Program-made: the position numbers and the translations under genes | UHGV virus genome: UHGV-2003109 | DNA length: 40,932 bases | Strand: one strand, 5' to 3' | From: a virus | Notes under the pieces: generated by a model | Seen by the model: only the letters and a program-made list of their open reading frames with translations | The model's database searches: none | What the model was told of the DNA's origin: nothing | In this document: positions 1 to 40,932 of the stretch, in pieces | How positions within the stretch are numbered: position 1 is the stretch's first letter | Layout of the letters: each line of letters starts with the position of its first letter

Positions 1-91
1 CACAACATCCGAGAACAGCAACACCCGATACTTTTTCCTGGCTTCCAGCAACGGGGTTTCTTCCTCCGTTGCATATACAGCTCACCTTTTT

Positions 92-385
92 TCACCCACG
101 ATTAACCAACAGCCAGACCAGCAGACACGCCACCACCGGCACAGCAAAATCCATCAGGCTTGCCACATCCCAAGCACGCGGATCAAAACCGCCCCACCAC
201 GGCATATTCATTCGCTTGCCATGCCCGAACATTTCAATCCAGCGATATTCTGCCTGGGTATGTTCACGCGCAATGAAGAACGTACAACCGGCTATCGCTC
301 CGTAAGCCCAGTTTCCGGTAAAAAGACCAACCAGTATCTGCGCAGCCACAGCACAAAGTGCATGAAGTAAGGGGCTTATATCCAT
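92..385 (-). CDS. Hypothetical small membrane protein (two hydrophobic segments), distal gene of the tail fiber operon
   Basis: ATG at 385 preceded by AGGAGG Shine-Dalgarno; hydrophobic stretches AVAAQILVGLF and FAVPVVACLLVWLLV; no family recognised. Confidence 0.5.
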   Translation of the reverse strand: MDISPLLHALCAVAAQILVGLFTGNWAYGAIAGCTFFIAREHTQAEYRWIEMFGHGKRMNMPWWGGFDPRAWDVASLMDFAVPVVACLLVWLLVNRG

Positions 386-397
386 TATTTCCTCCTT

Positions 398-676
398 TCA
401 GCTCCATTCCCGAAGCGGTGTTTCCAGCTCCACGACATAATCAGAGAATACAGAAACATCAAACAAGTCATCAAGAATGCGAATGTTGACAAAATAACCA
501 TCATTCCGGATACAGACAGGTTCTCCCTCTTCTGTTACCCCTGTTTCTGTGTAGGTGAAACCAATTTCATCAACTAACAGTTTATTCTGGAGGTCTTCAT
601 CTTCCGCCCAGCCAAGAGATGACAGGAAGGCCTTAAACTGCAGTTTGTCATAAAACTTCAAAGTTAAATCTTTCAT
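398..676 (-). CDS. Hypothetical acidic protein translationally coupled to the tail fiber gene (possible fiber accessory/chaperone)
   Basis: ATG overlaps stf stop in an ATGA motif; AAGAGG RBS; no recognisable Tfa motif. Confidence 0.5.
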   Translation of the reverse strand: MKDLTLKFYDKLQFKAFLSSLGWAEDEDLQNKLLVDEIGFTYTETGVTEEGEPVCIRNDGYFVNIRILDDLFDVSVFSDYVVELETPLREWS

Positions 677-2733
677 ACGACCTCTTTTAATTGCCTGTCA
701 TTTAATTCTTTATGCCATATGCGGAAATTGCGAATATGGCCAAACAGATGTCGTTCTCCAGTATTCGTCTGCCCTCCAAATCGGATATTTTTATCAGCGG
801 TCACGCCATTATATTCACAATAAACTTCATTAACCGCTTTACCATTTGTCACCACATGAAAGTGACCATCAGCTTTTGCAATACATCCAAATGTGGTTTT
901 CTCTGCAAATACATCTGTCGCTGCGCTATTAACATACGAGCCTGAAGGGTTTGACAGACTCATATATAACTTACCACTACCTCTGTTGATTGCTGCAATT
1001 GCTGATTGCCCGGTATTGGCTGCTGCTATATCCCACACGCGGGGTGCGGCGTTTGGTGCAATATCCCAGTTTTTATGAATCTCAAGTAAAAAAGTAAATG
1101 GTAACTTATAAAGATTATTTCTGGTGGGGATACTAACCAAATCACTGGCTCTTGTCGTTGCGCTGCCTCCTGAAATAATAAATGATGATACACACGGCCC
1201 ATTCTCTACTTGTGGGGTGGCAAGATAAATATAGTCACCAGATACTGTTGCCCCACCCTGCTCAGGAGAATACTGTATCTGAGAGCCTATTTTTAACTCA
1301 CCATCAATTGCCTGAATCGTTGCCTCTGCAAAAATCCAGCCTGTGGTCTTATCCTTCCTGACTCGTGCCGTAATTCTGCCGGCAGCACCACCTGTCATAT
1401 TAATTTCAAGCGTTTGCGTATCAATGTACGCATCGCCAAGAAAAGTTGTTGCACTACCATCATACTTATCAAACCGTATACGTAACCTTACCTGTCGTTC
1501 TGTTTTAAAACGGCATGAGGTTGTCACGTACTTGTTATCGCCTGAGACATCAACTGACTTTGTTGCAGCAATTGATGCCATATTAATAGCCGAAGTTTGC
1601 CCAACCAGAGAATCGTTGCAGACAAACTTTCCATAAGTAAAACCAAAACTATCCGTCCCGGTTTCGGGCACATCCATGTTTGATGACTTCCCCCAGCTGG
1701 CTGGACTTTCCGAATTGAGCATGTAGTTCGTTCTTTGTCCCTCAATAAGCAGGCCATCACACTCAAATCGCGGCTCATTAATTTCCGCCGTTTTCAGTTC
1801 GCCAGATTTGTTGATATATGTTGCCGTTGATGCGCGACTGAAATTAACCTGTTTATCACTGGCGACCTGAACCACATCGTCACCAATAGCTATTTTTTTA
1901 TAGCCCGGAGAAAAACCCGCAATCATATCCAGTGAATCGTTAAACGGTATCCACACATCAGGCAGCGGCGGCACTATATTCGCATAGGGCTCTGCAGTCA
2001 CTTCCGCTGCGACTTCTGCGCGGTCTGCCGCCTTTTCAGCCCGTGTCGCTGCCGACAGAGCCTCATCCTTTTTCTGCCCGGCCTTTGTTGCGTCTGCTGC
2101 GGCCTCCCGCGCTTTTGTGGTGGCGACTCCGGCATTTTCAGCGGCTGACTCTGCATTACGGCGGGAAGCCTCTTCACTGTCTGCGGAGGCTTCTTCTGAC
2201 GCACGGGCATTTGTCTCTGAACGTTCTGCCGCTGTTGCTGCGTTTTGTGCGGCTGTTTTTGAAGAAGCTGCCGCTTTCGCGCTGTTACCTGCATTCGTCT
2301 CTGATGTTTTCGCCGCATTCCTGGACGATGCCGCTGCTGTTTCTGATTTCTTTGCTGCCGCTGCGCTCTGAGAGGCGGCTTCAGCGTTGCGTGCCACCTC
2401 TTCCACCATCTTTTCAAAACGATACAGTGCCTCCGGACGAACATCATCTTCTGTTGCAGCGCCCAGAAAATCATTCAATGTCCCCGGCTTAGAATCCTCA
2501 TACACGGTGATAGCCCCGGCATGTGAAGGCGGAAAACCTTCAACCAGCAGGATAACGCTGTACTGGCCATACTCGACATCCATGCTGTAACGTCCGGCTT
2601 CATCCGGATTTTCTGAGGCCACCGTGTTCACCACAACCGTGGTGCTGTTACGTTTTGCTTTGAGCTGAATGGTGCAGTTCTGTATCGGTTTTCCTGCACC
2701 GTCTTTCAGCACGCCTGAAATCTGTACTGCCAT
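673..2733 (-). CDS. stf: Side tail fiber protein with lambda Stf-like N-terminus, Ala/Ser-rich repetitive shaft and a lectin-like C-terminus
   Basis: N-terminus MAVQISGVLKDGAGKPIQNCTIQLKAKRNSTTVVVNTV... matches lambda Stf; track start 2739 is GTG, probable ATG at 2733. Confidence 0.85.
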   Translation of the reverse strand: MAVQISGVLKDGAGKPIQNCTIQLKAKRNSTTVVVNTVASENPDEAGRYSMDVEYGQYSVILLVEGFPPSHAGAITVYEDSKPGTLNDFLGAATEDDVRPEALYRFEKMVEEVARNAEAASQSAAAAKKSETAAASSRNAAKTSETNAGNSAKAAASSKTAAQNAATAAERSETNARASEEASADSEEASRRNAESAAENAGVATTKAREAAADATKAGQKKDEALSAATRAEKAADRAEVAAEVTAEPYANIVPPLPDVWIPFNDSLDMIAGFSPGYKKIAIGDDVVQVASDKQVNFSRASTATYINKSGELKTAEINEPRFECDGLLIEGQRTNYMLNSESPASWGKSSNMDVPETGTDSFGFTYGKFVCNDSLVGQTSAINMASIAATKSVDVSGDNKYVTTSCRFKTERQVRLRIRFDKYDGSATTFLGDAYIDTQTLEINMTGGAAGRITARVRKDKTTGWIFAEATIQAIDGELKIGSQIQYSPEQGGATVSGDYIYLATPQVENGPCVSSFIISGGSATTRASDLVSIPTRNNLYKLPFTFLLEIHKNWDIAPNAAPRVWDIAAANTGQSAIAAINRGSGKLYMSLSNPSGSYVNSAATDVFAEKTTFGCIAKADGHFHVVTNGKAVNEVYCEYNGVTADKNIRFGGQTNTGERHLFGHIRNFRIWHKELNDRQLKEVV

Positions 2734-2791
2734 ATTCACTCCACAAATAAAAAAGGCGCCATTTCTGGCGCCCGTATCTGGGTTATAAAAT

Positions 2792-5700
2792 TCAACTGAT
2801 ACTGATACCGGCTGTAGATTTCTTCATCACAACAACAAGAAGGTCGCTGATACTGGTCGTTGGCGTCCAGTTATTAGCACCATATGAAGAAACATTGAAA
2901 GTCAGGGTGACATGGCCGTGTCCGGCAGGCATATCAATGACTGATGAAAATACCCTGCTGACATCCGTCGCGGGTTGCTGAAAGATTTCCTGTCCGTTCT
3001 TCAGTACCTGCAGCTTACAGGTTGAATACCAGTATGACTGTTGGTTGTTGCTGTTGAAGTTTTCATGCTTACCCCCACGAAACAGAACGGGGGGGACTAC
3101 TATCTGACGGTCAAAAGCCTGGTCATCGTACACAGTGACCGTTATTGTACCGCTGGCATAACTGCCATTTCTCGGAAAGGCTTTTCCCACCGTTTTGACA
3201 ATATCACCTTCAATCTGGTTAGCTGACAGTTTTCCCAGAATCCGACAGTTCTGATTAATCGTGACGTTGTTGAGCGTCCCGGAGTTCGCGTTCACGTTAC
3301 CGCTGATATCCGCATTTTTCGCAGAAAGTCGACCATCAGGTGTCAGTGAAAACGTTGGGGGATTGCCACCGCTGGTAATGGTGGGAGCCGTCAGATATTT
3401 CAGGAACACTTCGTTCATGAATATCTGATCGCCCTGCCCAACAAACATCGGCTTTGTGTTGCCATTCGCAGGATTAATCATCGCAATCCTGTCCGCCGCC
3501 AGCAGCACCTGACTCTGCATACCGTCAGGAGTATTCTCAATACCGGCACCAATACCCGCGATATAAAGGCGTCCGTCCTGCATCTGCTGCAGCTTCACAG
3601 CCCACATGCTGTTCAGGTTATTATTTGTATCAACCTGAACCTTCTGTATCTGCTGGATCGCTGCACTCTGGTCTTCCAGTTTCTTATTGACGGTCTGCGT
3701 GATTTCATTGCTGACACCCGTAATGGACGTCCTGATTTCAGCCAGGTCAGGCGCAAGCTGACCGTTATCAATCTGCGTCCACAACTCCTGAGCCAGATGG
3801 GTTTTCCCTATCTCTCCTTTGAAAAAATTCAGATAGCCGGATGCATCATCACTCGGCTGGCCAACAGCCTCCACAAATGCCGATTTGCCAACGGTGTTCA
3901 CACTGCGGATGTAAAAATAATAATCATGGCCCGGTTTGATATTGATACTGGCGGCTATCCAGTACAGCGCCGTGCCAAGATAGCGTGCTGTGGTTTCAAC
4001 CTGCCTGATATCCGCAATCCGCTTTTCCGAGAACCAGAACTCAAACTGTACCGTCGGATCATAAACCGCAAGATGCGGCGTGGCGGTTATCTGAAAATAC
4101 CCCGGTGTCAGCTCAATCTGCGACGGCGCTGCCGGTGCGGCAATCCGGAACGATACCGATGCCGGATCGCCCTGCTGCCCCCACGCATTTACTGCCCGGA
4201 CTGTCAGCCTGTAGTTCCCCAGCGCCAGTTGTGTGAAGCGGTATGTGGTTTCCGCCGTCCGGGCTGTGCTGACCAGCCGCTCACTGCCGTCATCCGCTGC
4301 CACGGTCAGGCGAAGCATGAAACTCACGCCCTTCACCACCTTCGGCGTGTCCCAGCGGGCCAGTACCTGATACTCCCCGCTGTCTGCGGTGACTTCGGCA
4401 GTCAGGTGCTGCACTGCTGGCGGCGTGACACCATTCACCGTGCCGCTCTGGTCGCCGTCAAAGTGCGCCCCGTTATCCACGATGGCTTCTTTTTCCGGTA
4501 CATGCTGCACGGCGGTGATGGCATACGTGCCGTCGTCGTTCTCACGGATACTCACGCAGCGGAACAGGCGCTGGCGCAGCGTCGGCAGCTTCAGCCCCCA
4601 CACGCTGTATCCGGCAACGCCGTCAGGAACACGGCTAACTTTCACCTTCACGCCGTCGGTGACGGACTGGACCTCCACGCTGACCGGATTGCCATTTCCG
4701 TCAACCAGGCTTATCAGCGTGGTGCCGGAGGATGGCAGCATGATTTCACGGTCGAGCGTCAGTGTCCGCGCCTGGCTGTTCACCGCCAGCACGCGCCCGC
4801 CGATGCTGATACCCGCATAGTCATCATCGCAGATTTCAATGACATCGCCCGGTACATGGCGAAGCCCTTCTGCGCCCACGCTGAAGTCCACGGTCTGCGT
4901 TTCCAGCAGCTCCGTTTTAATCAGCCACAGCCCGGCGCGGTGTGCCTGCCCCCGACTGGTACAGCCAAAGGCATCCATCTTCGTGACGTTACGACCGTAA
5001 CGGGCAATGGCCTGCGTGTCCTCCACAAGCTCTGTCGCCGTCTCCCAGCCGTTATCCGGGTCAATCCAGTTCACCTCAACGGCATTATGGCGGTCTTTCA
5101 GGGCGCTGAAGCTGTAGCGGAACGGCGCACCATCATCCGGCATCACCACATTACTGCAGTTATAGGTCCACACCTTATCCGATGGTCGGTCCTGCACGAA
5201 TGTCAGCGTCTGTCCGTTCCATACCGGCATACAGCGCATCGCCGAGCAGAAATCACTGAGCACATCCCACGCCTTACGCTGTGTGGTCAGCCAGGCATTA
5301 CAGGTGATGCGCGGCTCCGTGCCACCAAAGCCATCCGGCACCGACTGGTCGCAATTCTGGCCGATGACATACAGCGCCCATTTGTCCACATCCGCCGCAC
5401 CGAGACGTTTCCCCATGCCGTAGCGCGGATGGGTCAGCATATCCCACAGACACCAGGCCATGTTGTTGCTGTATGCTGGCTTAAACGTTCCGTCCCAGAT
5501 ACCGCTGTATTGCCGCGTCTGCGGGTTATAGTTCGACGGCACCTGCAGAATGCGCCCGCGAAGATGATAATTACGGCTCACCTGCTGACTGCCGAACTGT
5601 TCCGAGTCCACCTGCACGCCGACCAGTGCCGTGTTCGGGTAGCACTGTTTCACATCGATGATTTCGGTGTATGACGACCAGAGCGTTTTGTTCTGCAGCT

Positions 5701-6274
5701 GGTCTGTGGTGCTGTCCGGCGTCATCCTGCGCATCCGGATATTAAACGGGCGCGGCGGCAGGTTACCCACCACCACCGAGGCCAGATACTGCGAGGTGGT
5801 TTTGCCCTTAATGGTGATGTCTTTTTCCGTCACCCAGCCACCGTTACGCTGTATCTGAACCAGCAGGCGGACTTCCGACGGATTCCTGTCCCCCTTTGAG
5901 GTGGTTTCCACCAGTGTCTGCACGCCGAAAGTAAAACGCAGACGGTCAATGTTTGCCGACGTGATGGTCCGGGTGATCGGCGTGTCATATTTCACTTCTG
6001 TACCGAGCACCGTCTCGGAACCGGAGGATTCAAACCCCTCCGGCGGAGTCTGCTCCTGCTCACCTGCCCGGAACACCACCGTGACACCGGATATGTTGGT
6101 ATTCCCCTCAGTGTCCAGCACCGGCGTACTGTTCAGCAGCACGCTTTTTAATCCATCCACCGGACCTTCAACCGGCCCTTCGCTGATGGCATCGATCACA
6201 CTCAGCAACTGCGTGGACTTCAGGTTGTCCTTCGCTTCGCGCGGGGTATGCCCCTTACTGCTGCCTTTACCCAT
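2792..6274 (-). CDS. J: Tail tip host specificity protein J (central tail fiber)
   Basis: 1160 aa; N-terminal ~900 aa nearly identical to lambda gpJ ([24 protein letters not shown]...); C-terminal ~250 aa diverged. Confidence 0.95.
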
Positions 6275-6334
6275 TCCTCACGCTCCGTAAACGACAAAAC
6301 CGCCCGCAGGCGGTTTCACATAAAACATTTTGCA

Positions 6335-6982
6335 TCAGCGACCAATCACCACAACCTGACCACCGTCCCCTTCGTCTGCCGTGCTGATCTCCTGAGAAAC
6401 CACGCGTGACCCCACGCGCATTTCCCCGTACAGAACAGGCAGAACATTGCCCTGGGCAACCATGTTATCCAGTGAGGAGAAATAGGTGTTCTGTTTGCCG
6501 TTATCTGTACTTGCTGCCGTGGGCGTCCTGGCTTTCGGTGCCAGCATCTGCGCCACTCCGCCCAGGATCATACTGGCCCCTGCCGCATACATGCCCGATA
6601 CAGCCGCGGCACCCAGCCAGCCCACAGGGTTCCACCATGCCACCGCAATCAGCGCCGCCCCCAGCACCACCTGAAACACACCGCCACTTTTAGCTCCCGC
6701 CAGACGCGGCACGATGTGGATCACGGCACCATTTGCCAGCGGCTCATTAAGACGGGCAGACAATTCGGTTTCACCTGCATCACGCCCGGCAATGCGTACC
6801 TGGTACCAGCCGTCGCTCAGTTTCTGACGAAACGCCGGGATCTGCATGGCCAGCGCCCGGATGGCTTCGGACCCCGTTTTCACTCGAAGGTCGATGCGGC
6901 GGCCAAATCGTTGTAAATCCCCGTAAAGGCAGATGCGTGCCATGCCCGGTGACGCCAGAGGGAGTGTGTGCGTCGCTGCCAT
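6335..6982 (-). CDS. I: Tail assembly protein I
   Basis: Lambda gpI-like sequence and position between K and J; overlaps K as in lambda. Confidence 0.9.
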   Translation of the reverse strand: MAATHTLPLASPGMARICLYGDLQRFGRRIDLRVKTGSEAIRALAMQIPAFRQKLSDGWYQVRIAGRDAGETELSARLNEPLANGAVIHIVPRLAGAKSGGVFQVVLGAALIAVAWWNPVGWLGAAAVSGMYAAGASMILGGVAQMLAPKARTPTAASTDNGKQNTYFSSLDNMVAQGNVLPVLYGEMRVGSRVVSQEISTADEGDGGQVVVIGR

Positions 6983-7623
6983 TTGTCGGTGTACCTCTCT
7001 CGTTTGCTCAGTTGTTCAGGAATATGGTGCAGCAGCTCGCTGTCACCACAGTAAATGGCGGCATGATTCGGCACCGATGAACCAAAACAGCACAGCAGCA
7101 CATCGCCCGGCTGCGCCGCTGACAACGGCACCTGATACAGCCCTGTGGCCTCCAGATTATCCAGATAGAGATTCTGACCGTGACGCCACCAGTCATCCCC
7201 GCGATGAAAATCCGGCATCTCAATCCCCGCCAGATGGTAAGCATCCCGGAACAGCGTGTAACAGTCCGTCACCCCGTGCTCAAAGCGCCGCCCGGAAAGA
7301 TGTGGCACACAGCGGAACTTGTGAATCGCCCCCCGGCAAACCAGCCACCACGGCAAATCACTCTGCACTTGCAGCCGCCGGTCGGTCTCACTCAGCCAGG
7401 GCAGACCACCGGGGTGGCTGTGGACCAGCGCCACAATCTCACCCTGCATCTCTGCCCGCAGCCAGTCCTCCGGCGACATCCGGAAATACTCCTCCGGCTC
7501 ACCGGAGATATTCACGCAGGGAAAATATCTTTCCCCCTCCGGTGTTCTCACCACGAAGCCGCACGACTCCGCTGGCGCACATCGCCGGGCGTGCGCCAGA
7601 ATCGCTGATTCTGTCTCTGTCAT
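6880..7623 (-). CDS. K: Tail assembly protein K
   Basis: MTETESAILAHARRCAPAESCGFVV... matches lambda gpK, including the HSHP motif; ATG at 7623 follows L stop. Confidence 0.9.
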   Translation of the reverse strand: MTETESAILAHARRCAPAESCGFVVRTPEGERYFPCVNISGEPEEYFRMSPEDWLRAEMQGEIVALVHSHPGGLPWLSETDRRLQVQSDLPWWLVCRGAIHKFRCVPHLSGRRFEHGVTDCYTLFRDAYHLAGIEMPDFHRGDDWWRHGQNLYLDNLEATGLYQVPLSAAQPGDVLLCCFGSSVPNHAAIYCGDSELLHHIPEQLSKRERYTDKWQRRTHSLWRHRAWHASAFTGIYNDLAAASTFE

Positions 7624-7628
7624 GGGAT

Positions 7629-8327
7629 TCACTGCGAAAGTTTGTTAATGGAAAGGAAGCCGCCAAAGTTGCCGACGTTATTGCGAAACTTACAGCCGCT
7701 CAGGCATTTGCTGCATTTATCCTTCGTGATATCGGACGTCGGCTGATCATATTCATCCGCGACCGCCGGACCGTGATAACCGCACTCATCACCGCGATAG
7801 GTCCAGGTGCAGGTGTTGGCCAGCATGATACGTCCCGGAAAAACGGCACCGTCCGTTTCCGTCGGCGTGGACAGTACAAAAGAGGCACTCACCGCGCTCA
7901 GTTCGCTGCACTGCTCGATGCGCCAGCGGCTGATCACCTCCTGCTCCGGATCGGCGTCACTGTTTCCGTTGACGAAGTTCACCGCATCCAGAAAACGGGC
8001 ATAAACCTTACGCCGGACCACCGTTCCTCTGACCAGACTCTGCAGGTCTTCCGCCATCCCGGTGACCATGCCGTGCAGGTTAGAAACCGTCAGTGTCGGA
8101 CGGGCAGCACTGCCCTTGCCGTTCAGTTCAAATCCCGTCCCCTGAATGGGATACGCCTGATACTGTCGCCCCTGCCAGGTGACCGGCTCACCTTTTTCGT
8201 TCTGCTCATTACAGAAAAAATAACGTTCTCCACCGACCACTGTCAGATCGATTTCCCAGAGCACCACCTGGGCTGACTGAGTGAGGCGTGTCGTCTCATG
8301 ATGTGTTTCCTGTGGAATATCCTGCAT
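7629..8327 (-). CDS. L: Tail tip protein L
   Basis: Lambda gpL-like, 232 aa, with C-terminal cysteine cluster. Confidence 0.9.
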   Translation of the reverse strand: MQDIPQETHHETTRLTQSAQVVLWEIDLTVVGGERYFFCNEQNEKGEPVTWQGRQYQAYPIQGTGFELNGKGSAARPTLTVSNLHGMVTGMAEDLQSLVRGTVVRRKVYARFLDAVNFVNGNSDADPEQEVISRWRIEQCSELSAVSASFVLSTPTETDGAVFPGRIMLANTCTWTYRGDECGYHGPAVADEYDQPTSDITKDKCSKCLSGCKFRNNVGNFGGFLSINKLSQ

Positions 8328-8336
8328 CAGAGACTC

Positions 8337-8666
8337 CTATGCCACGACCTGTTCAAAATCTGCCGTTATGGTTACCCACAACGCCCCCACGCTTGCCGAC
8401 CATTTACGACAAACCACCCTGATCGGCTTCCAGTCATAAGGTGGCGTCCACTGAAATGCGCGGACGCCACCGTGCCGTTCCAGAAAGGCTTTTAAAGATG
8501 GGTGTTCACATTTACGAACACGTATCGTCACGCTGTAAGTCGACAACTGGTTATTCAGTCCCGCCGCACGACGCTGTTCATAACCATCGCCCAGCTTCAC
8601 TGTCACCACTTTCGGCTCTGATACCACATTCATATCCGGGCGCACTTTCCAGTGAAACGTCTCCAT
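8337..8666 (-). CDS. M: Tail tip protein M
   Basis: Lambda gpM-like, 109 aa, located between H and L. Confidence 0.9.
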   Translation of the reverse strand: METFHWKVRPDMNVVSEPKVVTVKLGDGYEQRRAAGLNNQLSTYSVTIRVRKCEHPSLKAFLERHGGVRAFQWTPPYDWKPIRVVCRKWSASVGALWVTITADFEQVVA

Positions 8667-11600
8667 TACCGATATGCTCCACTTAACCGACCACCATCAC
8701 GGGCCTGCTGTTGCATAAAGTCCGCTGCCGCTTTTTTCCCAAGGTCATAAACCACCTTCAGGGCAGCCGGACCTATCTGCCCGTTCGTGCCATCGTTATT
8801 GATCTCGATGTTGTACTGCGGGGCAAACATCGCCATACCTGAACCACCAATATCCGCCACAACCCCCAGCTTACCGTCAGCACCACGACGCAGTGGCAGA
8901 ATGGCTTCAGGTCCAGCTTCCCCCATCACACCCGCGCCTTTTGCAAAAGCAAAAAACGTCGGACGGTTAACCACCGTGCCACTGTAACGACTCAAATCAG
9001 CAGACTGATAAATCCCCCCATTGGCATTCAGGGAAAGGCTGCTGAGATCAAATCCCAGTACACTGCCAATCCCTTTTATCGATTTCATCATGGTTGCCTG
9101 CGCCAGGATTTTCGCCATATCTGACAGCACAGAAGAGGTGAAAGATTTGAAATTGAGTTTGCCGGTAGTGACAAAAGTTGCCAGGCCATTTCCCATGTTG
9201 CTGAAGGCTGACGAGAACACCTGTTCTGCTGTTTCTGCCGTATTATCTGCATCCACGGTAAAATCCTGAAATGCACGCAGGACTCCGTTTTTCCAGTTAC
9301 CCTGCACAACTTCAAGCTGTTGCCAGTAACGGCGATTCTCATTCAGTTGTCGGTTCAGGCTCTCCGTCAGCGCCTGCTCGGCCTTTCTGTAGTCATCCGT
9401 GTTATATGTCCCTTTCTGCTCACTATCCCGCCTCAACTGCTCCAGCTGTTGCTGGTATTTCTGGCGAAGACTCAGTTGTACCTGATATCGCTGTCGCTGC
9501 TGATCACCCATACCCACCGTGGCGATATCCAGGTCATGTTGCTGACGCTGAGCGCGCTCTTCTTCAGCCAGTTGACTGGTCAGCTGAATTGTTTTTTTCT
9601 TCAGCTCGTTGAGTGCCGTCTGTTTCTGAAGCTCCTGCTGTTTTACATCCAGCAGCGTCAGTGCCTGAATCAGTTCATCTTTACGGGCCAGCACACTCTT
9701 TTCATCTGCCGTCAGTTTTTTCCCGTCCAGGTCGCTGATGCGCTGCTGCAGAGCCAGAAGCTGTTTATGCGCTTCTGTCATCCTTTCCGTGGCAATGCCT
9801 GCTGACTGTCTGGCAGCAGCAATCTGTCCTTCCACCTGTGCCTGTTGCTGACTGTACTGCAGCAATAACCGGGTGGCCTCATCATTACGGGTTTCGCGTG
9901 TTTTTTTCTTACCGGATGCCAGGGCTTTCTCGTAACGTTCATTTTCACGTTGTATCGCCGCATCCCTGACAGCCTGATCGGCGTACTGCATGGCATTAAT
10001 ACGCGCAATTTCACGCTGATGTCGTGCTGCTTCCGTTTCATTCATCCGGTTCAGTGCAGCATTTTCAGCATTACGGCGTTTCTGTTGCTCCTGATAATTC
10101 CGCTCTGCCTGCTCTTTTGCATCCTGCAAATCCTTCTGGCGTTTTTTCTCCTGAAGATCGTTAAGACGCTGCTGATCGTATTCAACCTGAGAAGATGATG
10201 CCGTCCAGGGGAGTCTTTTCGCCCGCGACACTTTCTCCTGTAAAGCGGCAATCTGTTCATCCAGCGAGTCTTCACGACCAATATTCATGGCCGTATCCCA
10301 GAAACGACTCCACAAATCAGACAGATACTTCAGCGTACTGCCAAGCGCATTGAGGTTATTATCAATATCCGCAGTACGCCGACCGGTTTCCTCTGCCAGT
10401 GCAGACATGGCTATCCGTGCAGCATCACTGGACCGCCCCTGCTCCCCAAGGACGCGTATCTGCTCAAGCTGAGTGGCAGTAAGAAAATGCAGCTCATTGT
10501 CCAGAGCCTTCGCGGCATTTACAGGATCATCCTTCAGCCGCTTAAACTGATTTATGGTATCGCTGACCGACTGGCCAACCGATCGCTCCATCTGTGCGGC
10601 AGCTCTCGCCACCATACCGATATCGTTTCCACGAAATGCACCACTCCCCACCACCTGAGCCAGCGCACCGGCTGCAGCATGTTGCGTGATACCATTCCCG
10701 GAAATAGCACGACTGAGCGTCCACAGCTGCCCGGCAGTGACTCCGGCATAATGCCCCGTCAGCGACAACTGGCGGTTAAATTCTTCCCCCTCCTTCTGAC
10801 CGTCATACCAGGCTTTACCCAGACCATAGACGGCCGCGGCAATACCGCCAATAACCCCGCCAAGCATCATGCCTTTCGGTGACATCAGTGTGTCTATCCA
10901 TCCGGCACGGTTAGCCAGCGTTATCCCGGATCCCCTCAGCGCCCCTAAATTGCCGCGGGCCAGTTCACCTATCAGAACGCCTATCTCCTGGCGGGCTGCT
11001 GCACTTTTCAGACCCAGCGAATGCGTGGCTTTTCCTGCCTGCTCCATTTTGCGGATATACACTTCTGCAGCACTGCTTACCCCCAGCTGGGCTGCCTTAG
11101 CACGAAGCAACTCAGAAGATGAAAGATTCAGGCGGGTTGCCTGCTCTTTAAGCTGACGGATAAACGCCACTTTCTGTCGGGTAGCCTCTTCCTCAGCCTG
11201 TGTAAGAACACGGGTTTTCGCAGTAACCTCAGAAATCAGCGCCAGATAATCCTGCTGACCAATCCCGCCACTGTTTCTGGCCTGTCGGATCTGCTGCTGA
11301 ATACGCTGTAATTCCTGCAGCCCCGCACTGGCCTGTTTCACACTGTCAATCTGACGATAAAACGCAGCAGCCGCTTTATCCTGAGCCTCCGCCAGAGCCA
11401 TGGCCTGCGCCTGTTCCTCGCGCATTTTCTGGCTCAGTGCCTCCATGCGCTGGCGGGTTTTCTCCACCTCGCGGGCCATGCGTTCATGAGCCTGTGCGTT
11501 CTTCTCCACCGTCTGCGCATGGACGGATGCGGCTGTTGCAGCCGAAGAAGCCGCCTGCGTTGTCTGCCGGGCGGCCTGAGTCTGACGCTCCATAAAACGC

Positions 11601-11731
11601 TGCATACGGGCAGAAGACCGTTCTGCATCGCTGGCTGCACCATTCAGAAGGTTTTTGATACGGGGAATTTCATTTTTAAACTCTGCCGCATCAATCCCCA
11701 AATCAATGACCAGGTTGGCTATCTGGTCCAT
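8666..11731 (-). CDS. H: Tail tape measure protein
   Basis: ~1020 aa coiled-coil-rich protein; C-terminus ...NNDGTNGQIGPAALKVVYD... matches lambda gpH C-terminus; ATG at 11731 with GGAGGT RBS. Confidence 0.9.
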   Translation of the reverse strand: MDQIANLVIDLGIDAAEFKNEIPRIKNLLNGAASDAERSSARMQRFMERQTQAARQTTQAASSAATAASVHAQTVEKNAQAHERMAREVEKTRQRMEALSQKMREEQAQAMALAEAQDKAAAAFYRQIDSVKQASAGLQELQRIQQQIRQARNSGGIGQQDYLALISEVTAKTRVLTQAEEEATRQKVAFIRQLKEQATRLNLSSSELLRAKAAQLGVSSAAEVYIRKMEQAGKATHSLGLKSAAARQEIGVLIGELARGNLGALRGSGITLANRAGWIDTLMSPKGMMLGGVIGGIAAAVYGLGKAWYDGQKEGEEFNRQLSLTGHYAGVTAGQLWTLSRAISGNGITQHAAAGALAQVVGSGAFRGNDIGMVARAAAQMERSVGQSVSDTINQFKRLKDDPVNAAKALDNELHFLTATQLEQIRVLGEQGRSSDAARIAMSALAEETGRRTADIDNNLNALGSTLKYLSDLWSRFWDTAMNIGREDSLDEQIAALQEKVSRAKRLPWTASSSQVEYDQQRLNDLQEKKRQKDLQDAKEQAERNYQEQQKRRNAENAALNRMNETEAARHQREIARINAMQYADQAVRDAAIQRENERYEKALASGKKKTRETRNDEATRLLLQYSQQQAQVEGQIAAARQSAGIATERMTEAHKQLLALQQRISDLDGKKLTADEKSVLARKDELIQALTLLDVKQQELQKQTALNELKKKTIQLTSQLAEEERAQRQQHDLDIATVGMGDQQRQRYQVQLSLRQKYQQQLEQLRRDSEQKGTYNTDDYRKAEQALTESLNRQLNENRRYWQQLEVVQGNWKNGVLRAFQDFTVDADNTAETAEQVFSSAFSNMGNGLATFVTTGKLNFKSFTSSVLSDMAKILAQATMMKSIKGIGSVLGFDLSSLSLNANGGIYQSADLSRYSGTVVNRPTFFAFAKGAGVMGEAGPEAILPLRRGADGKLGVVADIGGSGMAMFAPQYNIEINNDGTNGQIGPAALKVVYDLGKKAAADFMQQQARDGGRLSGAYR

Positions 11732-12032
11732 AACGCACACCTCCGGAAATACCTTCCCCAAGATGCATCAGTTCTTCGTCCGTTCGCTCCGGTATCCCGT
11801 TCTCTTCCGGTAAAAGGCTGAAATCAGCCACCGCAGCATCACTGCTGCCGGACACCATTCTCACGATCAATGCCTTCAGCGAGGCAAACTGCGCATCCAT
11901 CCACACATCACTAAAGCTCTGCATCCGGAAATAATCGCCCCACTCACCAAGCTCAGTGGCCGACATTTCCGACAGCATCCGCCGCCAGTCTGCCCGCCGG
12001 AACTCCCGGGCAAGCCGCATGACAAACTGCAT
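11703..12032 (-). CDS. T: T segment of the tail assembly chaperone G-T, expressed by -1 frameshift from G
   Basis: ORF in the -1 frame relative to G, open from upstream of the G stop; lambda G-T position between V and H. Confidence 0.7.
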   Translation of the reverse strand: MQFVMRLAREFRRADWRRMLSEMSATELGEWGDYFRMQSFSDVWMDAQFASLKALIVRMVSGSSDAAVADFSLLPEENGIPERTDEELMHLGEGISGGVRYGPDSQPGH

Positions 12033-12040
12033 TTCCCGCG

Positions 12041-12430
12041 TCAGGACTTTTCCGGCGTCAGCACCTCATGCTCCAAATCCCCGGCATTCTCAATGGCCCC
12101 CATACCGCTCAGCGACAGAACCATCTCCGCCCCCGCACCCAGGGCATCATACGACCATGTTGTAATAACGGATGCGCAAAGCGTCTCTACATCCTTAGAC
12201 TGATCCGCATTCCACAGTGAGCGGGAAACCAGCCAGGCATTGATATCCATCCCCATCCGCAGAAAAGCAATCTGTCGTTCAGCCTCCGGCAGTTCTCCCT
12301 CTTCGGCATCAAACTTTGCCGTTCGCTGCTGAAGAAACGCCAGATATTCAATTCTCTGCAGCCCGGACAGCTCACTGAGCACCACGGACTGTTTTTCATG
12401 ATTAAACGTGCCCTGTTTCAGAAACATCAT
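12041..12430 (-). CDS. G: Tail assembly chaperone G
   Basis: MFLKQGTFNHEKQSVVLSELSGLQRIEYLAFL... resembles lambda gpG (MFLKTESFEHNGVTVTLSELSALQRIEHLAL...). Confidence 0.85.
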   Translation of the reverse strand: MMFLKQGTFNHEKQSVVLSELSGLQRIEYLAFLQQRTAKFDAEEGELPEAERQIAFLRMGMDINAWLVSRSLWNADQSKDVETLCASVITTWSYDALGAGAEMVLSLSGMGAIENAGDLEHEVLTPEKS

Positions 12431-12487
12431 GTTCTCCACCTGCAAAAAAGCCCCGGATAACCGGGGCAAATGATGAGTATCGTCCTG

Positions 12488-13231
12488 TTAACCTGCGGCG
12501 CTGACAGCCACCGTAGCCACTGCCACAAAATCGCCGTCAGAAGTCATGCCCACAATGCTGACACTGCCCTGCTTCACGCCTTTCACCGTGGCCACAAGCC
12601 CGTTCAGGGTCACAGTGGCTGTCTGTGGATCTGTCGAATGCACACTGATCGCTTTGTCACTGGCTCCGTCAGGTTTTACTGTAAAGGTCAGCGTGGTGGT
12701 TGCTCCCACATTGACACTGGCGGATGCCGGTGCCACCGTCAGCCCGGTAACGCCCACGGTTTCAGTGCCCTCCTCTGCCAGATACGGACGCCCCACACCG
12801 CTGATTTTCACTGTGCGGGTCATCACGTCTTTTGAGGCAATGGTTTTACCCAGTGAACTCAGCCAGCCACGGAAAACATCAACAGTACCGTTGGGATATT
12901 TGATTCGAAACGCGCAGACTTCACCGGAGTCGAACAACTGAACCAGTCTTTTCTGTCCGCTGTCACCCGGACGCCAGGCCAGCGTCGCCGAAGTATCACC
13001 GACGGATTTCTGCCCCTGGGTTGTCGTTTTCCAGTCTGCATCTTCATCATCGAGATAAGTGTCATCTTCTGCATCAGCGGTCATTTCGCCAGGTTGCAGA
13101 TCCTTCACCATCGCAAGACGCAGCCAGTCAGTGTCCGATAAAGGGTTCGCAAACGCATCGCCCTTGCCGGTGTACATCCAGAACGTCGTTCCCGCACCTT
13201 TCGTTTTTGCCAGTGGATTTGGTGTGGTCAT
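12488..13231 (-). CDS. V: Major tail protein V with C-terminal Ig-like domain
   Basis: MTTPNPLAKTKGAGTTFWMYTGKGDAFANPLSD... matches lambda gpV; the longer track ORF (to 13306) is an upstream extension. Confidence 0.9.
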   Translation of the reverse strand: MTTPNPLAKTKGAGTTFWMYTGKGDAFANPLSDTDWLRLAMVKDLQPGEMTADAEDDTYLDDEDADWKTTTQGQKSVGDTSATLAWRPGDSGQKRLVQLFDSGEVCAFRIKYPNGTVDVFRGWLSSLGKTIASKDVMTRTVKISGVGRPYLAEEGTETVGVTGLTVAPASASVNVGATTTLTFTVKPDGASDKAISVHSTDPQTATVTLNGLVATVKGVKQGSVSIVGMTSDGDFVAVATVAVSAAG

Positions 13232-13241
13232 TACCACCTCC

Positions 13242-13655
13242 TTAATTCGTGTACGTGATCTGGTACGTGATTTCCGCCATCGCCCAGGTGGCCATCTCAT
13301 TATCACGTTGATAGTTAAAACCGAGTGGGATCAGGGTGTCGATGAGTCCGGAAAGTGCCGGTACATCATTCAGGGCCGGGAAAATGGTGCTCTCCATCCA
13401 CATATCCAGCTCTGAATCCGGTGCCTGTGCCCGGATGAAGACAGCAATATGCAGAACAGCCTGCCAGTCATCTTCATCCGTCATTTTTCCGGTGTACTGA
13501 GCATCACTCAGCCACACCGCCACGGCAGGCAGTTCCTGCGCATCAACAAATGCCGGAAGCCCGTCAAAAAACGTGGCGCTGTCTCCACACTGCTCCCGAA
13601 GGCGTGCCAGTACGACCTGGCGGATTTGTGTATGTCGGTTCATCGGGTCAGCCAT
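13242..13655 (-). CDS. U: Tail terminator protein U
   Basis: ATFFDG...PAVAVWL...SELDMWMES motifs as in lambda gpU; true start may be the ATG at ~13643, overlapping Z stop. Confidence 0.85.
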   Translation of the reverse strand: MADPMNRHTQIRQVVLARLREQCGDSATFFDGLPAFVDAQELPAVAVWLSDAQYTGKMTDEDDWQAVLHIAVFIRAQAPDSELDMWMESTIFPALNDVPALSGLIDTLIPLGFNYQRDNEMATWAMAEITYQITYTN

Positions 13656-14218
13656 AACCTCAGTTGTTGTTTCAGTGCATACCCCAGCTGTTTCGGCATT
13701 TCCGCAGCAATGATGCGGTCGCGGGCATCTTCAAATGCCTGTGTCAGCGGTACGGACAGAGGGATTTTCACCACATCAATGGGGTAACGATTTTTGCCAT
13801 CAATACGCCGCATCACATGCCAGCGACCATTCGCCAGTTGCTGAATAAACGCATCCCGGAAAAGATATTTACCCACCTTCAGCACGCTGCCACGGTACTG
13901 CAGTTTTCCACCACGCCGGGTCAGTCTGACCCGGGCTGTCCCCAGCTTAATGGCAGGCAGATTGCCCCGGTTAACGCGGATCCTGGCCGTCATTTTTCCT
14001 GACGGACTGGCTTTAAACACCCGGACACGCTGACGTACCAGTTTCAGGGGGATCCCTTTCACCTGGTTATCTCCCGCAACGGTATTCCCGGCAACCTGCC
14101 GGGTGGCAACCGAGACCGCTTTCTGTGCCACACGGTTTATCGCCCATGCGCTGGCCTGTGGCACCATACGGGTATCAAGGCTGTTCAGATTGCGGATGGC
14201 ATTCTCAAGCCCCTTCAT
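13640..14218 (-). CDS. Z: Tail completion protein Z
   Basis: 192 aa; lambda gpZ-like by sequence and position. Confidence 0.85.
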   Translation of the reverse strand: MKGLENAIRNLNSLDTRMVPQASAWAINRVAQKAVSVATRQVAGNTVAGDNQVKGIPLKLVRQRVRVFKASPSGKMTARIRVNRGNLPAIKLGTARVRLTRRGGKLQYRGSVLKVGKYLFRDAFIQQLANGRWHVMRRIDGKNRYPIDVVKIPLSVPLTQAFEDARDRIIAAEMPKQLGYALKQQLRLWLTR

Positions 14219-14229
14219 CCCACACCTCT

Positions 14230-14505
14230 TTACTCAATAAAGATCATTGGCTTACCGTTAAAGCGTTCATGCCGTGTGACCGTCCATTGTTGTCCGTCAT
14301 AAACAACGCGATCCCCGCGCCGTGGGCGGTATCCCGAAGAAAACACCACCAGAGAGACCGCAGGTCCGGACAGAGCATTCAGCTCTGCCAGTGTTTCTCC
14401 CGGGATCACAGTCATATCGACATCATTAATCGAGGCTGTCTTTCCCATCTTTCTGACCGTGATCGCATCCATACGCGCTGCCAGCCGGGAAAAGGGATCA
14501 GACAT
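14230..14505 (-). CDS. Head-tail connector / head completion protein (lambda FII position, not FII-like in sequence)
   Basis: 91-aa ORF between the small head protein and Z; assignment is by position only. Confidence 0.55.
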   Translation of the reverse strand: MSDPFSRLAARMDAITVRKMGKTASINDVDMTVIPGETLAELNALSGPAVSLVVFSSGYRPRRGDRVVYDGQQWTVTRHERFNGKPMIFIE

Positions 14506-14821
14506 TGAGTTTTACCGGCACTTCTTCTGCACTGGTTCCGGCATCTGCCCAGACAACCCCGACCAGCGGATCAGAGCCGCTGTTAGTCAGCTGAACTTTT
14601 CCGGACTTCAGATAAACCTTCTTACCCGTTTTCATGTCATCCGTTTTCAGCTTAGGCAGCATAAACACACCTTCGGTCAGGCCGTCGCCTGTTTCACCCT
14701 GTGGAATATCGGTCAGCGCCACCGCAAAAACATCCCCCACCTGCACCAGATCTCCGCTGCTGATGGCTGCACTGGCAACAATCGCCACCGTTTTTCCTTC
14801 TTCTACAAAATTCTTTGCCAT
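14498..14821 (-). CDS. Small head-associated protein (decoration or FI-position protein)
   Basis: MAKNFVEEGKTVAIV...; ATG at 14821 with GGAGA RBS, immediately downstream of the capsid gene. Confidence 0.5.
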   Translation of the reverse strand: MAKNFVEEGKTVAIVASAAISSGDLVQVGDVFAVALTDIPQGETGDGLTEGVFMLPKLKTDDMKTGKKVYLKSGKVQLTNSGSDPLVGVVWADAGTSAEEVPVKLNV

Positions 14822-14863
14822 AACTGTCTCCGCACAGCCCCGTTCAGGGGCTGATTTCAGGTA

Positions 14864-14886
14864 CAAAAAAAGCCCTTACGGGCCAT
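14864..14886 (-). terminator. Candidate intrinsic terminator downstream of the major capsid gene
   Basis: Minus-strand hairpin GGCCCGTAAGGGC followed by TTTTTTT. Confidence 0.45.
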
Positions 14887-14907
14887 CAGAGTTGTTATCT
14901 GCGACGT

Positions 14908-16866
14908 TTACGCCGTACATTTCACCAGACCGCGGTGATCAACTGGCGCGACACCAGCGTCAATACGCACTTTCGTTGTCACGCCATCCACACTGAAGCC
15001 CTCCATCTGATCAATATATGGCGTATCCACACCGTTGAGATAAGCCACTTCAATCGTATCGGAGCCTTTTGACGCAGCCAGGTAGAAGGTGGTCTGGCTG
15101 TTATCATCAAGACGAGGCTCTGCAATAACGGTCGCAAAATCTTTCACCGGGTTAATAATACCGGCGTTAATGTCAGCCCCCTTGACACTTGAGGAGCGAA
15201 TGACCTGGTTAGCAACAGACTCCATCGCCGTCGGTACCAGTACGAACGCAGGACGAATATTCAGATGACGCTCCCCCTCTTTCTGTACGCGCATCAACTG
15301 GCGGGCTTTATCCAGCGATGCCACGTCCATTGCAGCGCTCTCCAGTACGTTTGCATGTTTCGCTTTATCGAACAGACTTACATTATCTGTGGATATTTTC
15401 GGGTTAGACGTCAGAATGGCATAAACCAGATCGGCAATAGTGGATTTCGCCGCACGGCCCAGTTTCATCGGGACATCGGTCAGCATATTCAGATCATCAT
15501 TGATAATGGCCTGACGGGTGATACTGAACAGCTCGCCATAGGTCGCCAGTGCAATAGTGGCCTGTTTATCTCCGGTGGTGACGTATTTATATTCCGCCCC
15601 TTCACGCACCTGACGCAGAGCACTGAAGCCCCCCATACCCACACGATGGGCAATTTTAAAATCAGACAACTGACCTTTCCGCGTCCACTGTTCATAGGTT
15701 TCAGGGGCATCTTCCCAGCCCTGCAGAATGGCTTTGTTCGCAACATCCAGCAGAATATTACCGAAGTCAGACGTACTGTGTGTGAACGCCGCACCGACCA
15801 TCTGCATCGGGTTATAACTGGAAACCCCAATACCCCGTTCAGTCAGTGACATACGGGCATATTCACGCAGGGTCATCCCGTTGTAGACATTATCACGTTC
15901 GGTTTTTTCAAATCCGGCACGCGCCATCAGCGCCTGGCGGATCCCGTCCCCCACAAAATTACCGTTACCGGCATAAATATGATCCAGGGTATTTTTATTG
16001 GATGGCGTGGACTCGCGACCCATCTCGTTCAACAGCTTTTCGCGGGCCTGCTCCAGCGAACATTCAGGATCGGCAAGACACTGAGCCTGCAGCGTCTGAT
16101 AACGCCCGTCAAACATGGCAAACAGATCATTAATACCGTTTACACGCGCTTTTTGCTCTGCCAGTACCTGCGCACGGATGCTGTTTTCATCCACCACGGG
16201 TGCTGCTGCCTGCACTGGCGTCCGGGAGGCTGCAGGTTCATCATCCTGTACGCGTGGAGCACTGTTGCGTGGCGGAGTAATCATGTTTCGAATGGATTCC
16301 GGCATCTTTTTAAATTCCTCTGTACGTTTTGACTGAATACATGCCATTGCCTTAACGGCTGGCGTCACCTGATCAGCAAATCCATGAGCCAGACATTCGG
16401 CTCCGGACATCCAGGTCTCATCCGCCAGCATGGCAGCAATTTCATCGGTGGTTTTCCCGGTTTTCTGTGCATAAGCGGGTAACAGAACCGCCTCAACTTT
16501 ATCGAGCAGGTCGGCATAGGTGCGCATGTCCTCCGCATCACCGCCCGTAAAGCCAAATGGTTTATGAATCATCATGAAGGTGTTTTCCGGCATAATGACC
16601 GGGTTTCCCACCATCGCAATGACCGACGCCATTGACGCCGCCACACCGTCGACATAAACGGTAATGGACGCACCATGTGTTTTCAGCGCATTAAAAATGG
16701 CGATGCCTTCAAAGACATCGCCACCCGGTGAATTAATATGGAGATTAATGTGGGTGATACCGCCCAGTGCATTCAGATCACTGATAAACTGCTTTGCTGT
16801 AACACCCCAGAAACCAATCTCGTCATAAATATAAATATCCGCGTCACTCTGGTGACCAGCCTGCAT
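14908..16866 (-). CDS. Prohead protease (ClpP/S49-like) fused to major capsid protein
   Basis: N-terminal part has protease-like motifs (INSPGGDVFEGIAIFNAL...); C-terminal part resembles an HK97-fold capsid protein; ATG at 16866 follows the portal stop. Confidence 0.85.
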   Translation of the reverse strand: MQAGHQSDADIYIYDEIGFWGVTAKQFISDLNALGGITHINLHINSPGGDVFEGIAIFNALKTHGASITVYVDGVAASMASVIAMVGNPVIMPENTFMMIHKPFGFTGGDAEDMRTYADLLDKVEAVLLPAYAQKTGKTTDEIAAMLADETWMSGAECLAHGFADQVTPAVKAMACIQSKRTEEFKKMPESIRNMITPPRNSAPRVQDDEPAASRTPVQAAAPVVDENSIRAQVLAEQKARVNGINDLFAMFDGRYQTLQAQCLADPECSLEQAREKLLNEMGRESTPSNKNTLDHIYAGNGNFVGDGIRQALMARAGFEKTERDNVYNGMTLREYARMSLTERGIGVSSYNPMQMVGAAFTHSTSDFGNILLDVANKAILQGWEDAPETYEQWTRKGQLSDFKIAHRVGMGGFSALRQVREGAEYKYVTTGDKQATIALATYGELFSITRQAIINDDLNMLTDVPMKLGRAAKSTIADLVYAILTSNPKISTDNVSLFDKAKHANVLESAAMDVASLDKARQLMRVQKEGERHLNIRPAFVLVPTAMESVANQVIRSSSVKGADINAGIINPVKDFATVIAEPRLDDNSQTTFYLAASKGSDTIEVAYLNGVDTPYIDQMEGFSVDGVTTKVRIDAGVAPVDHRGLVKCTA

Positions 16867-16879
16867 CCTGAACCAGGAA

Positions 16880-18388
16880 TTATTCTTCGGACTGGTCGTC
16901 GGTGTGCTGCGGCTCCTGTCGTTTCGTTGCGGCACTGCTGCCTCCTTTATCACTGGCCGGATCGGTATCAAATACCAGATCCAGCTTGCGGTTTTCATCA
17001 ATTTCGGCCTTGCGCCGACGTTTGACATCATCCGGATTACGACCACCTGCACGTACCCAGTCTGATTCTGTCGCCGCTCCACCACGAATCTGAATTTTCC
17101 AGGCCTCAGCCTCCTTAACAGGGTCAATCCACGGCATCACTGGTCCGGAATACACCGCGGTATACAGTGAAGAACGGTCAAGATCGCGGGGTAACCTGAT
17201 AACACCGGATGCCACAGCCTGTTTCAGCCATGCACGATACATCGGGCGGGTTACGGCACCAATAAACCAGTCCTGCAGGATCAGGTAGCCATCAGTAGAC
17301 TCAACCAGTTCCTGACGCTGGGCGCTGTAAGTGCCGTTATAGTTTCGTGCCGTACTGGAAAAACTCAGACGACTGCCCGCCGCCACGGCACGCAACTGAC
17401 CATTACGAAAAGTTTCAAGGTTAGGATTGGGACGATCCGACTTCACCATTCCGATTTCTTCGCCGGGTTTCAGATCGTCGTAAATAATGCCTGGCTGAAT
17501 GGTAAGCTCGCGTTCATTCTCCTTGCTGTCATTACCATCCGTTTCATAGCTCTGTCCGTCGCCTTTCCGGATGTACATCCCCAGAGCAGCGGCGATCCTT
17601 GCTGCAGTCAGCTCAGAATCTTCATACTCTTTCAGGGCGCTGAGGCGGATCAGCACACCGGACAATAAAGACGTCCCGCGCATCTGGTGCAGACGGCGAA
17701 CAAATTTAAGATGCAGCATTCGCTCTGCATCCACTTCTTTGGTTTCCATCTGCCGTCCGGATACAGGACGACTTTTATACACCAGATATTTTTCGGGACG
17801 CCCCCAGTCATCAACAAACACGCCCTGATTCAGCCTGTTGCTCTCATCACTGGTCATGGGAATAAAGTCCGGCTCGAGCGCCTCCAGCCAGAAATGAACA
17901 CCGGCAGAAGGCGTCAGGCTGTTTATGCGCCCGGAAACCATCTGGGCAAACACCTCACCATCGCGCAGCCAGGTACGCAGCATCAGACGTTCCAGCATCG
18001 GACGGGTAAACTGCCCGGTGACTTCCGGACTGACAGACCATTCACTCCATCGGGTGCGTATCTCCGCTGCCAGGTCACGGGCAATGGCACCATTGCGTAA
18101 TACCGGATGTGGCTCGACAATAATCCCGTTTTTCCCCACCACCCGTTCTTCCAGCTTGTCAAATACACCAATGACCAGATCGTGGTTGTTATCAAGGTAA
18201 CGGGCCTGCTCACGTAACGACACGGCCCCGTACTGGCTTAACTGGTCGGCAGTTCGGTTCTCCCGTCGGGCTTTGTGTGTCCGCGTCGTTTTTACGGCCT
18301 CATAAGCCTGGATCACCGCTCGGGAACGCAGCCTTGCCGCTTTCCATCCTGGTGAAAAAACGCCAATCACATCATCAAGAATTGCCAT
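16880..18388 (-). CDS. B: Portal protein
   Basis: Lambda gpB-like size and position; ATG at 18388 overlaps W stop in ATGA. Confidence 0.9.
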   Translation of the reverse strand: MAILDDVIGVFSPGWKAARLRSRAVIQAYEAVKTTRTHKARRENRTADQLSQYGAVSLREQARYLDNNHDLVIGVFDKLEERVVGKNGIIVEPHPVLRNGAIARDLAAEIRTRWSEWSVSPEVTGQFTRPMLERLMLRTWLRDGEVFAQMVSGRINSLTPSAGVHFWLEALEPDFIPMTSDESNRLNQGVFVDDWGRPEKYLVYKSRPVSGRQMETKEVDAERMLHLKFVRRLHQMRGTSLLSGVLIRLSALKEYEDSELTAARIAAALGMYIRKGDGQSYETDGNDSKENERELTIQPGIIYDDLKPGEEIGMVKSDRPNPNLETFRNGQLRAVAAGSRLSFSSTARNYNGTYSAQRQELVESTDGYLILQDWFIGAVTRPMYRAWLKQAVASGVIRLPRDLDRSSLYTAVYSGPVMPWIDPVKEAEAWKIQIRGGAATESDWVRAGGRNPDDVKRRRKAEIDENRKLDLVFDTDPASDKGGSSAATKRQEPQHTDDQSEE

Positions 18389-18600
18389 CAGAACCTCGCC
18401 AGCCGGTACCCGGGATGCCCCCGTCGTCGTGTAATCAGAGCCGCAAGGCGGCGCTCCCACTCCTGCCGCCCCTGCCGGATCTCAGATAAGTTTTCCATGG
18501 TCATCTGCTGACCATTAAAAGTGACGGATTTTCCGTCCAGCACCGCCATTTCAGCTTCCGTATAACGCTGAATCATGGCTTCAATATCATTCTGATTCAT
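18388..18600 (-). CDS. W: Head-tail joining protein W
   Basis: ~70 aa with RRRG motif near the C-terminus as in lambda gpW; start overlaps terminase stop in ATGA. Confidence 0.8.
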   Translation of the reverse strand: MNQNDIEAMIQRYTEAEMAVLDGKSVTFNGQQMTMENLSEIRQGRQEWERRLAALITRRRGHPGYRLARF

Positions 18601-20699
18601 AACCATCCTCCGGAAGTCAGCCAGGGGTTAACATCGTCAGTTACTGTTTTCTTCCGTTTTTGTTTTTTAACAGGCGTGGATACCGGTTCCGGTGTGGGTG
18701 ACGGTTCGGTGCTGTCCGGGACACACTCCAGCCAGGTTTCCCGGCTCGCCCACTCCGGTGCATCCGGCCAGCGGATCTTTTCGTATCCATGCAGAATGAC
18801 CAGAGCCTCGGCATACACCATCAGGTCAAAAGCTTCGTTGGCACCGCGACCCGGCTTACTCCATTTCCCGTCACTGCTCCGCTCTTCATACGTCAGTTCG
18901 TCGTAAAACCAGCTCCCCAGCCAGTCAGGGAAATGCACATAGCCGGGACCTGGCGAGTCACGCCATAACGCGTTATTCACCCGGTCTTTCAGGGCATCCG
19001 TCTGAAGAAGCCAGAGCGGTACATCACCTGCGGCCTGCGCCCGTCGGCCCGTTCGTCCGGTGTTATCAGGGAATGTACGGGTGATCAGTTTTGCGCGCCG
19101 GATGCTGTCGCCCTTAAACAGGTAAATACGTTTACCAAGGCCATCACGACGGCAACGACGCCAGAATTTATAGGCATTATCAGTGACCCCGTCTTCACCG
19201 CCGGAGTCCACCGCCATTGCCATCAGTCGCATTTGTTGAGAAGGATCGGAGGCCAGCGGCCAGCTTTTATGAAAAACATCCGTCAGCAGGACATCCCAGT
19301 CTTCCGGATAGCTGGCCGGATCAATTCGCTGGCTCTCCCCGTCGCTGTCACCGCGCAATGACTGCGTGATGTTGTAACGATCAATAATCCAGCGTTCGCC
19401 ACGGCTGCCATAGCCCGTTACCTGAACCACAAAACGGCGATGACGTCCCGCCTGCACATCCACTGTCGCCACAAGGAAATTAACGCCATCCGGCACACTG
19501 CGGGAAGGAACTGGCTCTGCCCGCTGCTCAAGCAGTTCACTTTTTCGTTGCTCCATGCTGGCGCGGGGAAGATAAGGTAATCCCCAGTCGGTATTGATAA
19601 CCGTCTTGAGTGTTTCTTCACTTCCGGTTGTCTCGTATTCCTGTTCTGCAGTAAGCAGTTTGTAAACGAGTTGCGAGAGTGTCTGGTAAGCAGCTGCCGG
19701 ACCCTCCATCCAGAATGACGCAATACGTGAACGCCTGGGATCACCATAACGACTGCCATCCGCATTGATGGATTCACCATCCCGCAACCAGACCCCACGT
19801 CCGTTCAGCTCACGTTTTTGTTCAGGCATAATCCGTCCTGAACAGAAAGGACACTGAATATAAGCCGCCTCACTTGCCAGCACGGGATCGGCAATATCAC
19901 GGAAACCAGCAACCACATCGCCGCAGGGCTGAAAATACTCACCACAGTGTGGACATGGCCAGTACCAGCGACGGCGATCACCACGGTTATAGAGCGACAG
20001 GATCCCCGTGGTTGGTGGAGCCTCATGCGGTGAAGTCCGTCGCCATTTCACATCCTTCACATCCCTGCCGGGGGAACTCTCCACCAGCGTCATACCGCTG
20101 GACATAAATGTGGTGGTACGTTTTGAGGCAAGAGAGAAGGCATCCCCCTCGCCATCAATATCTTCCGGAAAACGGTCATAATCCGTCAGCGCGACGCATT
20201 TATAATCTGATGAGGACATGATATTGACTGACGGCCAGCCGATTTTCAGGTAGTTGCCAGCAAGGAATGTTCTGTCATAAACGTTGTTGTCATTTTTGTT
20301 CGGACTCAGGCGACTGACCACTTCCGGGCTGACGCGAAACGTTCTGGCGAGTCGTTTTTTGGAGTGTTCGCGGGCTTTTTCCTCTGTCATCTGAATGATC
20401 AGCATATCCGCAGGATCGCAAATCACGTTGTAAATCACCCAGCCGTCAATCAGGCCGATAGTCTTGCCGGTTCGTGCCGGGCCAACAAATATCACTGCGT
20501 CGTATTCACGCGAGGCCAGGCAGTTCATAGGCTCAATAACATACGGTGCCACCAGCGGATCCCACGGGACTGAGTTCCCTGCCCCCATGGGCACCCGCAT
20601 ATACTGAGTAACGGCATCAGCAACCCGCATTCGTCTCGGTGCGCGAAGTATATAACCTGAATCGGTTCGTGCTGCCTTTGCGGTTTCCTGATTCAGCAT
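18597..20699 (-). CDS. A: Terminase large subunit
   Basis: 700 aa with ATPase P-loop (VGPARTGKT) and C-terminal nuclease region; lambda gpA-like. Confidence 0.95.
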   Translation of the reverse strand: MLNQETAKAARTDSGYILRAPRRMRVADAVTQYMRVPMGAGNSVPWDPLVAPYVIEPMNCLASREYDAVIFVGPARTGKTIGLIDGWVIYNVICDPADMLIIQMTEEKAREHSKKRLARTFRVSPEVVSRLSPNKNDNNVYDRTFLAGNYLKIGWPSVNIMSSSDYKCVALTDYDRFPEDIDGEGDAFSLASKRTTTFMSSGMTLVESSPGRDVKDVKWRRTSPHEAPPTTGILSLYNRGDRRRWYWPCPHCGEYFQPCGDVVAGFRDIADPVLASEAAYIQCPFCSGRIMPEQKRELNGRGVWLRDGESINADGSRYGDPRRSRIASFWMEGPAAAYQTLSQLVYKLLTAEQEYETTGSEETLKTVINTDWGLPYLPRASMEQRKSELLEQRAEPVPSRSVPDGVNFLVATVDVQAGRHRRFVVQVTGYGSRGERWIIDRYNITQSLRGDSDGESQRIDPASYPEDWDVLLTDVFHKSWPLASDPSQQMRLMAMAVDSGGEDGVTDNAYKFWRRCRRDGLGKRIYLFKGDSIRRAKLITRTFPDNTGRTGRRAQAAGDVPLWLLQTDALKDRVNNALWRDSPGPGYVHFPDWLGSWFYDELTYEERSSDGKWSKPGRGANEAFDLMVYAEALVILHGYEKIRWPDAPEWASRETWLECVPDSTEPSPTPEPVSTPVKKQKRKKTVTDDVNPWLTSGGWL

Positions 20700-21193
20700 T
20701 ACTCCTCCTGCTGTAATTCCTCCTCATCATCCGCACCTGCTTCAGTCACCCGCAGGGCTATCTGATCGCGCAGATCATCAATAATGGACTGAACACGGCT
20801 CACAGCGGCAGGCTGCAGACCGCAGTCACGTTCAAGAATATCCGGTAATGTCTCCAGCACCTGCACGACCGCTTTTGCCCAGATGGCAAACTCCCGTCTG
20901 ACATCACTGGCCGGAATGAGTTGTGCCGTTTCCTGTTCGAACTTAAGACGCTCACGTTCAGACTGATACCAGGCTTTGCGCTCATGCGCGTCCATTTCGC
21001 CTTCTGCAACCGGCGGTGGTAATGCCAGAAATGCCGACACAATATCAACCACCCGATAAAGCTTGAGGTTGCTTTCATGCCCCCCTGCAACGGGTAGATT
21101 TTGCAGCCTTGCCGCAGCAGTCTGGCGATGTACACCTGACAATGCCGCCAGTTGACTGATATTCAGCGTCAGATTTTTTAACTCTCGATCCAT
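20699..21193 (-). CDS. nu1: Terminase small subunit
   Basis: 164 aa; N-terminal wHTH (NISQLAALSGVHRQTAAARL); lambda Nu1-like; TAATG overlap with A. Confidence 0.85.
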   Translation of the reverse strand: MDRELKNLTLNISQLAALSGVHRQTAAARLQNLPVAGGHESNLKLYRVVDIVSAFLALPPPVAEGEMDAHERKAWYQSERERLKFEQETAQLIPASDVRREFAIWAKAVVQVLETLPDILERDCGLQPAAVSRVQSIIDDLRDQIALRVTEAGADDEEELQQEE

Positions 21194-21349
21194 ACCCGCT
21201 CCAGAATGTTTTAAACATGCATCTTGCGAACAACTTTAGGCAAACGGTGTTAGCGATGAACAAAAAACAATCAGAATCGACACCATAAAAATAAAACCAC
21301 TGTAATACCAATCAATTACAGTAGTGGTGATGACGAATAAAATTTCAAA

Positions 21350-21400
21350 AACTAGCCTTTTTCCGCGACGCTCCCGCCCCGTGGCAGGGGCCCCCACCGG
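21350..21400. other. Candidate cohesive end site (cosN with adjacent cosB-like region)
   Basis: Minus-strand GGGGCGGGAGCGTCGCGGAAAAAGG...GAAATTTTATTCGTCATCA resembles lambda GGGCGGCGACCTCGCGGGTTTTCGC...GAAAATTTT...CTTCGTCATA; ~160 bp upstream of Nu1. Confidence 0.45.
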
Positions 21401-21739
21401 GAGGACCCGACAGCCTGACAGCCGTGACGAGCATCTGATACAGCGCTTTACATAATGGCATAGGAATAATTCAGAAGGACATCACAGCATGCCCACACAA
21501 ATTAGTGTGAGTGTCCTGTTTCTTCCTACGCACAGGACTGACGAGCATGAGGGGAAAATACGCGAACCATAAATGCCTCATCTTCAGCAATGCAGCCGAA
21601 CAGGACGATATTGTAAATTCACCTAATTACGAGGACATTGCAGTAGTTGAATTGCAGCTCTGTATTAGCCTGCAGTGACAGAATGCGATATTGACTCTGT
21701 CACAGGTGAAATAGTTTGAATGATTAGCAGTTATGGTGC

Positions 21740-21946
21740 TCAGTCAACCACCAGGGAATAATCCTTCGAATTCTTATCGTGCTTCACCAACGCTGCCTCA
21801 ATTGCCCTGAATGCTTCCAGAGACACCTGATGTTCTATACATGCAATTACAACATCCGGGTAACTCATAGAAATGGTGCTATTAAGCATATTTTTTACAC
21901 GAATCAGATCCAACGAGAGTTCATCAGCAGATTGTTCTTTATTCAT
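21740..21946 (-). CDS. Small hypothetical protein, Qin YnfO-like by position
   Basis: 68-aa ORF with ATG start between cos and ydfO. Confidence 0.5.
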
Positions 21947-22246
21947 TTTGTCGCTCCATGCGTTTGCTCGTCATCTAGCGGTTAAAATATTACTTCAAAT
22001 CTTTCTGCATAAAAGAGGAAAAGTATGAAAGTTTGAGTACATCGACCTTACATACATCTGTCGGTTGCATATCCCTCCTGGATGCCAGCAAGGCTCAACT
22101 TTGTTACGCAACCAACACTATTTATTGAAAACAGGCTTAATATTTGACATAAATCATCAACAAAACACAAAGAGGTCAGACCAGATTGAAACAATAAACA
22201 CGATAATGCAAACTACGCGTCATCGTATCACATGGAAGGTTTACCA

Positions 22247-22657
22247 ATGGCTCAGGCTGCCATTTTTAAAGAAATATTCGATCAAGTGCGTAAAGATTTA
22301 AACTGTGAATTATTTTATTCTGAGCTAAAACGTCACAATGTCTCACTTTATATTTACTATTTAGCCACAGATAATATTCACATTGTGTTAGAAAACGACA
22401 ACATAGTGTTAGTAAAAGGACTCAAAAAGGTTGTAAATGTTAAATTCTCCAGAAACAAACATCTTATAGAGACCTCCTATAATAAGTTGAAATCAAAAGA
22501 AATCACATTTCAACAATACAGGGAAAATCTTGCTAAAGCAGGAGTTTTCCGATGGGTTACAAATATCCATGAACACCAAAGATATTACTATACCTTTGAT
22601 AACTCATTACTATTTACTGAAAGCATCCAGAAAACTACACAAATCTTACCACGCTAA
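22247..22657 (+). CDS. ydfO: YdfO-like protein (DUF1398)
   Basis: [30 protein letters not shown]... matches E. coli Qin YdfO; GGAAGG RBS before ATG at 22247. Confidence 0.8.
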
Positions 22658-22808
22658 ACCATAACGTCCGGCTTCTCTCACTCCTGAGCCGGACTGCATT
22701 GGTTTAATAAAAACCATCAACAATTGTGATTTAGATATTCGGAACCATTCAAATATAACAAAACCCCGTAAAAACGAGGTTTATGGATAAATTTTATTAT
22801 TGAATACA

Positions 22809-22985
22809 TCAGATTAAATTAATCTTGACATCATAGCTTTCAAGACCCGTCATTTTTTCCCGTGCGGTAAACTGAATACTGGTAACTTCTTTCCCGGTCT
22901 TTTTCTTAAGTTCAATAATTTTTTTTGTTATATATTCAGAAATATCTGCTTCTGCTTTTGTTTTTAAGTCTTCAATATTCATCAT
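22809..22985 (-). CDS. gnsB: GnsA/GnsB-family small protein (not in ORF track, under 60 aa)
   Basis: Manual translation MMNIEDLKTKAEADISEYITKKIIELKKKTGKEVTSIQFTAREKMTGLESYDVKINLI, close to E. coli GnsB. Confidence 0.75.
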   Translation of the reverse strand: MMNIEDLKTKAEADISEYITKKIIELKKKTGKEVTSIQFTAREKMTGLESYDVKINLI

Positions 22986-23154
22986 TTCCTCTTTTAGTCT
23001 GTTATGACTTTCCAGTTACACTGGTAAGTCGATTATATGGTGCAAACGTGTAAAAGATAAGATGAAACATCGCAATAATCAACATACGATAGTCTAAATT
23101 TTACACAAACAGACAAAGAGAATTTTCCTGAATTATCAATGCAATAGCATCAAA

Positions 23155-23385
23155 TCAACTCAAGAGCCTTATTGCTGCTTCCAGAATTTCTTCTGAAGTA
23201 ACATGCCGATCCGCGGCTACATAAATGACTTTATGATCTCCGGTCAGAGATGGAAACCCTGCGGCCATTACAGTAAGGTGTGTTTTTTCGCCATTTGGAT
23301 ATTCACGCATGATGGTGTTAACTCCAGTCATCGCTGGCACTACCACTGCTGGTTCAGAGTTAAAAAAAACTATGATTTTTTTCAT
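23155..23385 (-). CDS. Small protein, Qin YnfN-like
   Basis: MKKIIVFFNSEPAVVVPAMTGVNTIMREYPNGEKTHL...; ATG at 23385. Confidence 0.6.
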   Translation of the reverse strand: MKKIIVFFNSEPAVVVPAMTGVNTIMREYPNGEKTHLTVMAAGFPSLTGDHKVIYVAADRHVTSEEILEAAIRLLS

Positions 23386-23429
23386 GATGTTACCGTAGTA
23401 TGTGAGTATCCATCGAATAGACACCAAGC

Positions 23430-23449
23430 AAAAAAGCTCCCGAAGGAGC
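23430..23449 (-). terminator. Intrinsic terminator downstream of cspI
   Basis: Minus-strand hairpin GGCTCCTTCGGGAGC followed by TTTTTT. Confidence 0.5.
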
Positions 23450-23656
23450 CTTCATTTTCACTTTTTTAAATCCAACGACAGACGGCTGGCATTTAAGTAT
23501 TGTGAAATATTATCAAATGTAATCATCATTGATTTACAAAAGATACATTTTGCCCCGAAAGGATTCATGTCAGAAACATCAAAAGATGATGTTCTATACT
23601 GGGAACCATGACAACACGGGCATCTAAAGTGAATATGGTTTGTAATATTGTCTACC

Positions 23657-23869
23657 TCAAAGCGCCACTACATGAACAGCGGCAGGACCTTTAGGTCCGT
23701 TCTCAATACCAAATTCAACTTCCTGATTCTCAGTTAATGTTTTGAAATCGTTGCTCTGAATTGCTGAGAAATGGACAAACACATCTTTGCTGCCATCTTT
23801 CGGCGTGATGAAACCAAAACCTTTTTCAGGGTTAAACCATTTCACTAAACCAGTCATTTTGTTAGACAT
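23657..23869 (-). CDS. cspI: Cold shock protein, CspI-like
   Basis: [45 protein letters not shown]... with CSD RNP motifs; ~370 nt upstream leader. Confidence 0.9.
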
Positions 23870-24238
23870 AATTATTACCTTTTGAAGAAATTAGCCCTTG
23901 GGCAGAATGGTCCGAAAAAAAATATCAGAGAGAAAAACCAACAAGGAAATCTCAAGAGGTACAAATAATAAAATTATAACAATGACTGCTTCAGATAAAT
24001 TTGTAACAAACCAGAACACCATTAACGCATGATTAACCACCCATAGCAAGGATTACTTTTGTAAAGAAAAACACAGCAATGAAAGAATAGCTTTATTTAT
24101 TAATAAAACGTGTCATTCTGATTAATGACCTTTTATCTTACCCTTAAGATTTCAGGAATTTTGACTCATGGAAGAGTCCTTTTTATTTAAATTTTACATT
24201 CAGCGATGTAAATGTTCCGATTTAATATTACCCTACAT

Positions 24239-25256
<1,018 letters not shown>

Positions 25257-25260
<4 letters not shown>

Positions 25261-25568
25261 ATATATTTATGATGAGGACGCTCGTGCTTATTGGCAGGAT
25301 TTTCAATCTTAAAGGAGTACTGATGCTGCAGATAAGACTCAACTTTTTCTGACAATTTTTCTGCTACTTCCAGGAAGACTTGCCGGACGCTCCTTCTGGC
25401 TGCTGCCTCATAAAACTCCAGCGCAGCTCCTTCAACACGGTCCATGGCGACATCCAGGCCAAAAATTTCACCGTCAAAGCGTTCTTTGTCCTGTAAGGCT
25501 ACAGTTACCGTAACTTTATTCTCAAAATTACGGACTCCTTTCACAACCAGTTCATAGTCTTGAGTCAT
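25257..25568 (-). CDS. YdfR-like protein (DUF1327)
   Basis: 103-aa ORF between holin and endolysin, as ydfR in Qin; ATGA coupling to the endolysin start. Confidence 0.7.
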
Positions 25569-25572
25569 TGGA

Positions 25573-25788
25573 TTACTCTCCTCTCGCAGCCTTACGCCTG
25601 TCTTCTTTAATCTTGAAATAAAGATTTGTCAGATACGTCAGCAGGCCAAAAACCAGGCTACCCAGCACACCGATTGCAGCCCACTGTGACGGAGTTACTT
25701 TATCGAGTAACTGCAATGCCCAGAAACCAGCATTACCCGCCGATGTGCCATAGGCAACACCTGTTGTTAACTTATCCATTGATTTCAT
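25573..25788 (-). CDS. Class II pinholin, phage 21 S-like, with dual-start motif
   Basis: [71 protein letters not shown] nearly identical to S21; Met1 and Met4 starts. Confidence 0.9.
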
Positions 25789-26007
25789 ATCCTCACCCCG
25801 ATGTACACGGATGGTGCAATATGTTTGAAAAGATCGGAGTCTACGGGGTAGTTTTGACAGCACACGTTGTTCTCAACGGCGCTAAAGAAACATACACATT
25901 AAAAATGTGAGTAATTATTTTGAAAGAAAGTTATATATAAAATAATAATACGAGAAATGTTTTCATATTTAGTGTACTGTATACGGCCATTTATACAGGA
26001 AAAGCCT

Positions 26008-26178
26008 ATGTCAGAACGTAAAGACTCAAAATCACGCCGTAATTATCTCGTTAAATGTTCCTGCCCAAACTGCACCCAAGAGTCAGAACACAGTTTTTCA
26101 AGAGTACAAAAAGGTGCCCTTTTGATCTGCCCTCATTGCAACAAAGTATTCCAGACAAATCTTAAAGCTGTAGCCTGA
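26008..26178 (+). CDS. Small zinc-ribbon protein (CxxC...CxxC)
   Basis: MSERKDSKSRRNYLVKCSCPNCTQESEHSFSRVQKGALLICPHCNKVFQTNLKAVA; two CxxC pairs. Confidence 0.45.
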   Translation: MSERKDSKSRRNYLVKCSCPNCTQESEHSFSRVQKGALLICPHCNKVFQTNLKAVA

Positions 26179-26235
26179 TTGATTTTATTAGTAACAAGTA
26201 TTTTTTATATTTTAATAATATATTTAAAGCAGATA

Positions 26236-26258
26236 ATAAAAAACCCGCCTGAGCGGGT
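26236..26258 (-). terminator. Intrinsic terminator between cspB and the holin
   Basis: Minus-strand hairpin AACCCGCTCAGGCGGGTT followed by TTTTTTATT. Confidence 0.5.
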
Positions 26259-26541
26259 TTGAGATTGTGGTGCTTTTTGTGGGAGTCATCCACTTACGCA
26301 CTTTGTTTTGCCATGCCAGCAGTTAGCTTCTGCTGTAAAACTATTCATGCAGCAAACCTGCACTTCACCACAATGGTTAGCATACTTTTCCTGATTAAGA
26401 TTTTGCCAAATATGCTGGCCATTGTTTCATGTATTGGACCTCCTTACTTTTTATTAAAGAGATCCAATATTCACTACTCTGTCCGTATCTCTACTCAGGC
26501 ATCAGCCTTCTTCGTTATCGTATACAGACGAGCGATGAATT

Positions 26542-26757
26542 TTAATCAGTAATGATGACATTTGCTGCTGCAGGACCTTTAGCACCACTCTCTATAGAGA
26601 AGGTAACCTTTTGACCTTCAAATAAGGTTCGATAATTATCATTCTGAATCGCAGAAAAATGCACAAACACATCTTTACTACCATCAACAGGAGAAATAAA
26701 GCCGAAACCTTTATCAGCGTTAAACCATTTTACTAAACCAGTCATTTTATTTGACAT
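26542..26757 (-). CDS. cspB: Cold shock protein, CspB-like
   Basis: [67 protein letters not shown]. Confidence 0.9.
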
Positions 26758-27057
26758 TCTACATTCCTTAACTTGAGCCTTTCGGCATAAATGGTTTGCA
26801 TAACAGAAACGACTTCGTACTTAATTGGAGAGACTCAAAGAAGGAATAAGTGAATAACACCTGAAATGAGAACTGCTTTAGTAAACTACTTCGTATATCG
26901 TCTGTTCTTCAAACCGACGCAATCATTAACGCATAGTTGAACATATGAAGCAATGTTTATTTTAGACATCCAGCCATCTTCAACCCCATCAAAAAACTAT
27001 AGCTTTCTTCAGGAACGTGTGTATAGTGCGCCAAGTTATCAGTATTAAGGAATTTTT

Positions 27058-27270
27058 TTGTCCCGTAAAATGACAGGAATTGTCAAAACCTTTGACGGCA
27101 AAAGCGGCAAGGGTCTTATCACCCCATCCGATGGTCGTATCGATGTCCAGCTTCATGTTTCAGCGCTCAATCTCCGCGATGCAGAAGAAATTACCACCGG
27201 ATTACGCGTGGAATTTTGCCGGATAAATGGTCTGCGTGGCCCTTCAGCTGCCAATGTTTACCTTTCATGA
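27058..27270 (+). CDS. cspF: Cold shock protein-like, CspF/CspH type
   Basis: [70 protein letters not shown]; TTG start in track. Confidence 0.85.
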
Positions 27271-27562
27271 GCTATATTAAAGCTTTAATTTCAGGCCCCA
27301 TCGGATCACACATGGAGAGTTTTTATGAATAACCCCGTCTGTCTTGATGACTGGTTGATTGGCTTTAAAAGCTTATGCTGTACTTTGGCCGTAATAGCTC
27401 TGCTAATAATATAATAAGCAGACTCATTGTGTTTAGGGACATTGTACTGGAAGAAAACATTTTAAACATCAGGCAAATAACCAAGTCACCAGCTAAATAA
27501 TAAGTTAACAGACATGAGTCCCGGGATGAGATTCAACATTACCATTGCCCCATTTAAAGCAC

Positions 27563-27597
27563 AAAACCCGCTCATCAGCGGGTTTTCTACTTTTTCT
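27563..27597 (-). terminator. Bidirectional intrinsic terminator; candidate tR' downstream of the late promoter
   Basis: Hairpin AAAACCCGCT-CATC-AGCGGGTTTT flanked by T-rich runs on both strands, ~100 nt downstream of Q. Confidence 0.5.
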
Positions 27598-27609
27598 TAA
27601 CGTCGGGTA

Positions 27610-27645
27610 TACAAAGCCCATCGTTGAAAAAATTTTATCCATATT
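27610..27645 (-). promoter_or_regulatory. Candidate late promoter pR' (with qut region) immediately downstream of Q
   Basis: Minus-strand TTGCAT, 17-nt spacer, TAAAAT between Q stop and the terminator hairpin. Confidence 0.35.
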
Positions 27646-27691
27646 TTTTGAAAAATGCAAACATCATGTCGCCATCTTCAGCAAAAATCAT

Positions 27692-28444
27692 TTATCTCGT
27701 CACCTTCCTCAATTGCGCTTCCGCGTATGCTTCTTCCTGCCAGCACTTTGTTACCAGTTTATCAATGACGTCCGCATACCCTTTATACCACTGATAATCG
27801 GTCAGGTCTGGTACCAGCTTCTGGACATGACGTCGTGCCAGCGTGGTCGGTAAACGACTAAACCGGTTTCCATTACAACGCCCACAAATCTTATATACCG
27901 GTACGCCATGAAACCGGGTTCTTTTTTCATCCAGAACAATCCCTTTACCCTTACACCCTCTGCACGCTGTGCTGACTTCGCCCTTACCATGGCAATGCTG
28001 ACATAGTTCCTTCACCCATTCTTCCTTGATTACAGATTCCCCGCATCTGTAGTGTTTCACCACTTCGCGCAATACATTATAAAATCCCGTACCTGAACAA
28101 TGCTCACAGCGAGCCTTACTTGCCGCAGACCTGGAGTAATCAGCAAAGGCAAAATTCACGAGGTAAGGAATAATCTGTAACCGGATTTCTTCACTCAATT
28201 TGTTCAATGTCGGGTTATCCAGTGCCATCGCGTAATTTAGCAGGCCTTCAATCGCAAACTGAGAGTCCTGAACACCAACTTTTGCCAGAAATAAGGCCAA
28301 CCCAAGTGGTGCTTTCGACTGCACCATCCCCTGCGCTGCCATTACATCCGTAATTGTTAAACAACCGGTGCCTGTCGCTGGAGCGTCATCGCTCAATTTT
28401 GGAGATTTTGGGGAGTAATATTTTGGTAAGGCTTCAAGGTTCAT
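27692..28444 (-). CDS. Late antitermination protein Q (phage 82/21 Q family)
   Basis: 250 aa with multiple CxxC zinc-binding motifs (CEHCSGTG, CQHCHGKG, CRGCKGKG, CGRCNG); QuuQ/QuuD-like. Confidence 0.85.
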   Translation of the reverse strand: MNLEALPKYYSPKSPKLSDDAPATGTGCLTITDVMAAQGMVQSKAPLGLALFLAKVGVQDSQFAIEGLLNYAMALDNPTLNKLSEEIRLQIIPYLVNFAFADYSRSAASKARCEHCSGTGFYNVLREVVKHYRCGESVIKEEWVKELCQHCHGKGEVSTACRGCKGKGIVLDEKRTRFHGVPVYKICGRCNGNRFSRLPTTLARRHVQKLVPDLTDYQWYKGYADVIDKLVTKCWQEEAYAEAQLRKVTR

Positions 28445-28457
28445 GCTCGTTCTCCAC

Positions 28458-29546
28458 TTACGCCAGTACGCCAGTTGCCAGCGCGCGATCGATAAAACGA
28501 AATATCAGCTCCAGTTGGGAGCCATACTTCTCTTCAAATGCCACTGTATCCGTATGCAGCTCGTTGTGATGCTTTCTGCACAAAGGCAACACAAAGAGAT
28601 CATGTGCTTTTGTTCCCATTCCGCCCTGCCCGTGACCAATCAGATGATGCGGATCGTCGGCTGGCATACCGCAGCAAGCACACGGCTGTGTCTTAACCCA
28701 ACGTGTGTATTTCTCCTTAACCCAGCGGCGACGTTTAGGCAGCTTCATGAAAGATTCCGGAGACTCTGGATCAACGGTGATGATTACCACCGTCTTTTCC
28801 TGTGGTGGTTTTTGTTGCTGGTGGGCGTAAGGCAACGGTGCAAGATTTTTTGTGCGTTGTTTCAATATGCTGGTGGCGGTCTGCTCTCCCGGTACGATGT
28901 CGCTTTCGCGGTACACCGAGCAGATTTTTTCCGCTGGTAATCCCAGCGAACGACGCGATACAGCCTCAGGTAGTGCATCCACCACCTGATTGCAGACCGC
29001 CCACCAGGATAATTCAGCCAAAGATAATTCCCGCTCCTGCGTACCGCTTATTGCGTGACGGATGACGTCAATCACCCATGCTGTCAGATTTTGTTGAGCA
29101 AGCAGCTCCAGTGATTCCGATGTCTGGTCACGCAGTTGGTTGTCGCAGTGCCAGCACAACACCATTGCGCCGGTACCATAACGGTGAATGACTGTTTCAG
29201 TGTGATGGTAATCGCCATTAGGCCACTGGCAGGATGTAACATGACGTAATAGCCAGTCGGACAATGCGCCAACGCCGCCAGCAGCACGAATCACCCGTTC
29301 GTTACTAAAAAACGGCAGCAATGTTTTGTCTTCCGCCAGCGGCTGGCGAACGGCAGGAACGACTCCGGATGGCAGATTACGCATGCTTTTTGGTTCCGGT
29401 TCCACCAGCACTCGAGGATTATGAAATATCTGTATGGATTCACGGCCCGGCTTAAGGACCACCAGCCCAAGCTCAGGCACCAGAACAGGTCTAAGTAATA
29501 CCCGCACGTTACCTCCAGATCCGTTGCTGGAAAGTGCGGGACGCAC
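28458..29546 (-). CDS. YdfU-like protein (DUF968) with C-terminal HNH-like motif
   Basis: C-terminal CACCG...DPHHLIGHG...CRKHHNELH; Qin ydfU position next to Q; start uncertain (overlaps rem in track). Confidence 0.75.
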   Translation of the reverse strand: MRPALSSNGSGGNVRVLLRPVLVPELGLVVLKPGRESIQIFHNPRVLVEPEPKSMRNLPSGVVPAVRQPLAEDKTLLPFFSNERVIRAAGGVGALSDWLLRHVTSCQWPNGDYHHTETVIHRYGTGAMVLCWHCDNQLRDQTSESLELLAQQNLTAWVIDVIRHAISGTQERELSLAELSWWAVCNQVVDALPEAVSRRSLGLPAEKICSVYRESDIVPGEQTATSILKQRTKNLAPLPYAHQQQKPPQEKTVVIITVDPESPESFMKLPKRRRWVKEKYTRWVKTQPCACCGMPADDPHHLIGHGQGGMGTKAHDLFVLPLCRKHHNELHTDTVAFEEKYGSQLELIFRFIDRALATGVLA

Positions 29547-29787
29547 GTGGTGGGCGTTCGGAATAAGGCAGCCTGACAGAGATTATCCAGTGCCGATAGT
29601 CGAGACTGAGAGCTTTCTTAACCTCGAACCCGCGCCTGCGGTAAGAATGAATCAGCCATTCGGCCTGTTCTGCAGTGCATGGAGGGTGCTGGAACCATTC
29701 AGACTTGAATGCGTGAGAATACCGCCCGTGCGTGCAGGCAAGAACGGGCGAATTATCAGAATTGTAATATTTTGCGTTGCGTGCCAT
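29509..29787 (-). CDS. Small protein, Qin Rem-like by position
   Basis: ATG at 29787 (MARNAKYYNSD...); lies between the 83-aa ORF and ydfU. Confidence 0.55.
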   Translation of the reverse strand: MARNAKYYNSDNSPVLACTHGRYSHAFKSEWFQHPPCTAEQAEWLIHSYRRRGFEVKKALSLDYRHWIISVRLPYSERPPRASRTFQQRIWR

Positions 29788-29853
29788 CGGTTTTCTCCGG
29801 TGGCACGGTGTTACTCAGCGGGAGTTCAGCCCCGCGCAAGATTGTAGATGAGT

Positions 29854-30105
29854 TTATTCTCCTGAAAAAGCAGAAAAGCCAGCTTTTATTCCGATCTCTT
29901 TCAATGCCTGTAATGAAGTGACAAACTCACCTTCGCGCAAGATAAATCCGTCCGTGACCCGAGCATCCACAAAATTAATTAACGCAGCCCCATTCTTTCG
30001 CAAACACAGAATGCGGTAATGACTAACAATGTTTCCATTTTCAACGCACACAGCATAGAGGCCATCTTCACAAAAAATTTTACGCAGTTCTTCGATGTTC
30101 ATCAT
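29854..30105 (-). CDS. Hypothetical 83-aa protein, no recognisable family
   Basis: Tandem ATG start preceded by GGAAGGA RBS. Confidence 0.5.
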   Translation of the reverse strand: MMNIEELRKIFCEDGLYAVCVENGNIVSHYRILCLRKNGAALINFVDARVTDGFILREGEFVTSLQALKEIGIKAGFSAFSGE

Positions 30106-30233
30106 CAGAATCCTTCCGGATAATTAGCTCTCCCCTTTAAGGGACCATCCCTCTTATCCCTGCGCGCTACTTAAGTATTTTTGATTCTATTCCGGCACCG
30201 TCCAGAACTTCAAACGCGTTGAAAATAAAAACA

Positions 30234-30254
30234 AAAACCCGCCGAAGCGGGTTA
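30234..30254 (-). terminator. Strong intrinsic terminator downstream of hok
   Basis: Minus-strand AACCCGCTTCGGCGGGTT followed by TTTTGTTTTTATTTT. Confidence 0.6.
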
Positions 30255-30321
30255 AGTGCGGGTGCGTTGAGGATGCCTGCCACATCAGAGGTGGCGAGGG
30301 ATTTCTCCCTCGCCGGGTCTC

Positions 30322-30477
30322 TTACTCCTCAGGTTCGTAAGCTGTGAAGACAGCGACCTCCGTCTGCCCGGTTCGGATTCGTACCTCGCAGAGGTCTTTC
30401 CTCGTTACCAGTGCCGTCACTATGACGGTTAAACAGATGACGATCAGGGCGATTAACATCGCCTTTTGCTGCTTCAT
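30322..30477 (-). CDS. hokD: Hok-family type I toxin (HokD/RelF-identical peptide)
   Basis: MKQQKAMLIALIVICLTVIVTALVTRKDLCEVRIRTGQTEVAVFTAYEPEE; AAGGAGA RBS; track ORF is an in-frame N-terminal extension. Confidence 0.9.
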   Translation of the reverse strand: MKQQKAMLIALIVICLTVIVTALVTRKDLCEVRIRTGQTEVAVFTAYEPEE

Positions 30478-30659
30478 AGCCTGCTTCTCCTTGCCTTTCG
30501 GCACGTAAGAGGCTAACCTACATGTGTCTAGCATGAAATTGGCCTCAGATTAATGTTAAGCGTCTTGCAGGACGCGTAATGTTAACTGGGGCTTTTCTCT
30601 ATCTGCCGTTGGTGTTCATGCCCGAGGCAGATAGCCTCAAGCACCCGCAGCAATTTTAC

Positions 30660-30767
30660 TTAACTCCCTCTACCTCGCCAATCAGAAAATCGCTCCATGA
30701 AAGCAACAACAAGACAATAAATTACCAGCACAGCCACAATAGCCAACACACACGTCAGAGCCAACAC
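30660..30767 (-). CDS. Candidate 35-aa hydrophobic small membrane peptide (GTG start), not in ORF track
   Basis: Minus strand AGGAGG-TTATC-GTG TTG GCT...; translation VLALTCVLAIVAVLVIYCLVVAFMERFSDWRGRGS; inverted repeat immediately downstream. Confidence 0.3.
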   Translation of the reverse strand: MLALTCVLAIVAVLVIYCLVVAFMERFSDWRGRGS

Positions 30768-30937
30768 GATAACCTCCTGTATTGGACGTATACCAATACT
30801 GATAAATATGAGACTGCCTCTTCAATGATTCAATACAACTATTGGGTGTTCATCTAAAGAATGAAATGAAGGTAAAGTGTATATTTCAGCTCAGCGAAGT
30901 TAGAACCGTATACTCTCGATACTAACTTCGCATTGTG

Positions 30938-31969
30938 CTACCAATTGATGAAGTCAGTGATGTTATCCAACCTGGTTACAGTAACTTCCCGTCCTAACAA
31001 ATATTGCCAGTATGCCTCACGGTCATTTTGTTCACCTGCACCGCTCCACTCAATTACTCTTAAATGCTTAGAGGTTAGGTAAGGTCGAATAAGCAGGTTA
31101 AGGTGTTCATCGAGGCCAGAATAACCAAACAGTATTATTTCTTCTGATTCAAATAATGCAAACTGCAAATAATCCCAGTACGTAGAAAGAACATTAGATG
31201 CTGCTATAACTGACGGTTTCCTTTTTATATGCGTTAACACTATATGTTCGCTAGGCTCATCCCTGTCAACCGTAAGTTGAGAACGTGAAAGTTTTAAGAC
31301 GGTCTCACCCTGATTAACAAATAGTGGTGAGCCATGCAAATGCAAATAATAACCAAACCTACGATTATATTTCCGTTCGAGCGCTTCGGCGGAAAATCCG
31401 TGGCCTAACATCCCATCAACCAGATACCCATCATACCCGCTGAATATATCATTATCTATGAATGAGTTGTATAATAATTTGTCATAGTTTAATGTCGCAA
31501 TATGAGTGCGTGTATTTTTTACAAATTCCACTAGCGCATTTTCGAATCTTTGCGGCAACCCTTCACCGTAATTATGCAAACTAGTTGCAACTTTGTGGAT
31601 ATAAGTGGCGGTGATTTCGGGGAAGTTTAGTCCATCGTCAGTAAGCCAATGCTCGTTTCCTTCTCCAATTTGCGCAAGAGCCTTACAATATGTGATAGCT
31701 TGGTGAAGGGTATCCAACTCATGTTCCCCTGCCGGTGGACCTTGCCGCTGAAGACAGCGTTCGATAAGTTGCTTATGGACATCGTTTAAGAAATTGGATC
31801 GATGCCAAATTTCTGCCAACGCCCTGTCTAAGGAAAAATGAGCAGGATCTAAAGCCATACCAAGACCGTTGCCGAATATTATTAATTTTCGTGCCATATA
31901 GGAGGACTCATGTTGGAATAATCTTGAGTAGCGTAACGCGATACGCCGCAGTTTGGAAGTAATATACAT
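30938..31969 (-). CDS. SIR2-like (SIR2_2 / DHS-like NAD-binding) stand-alone protein; candidate defence NADase
   Basis: Motifs LIIFGNGLGMALD (Gly-rich N-terminus), ATLNYDKLL (conserved Asn) and YLHLHGS (conserved His), then ILFGYSGLDEH; AT-rich gene; start at 31969 or 31897. Confidence 0.65.
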   Translation of the reverse strand: MYITSKLRRIALRYSRLFQHESSYMARKLIIFGNGLGMALDPAHFSLDRALAEIWHRSNFLNDVHKQLIERCLQRQGPPAGEHELDTLHQAITYCKALAQIGEGNEHWLTDDGLNFPEITATYIHKVATSLHNYGEGLPQRFENALVEFVKNTRTHIATLNYDKLLYNSFIDNDIFSGYDGYLVDGMLGHGFSAEALERKYNRRFGYYLHLHGSPLFVNQGETVLKLSRSQLTVDRDEPSEHIVLTHIKRKPSVIAASNVLSTYWDYLQFALFESEEIILFGYSGLDEHLNLLIRPYLTSKHLRVIEWSGAGEQNDREAYWQYLLGREVTVTRLDNITDFINW

Positions 31970-32313
31970 TCCGTTTGATTACACTCGATATTACAGACTT
32001 GCATGCAAAGAAATCCAAGCTGTTAGGTAAATAGAGACCGCAGAGGAAAGTGATATAGTCTATAAAAACCAACGAATAGCGGCATGTCTTCTGCGACCTC
32101 CATTTACCCAAATAGCACTTATCTAGTAAAATTCAATGATGTATTGCATAGTATTTCGTATGAATTGATATAGATAAGAATCAGTCTTAATTCATTAGCA
32201 AATATTGAAACTCAAAATGTCTGTTTTTGATACAAAGCTGACAACCAGACCAGTTCTAGCCATGTGCCACCAAAATGTCAATTCATATCTGAAGTAATGC
32301 TCTTTAATTTCGT

Positions 32314-32736
32314 TCACCGTGGTAATGTTCGAATATTTCCCTTATAAAATGCCAAAATCCGCTGCATAACTTCGCTCTTCCGGCACTCGCGACAGATTAT
32401 GTTCATACGCCTGTCGTAGCGACGTATTTCTCCGTCAGGTAATGACCAGATAAGGTCCGGATCAACCACAGCAGGTTTCTTCACCTTTGCCCTCGAGAGT
32501 TTTTTGCGGGCGTTTTGCCAGTCCTTACGCGCCTGTTCAGAGGGGAATAACCCGTAGCCGGAGTTGTATACATCGCCACTGGCAACCAGCTCTCTGGCAA
32601 GAACGCTCATCAGATATCTTGTCGCACCTGTTTTAGCTTCCAGTTGCCGTAGCGTCTCACGACCGCTCTGGCGCACGAGTTCCACCACCTGCCCTTTAAT
32701 TTTTTCCCGCTCTTCTTGTGTAAAAACTTTTGCCAC
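32314..32736 (-). CDS. Hypothetical basic protein downstream of the replication gene (possible DNA-binding protein)
   Basis: Non-ATG start with AAGGGGG RBS; Lys/Arg-rich with CRECRK motif; occupies the lambda P position but unlike P. Confidence 0.5.
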   Translation of the reverse strand: MAKVFTQEEREKIKGQVVELVRQSGRETLRQLEAKTGATRYLMSVLARELVASGDVYNSGYGLFPSEQARKDWQNARKKLSRAKVKKPAVVDPDLIWSLPDGEIRRYDRRMNIICRECRKSEVMQRILAFYKGNIRTLPR

Positions 32737-32776
32737 AAGTCCCCCTTAAAATTACCTCATGACCTGAAATCAACAC

Positions 32777-33796
32777 TTATCCCCTGAAACCAGGCGGAAT
32801 TTCTGTATCCGGTTCAGAAATATGATTCACACAACGCTGTACAGACGAACGCCCCAGACGGATGACCAGTTCATCCCATTTTTCACGAAGCTTTGACGGG
32901 CTCATGATGTTTTTTACCCAGAATGGATCTCGCTGTACCCGACCAAACATTTCGCAAATTTGTCTGTGGCTTCTGCCATCCAGCATCCGCATTGTGCGCA
33001 CGTCATTGGCCCAGGCAGTCCAGTTAGGCTCTTTTGGTCGCATGATCTCGCCATCATCACTGGCTGCCTGTTCGTAGAGACCCACGATCCGCCCCCAGAT
33101 CCACTGCGCACACGCCAAATCCTCCCTGCTACCCCACTGGCGTTTTTTCGCACTAAACACAACCGCGTCGGAGTTCCGGGTTAAAAAATCCTGTTCAGTC
33201 GTCTGCGGGTCCGGTTGCGAAGCTTCCGGACGAAAAGTGTTTTTATTCTCTGTAGTAATCTCTGTTGTATTCTCTGTAAGATCATCAGGCCATTTTGACC
33301 CGATGACATTGGGTCGTTTTGAACCAATGGAGCGTTTCATTTTGACCTCTTCCATCGTGTCATTTTGACCTGATGGAGCGGCGCATTTTGAACCGATGGA
33401 TTCGCTCAATTTGCCACCATCTAAAAGCTCGCTCCCATAGTTGATCGTGTAGAAATTGGTCATATCGCGCTTTGATTTATTGAGCTTTTCACAACGCAAA
33501 AGCCCCAGCGTTTTCAGACTTGCAAACGCGCGCTTTAACGTTGACTCTGACCAGAATGGGAACTGTTCCAGCCATTGTTCCGTTGTGTTGTAAATCCAGC
33601 GAACACCATCACATTCCATGCCGGAATTGGTATCTCTCAACCAGTAATGCAACTGCTGCAACACAATGGCTTCATTTAAGCCAATCTTCATCGCAAGCTG
33701 TGTGTTTATAACCAGTGGGCGTTCAGCAAAAAGAAGGCTCATAATTCCATCCAGCTTTTTGTTGGTATTGCTGTCGATACGCAAGTTTGAAAGCAA
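32777..33796 (-). CDS. Replication initiation / replisome organiser protein (lambda O-like role)
   Basis: N-terminal region (…RPLVINTQLAMKIGLNEAIVLQQLHYWL…) typical of phage replisome organisers; iterons embedded in the coding sequence. Confidence 0.8.
   Translation of the reverse strand: MLSNLRIDSNTNKKLDGIMSLLFAERPLVINTQLAMKIGLNEAIVLQQLHYWLRDTNSGMECDGVRWIYNTTEQWLEQFPFWSESTLKRAFASLKTLGLLRCEKLNKSKRDMTNFYTINYGSELLDGGKLSESIGSKCAAPSGQNDTMEEVKMKRSIGSKRPNVIGSKWPDDLTENTTEITTENKNTFRPEASQPDPQTTEQDFLTRNSDAVVFSAKKRQWGSREDLACAQWIWGRIVGLYEQAASDDGEIMRPKEPNWTAWANDVRTMRMLDGRSHRQICEMFGRVQRDPFWVKNIMSPSKLREKWDELVIRLGRSSVQRCVNHISEPDTEIPPGFRG
33291..33420. repeat. Origin iterons: five to six ~22-bp direct repeats (core CATTTTGACC / CATTTTGAACC) inside the O-like gene
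   Basis: Direct reading: cattttgacccgatg, cgttttgaaccaatgg, cattttgacctc, cattttgacctgatgg, cattttgaaccgatgg, caatttgccacc. Confidence 0.7.
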
Positions 33797-34244
33797 TTGC
33801 TTTTTCTATAAGTTCGTCAGTTTCACGATCCACTACGGCAGGATCAGCAAAAAGCAGTCCGGACTCCACCACATCGCCATATTCTTTGTTTAACCCGGCG
33901 ATCATGTACGTGATGCTTTTTCCGTCACTAATTTCACGATACAACCTGAAATCATTAATCCGGATAGCCTCCATAATTGCAGGCACTAGCGCCGTGAACT
34001 TTTCACGCTTATCCCTGGTGTCGATAGCCTTCCAGCGTTCGAATATCTTCACTCGATTAACGCCAAGCGCTCGCTGATCAACCGCGCCACCTTCATCTGT
34101 GACACGCTGAACATCGATGTTCGGGCGCTCTTTCAAAGCCCAGAATGCTTCAGTGATTAATATCGTCGCCTGCTCCTGTGTCATTCCTGGTCGACATATC
34201 CAGGCATCCAGAGCCTCACGAGCCTGTTCAGGAGTGATTTTCAT
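33723..34244 (-). CDS. YdaT-like protein (cII position)
   Basis: 173 aa; motifs ...KIFERWKAIDTRDKREKFTALVPAIMEAI... recalled as YdaT-family; lies between the cro-like gene and the replication gene. Confidence 0.55.
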   Translation of the reverse strand: MKITPEQAREALDAWICRPGMTQEQATILITEAFWALKERPNIDVQRVTDEGGAVDQRALGVNRVKIFERWKAIDTRDKREKFTALVPAIMEAIRINDFRLYREISDGKSITYMIAGLNKEYGDVVESGLLFADPAVVDRETDELIEKAIAFKLAYRQQYQQKAGWNYEPSFC

Positions 34245-34455
34245 TGTTCAACCGCCCCGCCCGCTTCGTCTTACGATATTCGTCATAAACCTTGGGATCA
34301 TACTGAAGCTCGCCGCCAGATGCCTCCTGTAGACGCATCGCGCGACCTTCAGGAACCAGCTCTTGCCATTGAGAAACAGCAGATGGGTCAACGCCAGCAG
34401 CTTTCGCTACTTTGGCTTTCGTACCGTAAAAATTAATTACGTCTGATTTAAACAT
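34228..34455 (-). CDS. dicC: Cro-like regulator DicC (YdaS family)
   Basis: MFKSDVINFYGTKAKVAKAAGV...VPEGRAMRLQEASGGELQYDPKVYDEY; divergent from dicA. Confidence 0.8.
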   Translation of the reverse strand: MFKSDVINFYGTKAKVAKAAGVDPSAVSQWQELVPEGRAMRLQEASGGELQYDPKVYDEYRKTKRAGRLNNENHS

Positions 34456-34468
34456 CGCACCTCCAATA

Positions 34469-34482
34469 TTGAGTTTTCTCAA
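34469..34482. promoter_or_regulatory. Palindromic operator TTGAGTTTTCTCAA in the dicA-dicC divergent promoter region
   Basis: Perfect 14-bp palindrome in the 77-bp intergenic region between the dicC and dicA starts. Confidence 0.5.
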
Positions 34483-34532
34483 TGCTAATCACTCAAGGAA
34501 TCTCAAGTCAAGGGTTATTAAGATATCTAAAT

Positions 34533-34940
34533 ATGAACGAGAAAACTTTAGGTCAACGCATTAGAGAAAGACGTAAGCAGGTAGGCTTAAGTCAAAACGG
34601 TTTAAGCAAAGCTGCTGGCGTATCTGGCTCATCAATTTCATTATGGGAAAGTGACCATACAGCCCCGCGCGGGCAAAATTTGCATCGCCTCGCCGAGGTA
34701 TTGCAATGTTCACCAACCTGGATACTGTTTGGCGACGAGGACAAAACACCAGCTCCCCCTGTTTCACTCGATAGTGCCTTAGACTTATCGGAAGATGAGT
34801 TAGAGATGCTGCGTTTGTATCGCGCACTTCCTAAATCAGAGCAACAAGCACAACTCAGCGAACTCCGCGCCCGCGTTGAGAATTTTAATCGCCTGTTCAC
34901 CGAGCTATTAGAGGCTCGCAAACGCAACAAGCATCAATAA
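34533..34940 (+). CDS. dicA: XRE-family HTH repressor DicA (CI-like immunity repressor)
   Basis: …LGQRIRERRKQVGLSQNGLSKAAGVSGSSISLWESDHTAPRGQNLHRLAEVLQCSPTWILFGDEDK… closely resembles E. coli DicA. Confidence 0.9.
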   Translation: MNEKTLGQRIRERRKQVGLSQNGLSKAAGVSGSSISLWESDHTAPRGQNLHRLAEVLQCSPTWILFGDEDKTPAPPVSLDSALDLSEDELEMLRLYRALPKSEQQAQLSELRARVENFNRLFTELLEARKRNKHQ

Positions 34941-35004
34941 TCATCCCTTCACAAAATTTTAAAGCCTTACATTTCAATGTATTGGCTTTATCTTGCGCCA
35001 ATAC

Positions 35005-35060
35005 TTGAGTTTTCTCATCAAAAAACCTTGACGAAAAATAATGAGAAAACTAAATTATCT
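35005..35060 (+). promoter_or_regulatory. Candidate promoter of the ydfA-dicF-dicB operon flanked by operator half-sites
   Basis: TTGAGTTTTCTCA (35005-35018), -35 TTGACG (35028-35033), TGAGAAAACTAA (35042-35053) overlapping a TAAATT -10. Confidence 0.45.
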
Positions 35061-35132
35061 CCATCAAGACACCGCACGGTGTTCTCAGCAAACAGTTCCG
35101 CTACCCCAGCGTTAAGGGGAAATAAGGTCAGC

Positions 35133-35288
35133 ATGGATACTATCGATCTTGGCAACAACGAATCTCTGGTGTACGGCGTGTTTCCAAACCAGGACGGCAC
35201 GTTCACCGCAATGACGTATACCAAAAGCAAAACGTTTAAAACCGAAAATGGTGCCCGTCGCTGGCTGGAAAGAAACTCAGGTGAGTGA
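35133..35288 (+). CDS. ydfA: YdfA-like small protein (DUF1391)
   Basis: MDTIDLGNNESLVYGVFPNQDGTFTAMTYTKSKTFKTENGARRWLERNSGE. Confidence 0.8.
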   Translation: MDTIDLGNNESLVYGVFPNQDGTFTAMTYTKSKTFKTENGARRWLERNSGE

Positions 35289-35289
35289 T

Positions 35290-35865
35290 ATGGATTTCGA
35301 CACAATCATGGAAAAGGCTTACGAAGAATACTTCGAAGGCCTTGCCGAAGGCGAAGAAGCTCTCAGCTTCAGTGAGTTTAAACAGGCACTCAGAATAAGA
35401 ATGTGCTCTCACAATGACGCGGAGCACAAATATGAGAAGCAAAATCAGACCGCAGAAAATTTTGTTCTGGAACCCGGAGAAACGCTTTTCAAAATTCCCG
35501 TTACGTGCCCCATTTGCGGTTTTACATCAGAAGAACTTGACGACTCCTGTAACAATCAGGAAACAACCAAGTATGTCGAAGATGATACCGAGTGCGCACG
35601 AAGAACGATTATATCCACGAGTCCAAACTCCAGGACCAATAAATCTCACTTTGAGAGGGTGATTAATCCACTCCCCCAAACCAATAAAAAAGATGCCGGA
35701 GGACAAAAAACCCAATGGAACAACGGGATATCTGTCAAAAAAAGACGTTCCATTAAAGACAAACAACGCAGCGCCAACAACTGTAAGCGCTTTATACCAG
35801 TAATCAATTTTCATGTTCTTAAGCGGATTTATTGGTGGTTGCGACATTGCTTAATGAATCCTTAA
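35290..35865 (+). CDS. YdfB-like N-terminus fused to a longer hypothetical protein
   Basis: MDFDTIMEKAYEEYFEGLAEGEEALSFSEFKQALRIRMCSHN... continues to 192 aa; AGGTGAG RBS. Confidence 0.5.
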   Translation: MDFDTIMEKAYEEYFEGLAEGEEALSFSEFKQALRIRMCSHNDAEHKYEKQNQTAENFVLEPGETLFKIPVTCPICGFTSEELDDSCNNQETTKYVEDDTECARRTIISTSPNSRTNKSHFERVINPLPQTNKKDAGGQKTQWNNGISVKKRRSIKDKQRSANNCKRFIPVINFHVLKRIYWWLRHCLMNP

Positions 35866-36124
35866 AACTGTGGTGATTTTAAGGATACCACCTCGCCTGA
35901 CGTGGTTAAAAGCAGGCACACAACACGAAAGCGCACGGCGAAGTTCGTCTCACTGTACGGTGTCGTTAAATTTAATTCGACCGTGCGCTTCCGGTTGTGG
36001 CAACCCGCGAAATGGCGCGGCGGTAAGTATGGCGGGGTTATTCCTTCCCCGTTGAGGACACCGGGTTGTCAGGTTGACCATACGCTTAAGTGACAACCCC
36101 GCTGCAACGCCCTCTGTTATCAAT

Positions 36125-36180
36125 TTTCTGGTGACGTTTGGCGGTATCAGTTTTACTCCGTGACTGCTCTGCCGCCGTTT
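36125..36180 (+). ncRNA. dicF: DicF small regulatory RNA
   Basis: tttctggtgacgtttggcggtatcagttttactccgtgactgctctgccgcc followed by a T-run; matches E. coli DicF; between ydfB-like and dicB. Confidence 0.8.
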
Positions 36181-36351
36181 TTAAAGTGAATTTTGTGATG
36201 CGGTGAATGCGGCTGAGCGCACGCGGAACAGTTAAAACCAAAAACAGTGTTATGGGTGGATTCTCTGTATCCGACGTTAATTGTTAACTGGTTAACGTCA
36301 CCTGGAGGCACCAGGCACTGCATCACAAAATTCATTGTTGAGGACGCGATA

Positions 36352-36540
36352 ATGAAAACGTTATTACCAAACGTTAATACGTCTGAAGGTTGTTTTGAAA
36401 TTGGTGTCACTATCAGTAACCCAGTATTTACTGAAGATGCCATTAACAAGAGAAAACAAGAACGGGAGCTATTAAATAAAGTATGCATTCTTTCAATGCT
36501 GGCCCGTTTACGTCCGATACAAAAAGGATGCTGGCAATGA
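36352..36540 (+). CDS. dicB: Cell division inhibitor DicB
   Basis: MKTLLPNVNTSEGCFEIGVTISNPVFTEDAINKRKQERELLNKVCILSMLARLRPIQKGCWQ. Confidence 0.9.
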   Translation: MKTLLPNVNTSEGCFEIGVTISNPVFTEDAINKRKQERELLNKVCILSMLARLRPIQKGCWQ

Positions 36541-36728
36541 ATACAGCATTTGCACTTGTTCTGACAGTTTTTCTTGTTTCCGGAGAACCAGTTGATATTG
36601 CAGTCAGTGTTCACAGGACAATGCAGGAGTGTGTGACTGCAGCAACCGAACAGAAAATTCCCGGTAACTGTTACCCTGTCGATAAAGTTATTCACCAGGA
36701 TAATAACGAAATCCCGGCAGGTCTTTAA
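36537..36728 (+). CDS. ydfD: YdfD small lysis-associated membrane protein
   Basis: MNTAFALVLTVFLVSGEPVDIAVSVHRTMQECVTAATEQKIPGNCYPVDKVIHQDNNEIPAGL; ATGA overlap with dicB. Confidence 0.85.
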   Translation: MNTAFALVLTVFLVSGEPVDIAVSVHRTMQECVTAATEQKIPGNCYPVDKVIHQDNNEIPAGL

Positions 36729-36821
36729 AACAGTTCCGTAATAAACATCCGATTTCATTCTTATATGCCAGCAATGGCAGGGATTTGTTCACCCTTAAAT
36801 CTGTCATGAGGTTAAAACAAA

Positions 36822-39293
36822 ATGAGTAAAGTCTTTATTTGCGCCGCCATTCCGGACGAACAGGCAATAAAGGAAGAAGGTGCAATCGCTGTAGCCACTG
36901 CCATTGAAGCCGGTGATGAACGTCGCGCCCGCGCAAAATTTCACTGGCAATTCCTGGAACATTATCCGGTTGCTCAGGACTGCGCTTATAAATTTCTTGT
37001 TTGCGAGGATAAACCCGGTATACCCCGCCCTGCCCTCGATTCCTGGGATGCTGAATATATGCAGGAAAACCGCTGGGATGAGGAGTCTGCTTCCTTTGTC
37101 CCGGTTGAGACTGAATCAGATCCGATGAACGTCACTTTTGACAAGCTGGCCCCTGAAGTACAGAACGCTGTCATGGTTAAGTTCGACACATGTGAAAACA
37201 TCACCGTTGATATGGTGATTAGCGCGCAGGAATTGTTGCAGGAAGACATGGCAACATTCGACGGACATATCGTTGAAGCGTTGATGAAAATGCCAGAAGT
37301 TAACGCCATGTATCCGGAGCTTAAGCTGCATGCCATCGGGTGGGTTAAACATAAATGTAATCCTGGAGCTAAATGGCCCGAAATTCAGGCAGAGATGCGC
37401 ATCTGGAAAAAACGTCGCGAAAATGAACGCAAGGAAACCGGAAAATACACGTCTGTTGTTGATCTCGCCCGCGCCAGAGCCAATCAACAGCACACTGAAA
37501 ATTCAACAGGAAAAATCAACCCGGTCATTGCTGCCACTCATCGCGAATACAAGCAGACATGGAAAACACTGGATGACGAACTGGCCTACGCTCTCTGGCC
37601 TGGTGATGTGGATGCCGGAAACATTGACGGCAGCATCCATCGCTGGGCAAAAAATGAAGTTATCGACAACGACCGCGAAGACTGGAAGCGTATCTCGGCA
37701 TCAATGCGCAAACAGCCTGATGCCCTTCGCTACGACCGCCAGACTATTTTTGGCCTTGTCCGTGAACGTCCGATCGACATTCACAAAGACCCTGTGGCAC
37801 TGAACAAATACATTACTAAATACCTGACTACAAAGGGCGTGTTTGAAGATGAAGGAACAAATCAGAGCGCAACTGATACTCTCTCGTCGCCAGTACCAGA
37901 AACTGATGCAGTGGAAACGGCAATTCCGGGCAACGAAAAAACTGAATGCAAAGTGGAAGTCGAACCATCTGTAGAGCGTGAGGGGCCGTTCTACTTCCTC
38001 TTTACCGACAAGGATGGCGAAAAATACGGTCGCGCAAACAAACTTTCTGGTCTGGATAAGGCGCTGGCTGCCGGGGCTACTGAAATCACGAAAGAAGAAT
38101 ATTTCGCCCGCAAAAACGGTACATACTCAGGTTCACAACAAAATACTGGTGCATCTGACACGACCGCACAACCAGAGCCGGTAAAAATTACCGCTGACGA
38201 AGTAAACAAAATTATGCAGGCAGCCAATATCAGCCAGCCTGACGCCAATCAGTTGCTTGCTGTATCACGTGGTGAATTTGTTGCAGGGATTAGCGATCCG
38301 AATGATCCGAAATGGGTGAAGGGGATTGAAACCCGCGATTCAGTGAACCAGAACCAGCAAGAAACGGAACAGAACGACCAGAAAGCGGAACAAAACAGCC
38401 CAAATGCGTTACAAAACGAGCCAGAAACGAAACAACCTGAGCCAGTAGCGCAACAGGAAGCGGAAAAAATCTGCACCGCCTGCGGTCAGACCGGCGGCGG
38501 CAACTGCCCTGAATGTGGTGCGGTGATGGGCGACGCAACATACCAGGAAACATTCGATGACAAGAACCAGGTTGAAGTTCAGGAAGACGATTCGGAGAAA
38601 ATGGAAGGCGCTGAACATCCACACAAGGAGAATGCTGGCAGCGCTCAGGACCACGCCAGCGATAGTGAAACTGGCGAGACGGCAGATCCCTTAATTACGG
38701 TGAACAGTCATCACGTTATCACATCCACCAGCAGGACGTGTGACCATCTAATGATCGACCTTGAAACCATGGGAAAAAATCCTGATGCCCCGATTATCTC
38801 AATAGGCGCAATATTTTTCGATCCACAAACCGGAGATATGGGACCGGAATTTAGCAAGACCATAGATCTGAATACTGCTGGCGGAGTCATTGATCGTGAC
38901 GTCATTAAATGGTGGCTGAAGCAATCACGTGAAGCGCAGTCTGCCATTATGACCGATGAAATCCCGTTAGATGATGCACTGTTACAATTGCGGGAATTTA
39001 TCGACGAAAACTCCGGTGAATTTTTTGTTCAGGTCTGGGGAAATGGAGCCAACTTCGACAACACGATTTTGCGCCGTTCATACGAACGGCAGGGGATCCC
39101 CTGCCCGTGGCGTTACTACAACGATCGCGATGTACGCACAATCGTTGAGCTGGGGAAAGCCATAGACTTCGATGCCAGAACGGCTATTCCATTCGAAGGT
39201 GAGCGGCATAATGCACTTGATGACGCCCGTTACCAGGCAAAATACGTTTCAGTTATCTGGCAAAAACTGATCCCGAGTCAGGCTGATTCTTAA
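36822..39293 (+). CDS. Large recombination-associated exonuclease (YdfE-like) with internal zinc ribbon and C-terminal DEDDh 3'-5' exonuclease domain
   Basis: C-terminal motifs DLETMG, NGANFD, HNALDDARY; CTACGQ...CPECG zinc ribbon; lambda exo/RecE position; uninterrupted 823-aa ORF. Confidence 0.8.
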   Translation: MSKVFICAAIPDEQAIKEEGAIAVATAIEAGDERRARAKFHWQFLEHYPVAQDCAYKFLVCEDKPGIPRPALDSWDAEYMQENRWDEESASFVPVETESDPMNVTFDKLAPEVQNAVMVKFDTCENITVDMVISAQELLQEDMATFDGHIVEALMKMPEVNAMYPELKLHAIGWVKHKCNPGAKWPEIQAEMRIWKKRRENERKETGKYTSVVDLARARANQQHTENSTGKINPVIAATHREYKQTWKTLDDELAYALWPGDVDAGNIDGSIHRWAKNEVIDNDREDWKRISASMRKQPDALRYDRQTIFGLVRERPIDIHKDPVALNKYITKYLTTKGVFEDEGTNQSATDTLSSPVPETDAVETAIPGNEKTECKVEVEPSVEREGPFYFLFTDKDGEKYGRANKLSGLDKALAAGATEITKEEYFARKNGTYSGSQQNTGASDTTAQPEPVKITADEVNKIMQAANISQPDANQLLAVSRGEFVAGISDPNDPKWVKGIETRDSVNQNQQETEQNDQKAEQNSPNALQNEPETKQPEPVAQQEAEKICTACGQTGGGNCPECGAVMGDATYQETFDDKNQVEVQEDDSEKMEGAEHPHKENAGSAQDHASDSETGETADPLITVNSHHVITSTSRTCDHLMIDLETMGKNPDAPIISIGAIFFDPQTGDMGPEFSKTIDLNTAGGVIDRDVIKWWLKQSREAQSAIMTDEIPLDDALLQLREFIDENSGEFFVQVWGNGANFDNTILRRSYERQGIPCPWRYYNDRDVRTIVELGKAIDFDARTAIPFEGERHNALDDARYQAKYVSVIWQKLIPSQADS

Positions 39294-39365
39294 TGTTCAA
39301 CTGTCGCCGGTTGTGACTGGTATTCTGCAACCGGCGCTCGTCTGATGTAAGAGATAAAGAAATCG

Positions 39366-39617
39366 ATGAGCGAAGTAATCATGATTGTCTCTCCCGGCAA
39401 ATGGGTATCCGAAGAGCAGTTAATTGCGCTGAAAGGAATAAAAAAAGGTACGTTAAAAAAGGCCCGGGAAAAATCGTTTATGGAAGGAAGGGAATATAAG
39501 CATGTCGCTCATGACGGTATGCCATGGGATAACAGTCCATGCTTTTACAACCTGGAAGAAATTGATCGCTGGATTGAGCGCCAGGCATCAGCGAGACCAA
39601 GACGTCATCTTACTTGA
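39366..39617 (+). CDS. xis: Excisionase-like protein
   Basis: 83-aa ORF immediately upstream of the integrase; ...EGREYKHVAHDGMPWDN... resembles lambdoid prophage excisionase-like proteins. Confidence 0.65.
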   Translation: MSEVIMIVSPGKWVSEEQLIALKGIKKGTLKKAREKSFMEGREYKHVAHDGMPWDNSPCFYNLEEIDRWIERQASARPRRHLT

Positions 39618-39651
39618 CTAAAAGCCACACTAACTAATGAGAGAGGTTGAA

Positions 39652-40932
39652 ATGAAATATCCGACAGGCGTGGAAAACCATGGAGGGAAATTACGTATCT
39701 GGTTTGTTTATAAAGGCGTAAGAGTCAGGGAAAATCTGGGGGTTCCTGACACAGCAAAAAACAGGCGCGTTGCAGGTGAACTACGCGCCTCTGTTTGTTA
39801 CGCAATAAAAACTGGTGTTTTCGACTATGCAAAACAGTTTCCCTCCTCACGCAATCTGGAAAAATTTGGTGAGGCCCGACAAGATTTAACCATAAAAGAA
39901 CTGGCTGAAAAATTTCTGGCACTGAAAGAAACTGAAGTCGCCAAAACATCACTCAACACATACCGTGCCGTCATCAAAAATATCCTGAGCATAATCGGTG
40001 AAAAAAATCTTGCCTCATCGATTAATAAAGAAAAATTACTGGAGGTTCGTAAAGAGTTACTGACTGGATACCAGATCCCCAAAAGTAACTATATTGTTAC
40101 ACAACCAGGGAGATCGGCTGTAACTGTAAATAATTACATGACAAATCTTAACGCCGTGTTCCAGTTTGGTGTTGATAACGGTTACCTAGCAGATAATCCG
40201 TTTAAGGGGATCTCGCCATTAAAGGAATCAAGAACCATTCCGGATCCTCTTTCGCGGGAAGAATTTATCCGTCTTATCGATGCGTGCAGAAATCAGCAAG
40301 CAAAAAATTTATGGTGTGTTTCTGTTTATACTGGCGTTCGCCCTGGTGAGCTGTGTGCACTTGGATGGGAGGACATAGATCTGAAAAATGGAACAATGAT
40401 GATCAGGAGAAATTTAGCAAAAGACCGTTTCACGGTACCAAAAACACAGGCGGGAACCAATCGGGTCATTCATCTTATTAAGCCAGCAATCGACGCTCTC
40501 CGGAGTCAGATGACATTAACGAGACTGAGCAAAGAGCATATCATTGATGTTCACCTCAGAGAGTATGGCAGAACAGAAAAACAAAAATGCACCTTTGTTT
40601 TTCAACCTGAAGTGTCAGCGAGAGTAAAAAATTATGGTGACCATTTTACCGTTGACTCAATAAGGCAGATGTGGGACGCAGCGATAAAACGTGCCGGACT
40701 CCGCCATCGAAAATCATATCAGTCGAGACATACTTATGCCTGCTGGTCGCTGACAGCTGGTGCTAACCCGGCATTTATAGCAAACCAGATGGGCCATGCA
40801 GATGCGCAAATGGTATTTCAGGTATACGGAAAATGGATGTCTGAAAACAATAATGCACAGGTAGCTTTGTTAAATACACAGTTAAGCGAGTTTGCCCCAA
40901 CCATGCCCCATAACGAAGCAATGAAAAATTAA
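39652..40932 (+). CDS. int: Tyrosine site-specific integrase
   Basis: C-terminal catalytic region with R...HxxR...Y signature (RHRKSYQSRHTYA...); GAGAGG RBS; stop at the window end. Confidence 0.9.
   Translation: MKYPTGVENHGGKLRIWFVYKGVRVRENLGVPDTAKNRRVAGELRASVCYAIKTGVFDYAKQFPSSRNLEKFGEARQDLTIKELAEKFLALKETEVAKTSLNTYRAVIKNILSIIGEKNLASSINKEKLLEVRKELLTGYQIPKSNYIVTQPGRSAVTVNNYMTNLNAVFQFGVDNGYLADNPFKGISPLKESRTIPDPLSREEFIRLIDACRNQQAKNLWCVSVYTGVRPGELCALGWEDIDLKNGTMMIRRNLAKDRFTVPKTQAGTNRVIHLIKPAIDALRSQMTLTRLSKEHIIDVHLREYGRTEKQKCTFVFQPEVSARVKNYGDHFTVDSIRQMWDAAIKRAGLRHRKSYQSRHTYACWSLTAGANPAFIANQMGHADAQMVFQVYGKWMSENNNAQVALLNTQLSEFAPTMPHNEAMKN

Follow-up and report, generated by a model that had tools for sequence, protein, structure and literature searches.

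Side and lateral tail fibres determine which hosts can be reached by coliphages and by DNA delivery particles based on lambda. Among the described systems, the Stf/Tfa pair of phage lambda shares with the locus considered here the PF08400 anchor of the fibre, its place after gene J and the presence of a small gene directly downstream. Small genes situated directly after the fibre gene likewise encode intermolecular fibre chaperones and adhesins, namely T4 gp38/gp57A, the Tfa (GpU) of Mu, the R-pyocin chaperones and gp27 of Alteromonas phage V22, the last of which is proof that non-homologous types of fibre chaperone exist (PMC7289586). A relative of a different kind is GhsB (Rcc01080) of RcGTA, which binds the capsule polysaccharide of R. 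capsulatus (PMC7296036, PMC10218006), and is homologous to the central tip domain of the Stf described below (E=1e-9 with the single sequence, 5e-38 with the profile). Unlike Stf, GhsB is not a tail fibre, but sits as a single subunit on capsid pentamers via an N-terminal Leu-Gly repeat, and gives no match to the LamG domain. Its solved structure resolves residues 2-10 only and thus leaves the shared domain out.

The window, by which we mean the entire stretch of 40,932 nucleotides of the virus genome UHGV-2003109 that was analysed, contains the region that encodes the side tail fibre of a lambda-like prophage of the phage 21 type. At the DNA level, this region matches E. coli 536 with 100% identity and phage 21 with 99.4%; hence, the sequence was already public, yet without functional annotation. 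About 450 complete E. coli genomes contain near-identical DNA, and as a sequence the region is neither rare nor new. Two small genes follow stf (genes 23 and 24 in phage 21) and encode proteins of 92 and 97 residues; a literature search turned up no study on the function of either, or of phage 21 Stf itself. The three genes are read from the minus strand (Table 1), with stf directly downstream of a J-type central fibre gene, as in lambdoid tail operons. Each of them falls in a conserved PHROG family; they are real genes rather than chance ORFs. On balance, and with somewhat better than even confidence, we read the locus as a phage 21-type host-recognition module, in which Tfa was displaced by a lectin tip and its 92-residue partner, with the 97-residue protein standing apart as a moron.

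Table 1. Features of the side tail fibre region, from gene J downstream, in coordinates of the window
Feature	Positions	Strand	Remarks
Gene J	2792-6274	-	stf next downstream at 673-2733
Terminator-like GC hairpin with T-run	2754-2773	-	Between J and stf; terminator in the phage 21 record too
stf, side tail fibre gene	673-2733	-	686 aa; PHROG 1419 'tail protein'
Stf N-terminal lambda-type anchor, residues 3-133 of the 688-aa ORF	2341-2733	-	Pfam PF08400
Ala/Glu/Ser-rich shaft, residues ~106-255	1975-2424	-	By composition
Conserved tip entry segment (PLPDVWIPFNDSL...)	1846-1968	-	Across 44 diverse tips, alignment columns invariant or nearly so
CBM-like β-sandwich, 'GTA head spike fibre' domain, residues 299-545	1105-1845	-	NCBIfam NF048003
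LamG/ConA-like lectin-type domain, residues 562-683	691-1056	-	Ends with conserved GHIRNFRIWHKEL motif
92-aa acidic soluble protein	398-676	-	10.7 kDa, pI 4.1; PHROG 1361; proposed tip-specific partner
AAGGAGG ribosome-binding site	391-397	-	5 nt before the 97-aa start codon
97-aa small membrane protein, moron-like	92-385	-	PHROG 1443
Relic of lambda tfa 3' end, codons ~156-174	16-72	-	57 nt; tblastn, 16/19 residues identical

The longest ORF of stf extends over 673-2739 with a GTG start (688 residues), and the ATG at 2733, which yields 686 residues, is likely to be the actual start; it is the start given in the record of phage 21 and found in a protein cluster with 2,232 member sequences. An earlier note on this DNA had described Stf as consisting of a lambda-like N-terminus, an Ala/Ser-rich shaft and a C-terminus resembling lectins rather than the chaperone-dependent tip of lambda, and all three parts of this description are borne out by our analysis. 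The N-terminus matches PF08400 (phage_tail_N) with E=1e-68 and 230 bits against a cut-off of 26.6, and over residues 3-96 it shares about 88% identity (E=1e-49) with the solved N-terminus of lambda Stf (9e7m). The shaft, measured over residues 104-253, comprises 34% Ala, 13% Glu and 11% Ser, and with this composition presumably forms a helical coiled coil. By analogy with lambda Stf, the fibre would be a trimer, with its lambda-type N-terminus docking on the tail tip and the Ala-rich helical shaft coming next.

The distal part of Stf appears to be built of two β-sandwiches of the sugar-binding type, namely a CBM-like 'head-spike-fibre' domain and a LamG/ConA-like domain. Its C-terminal 430 residues match PHROG 1419/5939, NF048003 and PF13385. 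The match to NF048003 covers residues 331-531 with 55.7 bits against a cut-off of 36, and the tip profile also matches the phage baseplate or fibre proteins 8env, 9b45 and 9occ, as well as the CBM4 of laminarinase 1gui. PF13385 (Laminin_G_3) scores 24.5-25.7 bits with Stf itself, which is below the gathering cut-off of 27.6, and gives matches in 26 of the 44 homologous tips, the best with E=1e-10. No tip of the lambda Stf or T4 gp37 type was matched in Pfam or PHROG, and Pfam gave no Peptidase_S74 domain at the C-terminus. Because a structure model of the tip from a shallow alignment was poor (pLDDT 48), the evidence on its fold is to be taken as indicative. The tip type is found in 218 phage records that span several families, as well as in E. 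coli prophage proteins numbering in the thousands. Its domain families suggest that it most likely binds a surface polysaccharide (LPS O-antigen or core, or capsule), and the capsule binding of GhsB supports such a glycan-binding role. The meeting of tip and polysaccharide would constitute the reversible first contact with the host, with J binding LamB.

The start codon of the 92-residue gene overlaps the stf stop (GTATGA, with the ATGA at 673-676), as the earlier note had observed, and this overlap of stop and start would allow the protein to be made in step with the fibre. It shows no membrane or signal features, and its AF2 model is a confident, compact α/β structure (pLDDT 90). Neither this protein nor the 97-residue one finds a match in Pfam, NCBIfam, PADLOC or PDB sequences, and comparison with the Tfa family PF02413 gave no match for the downstream protein, in agreement with the earlier view that neither resembles Tfa. 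The loci of its relatives were searched with two sub-alignments of the 92-residue family; the large PKD/TPR repeat proteins returned by an exhaustive profile search were discarded as spurious per Pfam. Of 162 fetched loci with a homologue, 158 also encode the tip, the others mostly ending at a contig edge, and the fibre ORF ending at the start of the 92-residue gene overlaps it by 1 or 4 nt in all but two of 161 cases (159/161). The pairing is kept even where identity in the 92-residue protein falls to 25-35% and the fibre begins with another N-terminal domain (PF12571, PF03406). It is seen in lambdoids, T1-like phages, dhillonviruses, the T5-like EC100, the Seuratvirus Bas22 (Queuovirinae) and rV5-like myoviruses, and also in prophages with a gpD/baseplate-hub-like gene next, which are apparently Mu/P2-type myoviruses. 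The fibre allele with the module lies outside the scope of the virion proteomics paper on rV5. Since adjacency to the tip and overlap hold across these phage groups, the 92-residue protein is, on the evidence of synteny, a dedicated partner of this tip type.

The two partners have diverged to different extents, with a mean identity of 55% for the 92-residue protein versus 33% for the tip. Among the segments of the tip, it is the proximal stretch of 150 residues (last 440 to 290 residues), within which the conserved entry segment falls, whose divergence best tracks that of the 92-residue protein (rho 0.79). Near-identical 92-residue proteins accompany tips that are just 15-40% identical; a strictly allele-specific chaperone would not behave in this manner, and any binding must therefore target conserved parts of the tip. 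The protein may bind the tip at its conserved entry and exit segments and not on the variable surface that binds sugars. We infer that it is most likely a cytoplasmic assembly factor for the fibre tip, serving as a non-homologous replacement of Tfa, though it could instead remain on the fibre. It differs from the known chaperones listed above in showing no similarity to them in sequence or fold, in being half their size and in its presumed client, a lectin-type sandwich tip as opposed to their β-helical or needle-type clients. A point against the assembly-factor reading is that CBM and LamG domains usually fold unaided. Some viruses isolated as phages have an IS element between the 3' end of stf and the 92-residue gene, which implies that the module was dispensable for propagation on whichever hosts were used. 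The chances appear about even that the family represents a widespread new class of assembly or accessory proteins with its own α/β fold, dedicated to CBM + LamG fibres and unrelated to Tfa, gp38, gp57A or the DUF4376 chaperones.

The former presence of a lambda-type helper is recorded just downstream of the 97-residue gene by a relic of tfa, which in the alignment is about 90% identical in DNA to lambda tfa (NC_001416) and to L088, and is truncated where a convergent sitABCD insert joins. A tblastn search at E<0.1 found no other Tfa-like sequence in the window. The relic shows that the locus shares ancestry with lambda stf/tfa and that Tfa was displaced; the tip cassette would have taken the place of the lambda-type Stf C-terminus together with Tfa, leaving this 57-nt remnant.

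The 97-residue gene follows the stop of the 92-residue gene as TGA-AAGGAGG-AAATA-ATG, which contains the strong ribosome-binding site reported earlier. Its product has hydrophobic stretches at about residues 1-39 and 73-95, corresponding to two or three membrane spans (the phage 21 record gives 2 TMDs), and it is indeed a small membrane protein, as had been noted. The earlier note had also treated the two small genes as coupled to the fibre. This holds for the 92-residue gene, which overlaps the fibre gene and tracks it, but not for the 97-residue gene, so that the two do not form a functional pair. Specifically, the 97-residue protein is 88-100% conserved in E. coli prophages in which the tips are no more than 31-43% and the 92-residue genes about 52% identical to those of the window. 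Virulent phages with the tip and the 92-residue gene lack it, and nearly all phages that carry it are temperate; in other temperate phages or prophages its homologues come after unrelated receptor-binding proteins. In Aeromonas and Sphingomonas genomes its homologues are flanked by ordinary cellular genes. Its independence from the tip, its temperate bias and these chromosomal contexts together make the gene look like a host-derived moron, in accordance with the earlier suggestion. The protein would lie outside the fibre machinery, as a member of a bacterial family of small membrane proteins carried at the end of temperate tail-fibre operons. It resembles P2 Z/fun, the Cor of phi80 and N15, and HK97 gp15 in its slot, small size, membrane association and near-restriction to temperate phages. 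It differs from these morons in not being a lipoprotein, in having no detected promoter of its own and in having cellular homologues in non-phage contexts. A crude scan detected neither a sigma-70-like site upstream of the gene nor a terminator-like hairpin downstream; a classical moron would typically have a promoter of its own. A holin function was considered, given that the Comamonas homologue precedes a lysis cassette, and was set aside: the other contexts are not lysis-related, and phage 21 has its own lysis genes elsewhere.

Several other readings of these genes have to be weighed. That stf is a decayed pseudogene might be gathered from the RefSeq annotation of E. coli 536, which splits it into a 'pseudo' N-terminal fragment and a 'phage head spike fiber domain-containing protein'. 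However, both pieces share one uninterrupted frame of 686-688 codons in the window, no frameshift or stop codon is present inside 673-2733, and phage 21 annotates an intact full-length Stf, which also belongs to the large protein cluster mentioned above; the split is an annotation artefact, and the probability of decay is negligible. Rather unlikely, though not to the same degree, is a role of the 92-residue protein as a structural adaptor on the fibre tip that docks a second, short fibre, giving a branched arrangement like LtfA/LtfB of DT57C, with the second fibre lost from the phage 21-type prophages and the adaptor remaining as a leftover. This would account for the gene found 3-12 nt after the 92-residue gene in most loci, which encodes a fibre-like protein of 230-360 residues with a very short N-terminal segment, followed by a shaft and, as recognized by eye, a C-terminal S74-type intramolecular chaperone motif. 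The same order of fibre, 92-residue gene and short fibre recurs in Bas22 (KurtStettler) and in the T5-like EC100, and the conserved, lower-confidence C-terminal tail of the 92-residue protein (P-x-R-x-W) could be a docking peptide. Yet in phage 21, in E. coli 536 and in the window, the 92-residue gene is intact and overlaps the fibre stop without any second fibre, and it is likewise kept where the next gene is gpD/baseplate-hub-like. In DT57C itself, LtfA (gp108) and LtfB (gp107) are listed one after the other, and no small gene separates the two (PMC10713586); LtfC of that phage, a 140-residue collar protein encoded upstream of the fibre, was dismissed as a relative of the 92-residue protein. 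That the 92-residue gene simply travels along with the fibre gene as an unrelated moron or regulator is very improbable given its strict adjacency and start/stop overlap in phage lineages that share no other sequence, and given that among about 160 loci its homologue is never apart from this tip type.

For the 97-residue protein, a tie to host recognition, either by blocking superinfection or by altering or masking a surface glycan or entry factor, appears possible but doubtful, and superinfection exclusion in particular is one guess. Such a tie is suggested by the company that its homologues keep: in Leclercia directly after a P2-type fibre with no intergenic gap, in Salmonella between two pectate-lyase tailspikes, in Citrobacter after J plus a tailspike, in Comamonas after a J-like protein and in phiHAP-1 after a tail fibre assembly gene. 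Furthermore, its loop EHTQAEYRWI...MPWWGGFD is very strongly conserved (about 60% identity between E. coli and Comamonas), and Cor, Llp and HK97 gp15 provide a precedent for exclusion genes within tail gene clusters. On the other hand, the gene occurs irrespective of which type of receptor-binding protein is present, many genomes have a chromosomal homologue with unrelated neighbours (such as Pirin, DNA ligase and FtsZ), and the protein has no Pfam or PADLOC match and, on inspection, no lipobox. As the end of the fibre operon is a general slot for morons, as with P2 Z/fun, its position alone is weak evidence.

With respect to the preferred reading of the locus as a swapped tip with its own partner, the partner gene of these tips has so far been annotated just as 'hypothetical'. 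If the 92-residue protein is needed for assembly, it would be a missing part for the engineering of chimeric fibres and for sequence-based prediction of host range; if it truly represents a dedicated class, engineered or chimeric fibres with such tips would require its co-expression. The tfa relic offers a clean example of how whole cassettes of tip plus helper are swapped among phages. The 97-residue family, in turn, is a conserved membrane protein family found repeatedly beside receptor-binding genes in temperate phages, and is a candidate for lysogenic conversion or exclusion.

The observation of a lectin-tipped fibre followed by two small genes is confirmed, and every sequence detail of the earlier account of these genes (the open reading frames, the ATGA overlap and the strong ribosome-binding site) was borne out.

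Features of the side tail fibre region (window positions)
Feature	Positions	Strand	Remarks
J-type central fibre gene	2792-6274	minus	upstream of stf
Terminator-like hairpin	2754-2773		between J and stf
stf (side tail fibre), longest ORF	673-2739	minus	probable ATG start at 2733, giving 686 aa
92-aa gene	398-676	minus	own ATG overlaps the stf TGA (GTATGA)
97-aa gene	92-385	minus	preceded by TGA-AAGGAGG-AAATA-ATG
tfa relic	72-16	minus	directly past the 97-aa stop; aligns with the lambda tfa 3' end
625-aa open frame	3797-5674	plus	antisense to J; Arg/His/Cys-rich, no gene-like signs

The 625-aa frame is almost certainly a chance antisense ORF. The DNA of window 1-2800 matches that of E. coli 536 and other strains at 100% identity and that of phage 21 (OL657228), a classic lambdoid phage, at 99.4%; among 5,426 complete genomes of E. 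coli, about 450 have a copy spanning 80% or more of this stretch. The phage 21 record names the three genes 'side tail fiber', 'hypothetical protein' and 'putative membrane protein', and its genome announcement has small genes without assigned function (PMC9119081); the receptor of this phage, LamB, is used through J (bioRxiv 10.1101/2024.04.15.589635). In both phage 21 and E. coli 536 (L001/L002 2551-6000) the sitABCD operon, an iron/manganese transporter operon and a large virulence-associated phage cargo, begins just past the window start, convergent to the 97-aa gene. RefSeq/PGAP calls the intact stf ORF of E. coli 536 (NC_008253; L002 6673-8733, corresponding to window 673-2733) as two overlapping features, an N-terminal part labelled 'pseudo, missing C-terminus' and a separate 'phage head spike fiber domain-containing protein'. 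One uninterrupted open frame contains the two pieces, and hence the split, which recurs in several E. coli genomes among those listed, is an annotation artefact.

Stf begins with the lambda Stf N-terminal domain (residues 3-133; PF08400, E=1e-68), where its identity to 9e7m, the lambda fragment of known structure, is ~88%, and continues into the usual, presumably helical shaft (residues 104-253; 34% Ala, 13% Glu, 11% Ser). The earlier note had held that the C-terminus is lectin-like rather than lambda-type, and this is upheld: the final ~430 residues bear no relation to the tip of lambda or of T4 gp37; over residues 299-545 they match the CBM-like head spike fibre Rcc01080 of the Rhodobacter capsulatus gene transfer agent (RcGTA) and NCBIfam NF048003, and over residues 562-683 Laminin_G_3, just below Pfam's threshold. 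This last family is matched by 26 of 44 homologous tips, with E-values down to 1e-10. A profile built from 44 diverse tips recovered Rcc01080 (E=5e-38), three solved phage baseplate/fibre proteins (8env, 9b45 and 9occ; about 5e-14) and the CBM4 module 1gui (E=0.003). Given the domain matches at residues 299-545 and 562-683, the tip is predicted to consist of two sugar-binding-type β-sandwiches. The homologous RcGTA head fibre mediates capsule polysaccharide binding (PMC7296036), and by analogy we infer that the Stf tip may bind glycans. The same tip is also joined to other fibre N-termini (PF12571, PF03406) and is therefore a mobile module.

Exhaustive profile searching widened the family of the 92-aa protein to a set of 85-110-aa proteins with four common motifs: MxDxxLKF, DxIG, GYxVNxR and a C-terminal PxRxW. 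Two sub-family queries yielded 160 loci, which with phage 21 and E. coli 536 make 162 that hold a homologue; the tip is also encoded in 158 of these, the exceptions being mostly loci truncated by the end of a contig. Where a fibre ORF ends at the start of the small gene the two overlap in 159 of 161 cases, by 1 nt (107) or 4 nt (52), and both pairing and overlap persist where the small protein is only 25-35% identical to that of the window and the fibre lacks the lambda N-terminus. Among annotated phages the pair occurs in lambdoids, in T1-like phages of about 50 kb and in dhillonviruses; it is likewise seen in T5-like phages (EC100), Queuovirinae (KurtStettler/Bas22, JenP1/2), rV5-like myoviruses (where the protein has diverged and is 110 aa long; hhalign probability 97.9) and prophages whose next gene, judged by eye, is gpD/baseplate-hub-like, apparently Mu/P2-type myoviruses. 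Adjacency was confirmed by coordinates in at least 30 sampled records. Conservation is higher in the small protein than in the tip (mean identity 55% versus 33%), near-identical copies of the protein going with tips only 15-40% identical, and the protein's divergence best tracks that of the proximal 150 tip residues (rho 0.79, versus 0.57 for the middle and 0.66 for the distal part), which include a conserved entry segment.

Fibre modules in 'Campylobacter phage' (MG065635-MG065692) and 'Listeria phage' (OR847733, OR847806, OR848352) entries are 70-98% identical to modules of E. coli rV5-like and T5-like phages; probably the hosts are mislabelled or the records contaminated. In phage Lambda_4C10 (LR595861; L319 5577-8243), as in phages 4A7, 1W and 3W, a three-ORF mobile element of IS66-like layout lies in the stf 3' end, removing about the last 45 codons and parting stf from the 92-aa gene. 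As these are isolated phages, their propagation on their hosts does not require an intact fibre tip.

The patterns of pairing and conservation lead us to conclude that the 92-aa protein is probably dedicated to this tip architecture as its partner and would act where the tip is conserved. Given the place of its gene, the overlap of its start codon with the fibre stop, and its acidic, cytoplasmic nature, we favour an assembly factor functionally replacing Tfa, the lambda fibre chaperone. The main rival, a virion-bound adaptor for a second fibre, draws on what follows within 3-12 nt in most loci, either a short fibre ending in an S74-type chaperone or a different tail gene; however, the 92-aa gene is retained where a second fibre is absent, as in this window.

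The 97-aa protein is hydrophobic at about residues 1-39 and 73-95, with an extremely conserved intervening loop (AREHTQAEYRWI...MPWWGGFDPR), and has no match in Pfam or PADLOC. Its gene does not track the fibre: among E. coli prophages it is 88-100% identical, against about 52% for the 92-aa protein and 31-43% for the distal tip; a second fibre gene often intervenes between the two small genes; and it is missing from virulent phages bearing the tip and the 92-aa gene, its 75 phage records being mostly temperate. Other homologues lie behind receptor-binding genes of unrelated kinds: Leclercia has one behind a P2-type fibre, Salmonella and Citrobacter have theirs behind tailspikes, Comamonas behind a J-like protein and Halomonas phage phiHAP-1 behind the fibre assembly gene, at the slot that Z/fun occupies in P2; in Aeromonas, Sphingomonas and other genomes their neighbours are ordinary cellular genes (Pirin, DNA ligase, FtsZ). 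No separate promoter was detected for the gene. The distribution and neighbourhoods of the gene fit a moron of host origin sitting last in the fibre operon, and a moron was also the earlier suggestion; superinfection exclusion is a guess.

L017 (IMGVR_UViG_3300011762_000002, 3809-8298) carries two tandem fibre-plus-92-aa modules, both having a tip and a small gene of their own, followed directly by a 61% identical 97-aa homologue, the only one among the 80 loci of the distant sub-family query (L005-L084). In Comamonas testosteroni (CP043573; L003 1-7986) a J-like protein with repeated C-terminal modules, called at 2,520 aa with its start beyond the locus edge, precedes a 72-aa gene, the 97-aa homologue and an apparent lysis cassette comprising membrane proteins, a possible lysin of 183 aa and a spanin-like pair in which a lipoprotein ORF is embedded.

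The tfa relic has about 90% DNA identity to lambda tfa (16 of 19 codons identical), and its alignment ends at the sitABCD junction, the insertion of that operon having truncated it. O157-type relatives keep the relic as far as the stop codon of tfa and have a second copy of it beside a methyltransferase insert; in L088 (3548-4716; also L093 and L151), from O157-type lambdoid prophage contigs, two tfa 3' ends bracket an oppositely oriented 222-aa gene, methyltransferase-like by eye, which suggests that the conserved tfa end is a repeatedly used recombination site for cargo insertion. The relic indicates that the ancestor carried a lambda-type stf-tfa pair; a cassette took the place of the Stf C-terminus and most of tfa, with a left crossover at or upstream of the tip start and a right crossover within tfa.

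The earlier interpretation pointed in the right direction, while the functions are ones that we infer. The sequence of the region was already public and this fibre type is common. No paper describing the pairing was found in the literature searched, and the useful new point is that, in one coliphage family after another, lectin-tipped fibres and an uncharacterised small protein are paired almost universally.

What the first reader, a model, noticed from the sequence alone, without database searches (positions are those of the whole stretch)
12040..12070. G-T programmed -1 frameshift with a non-canonical slippery sequence
The T frame is the -1 frame relative to G and is open for about 24 nt upstream of the G stop, as required for the conserved G-T chaperone fusion. 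Lambda uses G GGA AAG; the only A-rich slippery candidate in the overlap here is CCG GAA AAG (GGAAAAG), which would require single-tRNA-Lys slippage (AAG to AAA). My manual coordinate count disagreed with the ORF track by 1 nt in this interval, so the local sequence deserves re-inspection.
Basis: partly seen in the sequence, partly recalled or inferred. Interest (0 to 1): 0.45.

Follow-up and report, generated by a model that had tools for sequence, protein, structure and literature searches.

The report
Tail chaperone G-T frameshift site GGAAAAG
This is the ordinary lambda-type frameshift that joins two phage tail-assembly genes (G and T); its slip signal differs from lambda's by one base, and that variant proved to be the commonest one in related enterobacterial prophages and is already marked in the phage N15 record.

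Summary
On the minus strand, G (12430-12041, Pfam Phage_TAC_2) ends in TGA at 12043-12041. The T frame (Phage_tail_T) is the -1 frame and is open from 12065. The only plausible slip site in the 22-nt overlap is G_GAA_AAG (12053-12047). There is no 1-nt anomaly.

The heptamer sits at exactly the position of lambda's G_GGA_AAG: Lys, then Val, then 10 more residues before the conserved LARE motif.

The site is not exotic. The N15 GenBank record marks the same GGAAAAG at the same position as the -1 slippery sequence. In 48 non-redundant homologous junctions, 37 carry GGAAAAG and only 3 carry lambda's GGGAAAG.

Positions 4-6 (AAA) are invariant. Position 1 is G in 37 of 39 GAA_AAG sites, across six different codons. 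This favours tRNA-Lys re-pairing perfectly (AAG to AAA) together with near-cognate tRNA-Glu re-pairing (GAA to GGA, central G.U), not purely single-tRNA slippage. No conserved stimulatory RNA structure was found.

In vitro, this heptamer is reported as less slippery than lambda's, so a low GT yield is expected but unmeasured.

Verdict: a new member of a known kind, of low to moderate interest. The practical point is that the G-T fusion is unannotated for this module, which occurs in about a third of complete E. coli genomes.

The parts
12041..12430 (-). Gene G, the tail assembly chaperone (129 aa from ATG 12430; PGAP uses the second ATG at 12427). Stop TGA at 12043-12041.
   Evidence: Pfam PF06894 Phage_TAC_2, E=1.1e-39. 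ORF and start candidates. GGAG lies 6 nt upstream of ATG 12430.
12047..12053 (-). Slip heptamer G_GAA_AAG. The 0-frame codons are GAA (12052-12050) and AAG (12049-12047). The -1-frame codons are GGA (12053-12051) and AAA (12050-12048).
   Evidence: It occupies the homologous position to lambda G_GGA_AAG and to the annotated N15 slippery sequence. It is conserved in 37 of 48 non-redundant relatives.
12044..12065 (-). G/T overlap window. This is the only stretch where a -1 shift links G to T. It is bounded by the -1-frame stop TGA at 12068-12066 and the G stop at 12043-12041.
11703..12047 (-). T segment of the predicted GT fusion, read in the -1 frame from GTC (12047-12045) to stop TGA 11705-11703. 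The predicted GT is 242 aa with junction ...LTPEK|VLTREMQF...
   Evidence: Pfam PF06223 Phage_tail_T, E=5.1e-15. Fusion built. The same construction for lambda reproduces UniProt P03735 exactly.
12030..12032 (-). ATG used by RefSeq/PGAP and phage records as an independent start for T. It is probably not a real start.
   Evidence: Annotated as the T start. This codon is CTG, CGT, CAT or another codon in most relatives (alignment columns 52-54). There is no well-spaced SD: GGGAA abuts the ATG.
12062..12067 (-). SD-like GAGGTG. Its GAGG core ends 10 nt upstream of the heptamer. It is a candidate weak stimulator only.
   Evidence: GAGG at this spacing occurs in about 10 of 48 relatives and is retained in both alleles of close relatives, but it is absent from N15, phi80 and lambda.
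12450..12467 (-). GC-rich hairpin followed by T6, between V and G. It resembles an intrinsic terminator or attenuator ahead of G-T-H.
   Evidence: The equivalent site is annotated as a terminator in the mEp460, Ayreon and N15 records.
8666..11731 (-). Tape measure gene H. Its start overlaps the end of T by 29 nt. Context only.
   Evidence: Pfam TMP_2, TMP_4 and Tape_meas_lam_C.
12488..13231 (-). Major tail tube gene V. Context only.
   Evidence: Pfam Phage_TTP_12, E=2.6e-66, plus Big_2.

Best explanation
This is a lambda-type programmed -1 ribosomal frameshift. Most ribosomes translate G to its TGA stop and make the chaperone gpG. A small fraction slip back one base on G_GAA_AAG (12053-12047), with tRNA-Glu on GAA and tRNA-Lys on AAG. 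tRNA-Lys re-pairs perfectly (AAG to AAA). tRNA-Glu re-pairs near-cognately on GGA, with first and third positions paired and a G.U in the middle. Translation then continues in the T frame (GTC CTG ACG...) to give a 242-aa GT fusion, ...LTPEK-VLTREMQF... By analogy with lambda, its G part binds the tape measure protein and its T part recruits the tube protein. No RNA structure appears to be needed. The G stop one codon downstream and an SD-like GAGG 10 nt upstream may contribute. Shown here: frame geometry, homology, and positional and nucleotide conservation. Inferred: that slippage occurs, its efficiency, and which tRNAs move.
For: G and T are Pfam Phage_TAC_2 and Phage_tail_T in the order V-G-T-H. 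T is the -1 frame and the heptamer lies within the 22-nt overlap. The junction aligns with lambda without gaps, with the same Lys-Val and the same spacing to LARE...DWR.ML. The same junction rule reproduces UniProt GT_LAMBD exactly. N15 annotates GGAAAAG at the homologous site as the -1 slippery sequence, and HK225 names the product GT. In the gap-free alignment of 48 non-redundant junctions, the heptamer is the only conserved block within otherwise variable flanks, and AAA at positions 4-6 is invariant. AAG is used in 45 of 48 sites against a 0.36 background share. Position 1 is G in 37 of 39 GAA_AAG sites across GCG, CCG, CTG, TTG, ACG and GTG, against a G3 background of 0.30-0.53. The annotated T start codon is not conserved. 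Viable phages carry this exact junction: mEp460, cdtI, Ayreon and phi458. G_GA-type P-site codons are an accepted near-cognate class (PMC5009743).
Against: No experiment on this heptamer in a G-T context was found. [quoted passage not shown] A_AAG alone is near background without a stimulator (PMC4066793), and no stimulatory structure was detected here. Two Morganella relatives have A_GAA_AAG, where tRNA-Glu could hardly re-pair. Conservation statistics are not corrected for phylogeny.
Confidence: 0.66

Rival explanations
1. The -1 frameshift occurs at the same place but through tRNA-Lys alone on A_AAG. tRNA-Lys would slip either in the A site or as peptidyl-tRNA in the P site while TCC or the nearby stop awaits decoding. 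tRNA-Glu would not re-pair. The protein product would be identical.
For: A_AAR is the only invariant element across all variants: GGGAAAG, GGAAAAG, GGTAAAG, AGAAAAG, GGCAAAA and AAAAAAG. Morganella A_GAA_AAG_TAA and the G_GCA_AAA_TAG sites cannot re-pair the P-site tRNA. Peng et al. treat G GAA AAG as a one-tRNA site.
Against: Position 1 would be free under this model, yet it is G in 37 of 39 GAA_AAG sites over six codon types (conservative p about 0.004). Heptamers that lose P-site pairing occur only where a stop codon directly follows (5 of 5 against 5 of 43). That implies they need compensation, which the window lacks, since its stop is one codon further on. A_AAG alone is at background without a strong stimulator.
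Confidence: 0.24
2. There is no frameshift. T is translated independently from ATG 12032 as a 109-aa protein, as RefSeq/PGAP and most phage records annotate it.
For: It is annotated this way in mEp460, cdtI and E. coli RefSeq genomes. An ATG exists at that position.
Against: That ATG is not conserved: it is CTG or another codon in most relatives. It has no properly spaced SD. T homology, including residues conserved with lambda GT, begins upstream of it, right at the heptamer. The -1 arrangement and the heptamer are conserved across genera. Lambda T is made only as GT (UniProt P03735; PMC5009743).
Confidence: 0.04
3. The frame change arises by transcriptional slippage on the A run, or the junction is a decayed, non-functional remnant.
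For: None specific. The site contains an A4 run.
Against: Four A residues is far shorter than the runs that support RNA polymerase slippage (established knowledge). The junction is invariant in 80 IMG/VR loci and is present in plaque-forming phages and in 1847 complete E. coli genomes.
Confidence: 0.02

Closest known systems
Phage lambda G/GT -1 programmed frameshift at G_GGA_AAG (Levin, Hendrix & Casjens 1993; UniProt P03735)
   Same: Homologous G and T domains (Pfam PF06894 and PF06223). Same V-G-T-H gene order. The slip site is at the same alignment column, with the same Lys then Val junction and the same spacing to the LARE motif. The G stop follows shortly after the site. No conserved downstream structure.
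   Different: Heptamer position 3 is A, not G. The P-site tRNA is therefore tRNA-Glu (GAA) re-pairing on GGA with a central G.U, instead of tRNA-Gly re-pairing cognately. The G stop is 1 codon after the heptamer instead of 5. T identity to lambda is only about 37-39%.
Phage N15 genes 14/15 (NC_001901), with misc_feature 10027..10033 'slippery sequence for -1 translational frameshift'. Also HK225, phi80 and mEp043.
   Same: Identical heptamer GGAAAAG at the identical homologous position.
   Different: T is about 40-43% identical. The preceding codon is GCG, not CCG. The G stop is 5 codons downstream. As far as I could find, the N15 site is an annotation and not an experimentally mapped junction.
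G_GAN_NNZ near-cognate shift sites of some eukaryotic RNA viruses, for example pea enation mosaic virus G_GAU_UUU_UGG_UAG (PMC5009743)
   Same: The P-site codon is GAN re-pairing on GGA. In PEMV a stop codon 3 nt after the heptamer matters, and the window has the same layout (G_GAA_AAG_TCC_TGA).
   Different: Those are eukaryotic ribosomes, different tRNAs and usually a strong downstream structure. There is no homology. Whether the stop codon matters here is untested.
A_AAG tetramer frameshifting (IS3 type)
   Same: An A_AAG core decoded by the single E. coli tRNA-Lys (mnm5s2UUU).
   Different: IS3 depends on a strong downstream pseudoknot. No significant or conserved structure was found here.

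Membership tests
Lambda-type G/GT tail assembly chaperone frameshift | G homologue located between the major tail protein and tape measure genes | tested here: met
   PF06894, E=1.1e-39. Flanked by Phage_TTP_12 (V) and TMP_2/Tape_meas_lam_C (H).
Lambda-type G/GT tail assembly chaperone frameshift | T domain encoded in the -1 frame, overlapping the 3' end of G, with no conserved start of its own | tested here: met
   PF06223, E=5.1e-15. Frame geometry. ATG 12032 is not conserved in 48 relatives.
Lambda-type G/GT tail assembly chaperone frameshift | Slip-prone heptamer inside the overlap, at the position homologous to lambda's | tested here: met
   GGAAAAG at 12053-12047 shares its alignment column with lambda GGGAAAG and the annotated N15 GGAAAAG.
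Lambda-type G/GT tail assembly chaperone frameshift | A GT fusion protein is actually produced at a few percent of G and is needed for tail assembly | not testable with these tools
   Needs protein-level data. The predicted fusion is absent from public protein collections.
Canonical X_XXY_YYZ tandem slippery heptamer | Positions 1-3 are identical, giving cognate P-site re-pairing | tested here: not met
   Positions 1-3 are G, G, A. Re-pairing of tRNA-Glu on GGA leaves a central G.U.
Canonical X_XXY_YYZ tandem slippery heptamer | Positions 4-6 are identical, giving cognate A-site re-pairing | tested here: met
   AAA, invariant in all 48 aligned relatives. Z is G, the most shift-prone A-site codon in E. 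coli (PMC4066793).
Stimulator-dependent A_AAG tetramer sites (IS3 type) | Stable downstream stem-loop or pseudoknot 5-9 nt after the motif | tested here: not met
   Fold z-scores of 0.08 and -0.95. RNAalifold consensus energy -1.39 kcal/mol with no covariation. A hand-picked stem pairs no better than shuffles.
dnaX-type sites with an upstream SD-like stimulator | SD-like element about 10 nt 5' of the heptamer | tested here: inconclusive
   GAGG(TG) ends 10 nt upstream in the window and in about 10 of 48 relatives. It is absent from N15, phi80 and lambda, and is partly explained by a conserved Glu codon.

The most novel reading that the evidence does not exclude
G_GAA_AAG, not lambda's textbook G_GGA_AAG, may be the standard slip signal of lambda-type G-T genes in Enterobacterales. 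It may have been selected because it is weak. It would set a lower GT:G ratio than lambda's roughly 1:25-30. It would also make that ratio depend on two tRNAs that both carry the mnm5s2U34 modification (tRNA-Glu and tRNA-Lys), coupling tail assembly more tightly to host tRNA thiolation and sulfur status than was shown for lambda. The nearby stop codon would act as a compensating stimulator in lineages with still weaker heptamers.
Probability: 0.2. Interest if true: 0.5.

Novelty: new member of a known kind. Interest (0 to 1): 0.22.

Why it matters
Biologically this is the expected G-T recoding event, so it changes little. There are two practical points. First, this exact junction occurs in about a third of complete E. 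coli genomes (1847 of 5426). There, and in the related phage records, T is annotated as a separate ORF from a non-conserved ATG, and the predicted GT fusion is in no public protein collection, so a widespread annotation error could be corrected. Second, the survey shows that the near-cognate heptamer G_GAA_AAG dominates this family, although in vitro work used it as a 'less slippery' comparison. That makes it a convenient natural system for asking how much P-site mispairing a bacterial -1 site tolerates, and whether an adjacent stop codon compensates.

Tried and rejected
1. A downstream stimulatory RNA structure was rejected. Folding 87 nt and 191 nt gave z-scores of 0.08 and -0.95. RNAalifold on 48 relatives found only a trivial 4-bp hairpin about 60 nt downstream with no covariation.

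2. A stem seen by eye in the N15 group (CGCCAG...CTGGCG, alignment columns 42-47 and 70-75) was rejected. It paired in 71.2% of cells against 70.6% in shuffles.

3. A family-wide upstream SD-like stimulator is not supported: 23 of 48 sequences have some SD-like 4-mer, with no consistent position.

4. Other slip sites in the overlap: none permits re-pairing.

6. The first related-loci search returned 80 loci with identical T. It was uninformative for divergence, so I replaced it with phage tblastn hits and a one-genome-per-species scan.

7. A literature search on the raw heptamer was mostly noise. Xu et al. 2004 and 2013 are not held in the library, so I could not check whether they list or tested this heptamer.

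8. Two papers opened for N15/phi80 context held nothing relevant.

Full report
**What is at the coordinates**

The tail genes run on the minus strand. Pfam identifies four genes in lambda order.

| Gene | Coordinates | Pfam evidence |
|---|---|---|
| V (tail tube) | 13231-12488 | Phage_TTP_12, E=2.6e-66, plus Big_2 |
| G (chaperone) | 12430-12041 | Phage_TAC_2, E=1.1e-39 |
| T frame | 12065-11703 | Phage_tail_T, E=5.1e-15 |
| H (tape measure) | 11731-8666 | TMP_2, TMP_4, Tape_meas_lam_C |

Reading the junction base by base:
- G frame: ...GAG GTG CTG ACG CCG GAA AAG TCC TGA, with the stop at 12043-12041.
- -1 frame: TGA (12068-12066) GGT GCT GAC GCC GGA AAA GTC CTG ACG CGG GAA ATG...

T is therefore the -1 frame of G. 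The two frames overlap for 22 nt (12065-12044). GGAAAAG sits at 12053-12047, with GAA and AAG as 0-frame codons. No other codon pair in the overlap could re-pair in the -1 frame.

The suspected 1-nt discrepancy is not in the sequence. Both ORF lengths are multiples of three. The segment 11850-12250 is 100% identical to an E. coli chromosome, and the junction string is the commonest allele among 80 IMG/VR loci. The heptamer alone is unremarkable, with 12 copies in the window against 7.1 expected. Its meaning comes from its position.

**Homology of the site**

Lambda slips at G_GGA_AAG (record position 10109). After the shift lambda reads ...AGK|VFDGELSFALKLAREMGRPDWRAML. The window reads ...PEK|VLTREMQFVMRLAREFRRADWRRML. 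The Lys, the Val and the 10 further residues before LARE line up without a gap.

Building the fusion by this rule for lambda gives exactly UniProt P03735, 'Tail assembly protein GT'. The junction model is therefore sound. The window differs from lambda's heptamer by one base, A instead of G at position 3.

**The site is common and already annotated**

The window is 98-99% identical here to phages mEp460, cdtI, Ayreon and phi458. Divergent homologues with 32-66% T identity were fetched and read in register.

| Heptamer at the homologous site | Phages |
|---|---|
| G_GAA_AAG | N15, HK225, phi80, mEp043, Klebsiella phage Kp4865-4, Salmonella Fels-1, the window |
| G_GGA_AAG | lambda and two others (PhiR12_4, Stx2a_JNE090861) |
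| A_AAA_AAG | two Stx phages (Stx2_14040, Stx1_111698) |
| C_CCA_AAA | Vibrio phages |

The N15 GenBank record carries a misc_feature 'slippery sequence for -1 translational frameshift' whose bases are exactly GGAAAAG. HK225 names the downstream product 'tail assembly protein GT'.

A scan of one genome per species returned 80 loci. After merging with the phage loci and removing sequences at least 93% identical, 50 junctions remained; leaving out the two Vibrio phage loci, whose site is offset by 3 nt, 48 were aligned without gaps.

| Heptamer | Count among 48 |
|---|---|
| GGAAAAG | 37 |
| GGGAAAG | 3 |
| AGAAAAG | 2 |
| GGTAAAG | 2 |
| GGCAAAA | 2 |
| GGGAAAA | 1 |
| AAAAAAG | 1 |

The 'non-canonical' heptamer is thus the majority form in Enterobacterales, and lambda's is a minority form.

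**What the conservation says about mechanism**

In the gap-free alignment the heptamer is the only conserved block within otherwise variable flanks. Positions 4-6 (AAA) are invariant and position 3 is free.
- AAG is the A-site codon in 45 of 48 junctions, although AAG is only 36% of Lys codons in these G genes.
- Position 1 is G in 37 of 39 GAA_AAG sites. The codon carrying it varies: GCG 16, CCG 9, CTG 7, TTG 2, ACG 2, GTG 1.
- The background share of G-ending codons for those amino acids is 0.30-0.53. Counting only one event per codon type gives p of about 0.004. Neither figure is corrected for phylogeny.

The -1 frame upstream of the slip is not translated, so this G has no coding reason to be fixed. 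It is what tRNA-Glu needs to keep first-position pairing on GGA. I therefore favour tandem slippage with a near-cognate P site (first and third positions paired, central G.U) over pure single-tRNA-Lys slippage.

The single-tRNA model is not excluded. The two Morganella sequences have A_GAA_AAG. In addition, all five heptamers that lose P-site pairing or use AAA have a stop codon directly after the heptamer, against 5 of 43 for the rest (Fisher p=1.5e-4, uncorrected). That pattern suggests an adjacent stop can compensate for a weaker heptamer. In the window the stop is one codon further on (TCC TGA). This is the same layout as the PEMV site G_GAU_UUU_UGG_UAG, where the stop matters (PMC5009743).

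**Stimulators**

None was found.
- The 87 nt downstream fold no better than shuffles (z=0.08), and neither does a 191-nt context (z=-0.95).
- RNAalifold on 48 relatives gives -1.39 kcal/mol and no covariation.
- A candidate stem seen by eye fails the shuffle control.
- An SD-like GAGG(TG) ends 10 nt upstream of the heptamer in the window. It is retained in close relatives but is not family-wide.

**Expected efficiency**

This part is inference.
- Lambda keeps the 0 frame about 96% of the time (PMC3296357), with a G:GT ratio of about 30:1 (PMC5009743).
- In a reconstituted system, AUG_GAA_AAG gave mainly 0-frame product and was called 'less slippery' than G_GGA_AAG (PMC6924986).
- A_AAG alone is at background in vivo without a stimulator (PMC4066793).
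- Bock et al. measured about 5 kJ/mol for an A.U to G.U change in the P site, at the first codon position only (PMC6787027). Applying that to lambda's 4% gives roughly 0.6%. This is a rough figure.

Both tRNAs at this site are MnmA/MnmE (mnm5s2U34) substrates. The GT:G ratio could therefore be more sensitive to host thiolation than in lambda. This is untested.

**Alternatives**

- Independent translation of T from ATG 12032, as PGAP and the phage records annotate, is unlikely. The ATG is not conserved. It lacks a well-spaced SD. T homology starts upstream of it, at the heptamer.
- Transcriptional slippage is unlikely on a run of only four A.

**Comparison with known systems, and novelty**

The site meets every sequence-level criterion of the lambda G/GT system. 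It fails only the strict X_XXY_YYZ rule at position 3. The G_GA P-site class is recognised. PRFect lists a 'twofour' motif class, which GGAAAA fits by its naming rule. N15 carries the same annotation. This is a new member of a known kind.

The useful by-products are an annotation gap and a survey result. The junction is in 1847 of 5426 complete E. coli genomes, yet G and T are annotated separately. The predicted fusion is absent from a 15-billion-protein collection. The survey shows that G_GAA_AAG dominates this family.

Noticed in passing
L104, L106, L108, L110, L148 (and L113, L114, L120, L129, L167): Heptamers weaker than G_GAA_AAG (A_GAA_AAG, G_GCA_AAA, G_GGA_AAA) occur only where the G stop codon directly follows the heptamer: 5 of 5 against 5 of 43 for the rest (Fisher p=1.5e-4, not corrected for phylogeny). 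This suggests an adjacent stop codon compensates for poor re-pairing. Across all 48 junctions the G stop is always 0, 1 or 5 codons after the heptamer.
   Followed up: partly
L151-L157, L159-L163, L171, L174, L175: Junctions identical to phage lambda itself turn up on short or low-coverage contigs of unrelated assemblies, including Neobacillus, Oceanobacillus, Kitasatospora, Pseudomonas, Shewanella, Leeuwenhoekiella, Enterococcus and Pseudoxanthomonas. This is most likely lambda DNA contamination of those assemblies.
   Followed up: no
L097, L102, L144: Enterobacterial prophage G-T junctions appear in MAGs labelled Bacillota, Proteobacteria and Geobacteraceae (T 98-100% identical to the window's in L097 and L102, 44% in L144). 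This is probably mis-binning or contamination.
   Followed up: no
window 12450-12467 (minus strand): A 7-bp all-GC hairpin (GCCCCGG TTAT CCGGGGC) followed by TTTTTT lies between V and G, just before the G ribosome-binding site. It resembles an intrinsic terminator or attenuator that would lower G-T-H expression relative to V. The equivalent site is annotated as a terminator in mEp460, Ayreon and N15.
   Followed up: partly
window 12030-12032 (minus strand); E. coli RefSeq, e.g. NZ_LR778145 WP_001161009.1: PGAP and the phage records annotate T as a stand-alone 109-aa protein starting at a non-conserved ATG. No record seen joins G and T. The segment is in 1847 of 5426 complete E. coli genomes, so the mis-annotation is widespread.
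   Followed up: yes
window 12062-12067 (minus strand): GAGGTG, a 6-nt match to the Shine-Dalgarno core, has its GAGG ending 10 nt upstream of the heptamer. This is the spacing reported for the dnaX upstream stimulator. It is retained as GAGG in both alleles of close relatives but is absent from N15, phi80 and lambda.
   Followed up: partly
window 12048-12055 with 12002-12009 (minus strand): In the 191-nt fold, CGCCGGAA, which includes the first four bases of the heptamer, pairs perfectly with UUCCGGCG about 38 nt downstream. The overall fold is not better than shuffles (z=-0.95), and a ribosome on the site would have melted this helix.
   Followed up: partly
window 14908-17127 (minus strand): A single 739-aa ORF combines a Clp-protease domain (PF00574, E=7.7e-36) with a phage capsid domain (PF25209, E=2e-54). 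It is a prohead protease fused to the major capsid protein. It is followed by a cement protein gene (14866-14498) and a Gifsy-2-family gene (14505-14230).
   Followed up: partly
window 11703-11731 (minus strand): The tape measure gene H appears to start (ATG 11731) 29 nt before the T stop, in another frame, so G, T and H form a chain of overlapping reading frames.
   Followed up: no

Follow-up and report, generated by a model that had tools for sequence, protein, structure and literature searches.

The stretch of DNA in front of the small terminase gene of the window (i.e., the whole stretch of 40,932 nucleotides of UHGV-2003109 that was analysed) raises the question of where, and by which signals, the virion DNA of this virus would be cut. 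A preliminary description had placed here, at 21300–21420 on the minus strand, a cos site resembling lambda cosN/cosB upstream of a small terminase subunit named Nu1, with 12-nt cohesive ends that mark the ends of the virion DNA. The reading reached here, to which we give a probability of about 0.8, is that the site is the lambda-type cos of a Qin/mEp460-like lambdoid prophage and most likely works as lambda cos does. It builds on the elements seen in the sequence and the distances between them, on how these are conserved and co-vary in relatives, and on the families of the proteins encoded beside them. The kind of site is well known, and public phage records already begin at this exact cosN; only the pattern of cosB across the lineages of the DUF1441 terminase class is a mildly new observation here.

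The predicted cohesive end and cosQ

Signed positions are counted from +1, the G at window position 21379, and a window coordinate equals 21380 minus the position. In the 5′ to 3′ direction the minus strand reads ...GTC, GGGTCCT, CCCGGTGGGGGCCCCTGCCACG, GGGCGGGAGCGT and CGCGGAAAAAGGCTAGTTTTTGAAATTTTATTCGTCATCACCACTACTGTAATTGATTGGTATTACAGTGG..., with a predicted nick site on each side of GGGCGGGAGCGT. First of all, GGGTCCT (21402..21408, minus strand), which stands at −29..−23 from the top-strand nick, 22 bp upstream of it and thus within the expected distance of about 20–25 bp, is identical to cosQ of lambda, whose role is that of a packaging-termination signal (PMC4669245). It falls inside the interval of the preliminary description, where it is not mentioned. 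The cosN core (21366..21381, minus strand) consists of the 12-nt segment GGGCGGGAGCGT, of which GGGCGG is the left half, with a CG dinucleotide at both nick sites; its wider flanks, ACG before the left nick and CGCGG after the right one, are those of lambda. The predicted nicks lie between 21380 and 21379 on the minus (phage top) strand and, opposite, between 21368 and 21367 on the other strand, which would leave GGGCGGGAGCGT as a 5′ cohesive end of 12 nt (21379..21368, minus strand).

The combination GGGTCCT-N20-24-CGGGGCGG has a single occurrence in the 40.9 kb window (21408..21374, minus strand) and none in 100 dinucleotide-preserving shuffles, and ACGGGGCGG-N5-TCGCGG occurs once in the window with 0 mismatches, the chance expectation being 0.06 at ≤2 mismatches. 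The pairwise alignment with lambda cos that the preliminary description had called for was made against the cos junction assembled from the ends of NC_001416: the segment −35..+45 reached a local score of 18, versus 7.6 ± 1.4 for shuffled sequences (z = 7.5), and was the top-scoring 80-nt stretch on both strands of the window. The cosQ, the CG flanks, GGGCGG, the 12-nt spacing and the gpA-type large terminase described below support the earlier claim of a lambda-type cos whose 12-nt cohesive end would mark the ends of the virion DNA.

The exact 25-mer from +1 is found in at least 119 IMG/VR contigs, GGGTCCT is kept as cosQ in 78 of the 80 IMG/VR contigs with the same cosN, and among 41 window-type sequences conservation starts at cosQ and is poor to the left of it. 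None of the IMG/VR contigs carrying the site, which are mostly prophages in isolate genomes, ends at the nick, so that the contig ends carry no information on the physical termini. When the 12-mer GGGCGGGAGCGT was looked for in full texts, all papers that came up were mammalian and unrelated, and in the literature searched, measured virion DNA ends were found for no phage with this exact cosB. As for deposited genomes, the GenBank records of Tritos (linear; OV696610) and cdtI begin with GGGCGGGAGCGTCGCGGAAAAAGGCTAGTTTTT, including the exact 12-mer, share their first 33 nt with the window, and end in ...GGGTCCT(C/T)CCGGTGGGG-N4-CTGCCACG (GGGTCCT-N19-ACG, ...CCACG), which is exactly the predicted nick. 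The record of LLS annotates a "5′ extended single-strand cohesive site GGGCGGCGCGCT" of 12 nt, located 129 nt before a homologous small terminase gene; this end was inferred and matches the putative cos of mEp213, with Vahanian et al. 2017 cited there (PMC12315714). The boundaries of the Tritos, cdtI and LLS records may themselves have been inferred from lambda.

The wider DUF1441 family has no single overhang length. Ends of 9 nt have been measured in Cr-LKS3 (PMC9303873), the small terminase subunit of which is a distant DUF1441 relative; in Gifsy-2, CACG and CGCGG, both conserved, stand 14 nt apart; and the mEp460_4F5 record has 3 bp missing inside cosN. These cases would agree with a working cos in the window whose nicks are shifted or do not lie 12 nt apart, giving an overhang of, for example, 9–14 nt that differs from GGGCGGGAGCGT. 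Such a shift is nevertheless quite improbable, since ACG and CGCGG stand exactly 12 nt apart in the window, as in lambda and Gifsy-1, and three independent phage records put the end at the same base.

The candidate cosB region between cosN and the small terminase gene

Next to cosN lies an I2-like A/T-rich spacer, AAAAAGGCTAGTTTTTGAAATTTTAT (21337..21362, +18..+43, minus strand), with oligo-A and oligo-T runs. In lambda, bp 18–50 (I2) form a bent A/T-rich segment in which bp 30–35 are critical (PMC4856287). The lambda hexamer at 30–35 is TATGAA and that of the window TTTGAA, and TGAAATTTT at +33..+41 of the window is in register with lambda TGAAAATTTT at +32..+41. The minus-strand strings that the preliminary description had quoted are both present, GGGGCGGGAGCGTCGCGGAAAAAGG starting at 21380 and GAAATTTTATTCGTCATCA at 21347..21329, and it had drawn two parallels to lambda from this region. 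The one at GAAATTTT holds, being in register and inside I2. The one at TTCGTCAT does not: this string is found at +43..+50 in the window versus +67..+74 in lambda, and its identity, being 24 bp out of register and probably coincidental, was rejected as a sign of a shared cosB. The chance that two stretches of about 190 nt have an 8-mer in common is, by our own estimate, roughly that of a coin flip. As judged from the sequence, the cosB of the window would have R sequences of its own.

The candidate R3, TCGTCATCACCAC(T) (21323..21336, +44..+57, minus strand), occupies the R3 position of lambda (bp 50–65) and N15 (bp 48–60) and is proposed to be the principal binding site of the small terminase subunit (TerS) in cosB. 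It is nearly invariant across the 41 window-type sequences, and relatives have CATCATCATCAT, GTGCAGCAGCA or GGCGGCGGCAGCA in its place, which shift together with an inverted copy and with the TerS helix. A candidate R2 in inverted orientation, TTATGGTGTCGA (21277..21288, +92..+103, minus strand; reverse complement TCGACACCATAA), is followed by a candidate R1 in direct orientation, TGTTCATCGCTA (21251..21262, +118..+129, minus strand), a weak match of 8/12 for which the majority form of the relatives is TTCATCACTA. When the R3/R2/R1 repeat was tested in the window alone, the matches of 8/12 and 8/12 were not significant (P = 0.25), and a repeat search of the region found no direct repeats. The elements are named R3, R2 and R1 chiefly because their cores change in concert across lineages: in most lineages there is an inverted element at +92..+98, whose core is the reverse complement of the R3 core of the same lineage (R3/R2 pairs CACCA/TGGTG, CATCAT/ATGATG, GCAGCA/TGCTGC and CACTGAA/TTCAGTG), and a direct copy at +117..+122.

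The candidate IHF site I1 (21306..21318, +62..+74, minus strand) reads TACCAATCAATTA on the opposite strand, with one mismatch to the consensus WATCAANNNNTTR. The same consensus scan recovers lambda I1 at +79 in the same orientation; over the whole window it returns 29 one-mismatch sites and 0 exact ones. Most relatives have the site at the same position and in the same orientation, and close relatives match WATCAANNNNTTR exactly at +62..+74. Comparison of the 41 distinct window-type sequences shows changes at the four N positions and a fixed TAA and TTGATA; the window itself carries a rare A-to-G substitution at +72 in the core (TTGGT for TTGAT), and has this exact variant in common with one IMG/VR contig. 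The IHF site is well supported by this pattern of variation, better than the R3/R2/R1 repeats.

An 11-nt inverted repeat, ACTACTGTAAT and ATTACAGTGGT (21296..21325, minus strand), flanks the IHF core on both sides, with TTTTATTTTTA next to it; the hairpin looks like an intrinsic terminator. This makes it necessary to consider that +55..+95 acts mainly as RNA, i.e., as a terminator or attenuator that shields terS against upstream transcription in the lysogen, and not as part of an IHF-bent cosB. A terminator-like hit on the coding strand, an RNA fold of −12.7 kcal/mol (z = −3.2) and the retention of the inner 9 stem pairs in 33–37 of 37 variants, with one pair seen as T-A, T-G and C-G, would all suit such a role; however, there are just 3 G-C pairs in the stem, the outer pairs are broken in many variants, the loop coincides exactly with the IHF consensus and varies only at the N positions, and the relative L010 has the IHF site and the T-run without the stem. 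A mainly RNA-level role is thus rather improbable, and it is not mutually exclusive with the IHF/cosB role. A/T elements are often found beside strong IHF sites, and the T-run TTTTATTTTTA could equally be such an element accompanying the IHF site.

Between R1 and the TerS start codon there is a 57-nt leader (21194..21250, minus strand), which contains the palindrome-like ATGCATGTTTAAAACAT. This leader is particular to the mEp460-type group of E. coli, highly conserved in the window-type sequences, and lacking in the group whose R1 overlaps the ATG.

The comparison across lineages rests on 66 loci encoding TerS relatives, with one genome per species, which were anchored on the conserved nick flanks. 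CACG-N12-CGCGG is found 97–235 nt before the TerS start in about 50 of the 66 loci, which include many Gammaproteobacteria. When these are aligned at the nick, the same layout recurs: cosQ (GGGTCCT or AAGGTACTCC), cosN, the block CGCGG(A/G)AAA(A/C)GGCT(A/G)GTTTT (conserved in the Enterobacterales relatives, with a related form in Pasteurellaceae) and a short A/T-rich stretch, followed by a block at +44..+58, an opposite-strand IHF consensus at +62..+76, an inverted copy at about +92..+98 and a direct copy at about +117..+122. The R3 block and its inverted copy are CATCACCAC and TGGTGTCGA in the window group, CATCATCATCAT and ATGATGTCGA in many Enterobacterales, CAGCACTGAA and TTCAGTGTCGA in Gifsy-2, and GTGCAGCAGCA and TGCTGC in the loci L044 and L045, where the TerS helix has NRNM for HRQT. 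Moreover, the 80 IMG/VR contigs with the identical 25-mer show three continuations from +34, namely that of the window in about 50, that of cdtI/Tritos with GGCGGCGGCAGCA in about 24 and a GGCCACCATCATC type in 9, each paired with its own TerS variant, which suggests that the cosQ-cosN-I2 and cosB-terS units recombine independently.

Taken jointly, these patterns suggest a reading for the whole family that we hold at even odds. The DUF1441 TerS proteins would read triplet-like repeats (CATCATCAT, CACCAC, CAGCAGCA or GGCGGCGGC) at +44..+57, with inverted and direct copies at fixed distances around an IHF site; cosQ-cosN-I2 would be swapped separately from cosB-terS, with the joint at +33/+34; and some members would use the variant cosQ AAGGTACTCC. 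If true, this would provide a natural series of packaging specificities for a biochemically unstudied class of terminases. The use of this variant cosQ would run contrary to the published statement that natural variation of cosQ is not apparent.

Terminase genes and the host prophage

TerS, a protein of 164 aa with a predicted N-terminal helix-turn-helix, is encoded at 20699..21193 (minus strand). Its ATG is at +187 (21193), 186 nt past the predicted left end, and that of lambda at +191 (190 nt), in agreement with the preliminary description, which had put the site at the expected distance. Over its full length TerS belongs to DUF1441 (2.7e-41, 141 bits) and to phrog_141, "terminase small subunit" (7e-74), i.e., to the type of Gifsy-2, mEp460 and VT1-Sakai, and its gene overlaps that of a gpA-type large subunit. 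The label Nu1 is right in the broad sense and wrong in the strict one. TerS does not match Pfam Phage_Nu1 (PF07471) even at E ≤ 10, and phmmer against PDB sequences gave no meaningful match; however, it also matches phrog_57, to which Nu1 belongs, over its full length (8e-10), and lambda Nu1 reciprocally matches phrog_141 (6e-8). In hhalign, with a profile of 19 family members, TerS residues 9–55 were aligned with residues 2–50 of Nu1, the winged helix-turn-helix, at E = 0.003 and a low probability of 10%. These remote similarities, which include the DNA-binding domain, place it among the broad Nu1-like small terminases, as a distant Nu1 relative of the Gifsy-2/mEp460 type. Since TerS is not a member of the Pfam Nu1 family, its presumed mode of DNA binding is extrapolated.

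The large terminase subunit (TerL, 700 aa; 18597..20699, minus strand; phrog_15) belongs to the lambda gpA family (ATPase + endonuclease), with GpA_ATPase at 3.3e-71 and GpA_nuclease at 1.1e-85. The two genes overlap at 20699, where TerS stops and TerL starts, the next large ORF after TerL is a portal of the lambda family, and head genes then follow. TerL proteins of the gpA family are, as a class, linked with 5′ cohesive ends (according to work cited in PMC12315714). Headful (pac) packaging, to which the lambda-like string would be irrelevant, was rejected on the TerL family, with both of its lambda-type domains, and on the complete cos layout, in which cosQ, cosN and a candidate cosB stand at lambda spacing; nothing in its favour was found here, and it is extremely improbable.

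If the site works as lambda cos does, packaging would proceed as follows. During late growth, TerS, with its N-terminal helix-turn-helix, would bind to cosB on concatemeric DNA, contacting R3 (+44..+57) and the inverted R2 (+92..+103) across an IHF bend at I1 (+62..+74), with R1 (+118..+129) as an accessory site. TerS on cosB would then anchor two copies of the gpA-type TerL on cosN; with two nicks placed 12 bp from each other, between the conserved CG dinucleotides, these would leave GGGCGGGAGCGT as a 5′ overhang. Virion DNA would have its left end at 21379 and run from there along the minus strand into terS; the I2-like spacer, bent and A/T-rich, may help a step after cleavage; and at termination cosQ would signal the nicking of the next cosN once the head is full. 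In this scheme the exact nick positions, the binding of TerS and IHF, and the activity of this copy are what we infer by analogy with lambda.

The host element is apparently a complete Qin/mEp460-like lambdoid prophage. Its late operon runs collinearly on the minus strand from TerS and TerL through portal, a 739-aa protease-capsid fusion (as in Gifsy-2), tail genes and tape measure to J and the tail fibre, and upstream of it are lysis genes, a Q-like antiterminator, and immunity and recombination genes. Qin-like features of the window are DicF, sok and two cspA-type leaders. The best match among E. coli genomes (99.2%) is at the Qin locus, in a degraded copy with truncated TerL. This match, together with DicF and other Qin-type genes and a minority substitution in each of the IHF core and R1, could indicate that the site is a cos by descent, now an unused relic in a cryptic or defective prophage like Qin of E. 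coli K-12. We consider this unlikely, since the ORFs of TerS, TerL, portal, protease-capsid fusion, tape measure, J and tail fibre are full length and collinear, the remaining cos elements are identical to those of the viable phage phi458, and one IMG/VR contig has exactly the variant of the window. The cos region of phi458, a spontaneously induced, plaque-forming siphovirus (PMC9701743), is nearly identical to that of the window as a whole.

As a working lambda-type cos, the site would set the ends and the orientation of the packaged genome for a very common type of E. coli prophage; among 5426 complete E. coli genomes, 2113 contain a similar stretch of 371 nt. It could be used in prophage annotation, in predicting which DNA is packageable by a helper phage or satellite, and in judging the orientation of Chi sites relative to cos. 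As to mechanism there is nothing new, and the DUF1441 cosB layout is at most a modest lead for work on packaging specificity.

Comparison with known cos systems

Compared with lambda, cosQ of the window is 1 bp nearer to the nick (in lambda it is at −30..−24), while the ACG flank, GGGCGG at +1..+6, T at +12, CGCGG at +13..+17 and the 12-nt spacing are the same. The lambda 12-mer is 8/12 identical to GGGCGGGAGCGT, with mismatches at positions 7, 8, 9 and 11, all in the right half, and the number of symmetric positions in cosN is, by our own count, 10/16 in lambda and 8/16 in the window. The candidate IHF site of the window has the orientation of lambda I1 and, like it, would stand between one direct and one inverted repeat; R3 of lambda starts about 6 bp farther from cosN, and the lambda R sequences are unrelated to the C[A/G]NCACCA[C/T] of the window. 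The core of the lambda R sequences is CGTTTCC. The two systems also differ in TerS, which is Phage_Nu1 in lambda and DUF1441 in the window, while TerL is of the gpA family in both. The cohesive end's right half (positions 7–12) is naturally variable, for example at positions 9 and 12 in N15 and at 8, 9 and 11 in Gifsy-1, in contrast to the conserved left half, flanking CG and cosQ (PMC4669245).

Gifsy-1, which is counted among the lambda-like cos phages (PMC4669245, PMC4856287), has the cohesive end GGGCGGCAGCGT (NC_010392), identical to GGGCGGGAGCGT at 11/12 positions with the sole difference at position 7. Its cosQ and the CG before the nick are the same as in the window; its right flank is CGCAGG instead of CGCGG, and it has a true Nu1-type TerS, head genes of the lambda/21 type and a cosB unrelated to that of the window.

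Other phages have a TerS of the same family. Homologues of it were recovered from 58 phage records, with VT1-Sakai, Stx2 phages, Gifsy-2, Fels-1, cdtI and Tritos among them. The protein is 100% identical in phi458 and Ayreon and 99–100% identical across phi458, Ayreon, mEp460 and others, and phi458, Ayreon and mEp460 have the same cosB as the window. Tritos and cdtI share cosQ-cosN-I2 with the window up to +33, but from +34 they have another cosB (GGCGGCGGCAGCA), and their TerS is 42% identical. LLS/mEp213, in which the architecture of LLS is homologous to that of the window, has the end GGGCGGCGCGCT and R sites of the CATCAT type, without the 57-nt leader. Gifsy-2 has the gene order of the window and the proposed R3-IHF-R2-R1 layout, but the variant cosQ AAGGTACTCC. 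In summary, Tritos, cdtI, mEp460, Ayreon, phi458, LLS/mEp213 and Gifsy-2 are all lambdoid and, like the window, combine a DUF1441 TerS with a protease-capsid fusion.

Mosaic joint inside cos

The joint between exchanged modules lies inside cos itself, at window 21346/21347 (+33/+34, counted from the first base of the predicted cohesive end). Upstream of it cosQ, cosN and the I2-like spacer are identical, and from +34 onward at least three different cosB/TerS modules are joined, namely the window type, the cdtI/Tritos type and the GGCCACCATCATC type, as compared across the window and the relatives' records L002, L003, L012 and L079-L158.

Candidate cosB and the start of TerS

In the candidate cosB, a conserved 11-nt inverted repeat followed by a T-run (window 21296..21325, minus strand) surrounds the candidate IHF core; on the strand of the late transcript it resembles a terminator (-12.7 kcal/mol). 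On the minus strand the window has G both in the IHF core (window 21309, +72) and in candidate R1 (window 21255, +126), whereas most of the 41 cos sequences of the window type have A at these positions; one IMG/VR contig carries both substitutions as well. The 57 nt from candidate R1 to the TerS ATG (window 21194..21250, minus strand) form a highly conserved leader, which is restricted to the E. coli mEp460-type group and includes the palindrome-like ATGCATGTTTAAAACAT. In the group whose TerS ATG lies near +130 (L019-L043, L052, L055 and L077, which is LLS), candidate R1 (GTTCACCATCATG) overlaps the start codon of TerS, within the 13 nt that end with this start. Such an overlap would permit autorepression by TerS, of either translation or transcription.

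Possible variation of cosQ and cosN among relatives

According to PMC4669245, natural variation in cosQ is not apparent. However, many relatives (L014, L016, L019, L026, L027, L030, L039, L044, L046-L062 and Gifsy-2, L075) carry AAGGTACTCC at the cosQ position (-30..-20 from the nick) in place of the GGGTCCTCC of the window and of lambda, so AAGGTACTCC may be a natural variant of cosQ. As for cosN, the linear record of mEp460_4F5 (LR595868.1; L007 1..30 and the end of L008) has its start, CCACGGGGCGGGAGCG, 5 nt to the left of where the nick is predicted, and lacks 3 bp within cosN, where GCGTCGCGG reads GCGCGG; either faulty assembly at the cohesive ends or a real variant may account for this. 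In Gifsy-2 (NC_010393) the conserved flanks CACG and CGCGG, located some 215 nt before TerS, are 14 nt apart rather than 12 (CACG GGTGGCTTCGGGCT CGCGG), which suggests an overhang of other length or shifted nicks.

RNAs of a Qin-like element and an apparent capsid gene

The Rfam matches above the gathering score are DicF sRNA (window 36126..36177, plus strand), the sok antitoxin RNA (30472..30646, minus strand) and two cspA-type thermoregulator leaders, each upstream of a cspI/cspB-like gene (23630..24015 and 26526..26918, both minus strand), and together they mark the element as Qin-like. In a 739-aa ORF (window 14908..17127, minus strand), whose translation was judged by eye, a ClpP-like protease region and a major capsid protein appear to be combined, and on this reading the ORF has the tripartite arrangement of capsid genes that PMC12315714 cites for Gifsy-2.

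What the first reader, a model, noticed from the sequence alone, without database searches (positions are those of the whole stretch)
30290..30640. hokD-identical toxin without relBE, embedded in a highly structured region
The 51-aa peptide is identical to my recollection of HokD/RelF, which in E. coli K-12 Qin is the last gene of relB-relE-hokD. Here no relB or relE ORF is present upstream, and the toxin has its own AAGGAGA RBS. There is a 3' palindrome (GGCGAGGGATTTCTCCCTCGCC, 30293-30314) and a strong terminator downstream, plus a 9-bp-stem inverted repeat (CTATCTGCC...GGCAGATAG, 30598-30634) upstream. Control may therefore be by mRNA folding or an unrecognised antisense RNA rather than by read-through from relBE.
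Basis: partly seen in the sequence, partly recalled or inferred. Interest (0 to 1): 0.55.

Follow-up and report, generated by a model that had tools for sequence, protein, structure and literature searches.

The report
Ordinary intact hokD/mok/sok toxin-antitoxin locus
This is a complete, conventional hok/mok/sok RNA-controlled toxin-antitoxin module in a Qin-like prophage: the ancestral form of the hokD locus that E. coli K-12 lost when relBE inserted, already described and present in most E. coli genomes.

Summary
On the minus strand, a 51-aa ORF (30477..30322) is 51/51 identical to K-12 HokD. No relB or relE exists anywhere in the window.

The arrangement is not unusual. The 170 nt upstream of hok match Rfam RF01794 (hok/sok leader) over the full model at 115 bits (threshold 59). 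All canonical parts are present:
- a hok promoter;
- a tac 5' end that pairs with an fbi element just before the terminator;
- a ucb/dcb pairing that covers the mok ribosome-binding site;
- an in-frame mok ORF;
- an antisense Sok gene (30526-30596, +) with its own promoter.

The locus is 94% identical to hokW-mokW-sokW of phage Sp5, a tested type I toxin-antitoxin system. Across 37 hok loci from at least 8 genera the helices stay paired and show compensatory changes.

K-12 similarity begins only 14 nt upstream of the hok ATG, because relBE replaced the leader there. An intact hokD-type leader (at least 80% of this 199-nt probe) occurs in 4110 of 5426 complete E. coli genomes. The K-12 relE-hokD junction occurs in 1167.

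It is the textbook mechanism, already known.

The parts
30653..30681 (-). hok/mok mRNA promoter: -35 TTGGCG (30681-30676), 17-nt spacer, -10 TAAAAT (30658-30653)
   Evidence: Consensus scan. It places +1 at about 30646, exactly where the Rfam model match begins. The block ATTGGCGAGGTA...GTTAAGTA[A/G]AAT is conserved in L056, L057 and L058 and in Sp5.
30230..30646 (-). Predicted full-length hok mRNA (about 415 nt), from GGGUGCUUGAGG to the terminator U-tract
   Evidence: The 5' end is inferred from the promoter and the start of the Rfam model. The 3' end is inferred from the terminator. Fold z-score is -8.66. The ends were not mapped experimentally.
30635..30646 (-). tac (translational activator) element: the first 12 nt of the mRNA, GGGUGCUUGAGG
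   Evidence: In the MFE of the full-length RNA it pairs with 30272-30260. In the 3'-truncated RNA it pairs with AAGCCCC at 30594-30588, as in the Rfam consensus structure.
30599..30634 (-).
   Evidence: It is 94.3% paired across 37 homologous loci, and 3 of its pairs change on both sides (helix 2).
30588..30594 (-). ucb (upstream complementary box), AAGCCCC
   Evidence: In the full-length fold, the stretch 30597-30586 that contains this box pairs with the mok ribosome-binding region 30548-30535. In the truncated fold it pairs with tac. AGCCCC is invariant or nearly so in the 37-locus alignment.
30535..30548 (-). dcb region, containing the mok Shine-Dalgarno GAGG (30546-30543)
   Evidence: It is paired with ucb in the full-length MFE. 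GAGG is invariant in all 37 loci (G112 A113 G114 G115).
30322..30534 (-). mok reading frame (70 codons; ATG 30534), in frame with hok and overlapping it
   Evidence: ORF list. An ATG stands at this column in 35 of 37 loci. The equivalent 213-nt ORF is annotated mokW in VT2-Sakai. It matches PHROG 251 'MokW-like host killing' at 7.7e-33.
30491..30519 (+). Sok promoter: -35 TTGCCT (30491-30496), 17-nt spacer, -10 TAACCT (30514-30519)
   Evidence: Read. It aligns with TTGCGC-17-TATCCT of the R1-type locus L003. The spacer is 17 nt in 37 of 37 loci, the -35 is TTGCCT or TTGACC, and the -10 is mostly TAAYCT. The simple consensus scan did not pick it up. It is identical to the Sp5 sokW promoter region.
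30526..30596 (+). Sok antisense RNA gene (71 nt): an open 5' stretch opposite the mok start region (complement of the mok AUG at its nt 7-9), then a long hairpin and a U-rich end
   Evidence: Coordinates were transferred without gaps from the annotated sokW misc_RNA of AP000422. A 74-nt stretch (30527-30600) folds at -30.3 kcal/mol against -15.5 +/- 2.8 for shuffles, z = -5.33.
30486..30492 (-). hok Shine-Dalgarno AAGGAGA
   Evidence: It is conserved as CAAGGAGA in nearly all loci.
30322..30477 (-). hok CDS (HokD, 51 aa)
   Evidence: RefSeq annotates the same ORF as hokD in strain S30.
30336..30339 (-). TACG motif at the Tyr47 codon (published TadA A-to-I editing site, Tyr to Cys)
   Evidence: TACGAA is invariant in 37 of 37 loci. 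Editing of K-12 hokD at this position is reported in PMC5630033 and PMC12214031.
30293..30314 (-).
   Evidence: It is 95-97% paired across 37 loci with compensatory changes (helices 12-13). The processing role is inferred, not shown.
30260..30272 (-). fbi (fold-back inhibition) element CCUCAACGCACCC, complementary to tac with a 1-nt bulge
   Evidence: The helix is 88.1% paired in 37 loci. Pair 43/470 is U-A in 22 loci and C-G in 12 (helix 1).
30226..30253 (-). Intrinsic terminator: 7-bp stem, 4-nt loop, T run

Best explanation
The region is a complete hok/mok/sok type I toxin-antitoxin locus: the intact, ancestral form of hokD. It sits in the early-right (nin-like) region of a Qin-like lambdoid prophage.

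Proposed mechanism, by homology to plasmid R1 hok/sok and phage Sp5 hokW/sokW:
1. The promoter at 30681-30653 makes a stable mRNA of about 415 nt. Its first 12 nt (tac) pair with fbi just before the terminator. Meanwhile ucb covers the mok Shine-Dalgarno. In this state the full-length RNA is neither translated nor bound by Sok.
2. Slow 3' trimming back to the hairpin after the stop codon removes fbi. tac then pairs with ucb, and the mok start region is exposed in a hairpin.
3. While the short-lived 71-nt Sok RNA is present, it pairs with the mok start region. This blocks mok translation and therefore the coupled hok translation, and the duplex is cut by RNase III.
4. If Sok synthesis stops or Sok decays (loss of the element, a transcription block, or prophage induction), mok and hok are translated. 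The 51-aa Hok peptide inserts into the inner membrane and depolarises the cell.

Shown here: every sequence and structure element, their conservation and covariation, and near-identity to a tested locus. Inferred: the transcript ends, the processing step, Sok expression, toxicity in this host, and the biological role.
For: - Rfam RF01794 matches 30646..30472 over the full model, 115.3 bits against a gathering score of 59, E=1e-25.
- Hok matches Pfam PF01848 at 3e-23 and is 51/51 identical to K-12 HokD.
- An in-frame mok ORF is present. Its GAGG ribosome-binding site is invariant and its ATG is present in 35 of 37 homologous loci.
- The promoter scan places +1 at the start of the Rfam match.
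- The full-length MFE pairs nt 1-12 with 30272-30260 and pairs ucb with the mok ribosome-binding site (z = -8.66).
- RNAs truncated at the 3' end refold with tac paired to ucb, as in the Rfam consensus.
- In 37 loci from Escherichia, Shigella, Kluyvera, Citrobacter, Pseudocitrobacter, Photorhabdus, Pantoea and an IncF plasmid, 79% of cells are paired, against 39-46% when partners are slid. There are 29 pairs with changes on both sides, reached by 3 of 500 shuffles. The tac/fbi helix is 88% paired, with U-A replaced by C-G.
- The Sok promoter spacing of 17 nt is invariant. The Sok fold has z = -5.33.
- The locus is 94% identical over 471 aligned columns to the annotated hokW/mokW/sokW of VT2-Sakai. 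That locus was shown to be a type I toxin-antitoxin system with a Sok-promoter-dependent antitoxin (PMC8621323).
- HokD is toxic when overexpressed (bioRxiv 10.1101/2025.08.07.668861).
Against: - Nothing in the sequence contradicts membership.
- The simple consensus scan did not flag the Sok promoter, whose -10 is TAACCT.
- MFE predictions for a 414-nt RNA are uncertain in the coding part; the MFE has a frequency of 0.0007 in the ensemble.
- Function is not guaranteed. As quoted in bioRxiv 10.1101/2025.08.07.668861, Pedersen and Gerdes 1999 found that the native chromosomal loci they tested (hokA, hokB, hokC) neither mediated post-segregational killing nor responded to rifampicin.
- The covariation counts use a structure derived from the window's own sequence, which inflates the paired percentage relative to the slid controls.
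Confidence: 0.92

Rival explanations
1. The locus is structurally intact but physiologically silent. It keeps all hok/mok/sok elements, yet in its chromosomal prophage setting it does not kill on loss and plays no measurable role, like the native chromosomal hok loci tested in the 1990s.
For: [quoted passage not shown] The Tyr47 codon needs TadA editing to give the second cysteine, and K-12 hokD mRNA is edited at only about 6% (PMC12214031).
Against: The near-identical hokW-sokW locus is active as a toxin-antitoxin pair and aids lysis after mitomycin C (PMC8621323). The regulatory helices are kept by compensatory changes across genera, which argues for selection on the RNA mechanism. The intact leader is kept in 4110 of 5426 E. 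coli genomes.
Confidence: 0.2
2. Hok is expressed mainly by read-through from the upstream prophage early-right operon (replication genes, DUF977, SIR2). This would parallel co-transcription with relBE in K-12, with the local promoter and Sok being secondary.
For: hok points the same way as the cro-like, O-like, DUF977, SIR2, rem, ydfU and Q genes. Only one terminator-like site was found in 30100-31000, and it lies downstream of hok. HokW rises after prophage induction by mitomycin C (PMC8621323).
Against: The locus has its own conserved promoter placed exactly at the start of the conserved leader. A read-through transcript would carry a 5' extension, which may alter the tac-based switching that relies on the free 5' end. 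The conserved tac/fbi covariation only makes sense for a transcript that starts at about 30646.
Confidence: 0.12
3. One reading: a stand-alone Hok toxin translated from its own AAGGAGA site and controlled by a new, unrecognised RNA mechanism unrelated to mok/sok.
For: AAGGAGA lies 8 nt before the ATG. RefSeq annotates only the hokD CDS at such loci, with no mok or sok feature, so the locus looks bare in annotation.
Against: The full-model Rfam match to the hok/sok leader, the mok ORF and its ribosome-binding site, the Sok promoter and RNA collinear with annotated sokW, and tac/fbi and ucb/dcb pairings as in the family. K-12 hokD has the same AAGGAGA.
Confidence: 0.02

Closest known systems
hokW-mokW-sokW of Stx2 phage Sp5 / VT2-Sakai / 933W (experimentally characterised type I toxin-antitoxin system, PMC8621323)
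   Same: 94% nucleotide identity over promoter, leader, CDS and 3' UTR up to fbi. mok length is the same (70 codons), Sok length and position are the same (71 nt), the Sok promoter is identical and the tac and fbi sequences are identical. Both lie in lambdoid prophages.
   Different: Hok differs at the C-terminus (TAYEPEE here against VDYESEK in HokW, read). There are 7 substitutions in the leader. The terminator region differs. The position in the phage genome also differs: here it lies between the replication genes and Q, whereas in Sp5 it lies near the right prophage end.
relB-relE-hokD (relBEF) of E. coli K-12 cryptic prophage Qin
   Same: The Hok protein is identical. The DNA is 99.5% identical from 14 nt upstream of the hok ATG through rem and into ydfU (window 30491-29400). 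The prophage backbone is the same (rem, ydfU, Q-type antiterminator, dicB/DicF, csp genes).
   Different: K-12 lacks everything upstream of window position 30491: the hok promoter, tac, ucb, the mok start, the Sok RNA and most of the Sok promoter. relBE occupies that place. K-12 is the derived, truncated state (PMC6379469, PMC12214031). Its junction is present in 1167 of 5426 genomes, against 4110 with an intact hokD-type leader.
hok/sok (parB) of plasmid R1 and IncF plasmids
   Same: The architecture is the same element for element: a 5' GCUUGAGGCU..CUGCC hairpin, AGCCCC (ucb), the GAGG mok ribosome-binding site, the AGCCUCUUAC...CAAGGAGAAG block that carries the Sok promoter on the other strand, a hairpin after the stop codon, fbi complementary to the 5' end, and a terminator.
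   Different: Identity is only about 60% in the leader and 51% in the CDS. The setting is a plasmid rather than a prophage. In the classical R1 sequence mok is out of frame with hok (my recollection); here it is in frame. Frame varies within the family: 25 of 37 loci are in frame.
Chromosomal hokC/mokC/sokC (gef) type loci
   Same: The organisation is the same and mok is in frame. Leader identity is 73-75% and CDS identity 85-86%.
   Different: It is a different paralogue, with a shorter Sok hairpin region (an 18-nt gap in the alignment) and a different chromosomal site.

Membership tests
[quoted passage not shown] | Toxin ORF of about 50 aa in the Hok/Gef family, with an N-terminal membrane helix and a conserved Cys | tested here: met
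   Pfam PF01848 at E=3e-23, 81.6 bits against a cut-off of 22. 51/51 identity to K-12 HokD. PHROG 251 at 7.7e-33.
[quoted passage not shown] | Conserved structured leader of about 170 nt upstream of hok | tested here: met
   RF01794 full-model match (positions 1-157 of 157), 115.3 bits against a gathering score of 59, E=1e-25, at 30646..30472 on the hok-sense strand.
[quoted passage not shown] | mok reading frame that starts in the leader with its own Shine-Dalgarno and overlaps hok | tested here: met
   ATG at 30534, GAGG at 30546-30543, 70 codons. GAGG is invariant, and the ATG is present in 35 of 37 homologous loci.
[quoted passage not shown] | Cis-encoded antisense Sok RNA with its own promoter, complementary to the mok translation-initiation region | tested here: met
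   At sequence level only. The promoter is TTGCCT-17-TAACCT with an invariant 17-nt spacer. The 71-nt gene is collinear with annotated sokW. It has an open 5' stretch followed by a hairpin, z = -5.33. Expression was not tested.
[quoted passage not shown] | Long-range tac/fbi pairing between the mRNA 5' end and a site just upstream of the terminator | tested here: met
   12 bp with a 1-nt bulge in the MFE and the centroid. The helix is 88.1% paired in 37 loci, with U-A (22 loci) replaced by C-G (12 loci) at one pair.
[quoted passage not shown] | ucb/dcb pairing that hides the mok ribosome-binding site in the full-length RNA, switching to tac/ucb after 3' truncation | tested here: met
   By prediction only. 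The full-length MFE pairs 30597-30586 with 30548-30535. RNAs ending at 30285 or 30280 pair GGG.GCUU with AAGCCCC, as in the Rfam consensus. Truncation at 30290 gave a different 5' hairpin, so the outcome depends on the chosen end.
[quoted passage not shown] | Hok toxicity, neutralisation by Sok, and killing when Sok decays (post-segregational killing, rifampicin activation) | not testable with these tools
   Literature only. HokD is toxic on overexpression (bioRxiv 10.1101/2025.08.07.668861). The 94%-identical hokW-sokW behaves as a toxin-antitoxin pair (PMC8621323).
relBE-hokD (relBEF) operon arrangement of K-12 Qin | relB and relE immediately upstream of hokD and co-transcribed with it | tested here: not met
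   No RelB or RelE similarity in any frame of the window and no relBE DNA. K-12 similarity stops at 30491.

The most novel reading that the evidence does not exclude
The most novel reading not excluded has two parts. First, the hok/sok module may mark the downstream edge of a variable cargo slot in Qin-like prophages: SIR2 here, a deaminase, a methyltransferase, or relBE-ydfV-flxA elsewhere. It might cooperate with that cargo in phage defence or prophage addiction. Second, the conserved 29-35-aa hydrophobic ORF with a strong AGGAGG site just upstream of the hok promoter (30767..30660) might be an undescribed small membrane peptide linked to the module.
Probability: 0.07. Interest if true: 0.4.

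Novelty: already known. Interest (0 to 1): 0.08.

Why it matters
It adds little new biology. The finding shows that the K-12 reference arrangement (relBE-hokD) is the derived one, and that the usual state of hokD is a self-contained hok/mok/sok module. That is already in the literature.

Its practical value is for annotation. RefSeq marks only the hokD CDS at such loci and omits mok and Sok. A reader who knows only K-12 can therefore mistake an ordinary locus for an orphan toxin. The window does give a clean natural example of the intact hokD locus for anyone studying why K-12 lost it.

Tried and rejected
- I searched the first 50 kb of VT2-Sakai (AP000422) for the locus and found nothing. It lies in the last 15 kb.
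- I tried to read the Fozo et al. review (PMC2593563); it is not held.
- A literature search for 'sokD' returned only unrelated words, so the name is not in use in the held library.
- PADLOC has no model that hits Hok/Mok, and NCBIfam hits were below the curated cut-offs. I relied on Pfam, PHROGs and Rfam instead.
- The simple promoter scan did not find the Sok promoter. I located it by alignment to R1-type and Sp5 loci.
- I tested whether the 35-aa ORF at 30767..30660 shows a coding signature. Substitutions fall 7:8:8 over the three codon positions in four sequences, so there is no evidence of purifying selection. I left it as an aside.
- I considered that the two palindromes might be independent regulatory sites such as operators. 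I rejected this because both are conserved helices of the hok mRNA with compensatory changes.
- I did not use the large protein-database searches or structure prediction. The answer did not depend on them.

Full report
**What is in the sequence**

The feature lies on the minus strand. The ORF 30477..30322 encodes a 51-aa peptide. It matches Pfam HOK_GEF at E=3e-23 and is identical at 51 of 51 residues to HokD of E. coli K-12 MG1655. The K-12 protein was taken from the annotated K-12 locus fetched.

AAGGAGA sits 8 nt upstream of the ATG. The palindrome at 30293-30314 is a 9-bp stem directly after the stop codon. A terminator-like hairpin with a T run lies at 30253..30236. The inverted repeat CTATCTGCC/GGCAGATAG pairs 30634-30626 with 30607-30599.

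Neither RelB nor RelE protein, nor K-12 relBE DNA, finds anything but chance matches in the whole window. The 414-nt stretch is far more structured than shuffled sequence (z = -8.66).

**What it is**

A scan of the whole window against Rfam gives a full-length match to RF01794, the hok/sok leader family. It covers 30646..30472 at 115.3 bits against a gathering score of 59. The match lies on the hok-sense strand. It begins GGGUGCUUGAGG and ends at the hok AUG, so it describes the conserved hok mRNA leader. The Sok gene lies on the complementary strand within that leader.

A sigma-70-like promoter (TTGGCG-17-TAAAAT, 30681..30653) sits so that transcription would start at about 30646, exactly where the Rfam match begins. 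An in-frame ATG at 30534, preceded by GAGG at 30546-30543, opens a 70-codon mok frame.

On the plus strand, TTGCCT-17-TAACCT (30491-30519) aligns with the Sok promoter of an R1-type plasmid locus, TTGCGC-17-TATCCT.

The GenBank record of phage VT2-Sakai (Sp5) annotates mokW, hokW and a 71-nt sokW RNA. The window aligns to that locus at 94% identity, with no gap between the mRNA start and the hok ATG. The sokW coordinates therefore transfer directly to window 30526-30596. A slightly longer 74-nt stretch (30527-30600) folds into an open 5' stretch, a long hairpin and a U-rich end (z = -5.33). This is the classical Sok shape.

**RNA switch**

- **Full-length RNA.** In the minimum-energy and centroid folds, the first 12 nt (tac, 30646-30635) pair with 30272-30260 (fbi), just before the terminator. 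The AAGCCCC box (ucb) pairs with the mok Shine-Dalgarno region (dcb).
- **Trimmed RNA.** When the 3' end is trimmed to 30285 or 30280, tac pairs with ucb instead and the mok start sits in a separate hairpin. This is the structure encoded in the Rfam consensus.
- **Alternative end.** Trimming to 30290 gave a different local 5' hairpin. It resembles the metastable 5' hairpin described for R1; that comparison rests on my own recollection.

These are predictions, but they reproduce the published R1 mechanism element by element.

**Comparative test**

One scan of species-representative genomes with the Hok peptide returned 53 loci. I aligned 36 non-redundant intact loci plus the window. They come from Escherichia, Shigella, Kluyvera, Citrobacter, Pseudocitrobacter, Photorhabdus, Pantoea, unnamed Enterobacteriaceae and an IncF plasmid. 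I then counted the non-coding helices of the window's fold across the alignment.

| Measure | Result |
|---|---|
| Cells paired, whole structure | 79% (39-46% when partners are slid) |
| Pairs with changes on both sides | 29 (reached by 3 of 500 shuffles) |
| tac/fbi helix | 88% paired; U-A in 22 loci, C-G in 12 |
| 5' hairpin | 94% paired |
| Hairpin after the stop codon | 95-97% paired |

The structure was derived from one of the aligned sequences, which inflates the paired percentage. The compensatory changes are independent of that bias.

Other family features are also conserved:
- The Sok promoter spacer is 17 nt in all 37 loci.
- The mok GAGG is invariant.
- The mok ATG is present in 35 of 37 loci.

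**Relation to K-12**

BLAST of the window against the K-12 Qin segment shows 99.5% identity from window 30491 downstream through hok, rem and into ydfU, and nothing upstream of that point. The break lies 14 nt before the hok ATG, inside the Sok -35 hexamer.

K-12 therefore lacks the hok promoter, tac, ucb, the mok start and Sok, and has relBE in their place. Published work says the same. K-12 hokD is inactivated by genomic rearrangement that removed components of the canonical system (PMC12214031, citing Pedersen and Gerdes 1999; also PMC7232551). The ancestral ~70-codon ORF was cut to 51 codons by integration of relBE (PMC6379469, citing Ramisetty and Santhosh 2016).

**How common it is** (5426 complete E. 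coli genomes)

| Arrangement | Genomes |
|---|---|
| At least 80% of the 199-nt promoter-plus-leader probe (includes close paralogues at 90-95% identity) | 4110 |
| K-12 relE-hokD junction | 1167 |
| The wider block 30150-30950 | 898 |

The same unit occurs in 79 phage records, where it is annotated MokW, Hok or 'host killer'. Hok matches PHROG 251, 'MokW-like host killing'. [quoted passage not shown]

**Function**

The 94%-identical hokW-sokW pair was shown to be a toxin-antitoxin pair. The antitoxin depends on the sokW promoter and partly on RNase III and Hfq. The locus assists lysis after mitomycin C induction (PMC8621323). HokD itself is toxic when overexpressed (bioRxiv 10.1101/2025.08.07.668861).

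Against assuming activity, the native chromosomal hokA, hokB and hokC loci did not give post-segregational killing in the classical study, as quoted in the same preprint. I therefore rate membership at about 0.92. I leave about 0.2 for the view that the locus, though intact, is physiologically quiet.

**Context**

From 28458 to the right end, the window is 97.7% identical to E. coli S30. That region is annotated as a Qin-like prophage. In order it carries a Q antiterminator, ydfU, a hypothetical gene, rem, hokD, a SIR2 family protein, a DUF977 gene, an O-like gene, ydaT, the cro/cI-type switch, dicB, ydfD, an exonuclease, xis and int. hok points the same way as the early-right genes.

**Verdict**

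The locus is nevertheless the conventional, well-described hok/mok/sok arrangement. K-12 is the exception, not this window. It is already known and of low interest.

Noticed in passing
window 30660-30767 (-): A 35-aa hydrophobic ORF (VLALTCVLAIVAVLVIYCLVVAFMERFSDWRGRGS; GTG start with AGGAGG 6 nt upstream) ends inside the hok promoter. Homologous loci L056, L057 and L058 keep a 29-aa version with the same ribosome-binding site. The window has an 11-nt deletion that removes their stop codon. Substitutions fall 7:8:8 over the three codon positions, so there is no sign of purifying selection. It has no real match in Pfam, PHROGs, PADLOC or NCBIfam (only a 15-bit NCBIfam hit, far below its cut-off), and RefSeq does not annotate it.
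   Followed up: partly
window 30938-31969 (-), and the slot between DUF977 (32314-32736) and hok: A single SIR2-like gene (Pfam SIR2_2 at 7.5e-6; weak PADLOC hits to Aga_SIR2 and PDC-S21) occupies a slot whose content varies between otherwise similar prophages. L058 has a hypothetical gene plus a deaminase there, phage HannyBb has a methyltransferase plus a hypothetical gene, and K-12 has relBE-ydfV-flxA. It looks like a cargo or defence hotspot bounded by the hok module.
   Followed up: partly
window 30334-30339 (-): TACGAA at the Tyr47 codon of hok is invariant in all 37 aligned hok loci, although the surrounding CDS is only 51-99% identical. This fits the published TadA A-to-I editing site that recodes Tyr to Cys in hokC, hokD and hokE (PMC5630033, PMC12214031).
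   Followed up: partly
L028 (Kluyvera sp. CHPC 1.2972), L007 and L044 (E. coli), just upstream of the hok ATG at locus position 701: The K-12-type sequence that follows relE (TTTCGCACCGAAGGTGACAC...TTGACAG) is also fused, at nearly the same point, to a different hok type in Kluyvera; that Hok is only 70% identical to HokD. Either the relBE-hok junction is old, or the hok part downstream of it has been exchanged by recombination.
   Followed up: no
L018 (Acinetobacter idrijaensis, 275-nt contig), L023 (Xanthomonas pisi, 431-nt contig), L056 (Candidatus Scatousia MAG): Very short contigs in assemblies of unrelated taxa encode HokD at 96-100% identity, and the two with upstream sequence (L023, L056) also carry the E. 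coli-type leader. This is most simply explained by E. coli or phage DNA contamination of those assemblies.
   Followed up: no
window 23630-24015 (-), 26526-26918 (-), 36126-36177 (+): Two cspA-thermoregulator matches (112.8 and 158.8 bits), which are cold-shock gene leaders typical of Qin-like prophages, and a DicF sRNA match (72.5 bits) upstream of dicB.
   Followed up: no
window 1-28457: The left 28 kb is not collinear with E. coli S30, although 28458-40932 is 97.7% identical to it. In this window the region left of the Q gene holds csp leaders and larger ORFs, for example 700 aa at 18597-20699. These were not identified. The prophage backbone is therefore mosaic.
   Followed up: no
hok loci in RefSeq E. 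coli genomes (e.g. L002/L059, hits H84-H113): PGAP annotates only the hokD CDS. The leader, mok and Sok carry no feature ('none' under the match for nearly every listed leader hit). This is what makes an ordinary locus look like an orphan toxin.
   Followed up: yes
alignment A1, mok start to hok start: The mok frame relative to hok is not fixed in the family. The distance is 57 nt (in frame) in 25 of 37 loci, 58 nt in 9, 56 nt in 2 and 55 nt in 1. What is conserved is the mok start and its ribosome-binding site, not the Mok peptide.
   Followed up: partly

Follow-up and report, generated by a model that had tools for sequence, protein, structure and literature searches.

The question raised by this locus is whether a single SIR2-fold gene, lodged in a variable segment of an Escherichia coli prophage, could make up an anti-phage defence by itself. 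To our knowledge, every characterised SIR2 anti-phage system pairs its NADase with a sensor or partner, be it HerA, SLOG plus TIR, Argonaute, STAND, or a large C-terminal domain. The original prediction had been read from the DNA alone and proposed the gene as candidate single-gene defence cargo. We find an anti-phage defence role to be plausible.

The window, by which we mean the whole stretch of 40,932 nucleotides that was analysed, is a Qin-type lambdoid prophage of E. coli, complete from the tail genes to the integrase, with an integration site that adjoins rspB/ynfA. The minus-strand gene order is cro-like, YdaT/cII-like, O-like replication gene, DUF977 (Ren-like), the SIR2 cargo, a 35-aa ORF, hok/sok, rem, DUF968 and Q antiterminator, and the cargo is located in the equivalent of the nin region. 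Among E. coli prophages the contents of the slot between DUF977 and hokD differ: it is empty in BL21(DE3), and it holds relBE in K-12 Qin, QueH and a methyltransferase in E. coli C, QueH and a KwaB-like gene in WCHEC000837, and, in further strains, DUF5677, an alpha/beta hydrolase, DUF4406/DUF7167, or runs of hypothetical genes. The suggestion that the gene sits in a lambdoid hotspot equivalent to the nin region was in this respect confirmed.

The insert also stands apart in composition. Backbone sequence in common with phage HannyBb stops at 30836 and restarts at 32335, and the cargo in between, about 1.5 kb long, has a GC content of 39.6%, compared with 49.2% and 48.0% in the left and right flanks and 49.1% over the whole window. 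Windowed GC dips to about 0.39 over the region, the GC3 of the SIR2 gene is 0.375 against about 0.51 in the adjoining genes, and only 8% of 1.5-kb windows are equally AT-rich, all of them from two other tracts. The AT-rich insertion that had been called at 30540-32310 is therefore real in its composition, but its boundaries required correction: the HannyBb comparison places 30540-30836, the left 300 nt or so of that call, in the common prophage backbone and outside the insert. The only known RNA found in the flanks was sok (RF01794), the rest being sub-threshold matches.

Break points fall elsewhere in other prophages: at 30792|32440 in BL21, at 30491 in K-12, and, for the right edge, at 32216 in the QueH/KwaB cargo variant, with which 32216-32334 is held in common. 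Because the break points vary in this way, we attribute the exchange to mosaic recombination, which is usual for lambdoid phages, rather than to a site-specific cassette or insertion. Variable content between conserved backbone genes, together with deviant composition, is the pattern of lambdoid accessory cargo (a moron), and the segment is best explained as accessory cargo that a lambdoid prophage acquired horizontally into one of its variable slots. Feature coordinates are collected in Table 1.

Table 1. Features of the SIR2 cargo and its immediate surroundings, in window coordinates.
Feature	Position	Strand	Remarks
hok mRNA leader/sok	30472-30646		Rfam RF01794, 115 bits
Small hydrophobic 35-aa ORF	30660-30767		Backbone; also in phages without the SIR2 gene
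AT-rich variable cargo segment	30837..32334		Between prophage backbone blocks; 39.6% GC
Hairpin GCGAAGTTAG...CTAACTTCGC	30894..30931	-	Directly after the stop codon; no T-run; this allele only
SIR2-fold protein, 319 aa	30938..31897	-	PGAP WP_001533280.1, 'SIR2 family protein'; functional unit
HLHGS codons H186-L187-H188	31334..31342	-	H188 is the putative catalytic His
Putative catalytic Asn-x-Asp codons N137-Y138-D139	31481..31489	-	Invariant in 42 homologs
Glycine-rich NAD-binding loop codons G9-N10-G11-L12-G13	31859..31873	-	After strand 1
24-codon in-frame leader MYITSKLRRIALRYSRLFQHESSY	31898..31969	-	R-[IL]-x-[LF]-[RH]-Y-[PS]-x-L-F core; enterobacterial clade only
AT-rich non-coding upstream region	31970..32334	-	Presumed regulatory; no conserved ORF

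At its longest, the minus-strand ORF of the cargo (30938-31969) encodes 343 aa and contains LIIFGNGLGMALD, ATLNYDKLL and YLHLHGS, so that the glycine-rich segment, the Asn and the His that had been put forward as SIR2_2/DHS-like hallmarks are all present as described. RefSeq/PGAP starts the protein at Met25, giving 319 aa, and an identical gene is annotated in E. coli strain N1420. Because that record is already named 'SIR2 family protein', the idea of an undescribed effector fails at the level of annotation; this label is what was known beforehand, and a defence reading is the default expectation for a prokaryotic SIR2_2 protein.

The fold assignment is supported. The Pfam SIR2_2 profile (PF13289), whose use had been recommended as a check, matched the protein above threshold, though with a small margin (26.5 bits, where the cutoff is 24.5; E 7.5e-6), and it matched 41 of 42 family members at E<=1e-3. 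Residues G9, N10, G11 and G13 are kept in at least 90% of 42 diverse homologs, and the predicted model has a strand (E4-8) and then a helix (H11-16) in this part of the protein. H186, L187, H188, G189 and S190 are invariant across the same 42 homologs. The layout of N137 and D139 fits that of the putative catalytic N163 and D165 of PsSIR2, and the distance from N137 to H188 (51 residues) is close to that from N163 to H212 in PsSIR2 (49 residues; PMC11472057). Structure prediction, another recommended check, recovered the SIR2 three-dimensional fold in the monomer model, with the SIR2 subunit of SIR2-HerA as the closest structural relative. The protein is thus a SIR2_2/DHS-like NAD-binding fold with its catalytic set, N-x-D...H, intact. 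Features of classical sirtuins (the Zn-binding Cys4 small domain, CxxC...CxxC, and a match to PF02146) were not found in the 319 aa, PHROGs and NCBIfam searches returned zero matches, and among PDB sequences no SIR2 was matched by the protein or by the family profile.

By several independent tests the SIR2 gene is stand-alone. No HerA, TIR, SLOG, Argonaute or other defence component was present in the annotated prophage or in a PADLOC scan of the 49 window ORFs, which returned cold-shock-domain and repressor-type HTH matches only; the lack of such a partner nearby, which had been noted, extends to the whole prophage. We also clustered the four genes on either side of the gene in 84 related loci from Gamma-, Beta- and Alphaproteobacteria, Chloroflexi and Verrucomicrobiota, and no recurrent neighbour emerged. 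The largest neighbour cluster, a generic family of ~326 aa that includes a LysR regulator, occurs at scattered positions in 6 of the 84 loci.

A neighbouring small ORF had been suggested as a possible partner, and this suggestion did not survive comparison. The 40-aa ORF at 32195-32317 is lost in the O55:H7/E. albertii allele, where the upstream region carries indels of 1, 3 and 7 nt, and the 35-aa hydrophobic ORF belongs to the backbone and occurs in phages that lack the SIR2 gene; in Vibrio cassettes the 319-aa ORF is found alone. The 40-aa ORF overlaps the DUF977 stop in a GTGA arrangement. Lineage-specific additions do exist: a gene of about 200 aa abuts the SIR2 gene on its upstream side in five alphaproteobacterial loci, and the Vibrio fusions P0060 and P0065 carry N-terminal extensions or domains of 190-220 aa. 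No Pfam domains were detected in the Vibrio extensions or in the alphaproteobacterial upstream gene.

The gene also occurs by itself in integrons. In V. cholerae (locus L097) and V. parahaemolyticus (locus L099), the 319-aa ORF lies alone between attC/VCR repeats, in cassettes of 1,112 and 1,120 bp that have a 5' leader of about 20 nt and are part of typical chromosomal-integron arrays. The V. parahaemolyticus cassette is near a tyrosine recombinase and adjoins a ccdAB cassette. A calibrated scan placed an attC-like hairpin right after the stop codon at 12 of 89 loci, compared with 3 of 267 in-gene control segments, and in nine of the twelve the layout is that of a canonical attC (Vibrio, Aliivibrio, Pseudoalteromonas, Psychromonas, Marinomonas, Saccharospirillum, Brumicola and a zetaproteobacterium). 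Taken together, the V. cholerae and V. parahaemolyticus homologs and seven other marine loci are integron cassettes. The E. coli copy has no attC and is not one. We considered its hairpin directly after the stop codon as an attC and rejected it, since the order of core sites is wrong and the scan match is atypical; the O55:H7 allele lacks window positions 30826-30922. The SIR2 ORF, then, moves between bacteria as a single gene. Vibrio-type chromosomal integrons have been described as biobanks of defence genes (PMC13434031). We encountered no mention of a SIR2 cassette in the accessible integron-defence literature, a body of work that did not extend to the study of V. parahaemolyticus integrons by Getz et al. 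2025.

The enteric members of the family have one further element, the 24-codon leader ahead of Met25. It reads in frame with the protein in three diverged metagenomic homologs as well as in E. coli and E. albertii, and its core motif is preserved by way of synonymous codon changes in these and in Klebsiella, where the motif lacks a canonical start codon. Outside the core it diverges fast, with 11-18 of the 24 codons non-synonymous. In Serratia the motif is in another frame, with a stop 13 nt before the main ATG, and it is absent from the Vibrio cassettes and from distant clades. Most sequences have an SD-like GAGG 9-10 nt ahead of the Met25 ATG, and an AF2 model of the 343-aa isoform renders the leader as a helix at moderate confidence (pLDDT 66-73). 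The candidates for what it represents are an upstream ORF, a leader peptide, or an extension of the protein at its N-terminus.

The tract upstream of the SIR2 gene (31898-32313) is 36.1% GC, and in the upstream region the two E. coli alleles are about 85-90% alike. A consensus scan produced no sigma-70 matches on the minus strand between DUF977 and the SIR2 gene, and no terminator-like site after the gene. Because the gene is oriented as the early-right operon, it would at least be transcribed on induction.

Several observations bear on whether the protein acts by itself. A defence or toxic effector might instead depend on an unlinked host factor or on a partner encoded elsewhere, such as a HerA-like ATPase or a signal-producing enzyme, or the enteric 24-residue leader might serve as a regulator or antitoxin in cis. 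The closest structural relatives do function only when complexed with HerA, and the leader motif, the 200-aa upstream gene of the five alphaproteobacterial loci and the N-terminal domains of P0060 and P0065 are extra parts that could be read in favour of such dependence. We nevertheless consider dependence of this kind improbable: the 84 loci yielded no recurrent partner, the prophage has no HerA, TIR or SLOG, integron cassettes have moved the 319-aa ORF and nothing else among differing genome backgrounds, and most family members have no such leader.

We examined how widely the gene is distributed and what surrounds it. An exhaustive profile search of 1.84 billion representatives showed the family to be small: 351 representatives, each standing for a cluster at 50% identity, matched at E<=1e-3, and 199 did so at E<=1e-30. 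The family is single-domain, with full-length members of about 310-365 aa, and none of the best 150 of the 351 representatives exceeds 397 aa. Distribution is patchy and of the accessory type. In E. coli it is present in 46 of 5,426 complete genomes, always chromosomal and in single copy, as two alleles (16 genomes at >=99% nucleotide identity and 30 at about 89.5%). Because the whole hokD-cargo-DUF977 segment is covered in the same 46 genomes, every copy is in one slot. A tblastn search of 50,697 phage genomes found no homolog and BFVD held no close structural relative, from which we conclude that the gene is not a common phage moron. One homolog was found among 72,556 plasmids, on Marinobacter pMAQU01, where it lies among IS elements.

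Neighbourhoods in other bacteria are mixed. The Klebsiella and Aeromonas copies are singletons flanked by housekeeping genes, and in Serratia the gene adjoins a P-loop protein of 680 aa with a match to the defence candidate PDC-M36A. By a rough count from our summary table, about 15 of 114 immediate neighbours in diverse loci match strong defence models, including type I specificity subunits, MADS mad3/mad8, PARIS AriA, HEC-05, RT, type IV RecD and PDC-S31/S45/S54, and many of the remaining neighbours are housekeeping genes. This suggests some enrichment for defence neighbours, as an impression rather than a formal statistic. In four genera of Rhodobacteraceae the homolog is directly downstream of pncB, a gene of NAD salvage, a placement that looks like housekeeping.

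Comparison of the two E. coli alleles gives a dN/dS ratio of 0.14, and comparisons with more distant orthologs give 0.075-0.11; replacements are spread over the length of the protein. These low values (about 0.1) indicate that the gene is functional and has evolved under purifying selection, and an arms race left no mark on the gene as a whole. Columns of the alignment are on average 64% identical across classes, which is unusually high for an immune protein.

Such strong conservation is one of several observations that would suit a different enzyme, namely an NAD+-dependent protein-modifying one (a lysine deacylase or mono-ADP-ribosyltransferase) that acts on a host or phage protein and has a lysogenic-conversion or regulatory function. 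The conserved spot downstream of pncB points the same way, as does similarity to DUF4917, which is matched weakly by 27 of 42 homologs (best E 7.1e-8, with weak reciprocal HMM similarity). SliP of C. jejuni, a DUF4917 protein, was reported to be a secreted deacetylase and was not described as a defence protein (PMC10421069). The window protein gave no match to Pfam DUF4917 (PF16263) at E<=1. Against a protein-modifying role, the Zn module is absent and the fold is closer to that of the defence SIR2s, and we judge it unlikely, although it is the alternative that we take most seriously.

The setting of the gene brings up another alternative, that we are dealing with a selfish module for addiction or stabilisation, or with neutral hitch-hiking cargo, that benefits the mobile element and contributes no host defence. 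The slot is where K-12 carries relBE and it adjoins hok/sok, the V. parahaemolyticus cassette is next to ccdAB, and no cognate trigger is known. There is, however, no conserved antitoxin candidate, and strong purifying selection across classes with an invariant active site favours a selected enzymatic function; toxin-antitoxin and defence roles can, moreover, coexist. We regard this alternative as very unlikely.

By analogy with the SIR2 effectors of known systems, we lean, without great confidence, towards a minimal, autonomous anti-phage defence of the abortive-infection type that would work by depleting NAD+. The single gene would encode a self-sufficient SIR2-family enzyme of 319 residues that binds and cleaves NAD+. 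In an uninfected lysogen the enzyme would be kept inactive, probably by its large helical small domain, by self-assembly, or by both; autoinhibition and oligomerisation have a precedent in PsSIR2 (PMC11472057), and the SIR2 subunit of SIR2-HerA, the closest structural relative, serves as the model. Infection by another phage would activate the enzyme and deplete NAD+, and the depletion would in turn halt phage replication and protect the prophage-carrying population. Our data establish the fold, the intact catalytic set, the absence of a partner, mobility as a single gene, purifying selection and the patchy distribution, and from there we infer NADase chemistry, rather than deacylation, along with the autoinhibition, the phage trigger and the defence phenotype. 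Because the protein has no sensor domain, how it would be triggered is wholly conjectural. Several points run counter to a defence reading: the weak HMM matches, the 64% conservation, the lack of phage homologs, the failure to find a strong promoter of its own in a gene oriented as the early-right operon, the housekeeping neighbours, the pncB linkage, and the DUF4917/SliP deacetylase similarity.

A bolder form of the NAD+-depletion proposal, which we put forward only tentatively and would not ourselves bet on, is that this is the smallest autonomous SIR2 immune effector. In that form a bare domain of 319 residues might both sense infection and deplete NAD+ unaided by a sensor domain, a partner or a signalling molecule, the sensing being accomplished by the conserved helical small domain or by a change in self-assembly, and its small size might be what allows spread through integrons and prophages.

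Should the proposal be true, a bare SIR2 domain would be the minimum needed to silence an NADase and to trigger it upon infection, and the protein would offer a small, tractable model for studies of structure and trigger. It would also add one more defence gene, of a kind nearly invisible to current detection tools. The family connects three reservoirs of accessory genes: the lambdoid prophage slot, chromosomal integrons, and islands. If the protein is a sirtuin-like modifying enzyme instead, it would serve as a warning against calling every prokaryotic SIR2_2 protein a defence protein.

The protein can be likened to the SIR2 effectors of known systems, yet it lacks the features that define membership in any one of them. 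In the monomer prediction, the SIR2 subunit of SIR2-HerA/Nezha (PDB 8w9l, 8j4u, 8uae) has the closest fold of all families. Identity to these subunits is just 14-18%, however, they are longer (335-408 aa, compared with 319), and the defining gene, a HerA-type ATPase/helicase, is adjacent neither here nor in the 84 related loci. SIR2-HerA is characterised by a SIR2 subunit that builds a dodecamer or tetradecamer. ThsA of Thoeris has a C-terminal SLOG (or Macro) domain and a TIR partner, ThsB, and the 319-aa protein has neither. DSR1 and DSR2 are proteins of about 1,000 aa, of which some 700 aa form a sensor region, so the expectation that the present protein is far smaller was correct, and no DSR models were among the PADLOC matches of the protein or its family. 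Avs5 joins SIR2 to a STAND NTPase and KomC of Kongming acts with KomA/B, whereas the protein here is a SIR2 domain alone. The SIR2-APAZ protein of SPARSA has APAZ and an Argonaute; the present protein is without APAZ, and the window contains no Argonaute. The PADLOC profile Aga_SIR2 matches the SIR2 core only, and weakly (E 6.5e-7; all 42 members, best 1.2e-8).

Nearest in organisation are PDC-S21 and DUF4917, single-gene SIR2-like families with profiles of about 336 aa, similar in size to the 319-aa protein. PDC-S21, for which weak HMM similarity is likewise reciprocal, matched at E 1.4e-5 over profile positions 23-211 of 336, and 32 of 42 members did so at E<=1e-3 (best 6.9e-9); PDC-S21 is itself an unvalidated defence candidate, and these E-values are at the level of a sister family. 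Defence HMM matches of the protein and its family are in general weak and partial (E 1e-5 to 1e-9). Because SIR2_2, DUF4917, Aga_SIR2 and PDC-S21 are all weak across the family (best E 1e-7 to 1e-9), we treat it as a discrete sister family. The searchable literature contained nothing on WP_001533280.1, PDC-S21 or a comparable stand-alone SIR2. As a genomic element, the segment resembles the morons of lambdoid prophages, which likewise occupy a variable slot in a conserved backbone and deviate in GC content, with relBE and the KwaB-like gene among the alternative cargo.

The AT-rich cargo that carries the SIR2-fold gene is accompanied in the window by two further tracts of equal AT-richness (see table). 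Alignment to strain N1420 places in the AT-rich-tract part of the prophage the cold-shock genes cspI, cspB, cspF and ynfQ, together with gnsB, a DUF1398 gene and lysis genes, and three ORFs in the window matched the PADLOC cold-shock-domain model CSD_V.

Between the SIR2 cargo and hok/sok we identified a previously unannotated ORF of 35 codons, which starts with GTG behind the ribosome-binding site AGGAGG and encodes a strongly hydrophobic peptide. It lies within a backbone region common to BL21 and several phages, and the prophages of O55:H7 and UMNF18 have kept it in a form whose C-terminus is shorter. A Pfam search of the peptide gave no match; candidate roles are those of a small membrane protein and of a toxin-like peptide. 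Separately, just downstream of hokD, an Rfam search gave a hit to isrK, an Hfq-binding sRNA, which at 25.7 bits falls short of the gathering score of 50; a terminator-like hairpin overlaps this hit.

Upstream of the SIR2 gene, the in-frame leader has the core R-[IL]-x-[LF]-[RH]-Y-[PS]-x-L-F, which is kept only among the enterobacterial homologs. The Serratia leader is in a separate frame and ends at a stop, and that of Klebsiella lacks a canonical start codon. In one sublineage of the second E. coli allele of the gene, represented by E. coli UMNF18 (L091) and related porcine enterotoxigenic strains, hokD is separated from the SIR2 gene by an inserted IS481-family transposase gene, which leaves the SIR2 ORF intact.

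Features in the window and at related loci that carry SIR2 homologs (L numbers)
Feature	Sequence	Coordinates	Strand	Remarks
AT-rich tract	window	21151-24849		
AT-rich tract	window	25401-27799		
isrK match, sub-threshold	window	30232-30313	minus	
Terminator-like hairpin	window	30236-30253		
35-aa ORF	window	30660-30767	minus	MLALTCVLAIVAVLVIYCLVVAFMERFSDWRGRGS
24-codon leader	window	31898-31969	minus	core conserved at peptide level
IS481-family transposase	L091	1750-2823		
680-aa protein gene	L003	4812-6854		Serratia plymuthica
SIR2 integron cassette	L097	5847-7093		V. cholerae; cassette length 1,112 bp
SIR2 integron cassette	L099	5851-7090		V. parahaemolyticus; cassette length 1,120 bp
SIR2 integron cassettes	L009, L012, L014, L018, L058, L076, L085			

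In V. cholerae and V. parahaemolyticus, SIR2 homologs are present as single-gene integron cassettes, with attC/VCR sites at both ends, and a canonical attC directly follows the SIR2 stop codon at 9 of the 89 loci. The V. parahaemolyticus cassette adjoins a ccdAB cassette and is close to a tyrosine recombinase of the integron-integrase type. At the Serratia plymuthica locus, the SIR2 homolog is preceded, at a distance of 147 nt, by the gene for a 680-aa protein that has a P-loop motif and, in its C-terminal region, a match to the PADLOC candidate PDC-M36A (E = 5.9e-21). A Fic-domain gene is found downstream, and this locus is probably a small defence island.

Other lineages have made additions to the SIR2 homolog. 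At five alphaproteobacterial loci (L051, L066, L069, L074 and L075; Shimia, Defluviimonas, Erythrobacter, Qipengyuania and one Rhodobacteraceae genome), a gene for a protein of approximately 200 aa, in which no Pfam domain was found, lies immediately upstream, at a distance of -3 to 13 nt from the SIR2 start, so that the two genes adjoin or overlap, in what looks like a lineage-specific two-gene operon. In two Vibrio homologs, P0060 (541 aa, V. aestuarianus) and P0065 (506 aa, V. parahaemolyticus; 59 member sequences), an extra domain of 190-220 aa is fused to the N-terminal side of the SIR2 core. Judged by the motifs YLH[IV]DLS and GQ[IV].CA.SC that they have in common, these domains appear to be homologous; they gave no Pfam match and may serve as sensors.

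Finally, the homologs of four Rhodobacteraceae genera (L073, L078, L081 and L082; 39-42% identity) have pncB, which encodes nicotinate phosphoribosyltransferase, and an ArfB-like gene as common neighbours, as determined by neighbour clustering. At L073, pncB is followed after 21 nt by the SIR2 homolog, which in turn lies upstream of the ArfB-like gene. Such conservation of synteny with NAD salvage hints at a non-defence role for the SIR2 homolog in this clade.

Follow-up and report, generated by a model that had tools for sequence, protein, structure and literature searches.

A divergent, C-terminally extended allele of a probable inner-membrane microprotein gene of Escherichia and Shigella lambdoid prophages

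Regulatory small inner-membrane proteins of E. coli include MgtS, PmrR, KdpF, and AcrZ, which have 31, 29, 29, and 49 aa, respectively. Small hydrophobic proteins are also known as toxins, i.e., the Hok/Gef type I toxins (PF01848, mok/sok). Relatives of the small open reading frame (ORF) described here are already catalogued in two omics studies, but the family has never been characterized, and the present copy is a new, atypical member. Table S4 of Fesenko et al. 2024 (PMC11188072) includes the ortholog in E. coli BL21 (VLVLKCTLAIVAVMAIYCLVIVLMDHLSD; NC_012971.2, 1591437..1591524). This ortholog had 13 retapamulin TIS reads (fraction 1), which is a low signal, and 38 RPF reads with a coverage of 0.90 (PMC11188072). 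In the same study it was placed in the predicted-coding Entero67K set as cluster Escherichia_98807, with a dN/dS of 0.46 (PMC11188072). A second relative, named A2 here, is the novel gene XECs145 of E. coli O157:H7 Sakai (Huecker et al. 2017, PMC5597208). In LB it showed an RNA RPKM of 79, a RIBOseq RPKM of 346, a ribosomal coverage value (RCV) of 4.35, and a coverage of 0.99, and its product was predicted to be an inner-membrane protein and classified as 'real' (PMC5597208). Ribosome profiling had been proposed as a check of expression, and these published data for the two relatives support translation.

The 29-aa ORF is sometimes named 'membrane protein' or 'conserved hypothetical protein' in GenBank (ACT39199.1, REL606/BL21), and A2 is widely annotated as a hypothetical protein. 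No functional study of any family member was found in the literature, the peptide strings were not found in the main text of papers, and the ORFs upstream of hok were not discussed in a preprint on Hok diversity. Small membrane proteins from UPEC Ribo-seq, e.g., SMP3, were considered as relatives and found to be unrelated, SMP3 being DUF6404.

The stretch of DNA analyzed here, i.e., the window, comprises 40,932 nt of a virus (UHGV-2003109). Features are on its minus strand unless stated otherwise. The small ORF occupies 30767..30660 and consists of 35 codons and a TAA stop. By sequence inspection, the GTG start codon was located at 30767..30765 and the stop codon at 30662..30660. The encoded peptide is fM-LALTCVLAIVAVLVIYCLVVAFMERFSDWRGRGS, and the full product is (f)MLALTCVLAIVAVLVIYCLVVAFMERFSDWRGRGS. 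A Shine-Dalgarno (SD) sequence, AGGAGG, lies at 30778..30773 with a 5-nt spacer (TTATC) to the start codon. The first 29 codons (30681..30767; MLVLKCALAIAAVMAIYCLAVVLMDRLSD) are the part homologous to the family, in which alignment and hydrophobicity predict a single transmembrane (TM) helix.

An earlier note on this DNA, made without database searches, had pointed out this ORF, and its description was largely accurate. AGGAGG, 5 nt, GTG, and a 35-codon open frame on the minus strand were confirmed at 30778..30660. The ORF was called unannotated, and every RefSeq record inspected has no gene at its position. It was placed just upstream of hok, and its stop codon precedes the start of the hok mRNA (30646) by 14 nt. 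The surrounding AT-rich island is also real, with a GC content of 0.34-0.44 across approximately 30600-32300 against 0.50-0.55 in the flanks. As for the single TM helix with a short charged tail, the helix was borne out, whereas the tail, WRGRGS, proved to be the product of a haplotype-specific 11-nt deletion. The likely reading is that the window carries a divergent allele, extended at its C-terminus, of a real gene, which encodes a single-pass inner-membrane microprotein of about 29 residues in lambdoid prophages of Escherichia and Shigella.

Sites with AGGAGG followed at 4-9 nt by a start codon are found eight times in the 40.9-kb window. Four of them head long genes, and the small ORF at 30767..30660 is the sole short TM-like ORF among the eight. 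Its maximum 19-residue Kyte-Doolittle mean is 3.13, compared with 2.70 for the common allele of the family and 3.07 for the neighboring Hok, and a mean of at least 2.5 is reached by 2 of the 346 window ORFs of 25-60 aa. Because such start sites and such hydrophobicity are both rare in the window, the small ORF is more than a chance frame. The other small ORF of comparable hydrophobicity (23891..24049) encodes 52 aa and has a TTG start and no SD.

By homology blocks, the small ORF was assigned to a unit at 30660..30847, named module A, which comprises a promoter-like block, a short 5' UTR, the small ORF, and the -35 element of hok. The left edge, at approximately 30847, is a mosaic junction with variable cargo, and the right edge, at approximately 30670-30666, is the junction with the hok cassette. 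A candidate sigma-70 promoter of the small ORF was recognized by conservation at 30805..30833, i.e., TTGAAT (30833..30828), a 17-nt spacer, and CATATT (30810..30805). In most lineages, including the 76%-identical copy on the Shigella virulence plasmid pINV, it is kept as TTGA(A/G)(T/G)-17-CATATT. It was not reported by the promoter scanner because it matches just 8 of the 12 consensus positions. The block is absent from BL21, where the junction lies approximately 25 nt before the GTG, so upstream read-through must serve that copy.

The hok promoter was found by the promoter scan at 30653..30681, with the -35 element TTGGCG (30681..30676), a 17-nt spacer, and the -10 element TAAAAT (30658..30653), and its position fits the 5' end of the leader. 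The hok mRNA leader and sok region was identified at 30472..30646 (Rfam RF01794, 115.3 bits, E = 3.5e-27), and the hok CDS, of 51 aa, at 30322..30477; homologous loci are annotated HokD. From the mapped leader end and the promoter coordinates, it follows that the small ORF runs through the -35 element and terminates before the hok +1. The hok cassettes, including those of hokW-type loci, share homology only from the -10 element onward (approximately 30666). The -35 element is brought by each upstream module, i.e., TTGGCG in module A and TTTGCG or TTGCGG in B-type loci (the B family is described below). Since the cassette homology starts at -10 and loci without hok keep module A until just past -35, the recombination junction is placed in the spacer of the hok promoter (window approximately 30666-30681; loci L130, L176, and L103). 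Transcripts that start upstream of the small ORF must cross the hok promoter.

A sub-threshold Rfam match to isrK (25.7 bits, E = 0.004) was seen at 30232..30313. It coincides with the 3' end and terminator of the hok mRNA (hairpin 30253..30236) and probably just reflects this terminator. The genome of E. coli KSC1031 (L001, 4560..5630) was the sole fetched genome with 100% identity to the window across the ORF region. In this strain, an IS1202-like ISEsa1 element is inserted directly downstream, at the position of hok in the window.

Thousands of E. coli genomes contain a sequence approximately 85% identical to 30847..30560, and in each case a prophage hokD-type gene lies downstream of it. 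In an alignment of eight loci, the SD, the GTG, and the ORF are conserved, and outside the window allele the ORF has 29 codons and a TGA stop, which precedes the hok -35 element by a few nucleotides. This family TGA after codon 29 is missing in the window, where six extra codons lead to the TAA. IMG/VR was scanned with a pattern from the small ORF and another from the hok leader; of 196 hok-anchored loci examined, 100 have the module. Automatic parsing read the start codon in 91 of these, always as GTG, and the remaining copies also showed GTG when the printed sequences were inspected. In the sampled IMG/VR loci, the SD is AGGAGG, AGGAGA, or GGGAGG and is fixed exactly 5 nt upstream of the start, a spacing also kept in pINV. 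The ORF is intact in 98 of the 100 module loci, and the other two are frameshifted by a shared 2-nt deletion.

Substitution patterns point in the same direction between diverged lineages. The ratio pN/pS, with permutation P in brackets, was 0.16 (0.0017) for the common allele against that of locus L118, 0.21 (0.002) for L118 against the allele of HannyBb and BL21, 0.40 (0.0018) for the common allele and 0.30 (0.00025) for L118 against the 34-aa A2, and 0.26 (0.004) for the common allele and 0.19 (0.001) for L118 against the pINV copy. Judged from these comparisons, the frame of the family is clearly kept by purifying selection when diverged lineages are compared, the signal between lineages other than that of the window being summarized as pN/pS 0.16-0.33 with P approximately 0.0003-0.004. 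In the shallow common clade, third codon positions hold just a slight excess of the variable sites (11/10/17). All other frames have stops in at least one lineage or show no coding pattern. A frame lost in homologous loci had been named in the earlier note as a ground for dismissing the ORF. The first 29 codons are kept there, with a pattern of synonymous and conservative substitutions, and the ORF is not refuted on this ground.

A plus-strand ORF of 92 aa at 30579..30857, antisense to the small ORF and annotated in pieces in phage HannyBb, was rejected as a coding candidate, with stops in L118 and A2 and no coding signature. Its counterpart in Sakai, XECs166, runs antisense to the hok leader and was reported as a novel gene with translation (PMC5597208, S10 Table). 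As this frame is unconserved in the present comparisons, the XECs166 signal may reflect Sok-region RNA, not protein.

The full module was detected in 1,835 of 5,426 complete E. coli genomes, i.e., approximately one third. A search of species-representative genomes with a back-translated motif recovered the module from E. albertii, E. ruysiae, S. flexneri, and MAGs into which E. coli-like contigs had been binned, and from no other genome; matches in Clostridium were in an unrelated frame and were discarded as chance. Profiles of Pfam, NCBIfam, PHROGs, and PADLOC gave noise-level TM matches at most. A phmmer search with the 35-aa peptide against 1.84 billion representatives returned nothing at E <= 0.001, the query being too short and hydrophobic to be informative, and a protein search with a 40-aa read-through variant gave one close relative.

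The small ORF is not tied to hok. Eleven IMG/VR loci and one S. flexneri chromosome lack hok and keep the promoter-like block with an intact ORF. Homology in these loci stops just past the stop codon and the -35 element, and a different gene follows. In turn, 12 hok loci retain only the last approximately seven codons of the small ORF, and the ORF is therefore dispensable for hok. On these arrangements, the small ORF does not depend on hok. The pINV copy, present in 124 Shigella plasmids in PLSDB, is an intact 29-aa ORF in which GTG has changed to ATG and the same TGA is kept. There a hok-type promoter comes after the ORF, followed by only approximately 75 nt of the hok leader, and the copy lies approximately 290 nt upstream of icsP/sopA. 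In pCP301 (L238) it is located at 3072..3161, with the region downstream extending to 3452. It is near a region reported to be needed for the H-NS silencing of icsP (PMC5192488).

Upstream of the small ORF lies a hypervariable cargo slot. In the window, the cargo is a SIR2-family gene at 30938..31969 (RefSeq 'SIR2 family protein', with weak SIR2 matches in PADLOC). Across 95 loci, at least 33 unrelated cargo clusters were found directly upstream of the small ORF, and the window-type SIR2 gene accounts for 4 of the 95. Elsewhere the slot holds, for example, a DUF4209-type protein, a GNAT-like acetyltransferase, or an MFS-type transporter-like protein, and many of the cargo genes have no known function. 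The slot is bounded by the replication-region gene DUF977 and the small ORF (e.g., L007, L019, L034, L047, and L068), and in BL21 DUF977 abuts the small ORF with no cargo between them. From the diversity of the cargo and the cargo-free BL21 locus, the small ORF is the fixed right-hand border of this slot and not a partner of SIR2. The slot looks like a defence or moron hotspot of lambdoid prophages; in L068, for example, it holds a cassette with adenosine-deaminase-like, HAM1-like, and SIR2-like genes. Relative to the window, L231 (E. albertii) and L079 lack approximately 100 nt after a related SIR2 gene, which leaves a distance of 70 nt between the SIR2 stop and the GTG of the small ORF, here a normal allele of 29 aa. 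By these E. albertii-type loci, SIR2 cargo occurs with two different small-ORF alleles. Directly after the SIR2 stop of the window, a 10-bp inverted repeat without a U-tract was observed at 30894..30931 (GCGAAGTTAG ... CTAACTTCGC, 18-nt loop). It belongs to the 3' flank of the cargo and is partly deleted in E. albertii.

Two further kinds of small hydrophobic ORF were seen upstream of hok. The A2 relative (MSDDISLAMEGALAVIAVVGVYCLVVFLMDRLGN) has 34 aa, an ATG start, and the SD AAGGAGG 5 nt upstream, and its TM core, ALA[IV]xAVx[AG][IV]YCL[AV]V[VF]LMDRL, is homologous to the family. The A2 stop lies 76 nt before the hok +1, and a 22-nt palindrome is located in between. In L176 this palindrome is perfect (6741..6762; CGATATGGGAATTCCCATATCG), with the A2 stop on one side and the hok promoter on the other. 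It also occurs in other contexts upstream of hok without A2, and it could be an operator or a hairpin. Family B (MTWPEALTTVGIAMAVALVVYSICRWG) is an unrelated hydrophobic ORF of 27 aa directly upstream of the hok promoter in 27 IMG/VR loci (L130, 2296..2379; L023, from 7627). The start codon of this ORF either follows a strong SD or overlaps the stop codon of a DUF551-like gene (ATGA); the ORF has no family match, and its length is under the reach of most sORF screens. A tandem order of B, A, and hok recurs, i.e., in L176 with B2 at 6509..6592 and A2 at 6628..6732, and also in L017, L023, L069, and L106. The gap between B2 and A2 is 35 nt in A2 loci, and the gap between B and A is 150-160 nt in four loci with diverged A. 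This tandem may be the ancestral layout behind the version with the cargo slot. That family A, family B, and the tandem cooperate with Hok at the membrane, as modulators or immunity factors that tune Hok killing in induction or abortive infection, is a long shot. If true, the prophage hok locus would be a three-part membrane module and more than an RNA-controlled toxin.

The allele of the window departs from the family in its end and in its core. An 11-nt deletion was located by the eight-locus alignment at 30673..30686 (TCTG[ATTGATTTCAT]ATTGGCGAGG to TCTGATTGGCGAGG). It lies between ATTG direct repeats (TCTG[ATTGATTTCAT]ATTGGCG in other loci) and removes the family TGA; codons 30-35 and the TAA (30660..30680) are therefore a lineage-specific read-through into the hok promoter, within its -35 element and spacer, and have no family counterpart. 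No haplotype other than that with SIR2 (L001, L091, and L104) was seen to have the 35-aa allele, and the SIR2 haplotype is rare, i.e., 16 of 5,426 complete E. coli genomes. The core shares 17 of 29 residues with the common allele (11 of 28 residues changed), and its identity to three family alleles is 59-62% over 29 aligned residues. The motif LAI.AV..IYCL is present, and L2, L4, C6, L8, A9, I10, A12, V13, I16, Y17, C18, L19, M24, S28, and D29 are invariant in the window and the three alleles. All replacements are hydrophobic-conservative, and those unique to the window at otherwise conserved positions are K5T, A15V, L23F, and L27F. From the loss of K5 and these several unique replacements, constraint on the allele is possibly relaxed. 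The lost N-terminal Lys and the gained C-terminal Arg may also amount to a shifted balance of the charges that set topology, which would make the allele a functional variant.

Whether this copy still works is the point on which the alternatives come closest. There is some chance, although we lean against it, that the family gene is real but that its copy in the window is in decay or non-functional, with a 35-aa product that has no function. Against other alleles, its pN/pS is 0.45-0.56 (P 0.04-0.31), and against the two closest prophage alleles, i.e., the common one (0.56, P = 0.31) and L118 (0.49, P = 0.21), its substitutions are indistinguishable from neutral. The unique changes, the lost stop codon, and the rarity of the haplotype fit decay, as does the absence of the exact 35-aa protein from a collection of 15 billion proteins. 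However, the frame is still open behind a perfect SD and GTG, the replacements keep hydrophobicity, the comparisons with pINV (P = 0.04) and A2 (P = 0.065) both lean to constraint, and the exchange of charges could be a coherent change of topology. It is far less probable that the ORF is incidental throughout the family and that the sequence is kept as cis-acting DNA or RNA, i.e., as an upstream element of the hok promoter or a flank for recombination of the cargo slot. The module does abut the hok promoter and supplies its -35 element, it is the conserved flank of a recombination hotspot, and the third-position excess in the common clade is weak. A cis element would, however, not account for the synonymous-rich divergence between lineages, for an ORF that stays intact where hok is absent or truncated, for the start codons of pINV (GTG to ATG) and A2 (ATG with its own strong SD), or for the ribosome-profiling signals of relatives. 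The RNA fold of the small-ORF region is also unremarkable (z = 0.21), and no RNA structure signal was seen.

Two roles suggested in the earlier note concern the neighbors of the ORF. One was a second toxin, which was left unsupported by the analysis: that the small ORF is a type I-like membrane toxin beside hok, which kills or depolarizes cells when expressed, is unlikely. The peptide is small, very hydrophobic, and single-helix, with a hydropathy like that of Hok (3.13 against 3.07), it adjoins a bona fide type I toxin locus, and the surrounding prophage region has many defence and abortive-infection genes. The rest of the evidence disfavors a toxin, i.e., the translated Sakai relative, the lack of an antisense promoter or sequestering leader in the searches, and the lack of a toxin-family match in Pfam, NCBIfam, PHROGs, or PADLOC. 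Hok/Gef (PF01848) gave no match to the small ORF even at E <= 10 (Pfam, NCBIfam). No promoter-like site was found on the plus strand at 30150..31050 by a consensus scan, which could miss a weak promoter, and the search for an antisense RNA gave one sub-threshold Rfam match (17.9 bits, E = 0.26). Over the small ORF, Rfam detects no structured RNA, just the neighboring hok leader (30646..30472); no stable leader structure was predicted, and the SD is unsequestered. Unlike tightly repressed type I toxins, the Sakai relative is highly translated in exponential growth, as its RCV and RIBOseq RPKM indicate. The other suggestion was a membrane partner for the SIR2-like protein. Such a role, or that of an effector of this neighbor, is the least credible of all and as a general rule is already refuted. 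The SIR2 gene does adjoin the small ORF on the same strand in the window, a related SIR2 gene precedes it in E. albertii, and an unrelated SIR2-like gene precedes it in L068. However, the many unrelated cargoes and the cargo-free BL21 locus speak against it, the module is present in 1,835 genomes and the SIR2 haplotype in 16, and the junction at the left edge of module A is mosaic.

We therefore return to the reading of a microprotein gene. The small ORF is very probably a real gene, and its product is probably translated. Transcription would come from its own weak sigma-70 promoter (TTGAAT-17-CATATT) and/or from upstream read-through, and translation from the GTG would give a single-pass peptide that is inserted in the inner membrane. 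Conserved small or polar positions of the helix, i.e., A9, A12, A/G15, Y17, and C18, suggest a specific helix-helix contact over non-specific membrane damage. By pure inference from these positions, the peptide might contact another membrane protein and would not be a lytic toxin. Module A, directly upstream of the hok/sok cassette, at the same time supplies the -35 element of the hok promoter. In the window, the 11-nt deletion removed the TGA, so that the protein gains WRGRGS and the ORF ends within the hok promoter. Several observations stand against this reading, i.e., substitutions of the window allele that are indistinguishable from neutral against its closest prophage alleles, the weak third-position excess, the dispensability of the ORF, the weak promoter match, and the low TIS signal in BL21.

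A conserved gene for a small membrane protein, omitted by standard annotation, is carried by approximately one third of complete E. coli genomes and by the Shigella virulence plasmid. It is a clear case for annotation, i.e., a real gene under the usual size cutoffs. Knowledge of its role would add a widespread member to the short list of characterized bacterial membrane microproteins and could bear on how the expression of prophage hok loci and of neighboring defence genes is understood.

Compared with known systems, the small ORF resembles the Hok/Gef type I toxins in its small size, in a very hydrophobic N-terminal TM helix, and in its place in the same prophage region on the same strand. 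Hok/Gef proteins have approximately 50 aa and a periplasmic Cys-containing domain, whereas the small ORF has 29-35 aa and no such domain. It also has no mok-like coupling ORF, no long structured mRNA, and no detected antisense promoter. Cluster Escherichia_98807 (PMC11188072) shares with the window ORF the locus, the SD-5 nt-GTG arrangement, the 29-codon TM core, and the place upstream of hokD. The window allele differs from it in having 35 aa, in lacking the family TGA, and in sharing 17 of 29 residues with the common form. XECs145, i.e., A2 (PMC5597208), has a homologous TM core, likewise precedes a prophage hok, is predicted to be in the inner membrane, and is translated, but it has an ATG start, a polar N-terminal extension of 11 residues, and a second small TM ORF in tandem before it. 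Nothing about the small ORF is categorically new, and it is notable for its spread, its missing annotation, and its position at a cargo hotspot and atop the hok promoter. With MgtS, PmrR, KdpF, and AcrZ it shares a similar size, a single TM helix, minimal tails, and translation that is tolerated in growth, as seen for the family in the Sakai relative. There is no homology to these proteins, which belong to the core genome, whereas the small ORF is prophage-borne. By this likeness, the small ORF would most plausibly work as proteins of the MgtS, PmrR, KdpF, and AcrZ type do.

What the first reader, a model, noticed from the sequence alone, without database searches (positions are those of the whole stretch)
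32314..33796. Replication module appears to lack a lambda P or DnaC-type helicase loader
Lambdoid phages normally pair the O-like initiator with a helicase loader (P, DnaC-like) or primase/helicase. Here the iteron-containing O-like gene is followed only by a 140-aa basic protein with a non-ATG start and AAGGGGG RBS, and then the AT-rich island. Either the 140-aa protein is a novel compact loader/adaptor or the phage relies wholly on host DnaC.
Basis: inference. Interest (0 to 1): 0.4.

Follow-up and report, generated by a model that had tools for sequence, protein, structure and literature searches.

The report
Loader-less lambda-type phage replication module
This E. coli prophage has a lambda-O-like origin-binding protein but no helicase-loader gene, an arrangement common in E. 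coli; the 140-aa neighbour is a Ren-like accessory protein, not a loader, and the initiator ends in the same short tail as the host protein DnaT, which probably lets it borrow the host loader DnaC.

Summary
The window is an intact Qin-like lambdoid prophage. Its early-right operon reads cro-like, cII/YdaT-like, O-like initiator (32777-33742, minus strand; five 23-bp iterons and an AT-rich stretch inside the gene), then a 140-aa GTG-started gene. No DnaC-, P- or DnaB-type gene is found anywhere in the 40.9 kb.

The "novel compact loader" reading is not supported. The 140-aa protein is DUF977, in the same PHROG as lambda Ren. It is a winged-helix protein, and it sits in the same place in sister phages that do carry a DnaC-like loader.

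The "relies on host DnaC" reading is the best supported, and a concrete handle emerged. The initiator has a lambda-O-type C-terminal domain that ends in ...SEPDTEIPPGFRG, the extreme C-terminus of E. coli DnaT. Across phages and genomes this tail sits upstream of DnaC/YdaV-clade loader genes or of no loader gene, never upstream of P. P-linked and mEpX1-type-loader-linked initiators carry other tails.

Near-identical initiators occur with or without a 1.56-kb ydaV-ydaW cassette. The loader-less junction is present in 1,921 of 5,426 complete E. coli genomes and in deposited phage genomes. The arrangement is common; the mechanism is inferred, not shown.

The parts
32777..33742 (-). O-like replication initiator gene, 321 aa from the ATG at 33742 (the mechanical ORF extends to a TTG at 33796). 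Layout: N-terminal winged-helix domain, disordered linker, lambda-O-type C-terminal domain, DnaT-like tail.
   Evidence: phrog_391 'replication initiation O-like', E 1.8e-91. BLASTP to lambda O 135-270: 34% identity, E 1e-26. AF2 domain layout. Start codon as in PGAP and the phage records. No Pfam family.
33428..33715 (-). N-terminal winged-helix domain (about aa 10-105), the presumed iteron-binding domain. It is not the lambda O N-terminal family.
   Evidence: AF2 secondary structure H-H-E-E-H-H-E-E, pLDDT 60-80. Best Foldseek PDB hits are plasmid RepA N-terminal domain and the Rep-DNA complex (4pql, 5kbj), with weak E 0.03-0.05. No PF04492 hit.
33285..33400 (.). Origin iterons: five in-phase 23-bp repeats (core GGTCAAAATG on the minus strand), plus a degenerate sixth reaching to about 33414. 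They lie inside the initiator gene.
   Evidence: the repeat finder families D1 and D2, spacing 23 bp. Sequence read. All three exact core copies in the 40.9-kb window lie here.
33228..33284 (.). AT-rich stretch (67% A+T) next to the iterons, with a 24-bp direct repeat (TATTCTCTGTA). Presumed DNA-unwinding element.
   Evidence: Composition. Repeats D5 and D9. The function is inferred by analogy with ori-lambda, annotated in J02459.
32858..33190 (-). Lambda-O-type C-terminal domain (aa 185-295), helical.
   Evidence: BLASTP to lambda O. phrog_2357 is shared with lambda O. 12,336 representative homologues, many with other N-termini. No sequence homologue in the PDB, and not homologous to the DnaT core.
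32780..32830 (-). C-terminal tail VNHISEPDTEIPPGFRG-COOH, the same motif as the extreme C-terminus of E. coli DnaT. Proposed docking peptide for DnaC-clade loaders.
   Evidence: phmmer against DnaT chains 2ru8, 6aep and 9zbt. NCBIfam DnaT positions 158-179. DnaT and YdaU sequences. Predicted disordered. Co-occurrence analyses.
32737..32776 (-). 40-nt spacer with RBS AAGGGGG (32741-32747). This is the site where sister phages carry a 1.56-kb ydaV-like (DnaC-type) plus ydaW-like cassette.
   Evidence: Sequence. Homology to loader-bearing loci stops at the O stop codon and resumes at the DUF977 start.
32314..32736 (-). DUF977 / Ren-like gene ('LygF'), 140 aa, GTG start, pI 10.1. Winged-helix accessory protein, not a loader.
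   Evidence: PF06163 E 2.8e-29. phrog_142 E 4e-46, with lambda Ren in the same PHROG at E 1.6e-41. Local BLASTP to the lambda Ren C-terminus, E 2e-6. AF2 model pLDDT 75 with N-terminal winged helix above 90. Foldseek gives generic winged-helix matches only. No PADLOC hit.

Best explanation
This is a lambda-type theta replication module reduced to an initiator and its internal origin.

Proposed mechanism:
- The O-like protein binds the five 23-bp iterons in its own gene through its N-terminal winged helix and opens the adjacent AT-rich stretch.
- Instead of handing over to a phage loader, it recruits the host DnaB-DnaC complex.
- The proposed handle is the flexible C-terminal tail ...SEPDTEIPPGFRG-COOH. 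The host adaptor DnaT, encoded immediately upstream of dnaC, carries the same tail. So do many prophage initiators encoded immediately upstream of DnaC/YdaV-clade loader genes.
- Host DnaC is about 50% identical to those phage loaders, so a phage that lacks the ydaV-like cassette can still use DnaC in trans.

The 140-aa DUF977 protein is the counterpart of lambda Ren. It is a winged-helix accessory protein at the end of the replication operon and is not needed for helicase loading.

What is shown: gene content, the iterons, the homologies, the shared tail, and the co-occurrence statistics. What is inferred: that the iterons are the origin, that host DnaC is used, and that the tail is the contact.
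For: (1) No loader or helicase gene is present in the window, nor in the deposited phage genome HannyBb, which has the same module. mEp460_ev081 and PhiR42_1 also match the module.

(2) The arrangement is common.
- The junction (O tail, spacer, DUF977 start) is covered at 80% or more in 1,921 of 5,426 complete E. coli genomes.
- Of 80 IMG/VR loci whose initiator C-terminal domain is at least 90% identical, 41 have no loader anywhere in the locus and 38 have a YdaV-like DnaC-type gene 7 nt after the same tail.
- The two forms differ by a clean 1.56-kb indel between the O stop codon and the DUF977 start.

(3) The tail is shared with DnaT: 13 of 17 residues are identical and the last seven are all identical. 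Rac YdaU, which precedes the DnaC-like YdaV, has it too.

(4) Co-occurrence in viral contigs. Among 108 ORFs of 180 aa or more that end in IPPGFRG, falling into 14 sequence clusters with different N-terminal and core domains, the next genes are YdaV-like or no loader. None is P-like or DnaB-like.

(5) Co-occurrence in species-representative genomes. All 47 bona fide tail-bearing ORFs with enough flanking sequence (41 DnaT, 6 prophage initiators) are followed within 150 nt by a DnaC-family gene. None of 17 chance short ORFs is.

(6) The tail type co-varies with the loader type while the host stays the same.
- Lambda-P-like loaders follow initiators ending NTDWIYGV[DE]L (77 of 77, a redundant sample) or other Trp-rich tails (L168-L170).
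- mEpX1-type DnaC-likes, only 28-35% identical to DnaC and YdaV, follow tails of the form KDYGQTE[IM]P[SA]WA (mEpX1, Hafnia yong1, Klebsiella RCIP0034).
- DnaC/YdaV-clade loaders, 47-79% identical to one another, follow IPPGFRG, IPSGFRG or VPAGFRG.

(7) DUF977 is present in both architectures and is in the same PHROG as Ren.
Against: - There is no direct evidence of any contact between the tail and DnaC or DnaB.
- How DnaT recruits DnaB/DnaC is unknown. The 2026 preprimosome paper speculates that the DnaT N-terminal domain does it, and shows the DnaT C-terminal domain docking on PriA (PMC13377028).
- Brezellec et al. 2017 report DopC, an O-like protein with a DnaT C-terminal motif found by HHpred, paired with a P-like loader, DopE (PMC5509034). 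This is a partial counter-example at the level of the domain. I could not check whether DopC has the tail.
- The co-occurrence samples are phylogenetically redundant. At the level of independent families the numbers are small: about 7 tail families with DnaC-like genes, 4 Trp-tail families with P, and 3 of the mEpX1 type.
- Some prophage copies could be replication-defective.
- The initiator model has low confidence (mean pLDDT 56).
Confidence: 0.6

Rival explanations
1. The initiator does use host helicase-loading machinery, but the tail contacts something other than DnaC. Candidates are PriA or PriB (hijacking the restart primosome), SSB, or DnaB directly. DnaC would then act only generically, as it does for iteron plasmids.
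For: In the preprimosome structures the DnaT C-terminal domain docks on PriA and the acidic linker docks on PriB, and the authors favour the DnaT N-terminal domain for DnaB/DnaC recruitment (PMC13377028). DopC carries a DnaT C-terminal motif but pairs with a P-like loader (PMC5509034). The tail, acidic residues followed by IP..F, loosely recalls amphipathic C-terminal tails such as that of SSB (my own knowledge, not tested).
Against: PriA, PriB, SSB and DnaB are the same for all E. coli phages, yet the tail type changes with the loader family encoded next door: P, mEpX1-type or YdaV/DnaC-type. All 47 genuine tail-bearing genes in the species set sit directly upstream of a DnaC-family gene.
Confidence: 0.2
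2. The 140-aa DUF977 protein is a novel compact helicase loader or adaptor that replaces P or DnaC.
For: It is the gene immediately after the initiator, with a strong RBS and probably co-transcribed. It is basic (pI 10.1). No experimental function for the family turned up: DUF977 occurs in only one paper of the library.
Against: It is in the same PHROG as lambda Ren. Ren is dispensable for lambda replication (my own knowledge of lambda genetics). In 30 of 80 sister loci it lies downstream of a DnaC-like loader and a YdaW-like gene, so it co-occurs with loaders rather than substituting for them. The same holds in Shigella phage 75/02 and Klebsiella ST846phi9.2. Its fold is a winged helix and no loader fold matches. 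It has no Walker motif and no hit to DnaC, P or PADLOC models.
Confidence: 0.05
3. The module is a decayed remnant: the loader was deleted, and this prophage cannot replicate autonomously.
For: Loader-bearing sisters differ by a clean 1.56-kb indel, which could be a deletion. Qin-type prophages are often defective (my own knowledge).
Against: The same loader-less module occurs in genomes deposited as phages: HannyBb (45 kb, complete), mEp460_ev081 and PhiR42_1. It is in about 35% of complete E. coli genomes with the ORFs intact and in half of the related IMG/VR contigs. At least three other initiator clusters with the tail are consistently loader-less: cluster 1 (23 ORFs), the CPS-53-like class (about 78 loci), and clusters 5 and 11. 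The prophage in the window has complete structural, lysis and integration modules.
Confidence: 0.05
4. Helicase loading goes through DnaA bound at the phage origin, as in pSC101, P1, F and RK2 plasmids, and the initiator only bends or opens the DNA.
For: This is the general precedent for iteron replicons without their own loader (my own knowledge).
Against: There is no cluster of DnaA boxes. TTWTNCACA occurs 3 times in the window against 4.4 expected. The only copy near the module (32717-32725) lies inside the DUF977 gene, more than 500 bp from the iterons.
Confidence: 0.08

Closest known systems
Phage lambda O-P-ren replication module with ori-lambda inside O
   Same: Iterons plus an AT-rich stretch lie inside the initiator gene, in the region that encodes a flexible linker. 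The C-terminal domains are homologous (34% identity, E 1e-26). A Ren-family gene closes the module. The operon context is the same: cro, cII-like, O.
   Different: There is no P gene. The N-terminal DNA-binding domain is a different winged helix with no PF04492 hit. There are five 23-bp iterons rather than lambda's four 18-bp iterons as annotated in J02459. The extreme C-terminus is IPPGFRG rather than lambda's NTDWIYGVDL.
Rac prophage ydaU-ydaV-ydaW and related DnaC-like modules (for example Shigella phage 75/02 Stx)
   Same: The initiator ends in the same IPPGFRG tail. DUF977/'LygF' lies at the end of the module. Sister phages of the window carry exactly this ydaV-ydaW cassette behind a near-identical initiator.
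   Different: The window lacks the DnaC-like (YdaV) and YdaW-like genes. YdaU has a DUF1376 N-terminus and a different core C-terminal domain.
E. coli DnaT-DnaC (primosomal protein I and the helicase loader)
   Same: The C-terminal motif SEPDxxIPPGFRG-COOH is identical. It is invariant in 45 DnaT orthologues from Enterobacteriaceae species, each directly upstream of dnaC where flank allowed. Both proteins are adaptors placed upstream of DnaB-DnaC loading.
   Different: Neither the DnaT three-helix-bundle domain (hhalign probability 0.35%) nor its N-terminal domain is present. The window protein is targeted by sequence-specific origin binding rather than through PriA and PriB. The RAST label 'Primosomal protein I' on phage copies rests on the tail only.
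Iteron plasmid initiators without their own loader (pSC101 RepA, R6K pi, RK2 TrfA, P1 RepA); staphylococcal RepA_N proteins
   Same: A winged-helix initiator binds tandem iterons and relies on the host helicase and loader. The best structural matches of the N-terminal domain are plasmid RepA N-terminal domain structures (weak).
   Different: Those systems generally use DnaA boxes or direct contacts between the initiator and DnaB or primase (my own knowledge). Here there are no DnaA boxes, and the C-terminal domain is of the lambda-O type.
DopC-DopE (domesticated lambda O/P-like pair; Brezellec et al. 2017, PMC5509034)
   Same: It is an O-like protein in which a DnaT C-terminal element replaces part of the lambda O C-terminus. 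This shows that DnaT-type elements in O-like proteins have already been noticed.
   Different: DopC lacks the lambda-O C-terminal domain and iterons, is chromosomal, and pairs with a P-like loader. In the window the lambda-O C-terminal domain is kept and only the tail is of the DnaT type.

Membership tests
Lambda-O-type initiator with internal origin | Tandem iterons followed by an AT-rich stretch inside the initiator coding sequence | tested here: met
   Five 23-bp repeats at 33285-33400 and a 67% A+T stretch at 33228-33284. Origin activity itself was not tested.
Lambda-O-type initiator with internal origin | C-terminal domain homologous to lambda O residues about 156-299 | tested here: met
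   BLASTP 34% identity over 148 aa, E 1e-26. phrog_2357, 277 and 391 are shared with lambda O.
Lambda-O-type initiator with internal origin | N-terminal Phage_rep_O domain (PF04492) | tested here: not met
   No Pfam hit even at E <= 1, whereas lambda O scores 5.7e-36. The N-terminus is another winged helix.
Lambda-O-type initiator with internal origin | Cognate P-type loader gene immediately downstream | tested here: not met
   No P-like sequence in the window.
DnaT (primosomal protein I) | Extreme C-terminal motif SEPDxxIPPGFRG-COOH | tested here: met
   phmmer against 2ru8, 6aep and 9zbt_D. NCBIfam NF002770 positions 158-179, 16.8 bits against a cut-off of 201.
DnaT (primosomal protein I) | Three-helix-bundle ssDNA-binding C-terminal domain and PhdYeFM-like N-terminal domain | tested here: not met
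   hhalign probability 0.35%. The profile of the C-terminal domain finds no DnaT chain in the PDB. No Pfam domains.
Helicase loaders (DnaC/IstB AAA+, lambda P, DnaD-like), applied to the 140-aa protein | Sequence or fold similarity to a known loader; an ATPase motif for the DnaC type | tested here: not met
   Only PF06163 in Pfam, and nothing in NCBIfam. Foldseek against the PDB returns only winged-helix regulators. No Walker A motif is visible in the sequence (read).
Helicase loaders, applied to the initiator | An embedded loader domain | tested here: inconclusive
   Several PHROGs labelled 'DnaD-like helicase loader' match, but the same PHROGs match lambda O. The label therefore reflects the O-type C-terminal domain and is not a demonstrated loader. 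There is no AAA+ domain.
Ren / DUF977 (PF06163, phrog_142) | Full-length profile match and position at the end of the replication operon | tested here: met
   PF06163 residues 1-135 of 140, E 2.8e-29. phrog_142 E 4e-46, with lambda Ren at E 1.6e-41. Synteny.
Ren / DUF977 (PF06163, phrog_142) | Ren phenotype (protection from Rex exclusion) | not testable with these tools
   Requires phage genetics.

The most novel reading that the evidence does not exclude
The last 7-15 residues of lambda-O-type and related phage initiators act as a portable "loader code":
- IPxGFRG-COOH docks DnaC/YdaV-clade loaders.
- Trp-rich tails such as NTDWIYGVDL dock lambda-P-type loaders.
- KDYGQTEIPSWA-type tails dock mEpX1-type DnaC-like loaders.

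On this reading, the E. coli DnaT tail is the missing element that hands DnaB-DnaC to the restart primosome. The dnaT-dnaC operon would then be a domesticated prophage initiator-loader pair. Loader-less phages like this one would be possible precisely because their initiators speak the host DnaT/DnaC dialect.
Probability: 0.4. Interest if true: 0.7.

Novelty: new variant of a known kind. Interest (0 to 1): 0.45.

Why it matters
The loader-less module is not rare. It is in about a third of complete E. coli genomes and in deposited phage genomes. Yet its initiator is annotated "hypothetical protein", has no Pfam family, and is sometimes mislabelled "primosomal protein I".

Recognising it as a lambda-O-type initiator that probably borrows host DnaC would correct annotation. 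It also predicts host dependence: dnaC alleles should matter for these phages, while groP-type dnaB alleles selected against lambda P may not.

The wider value lies in the tail. How DnaT recruits DnaB-DnaC, and how lambda O contacts P, are both unresolved in the papers read (PMC13377028, PMC4132743, PMC12661323). The co-variation of short C-terminal tails with loader families gives simple, testable candidates for both contacts.

Tried and rejected
- Pfam and NCBIfam on the initiator gave nothing beyond the tail.
- The profile of the C-terminal domain found no relative in the PDB. hhalign against DnaT showed that the cores are unrelated. I therefore dropped the idea that the whole C-terminal half is a DnaT domain.
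- The AF2 model of the initiator was poor (pLDDT 56, built from a shallow alignment at 70-100% identity). It was used only for the domain layout. Its Foldseek hits are weak.
- DnaA-box scan: at chance level.
- Literature searches for 'initiator-solo', 'DUF977' and 'PPGFRG' found nothing relevant. My memory that Weigel and Seitz (2006) classified initiator-only phage modules could not be verified.
- I first thought the DnaT-like tail would mark loader-less phages specifically. This was rejected when Rac YdaU, which is followed by DnaC-like YdaV, showed the same tail.
- The search for related loci returns the 80 best matches, so the samples are redundant. A query with P0136, meant to retrieve lambda-like Trp tails, mostly returned CPS-53-type loci with IPAGFRG tails.
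- About a quarter of the in-frame genome-wide hits to the tail pattern (20 of 71), in unrelated phyla, are chance short ORFs and were set aside.
- Complex prediction of tail with DnaC was not possible with the tools.
Full report
**What the window is.** The 40.9-kb window is 100% identical to a prophage of E. coli N1420 inserted next to rspAB. It is a complete Qin-like lambdoid prophage. It has integrase, excisionase, a RecE-like exonuclease, dicB, a cI-like repressor, early-right genes, Q, lysis genes and a full lambda-like head and tail set.

**Checking the observation.** On the minus strand the early-right operon reads as follows.
- Cro-like gene, 34228-34455.
- YdaT/cII-like gene, 33723-34244.
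- An initiator ORF.
- A 40-nt spacer.
- A 140-aa ORF, 32314-32736.
- A stretch of 60% A+T that holds a SIR2-family gene, then hokD, rem, ydfU and Q.

The initiator ORF is mechanically 339 aa from a TTG at 33796. PGAP and two phage annotations start it at the ATG at 33742, giving 321 aa.

Five in-phase 23-bp repeats lie at 33285-33400, with core GGTCAAAATG. All three exact copies of that core in the window are here. A 57-bp stretch of 67% A+T follows. The repeats encode a repeated IGSK motif in a segment that AlphaFold2 leaves disordered. This matches the way ori-lambda sits in the linker of O (annotation of J02459).

The 140-aa ORF starts at GTG 32736, 4 nt after AAGGGGG, and has pI 10.1.

No loader or helicase is annotated anywhere in the prophage. 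tblastn with DnaC, DnaB, YdaV, lambda P, two further P-like proteins and ten phage DnaC-like loaders finds nothing at E <= 0.01.

**The 140-aa protein.**
- It is Pfam DUF977 (E 2.8e-29, residues 1-135).
- It falls in phrog_142, 'Ren-like exclusion protein' (E 4e-46). Lambda Ren itself scores 1.6e-41 against the same PHROG.
- The two proteins share the C-terminal motif CRECRKSEVMQRILAFY / FKECRQSAAMKRVLAVY.
- The AlphaFold2 model (pLDDT 75, N-terminal 80 residues above 90) is a winged helix followed by a basic disordered linker and a small, low-confidence C-terminal unit.
- Foldseek against the PDB returns only MarR/GntR/ArsR-type winged helices and no loader.
- Synteny is the strongest argument. 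Among 80 IMG/VR loci with an initiator C-terminal domain at least 90% identical, DUF977 follows the initiator directly in 41. In 30 it follows a YdaV-like DnaC-type gene and a YdaW-like gene. It also follows DnaC-like genes in Shigella phage 75/02 Stx and Klebsiella ST846phi9.2. A Ren-like gene follows the loader in mEpX1.
- It therefore accompanies loaders rather than replacing them.

**The initiator.** It has no Pfam family and is called "hypothetical protein" by PGAP. It nevertheless has more than 12,000 representative homologues. Its layout is as follows.
- N-terminal winged helix. The best structural matches are plasmid RepA N-terminal domains 4pql and 5kbj, with weak E-values.
- Disordered linker, residues 110-174.
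- Helical C-terminal domain.
- Disordered tail.

The C-terminal domain is homologous to lambda O residues 135-270 (34% identity, E 1e-26), so "O-like" is correct for this half. The N-terminal half is not the lambda O family.

The last 17 residues, VNHISEPDTEIPPGFRG, match the extreme C-terminus of E. coli DnaT, VNTVSEPDSQIPPGFRG. The DnaT core domains are not present. This tail explains why RAST labels phage copies "Primosomal protein I".

**Is the loader-less state real and viable?**
- The same initiator plus DUF977 pair, with no loader in the whole genome, is found in the deposited phage genome HannyBb. mEp460_ev081 and PhiR42_1 also match the module.
- The junction (O tail, spacer, DUF977 start) is covered at 80% or more in 1,921 of 5,426 complete E. 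coli genomes.
- Loader-bearing sisters differ by a clean 1.56-kb cassette (ydaV-like plus ydaW-like) inserted exactly between the O stop codon and the DUF977 start.
- Hence the loader gene is facultative behind one and the same initiator. This argues that a host protein can do the job.

**What the tail goes with.**
- Rac YdaU, which precedes the DnaC-like YdaV, ends in the same tail. The tail therefore does not mark loader-less phages as such.
- An exact-pattern scan of IMG/VR for IPPGFRG-stop gave 108 ORFs of 180 aa or more in 14 clusters, with different N-terminal and core domains. Two clusters carry a full DnaT-like C-terminal domain. Their next genes are YdaV-like loaders or no loader (DUF977, or a YfdN-like PerC/winged-helix protein). 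None is P-like or DnaB-like.
- In the species-representative genome set, all 47 genuine tail-bearing ORFs with enough flank are followed within 150 nt by a DnaC-family gene. These are 41 DnaT orthologues from many Enterobacteriaceae genera and 6 prophage initiators. None of 17 chance short ORFs is.
- In the reverse direction, initiators upstream of lambda-P-like genes end in NTDWIYGV[DE]L (77 of 77, a redundant sample) or other Trp-rich tails (L168-L170).
- Initiators upstream of a second, distant DnaC-like clade end in KDYGQTE[IM]P[SA]WA. That clade (mEpX1, Hafnia yong1, Klebsiella RCIP0034) is 28-35% identical to DnaC and YdaV.
- Loaders that follow IPPGFRG, IPSGFRG or VPAGFRG tails form one clade, 47-79% identical to one another. 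It includes host DnaC, which is 50% identical to YdaV.
- All these phages infect enterobacteria that share PriA, PriB, SSB and DnaB. The co-variation of tail with loader family therefore points to the loader, or the loader-helicase complex, as the tail's partner.

**Proposed mechanism (inferred).** The initiator binds its iterons, opens the AT-rich stretch, and recruits host DnaB-DnaC through its C-terminal domain and DnaT-type tail. Sister phages bring their own DnaC paralogue, and this one does not need to. No DnaA-box cluster supports a route through DnaA.

**Caveats.**
- No contact has been shown.
- The papers read state that the way DnaT recruits DnaB/DnaC is unknown. They favour the DnaT N-terminal domain for that role and show the DnaT C-terminal domain docking on PriA (PMC13377028, PMC4132743).
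- DopC, an O-like protein with a DnaT C-terminal motif, pairs with a P-like loader (PMC5509034).
- At the level of independent families the counts are small.
- The lambda O-P contact is also structurally unresolved (PMC12661323).

**Comparison with known systems and novelty.**
- The module is a lambda-type initiator/origin unit with a Ren-family gene. It lacks P and carries a different N-terminal domain and tail.
- It is closest to the Rac-type ydaU-ydaV-ydaW modules, minus the loader cassette.
- It resembles iteron plasmids in relying on the host loader.
- DnaT-type elements in O-like proteins have been noted before (PMC5509034). I found no paper that spells out the tail motif.
- I file it as a new variant of a known kind. 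The arrangement is common and probably functional. The interesting residue is the testable hypothesis that tails specify loaders.

**Verdict.** The "novel loader" reading is rejected. The "host DnaC" reading is favoured (about 0.6), with a specific candidate handle. Overall interest is moderate (0.45).

Noticed in passing
window 30938-31969 (-), within the AT-rich stretch 30938-32313: A 343-aa SIR2-family gene (PF13289, E 7.5e-6) with weak PADLOC hits to Aga_SIR2, SIR2 and PDC-S21. It sits in a 60% A+T island directly after the replication module. Related phages carry different cargo at the same spot: a methyltransferase plus a hypothetical gene in HannyBb, and a 1.35-kb opposite-strand gene in mEp460_ev081. 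It looks like a swappable defence-type moron slot.
   Followed up: partly
IMG/VR loci, clusters 5 and 11 (for example L218 6527-7342 minus strand, L227 1889-2716): Some phage initiators (about 271-275 aa) carry not only the tail but a full DnaT-like C-terminal domain (FHHDQWQQKLARS...IPPGFRG) fused to a different N-terminal domain. They are followed by unknown 114-155-aa ORFs and no loader. This is relevant to a possible phage origin of dnaT.
   Followed up: partly
L088-L167 (CPS-53/KpLE1-like loci), for example L088 5001-6433: This is another loader-less class. An initiator with an HTH N-terminus, the same lambda-O-type C-terminal domain and the tail YSQIPAGFRG overlaps by 4 nt a 164-aa YfdN-like gene (winged helix plus PerC-like; PF06069 E 7e-8, phrog_1324 'transcriptional activator').
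   Followed up: partly
L457 (mEpX1) 1416-2261, L456 (Hafnia yong1) 1461-2339, L459 (Klebsiella RCIP0034) 1401-2255: A third conserved initiator tail, ...F[ST][AG]KDYGQTE[IM]P[SA]WA.., is found upstream of a distinct DnaC-like clade. Pseudomonas phage Skulduggery has a related ending, ...NDYQNTADADLPDWMRGEDE.
   Followed up: partly
proteins P0001, P0002, P0004: 448-aa database proteins carry a YdaT_toxin Pfam domain and cover 99% of the initiator at 99-100% identity; one of them is seen on 56 contigs. They look like fusions, or annotation read-through, of the overlapping cII/YdaT-like and initiator genes, which overlap by 20 nt in the window (33723-33742).
   Followed up: no
window 30322-30534 (-) and 29854-30105 (-): A hokD/mok-type type I toxin (PF01848, E 3e-23) and rem lie between the SIR2 island and ydfU (DUF968/HNH). 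This is the same order as in K-12 Qin, where the replication genes are missing (the K-12 comparison is from my own knowledge).
   Followed up: no
L463-L582 (species genome set): The DnaT tail [ST][EQ]PD..IPPGFRG is invariant across about 45 Enterobacteriaceae species (Citrobacter, Kluyvera, Kosakonia, Phytobacter, Pseudocitrobacter, Enterobacter and others). The residues just before it vary. dnaC starts within -3 to +3 nt of the dnaT stop in nearly all of them.
   Followed up: yes
L453 (Aeromonas phage pAEv1818) 1551-2468: The initiator upstream of a DnaC-clade loader (51% identical to E. coli DnaC) ends in a degenerate version of the tail, ...GEKPPGFN. This suggests that the motif drifts outside Enterobacteriaceae.
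   Followed up: no
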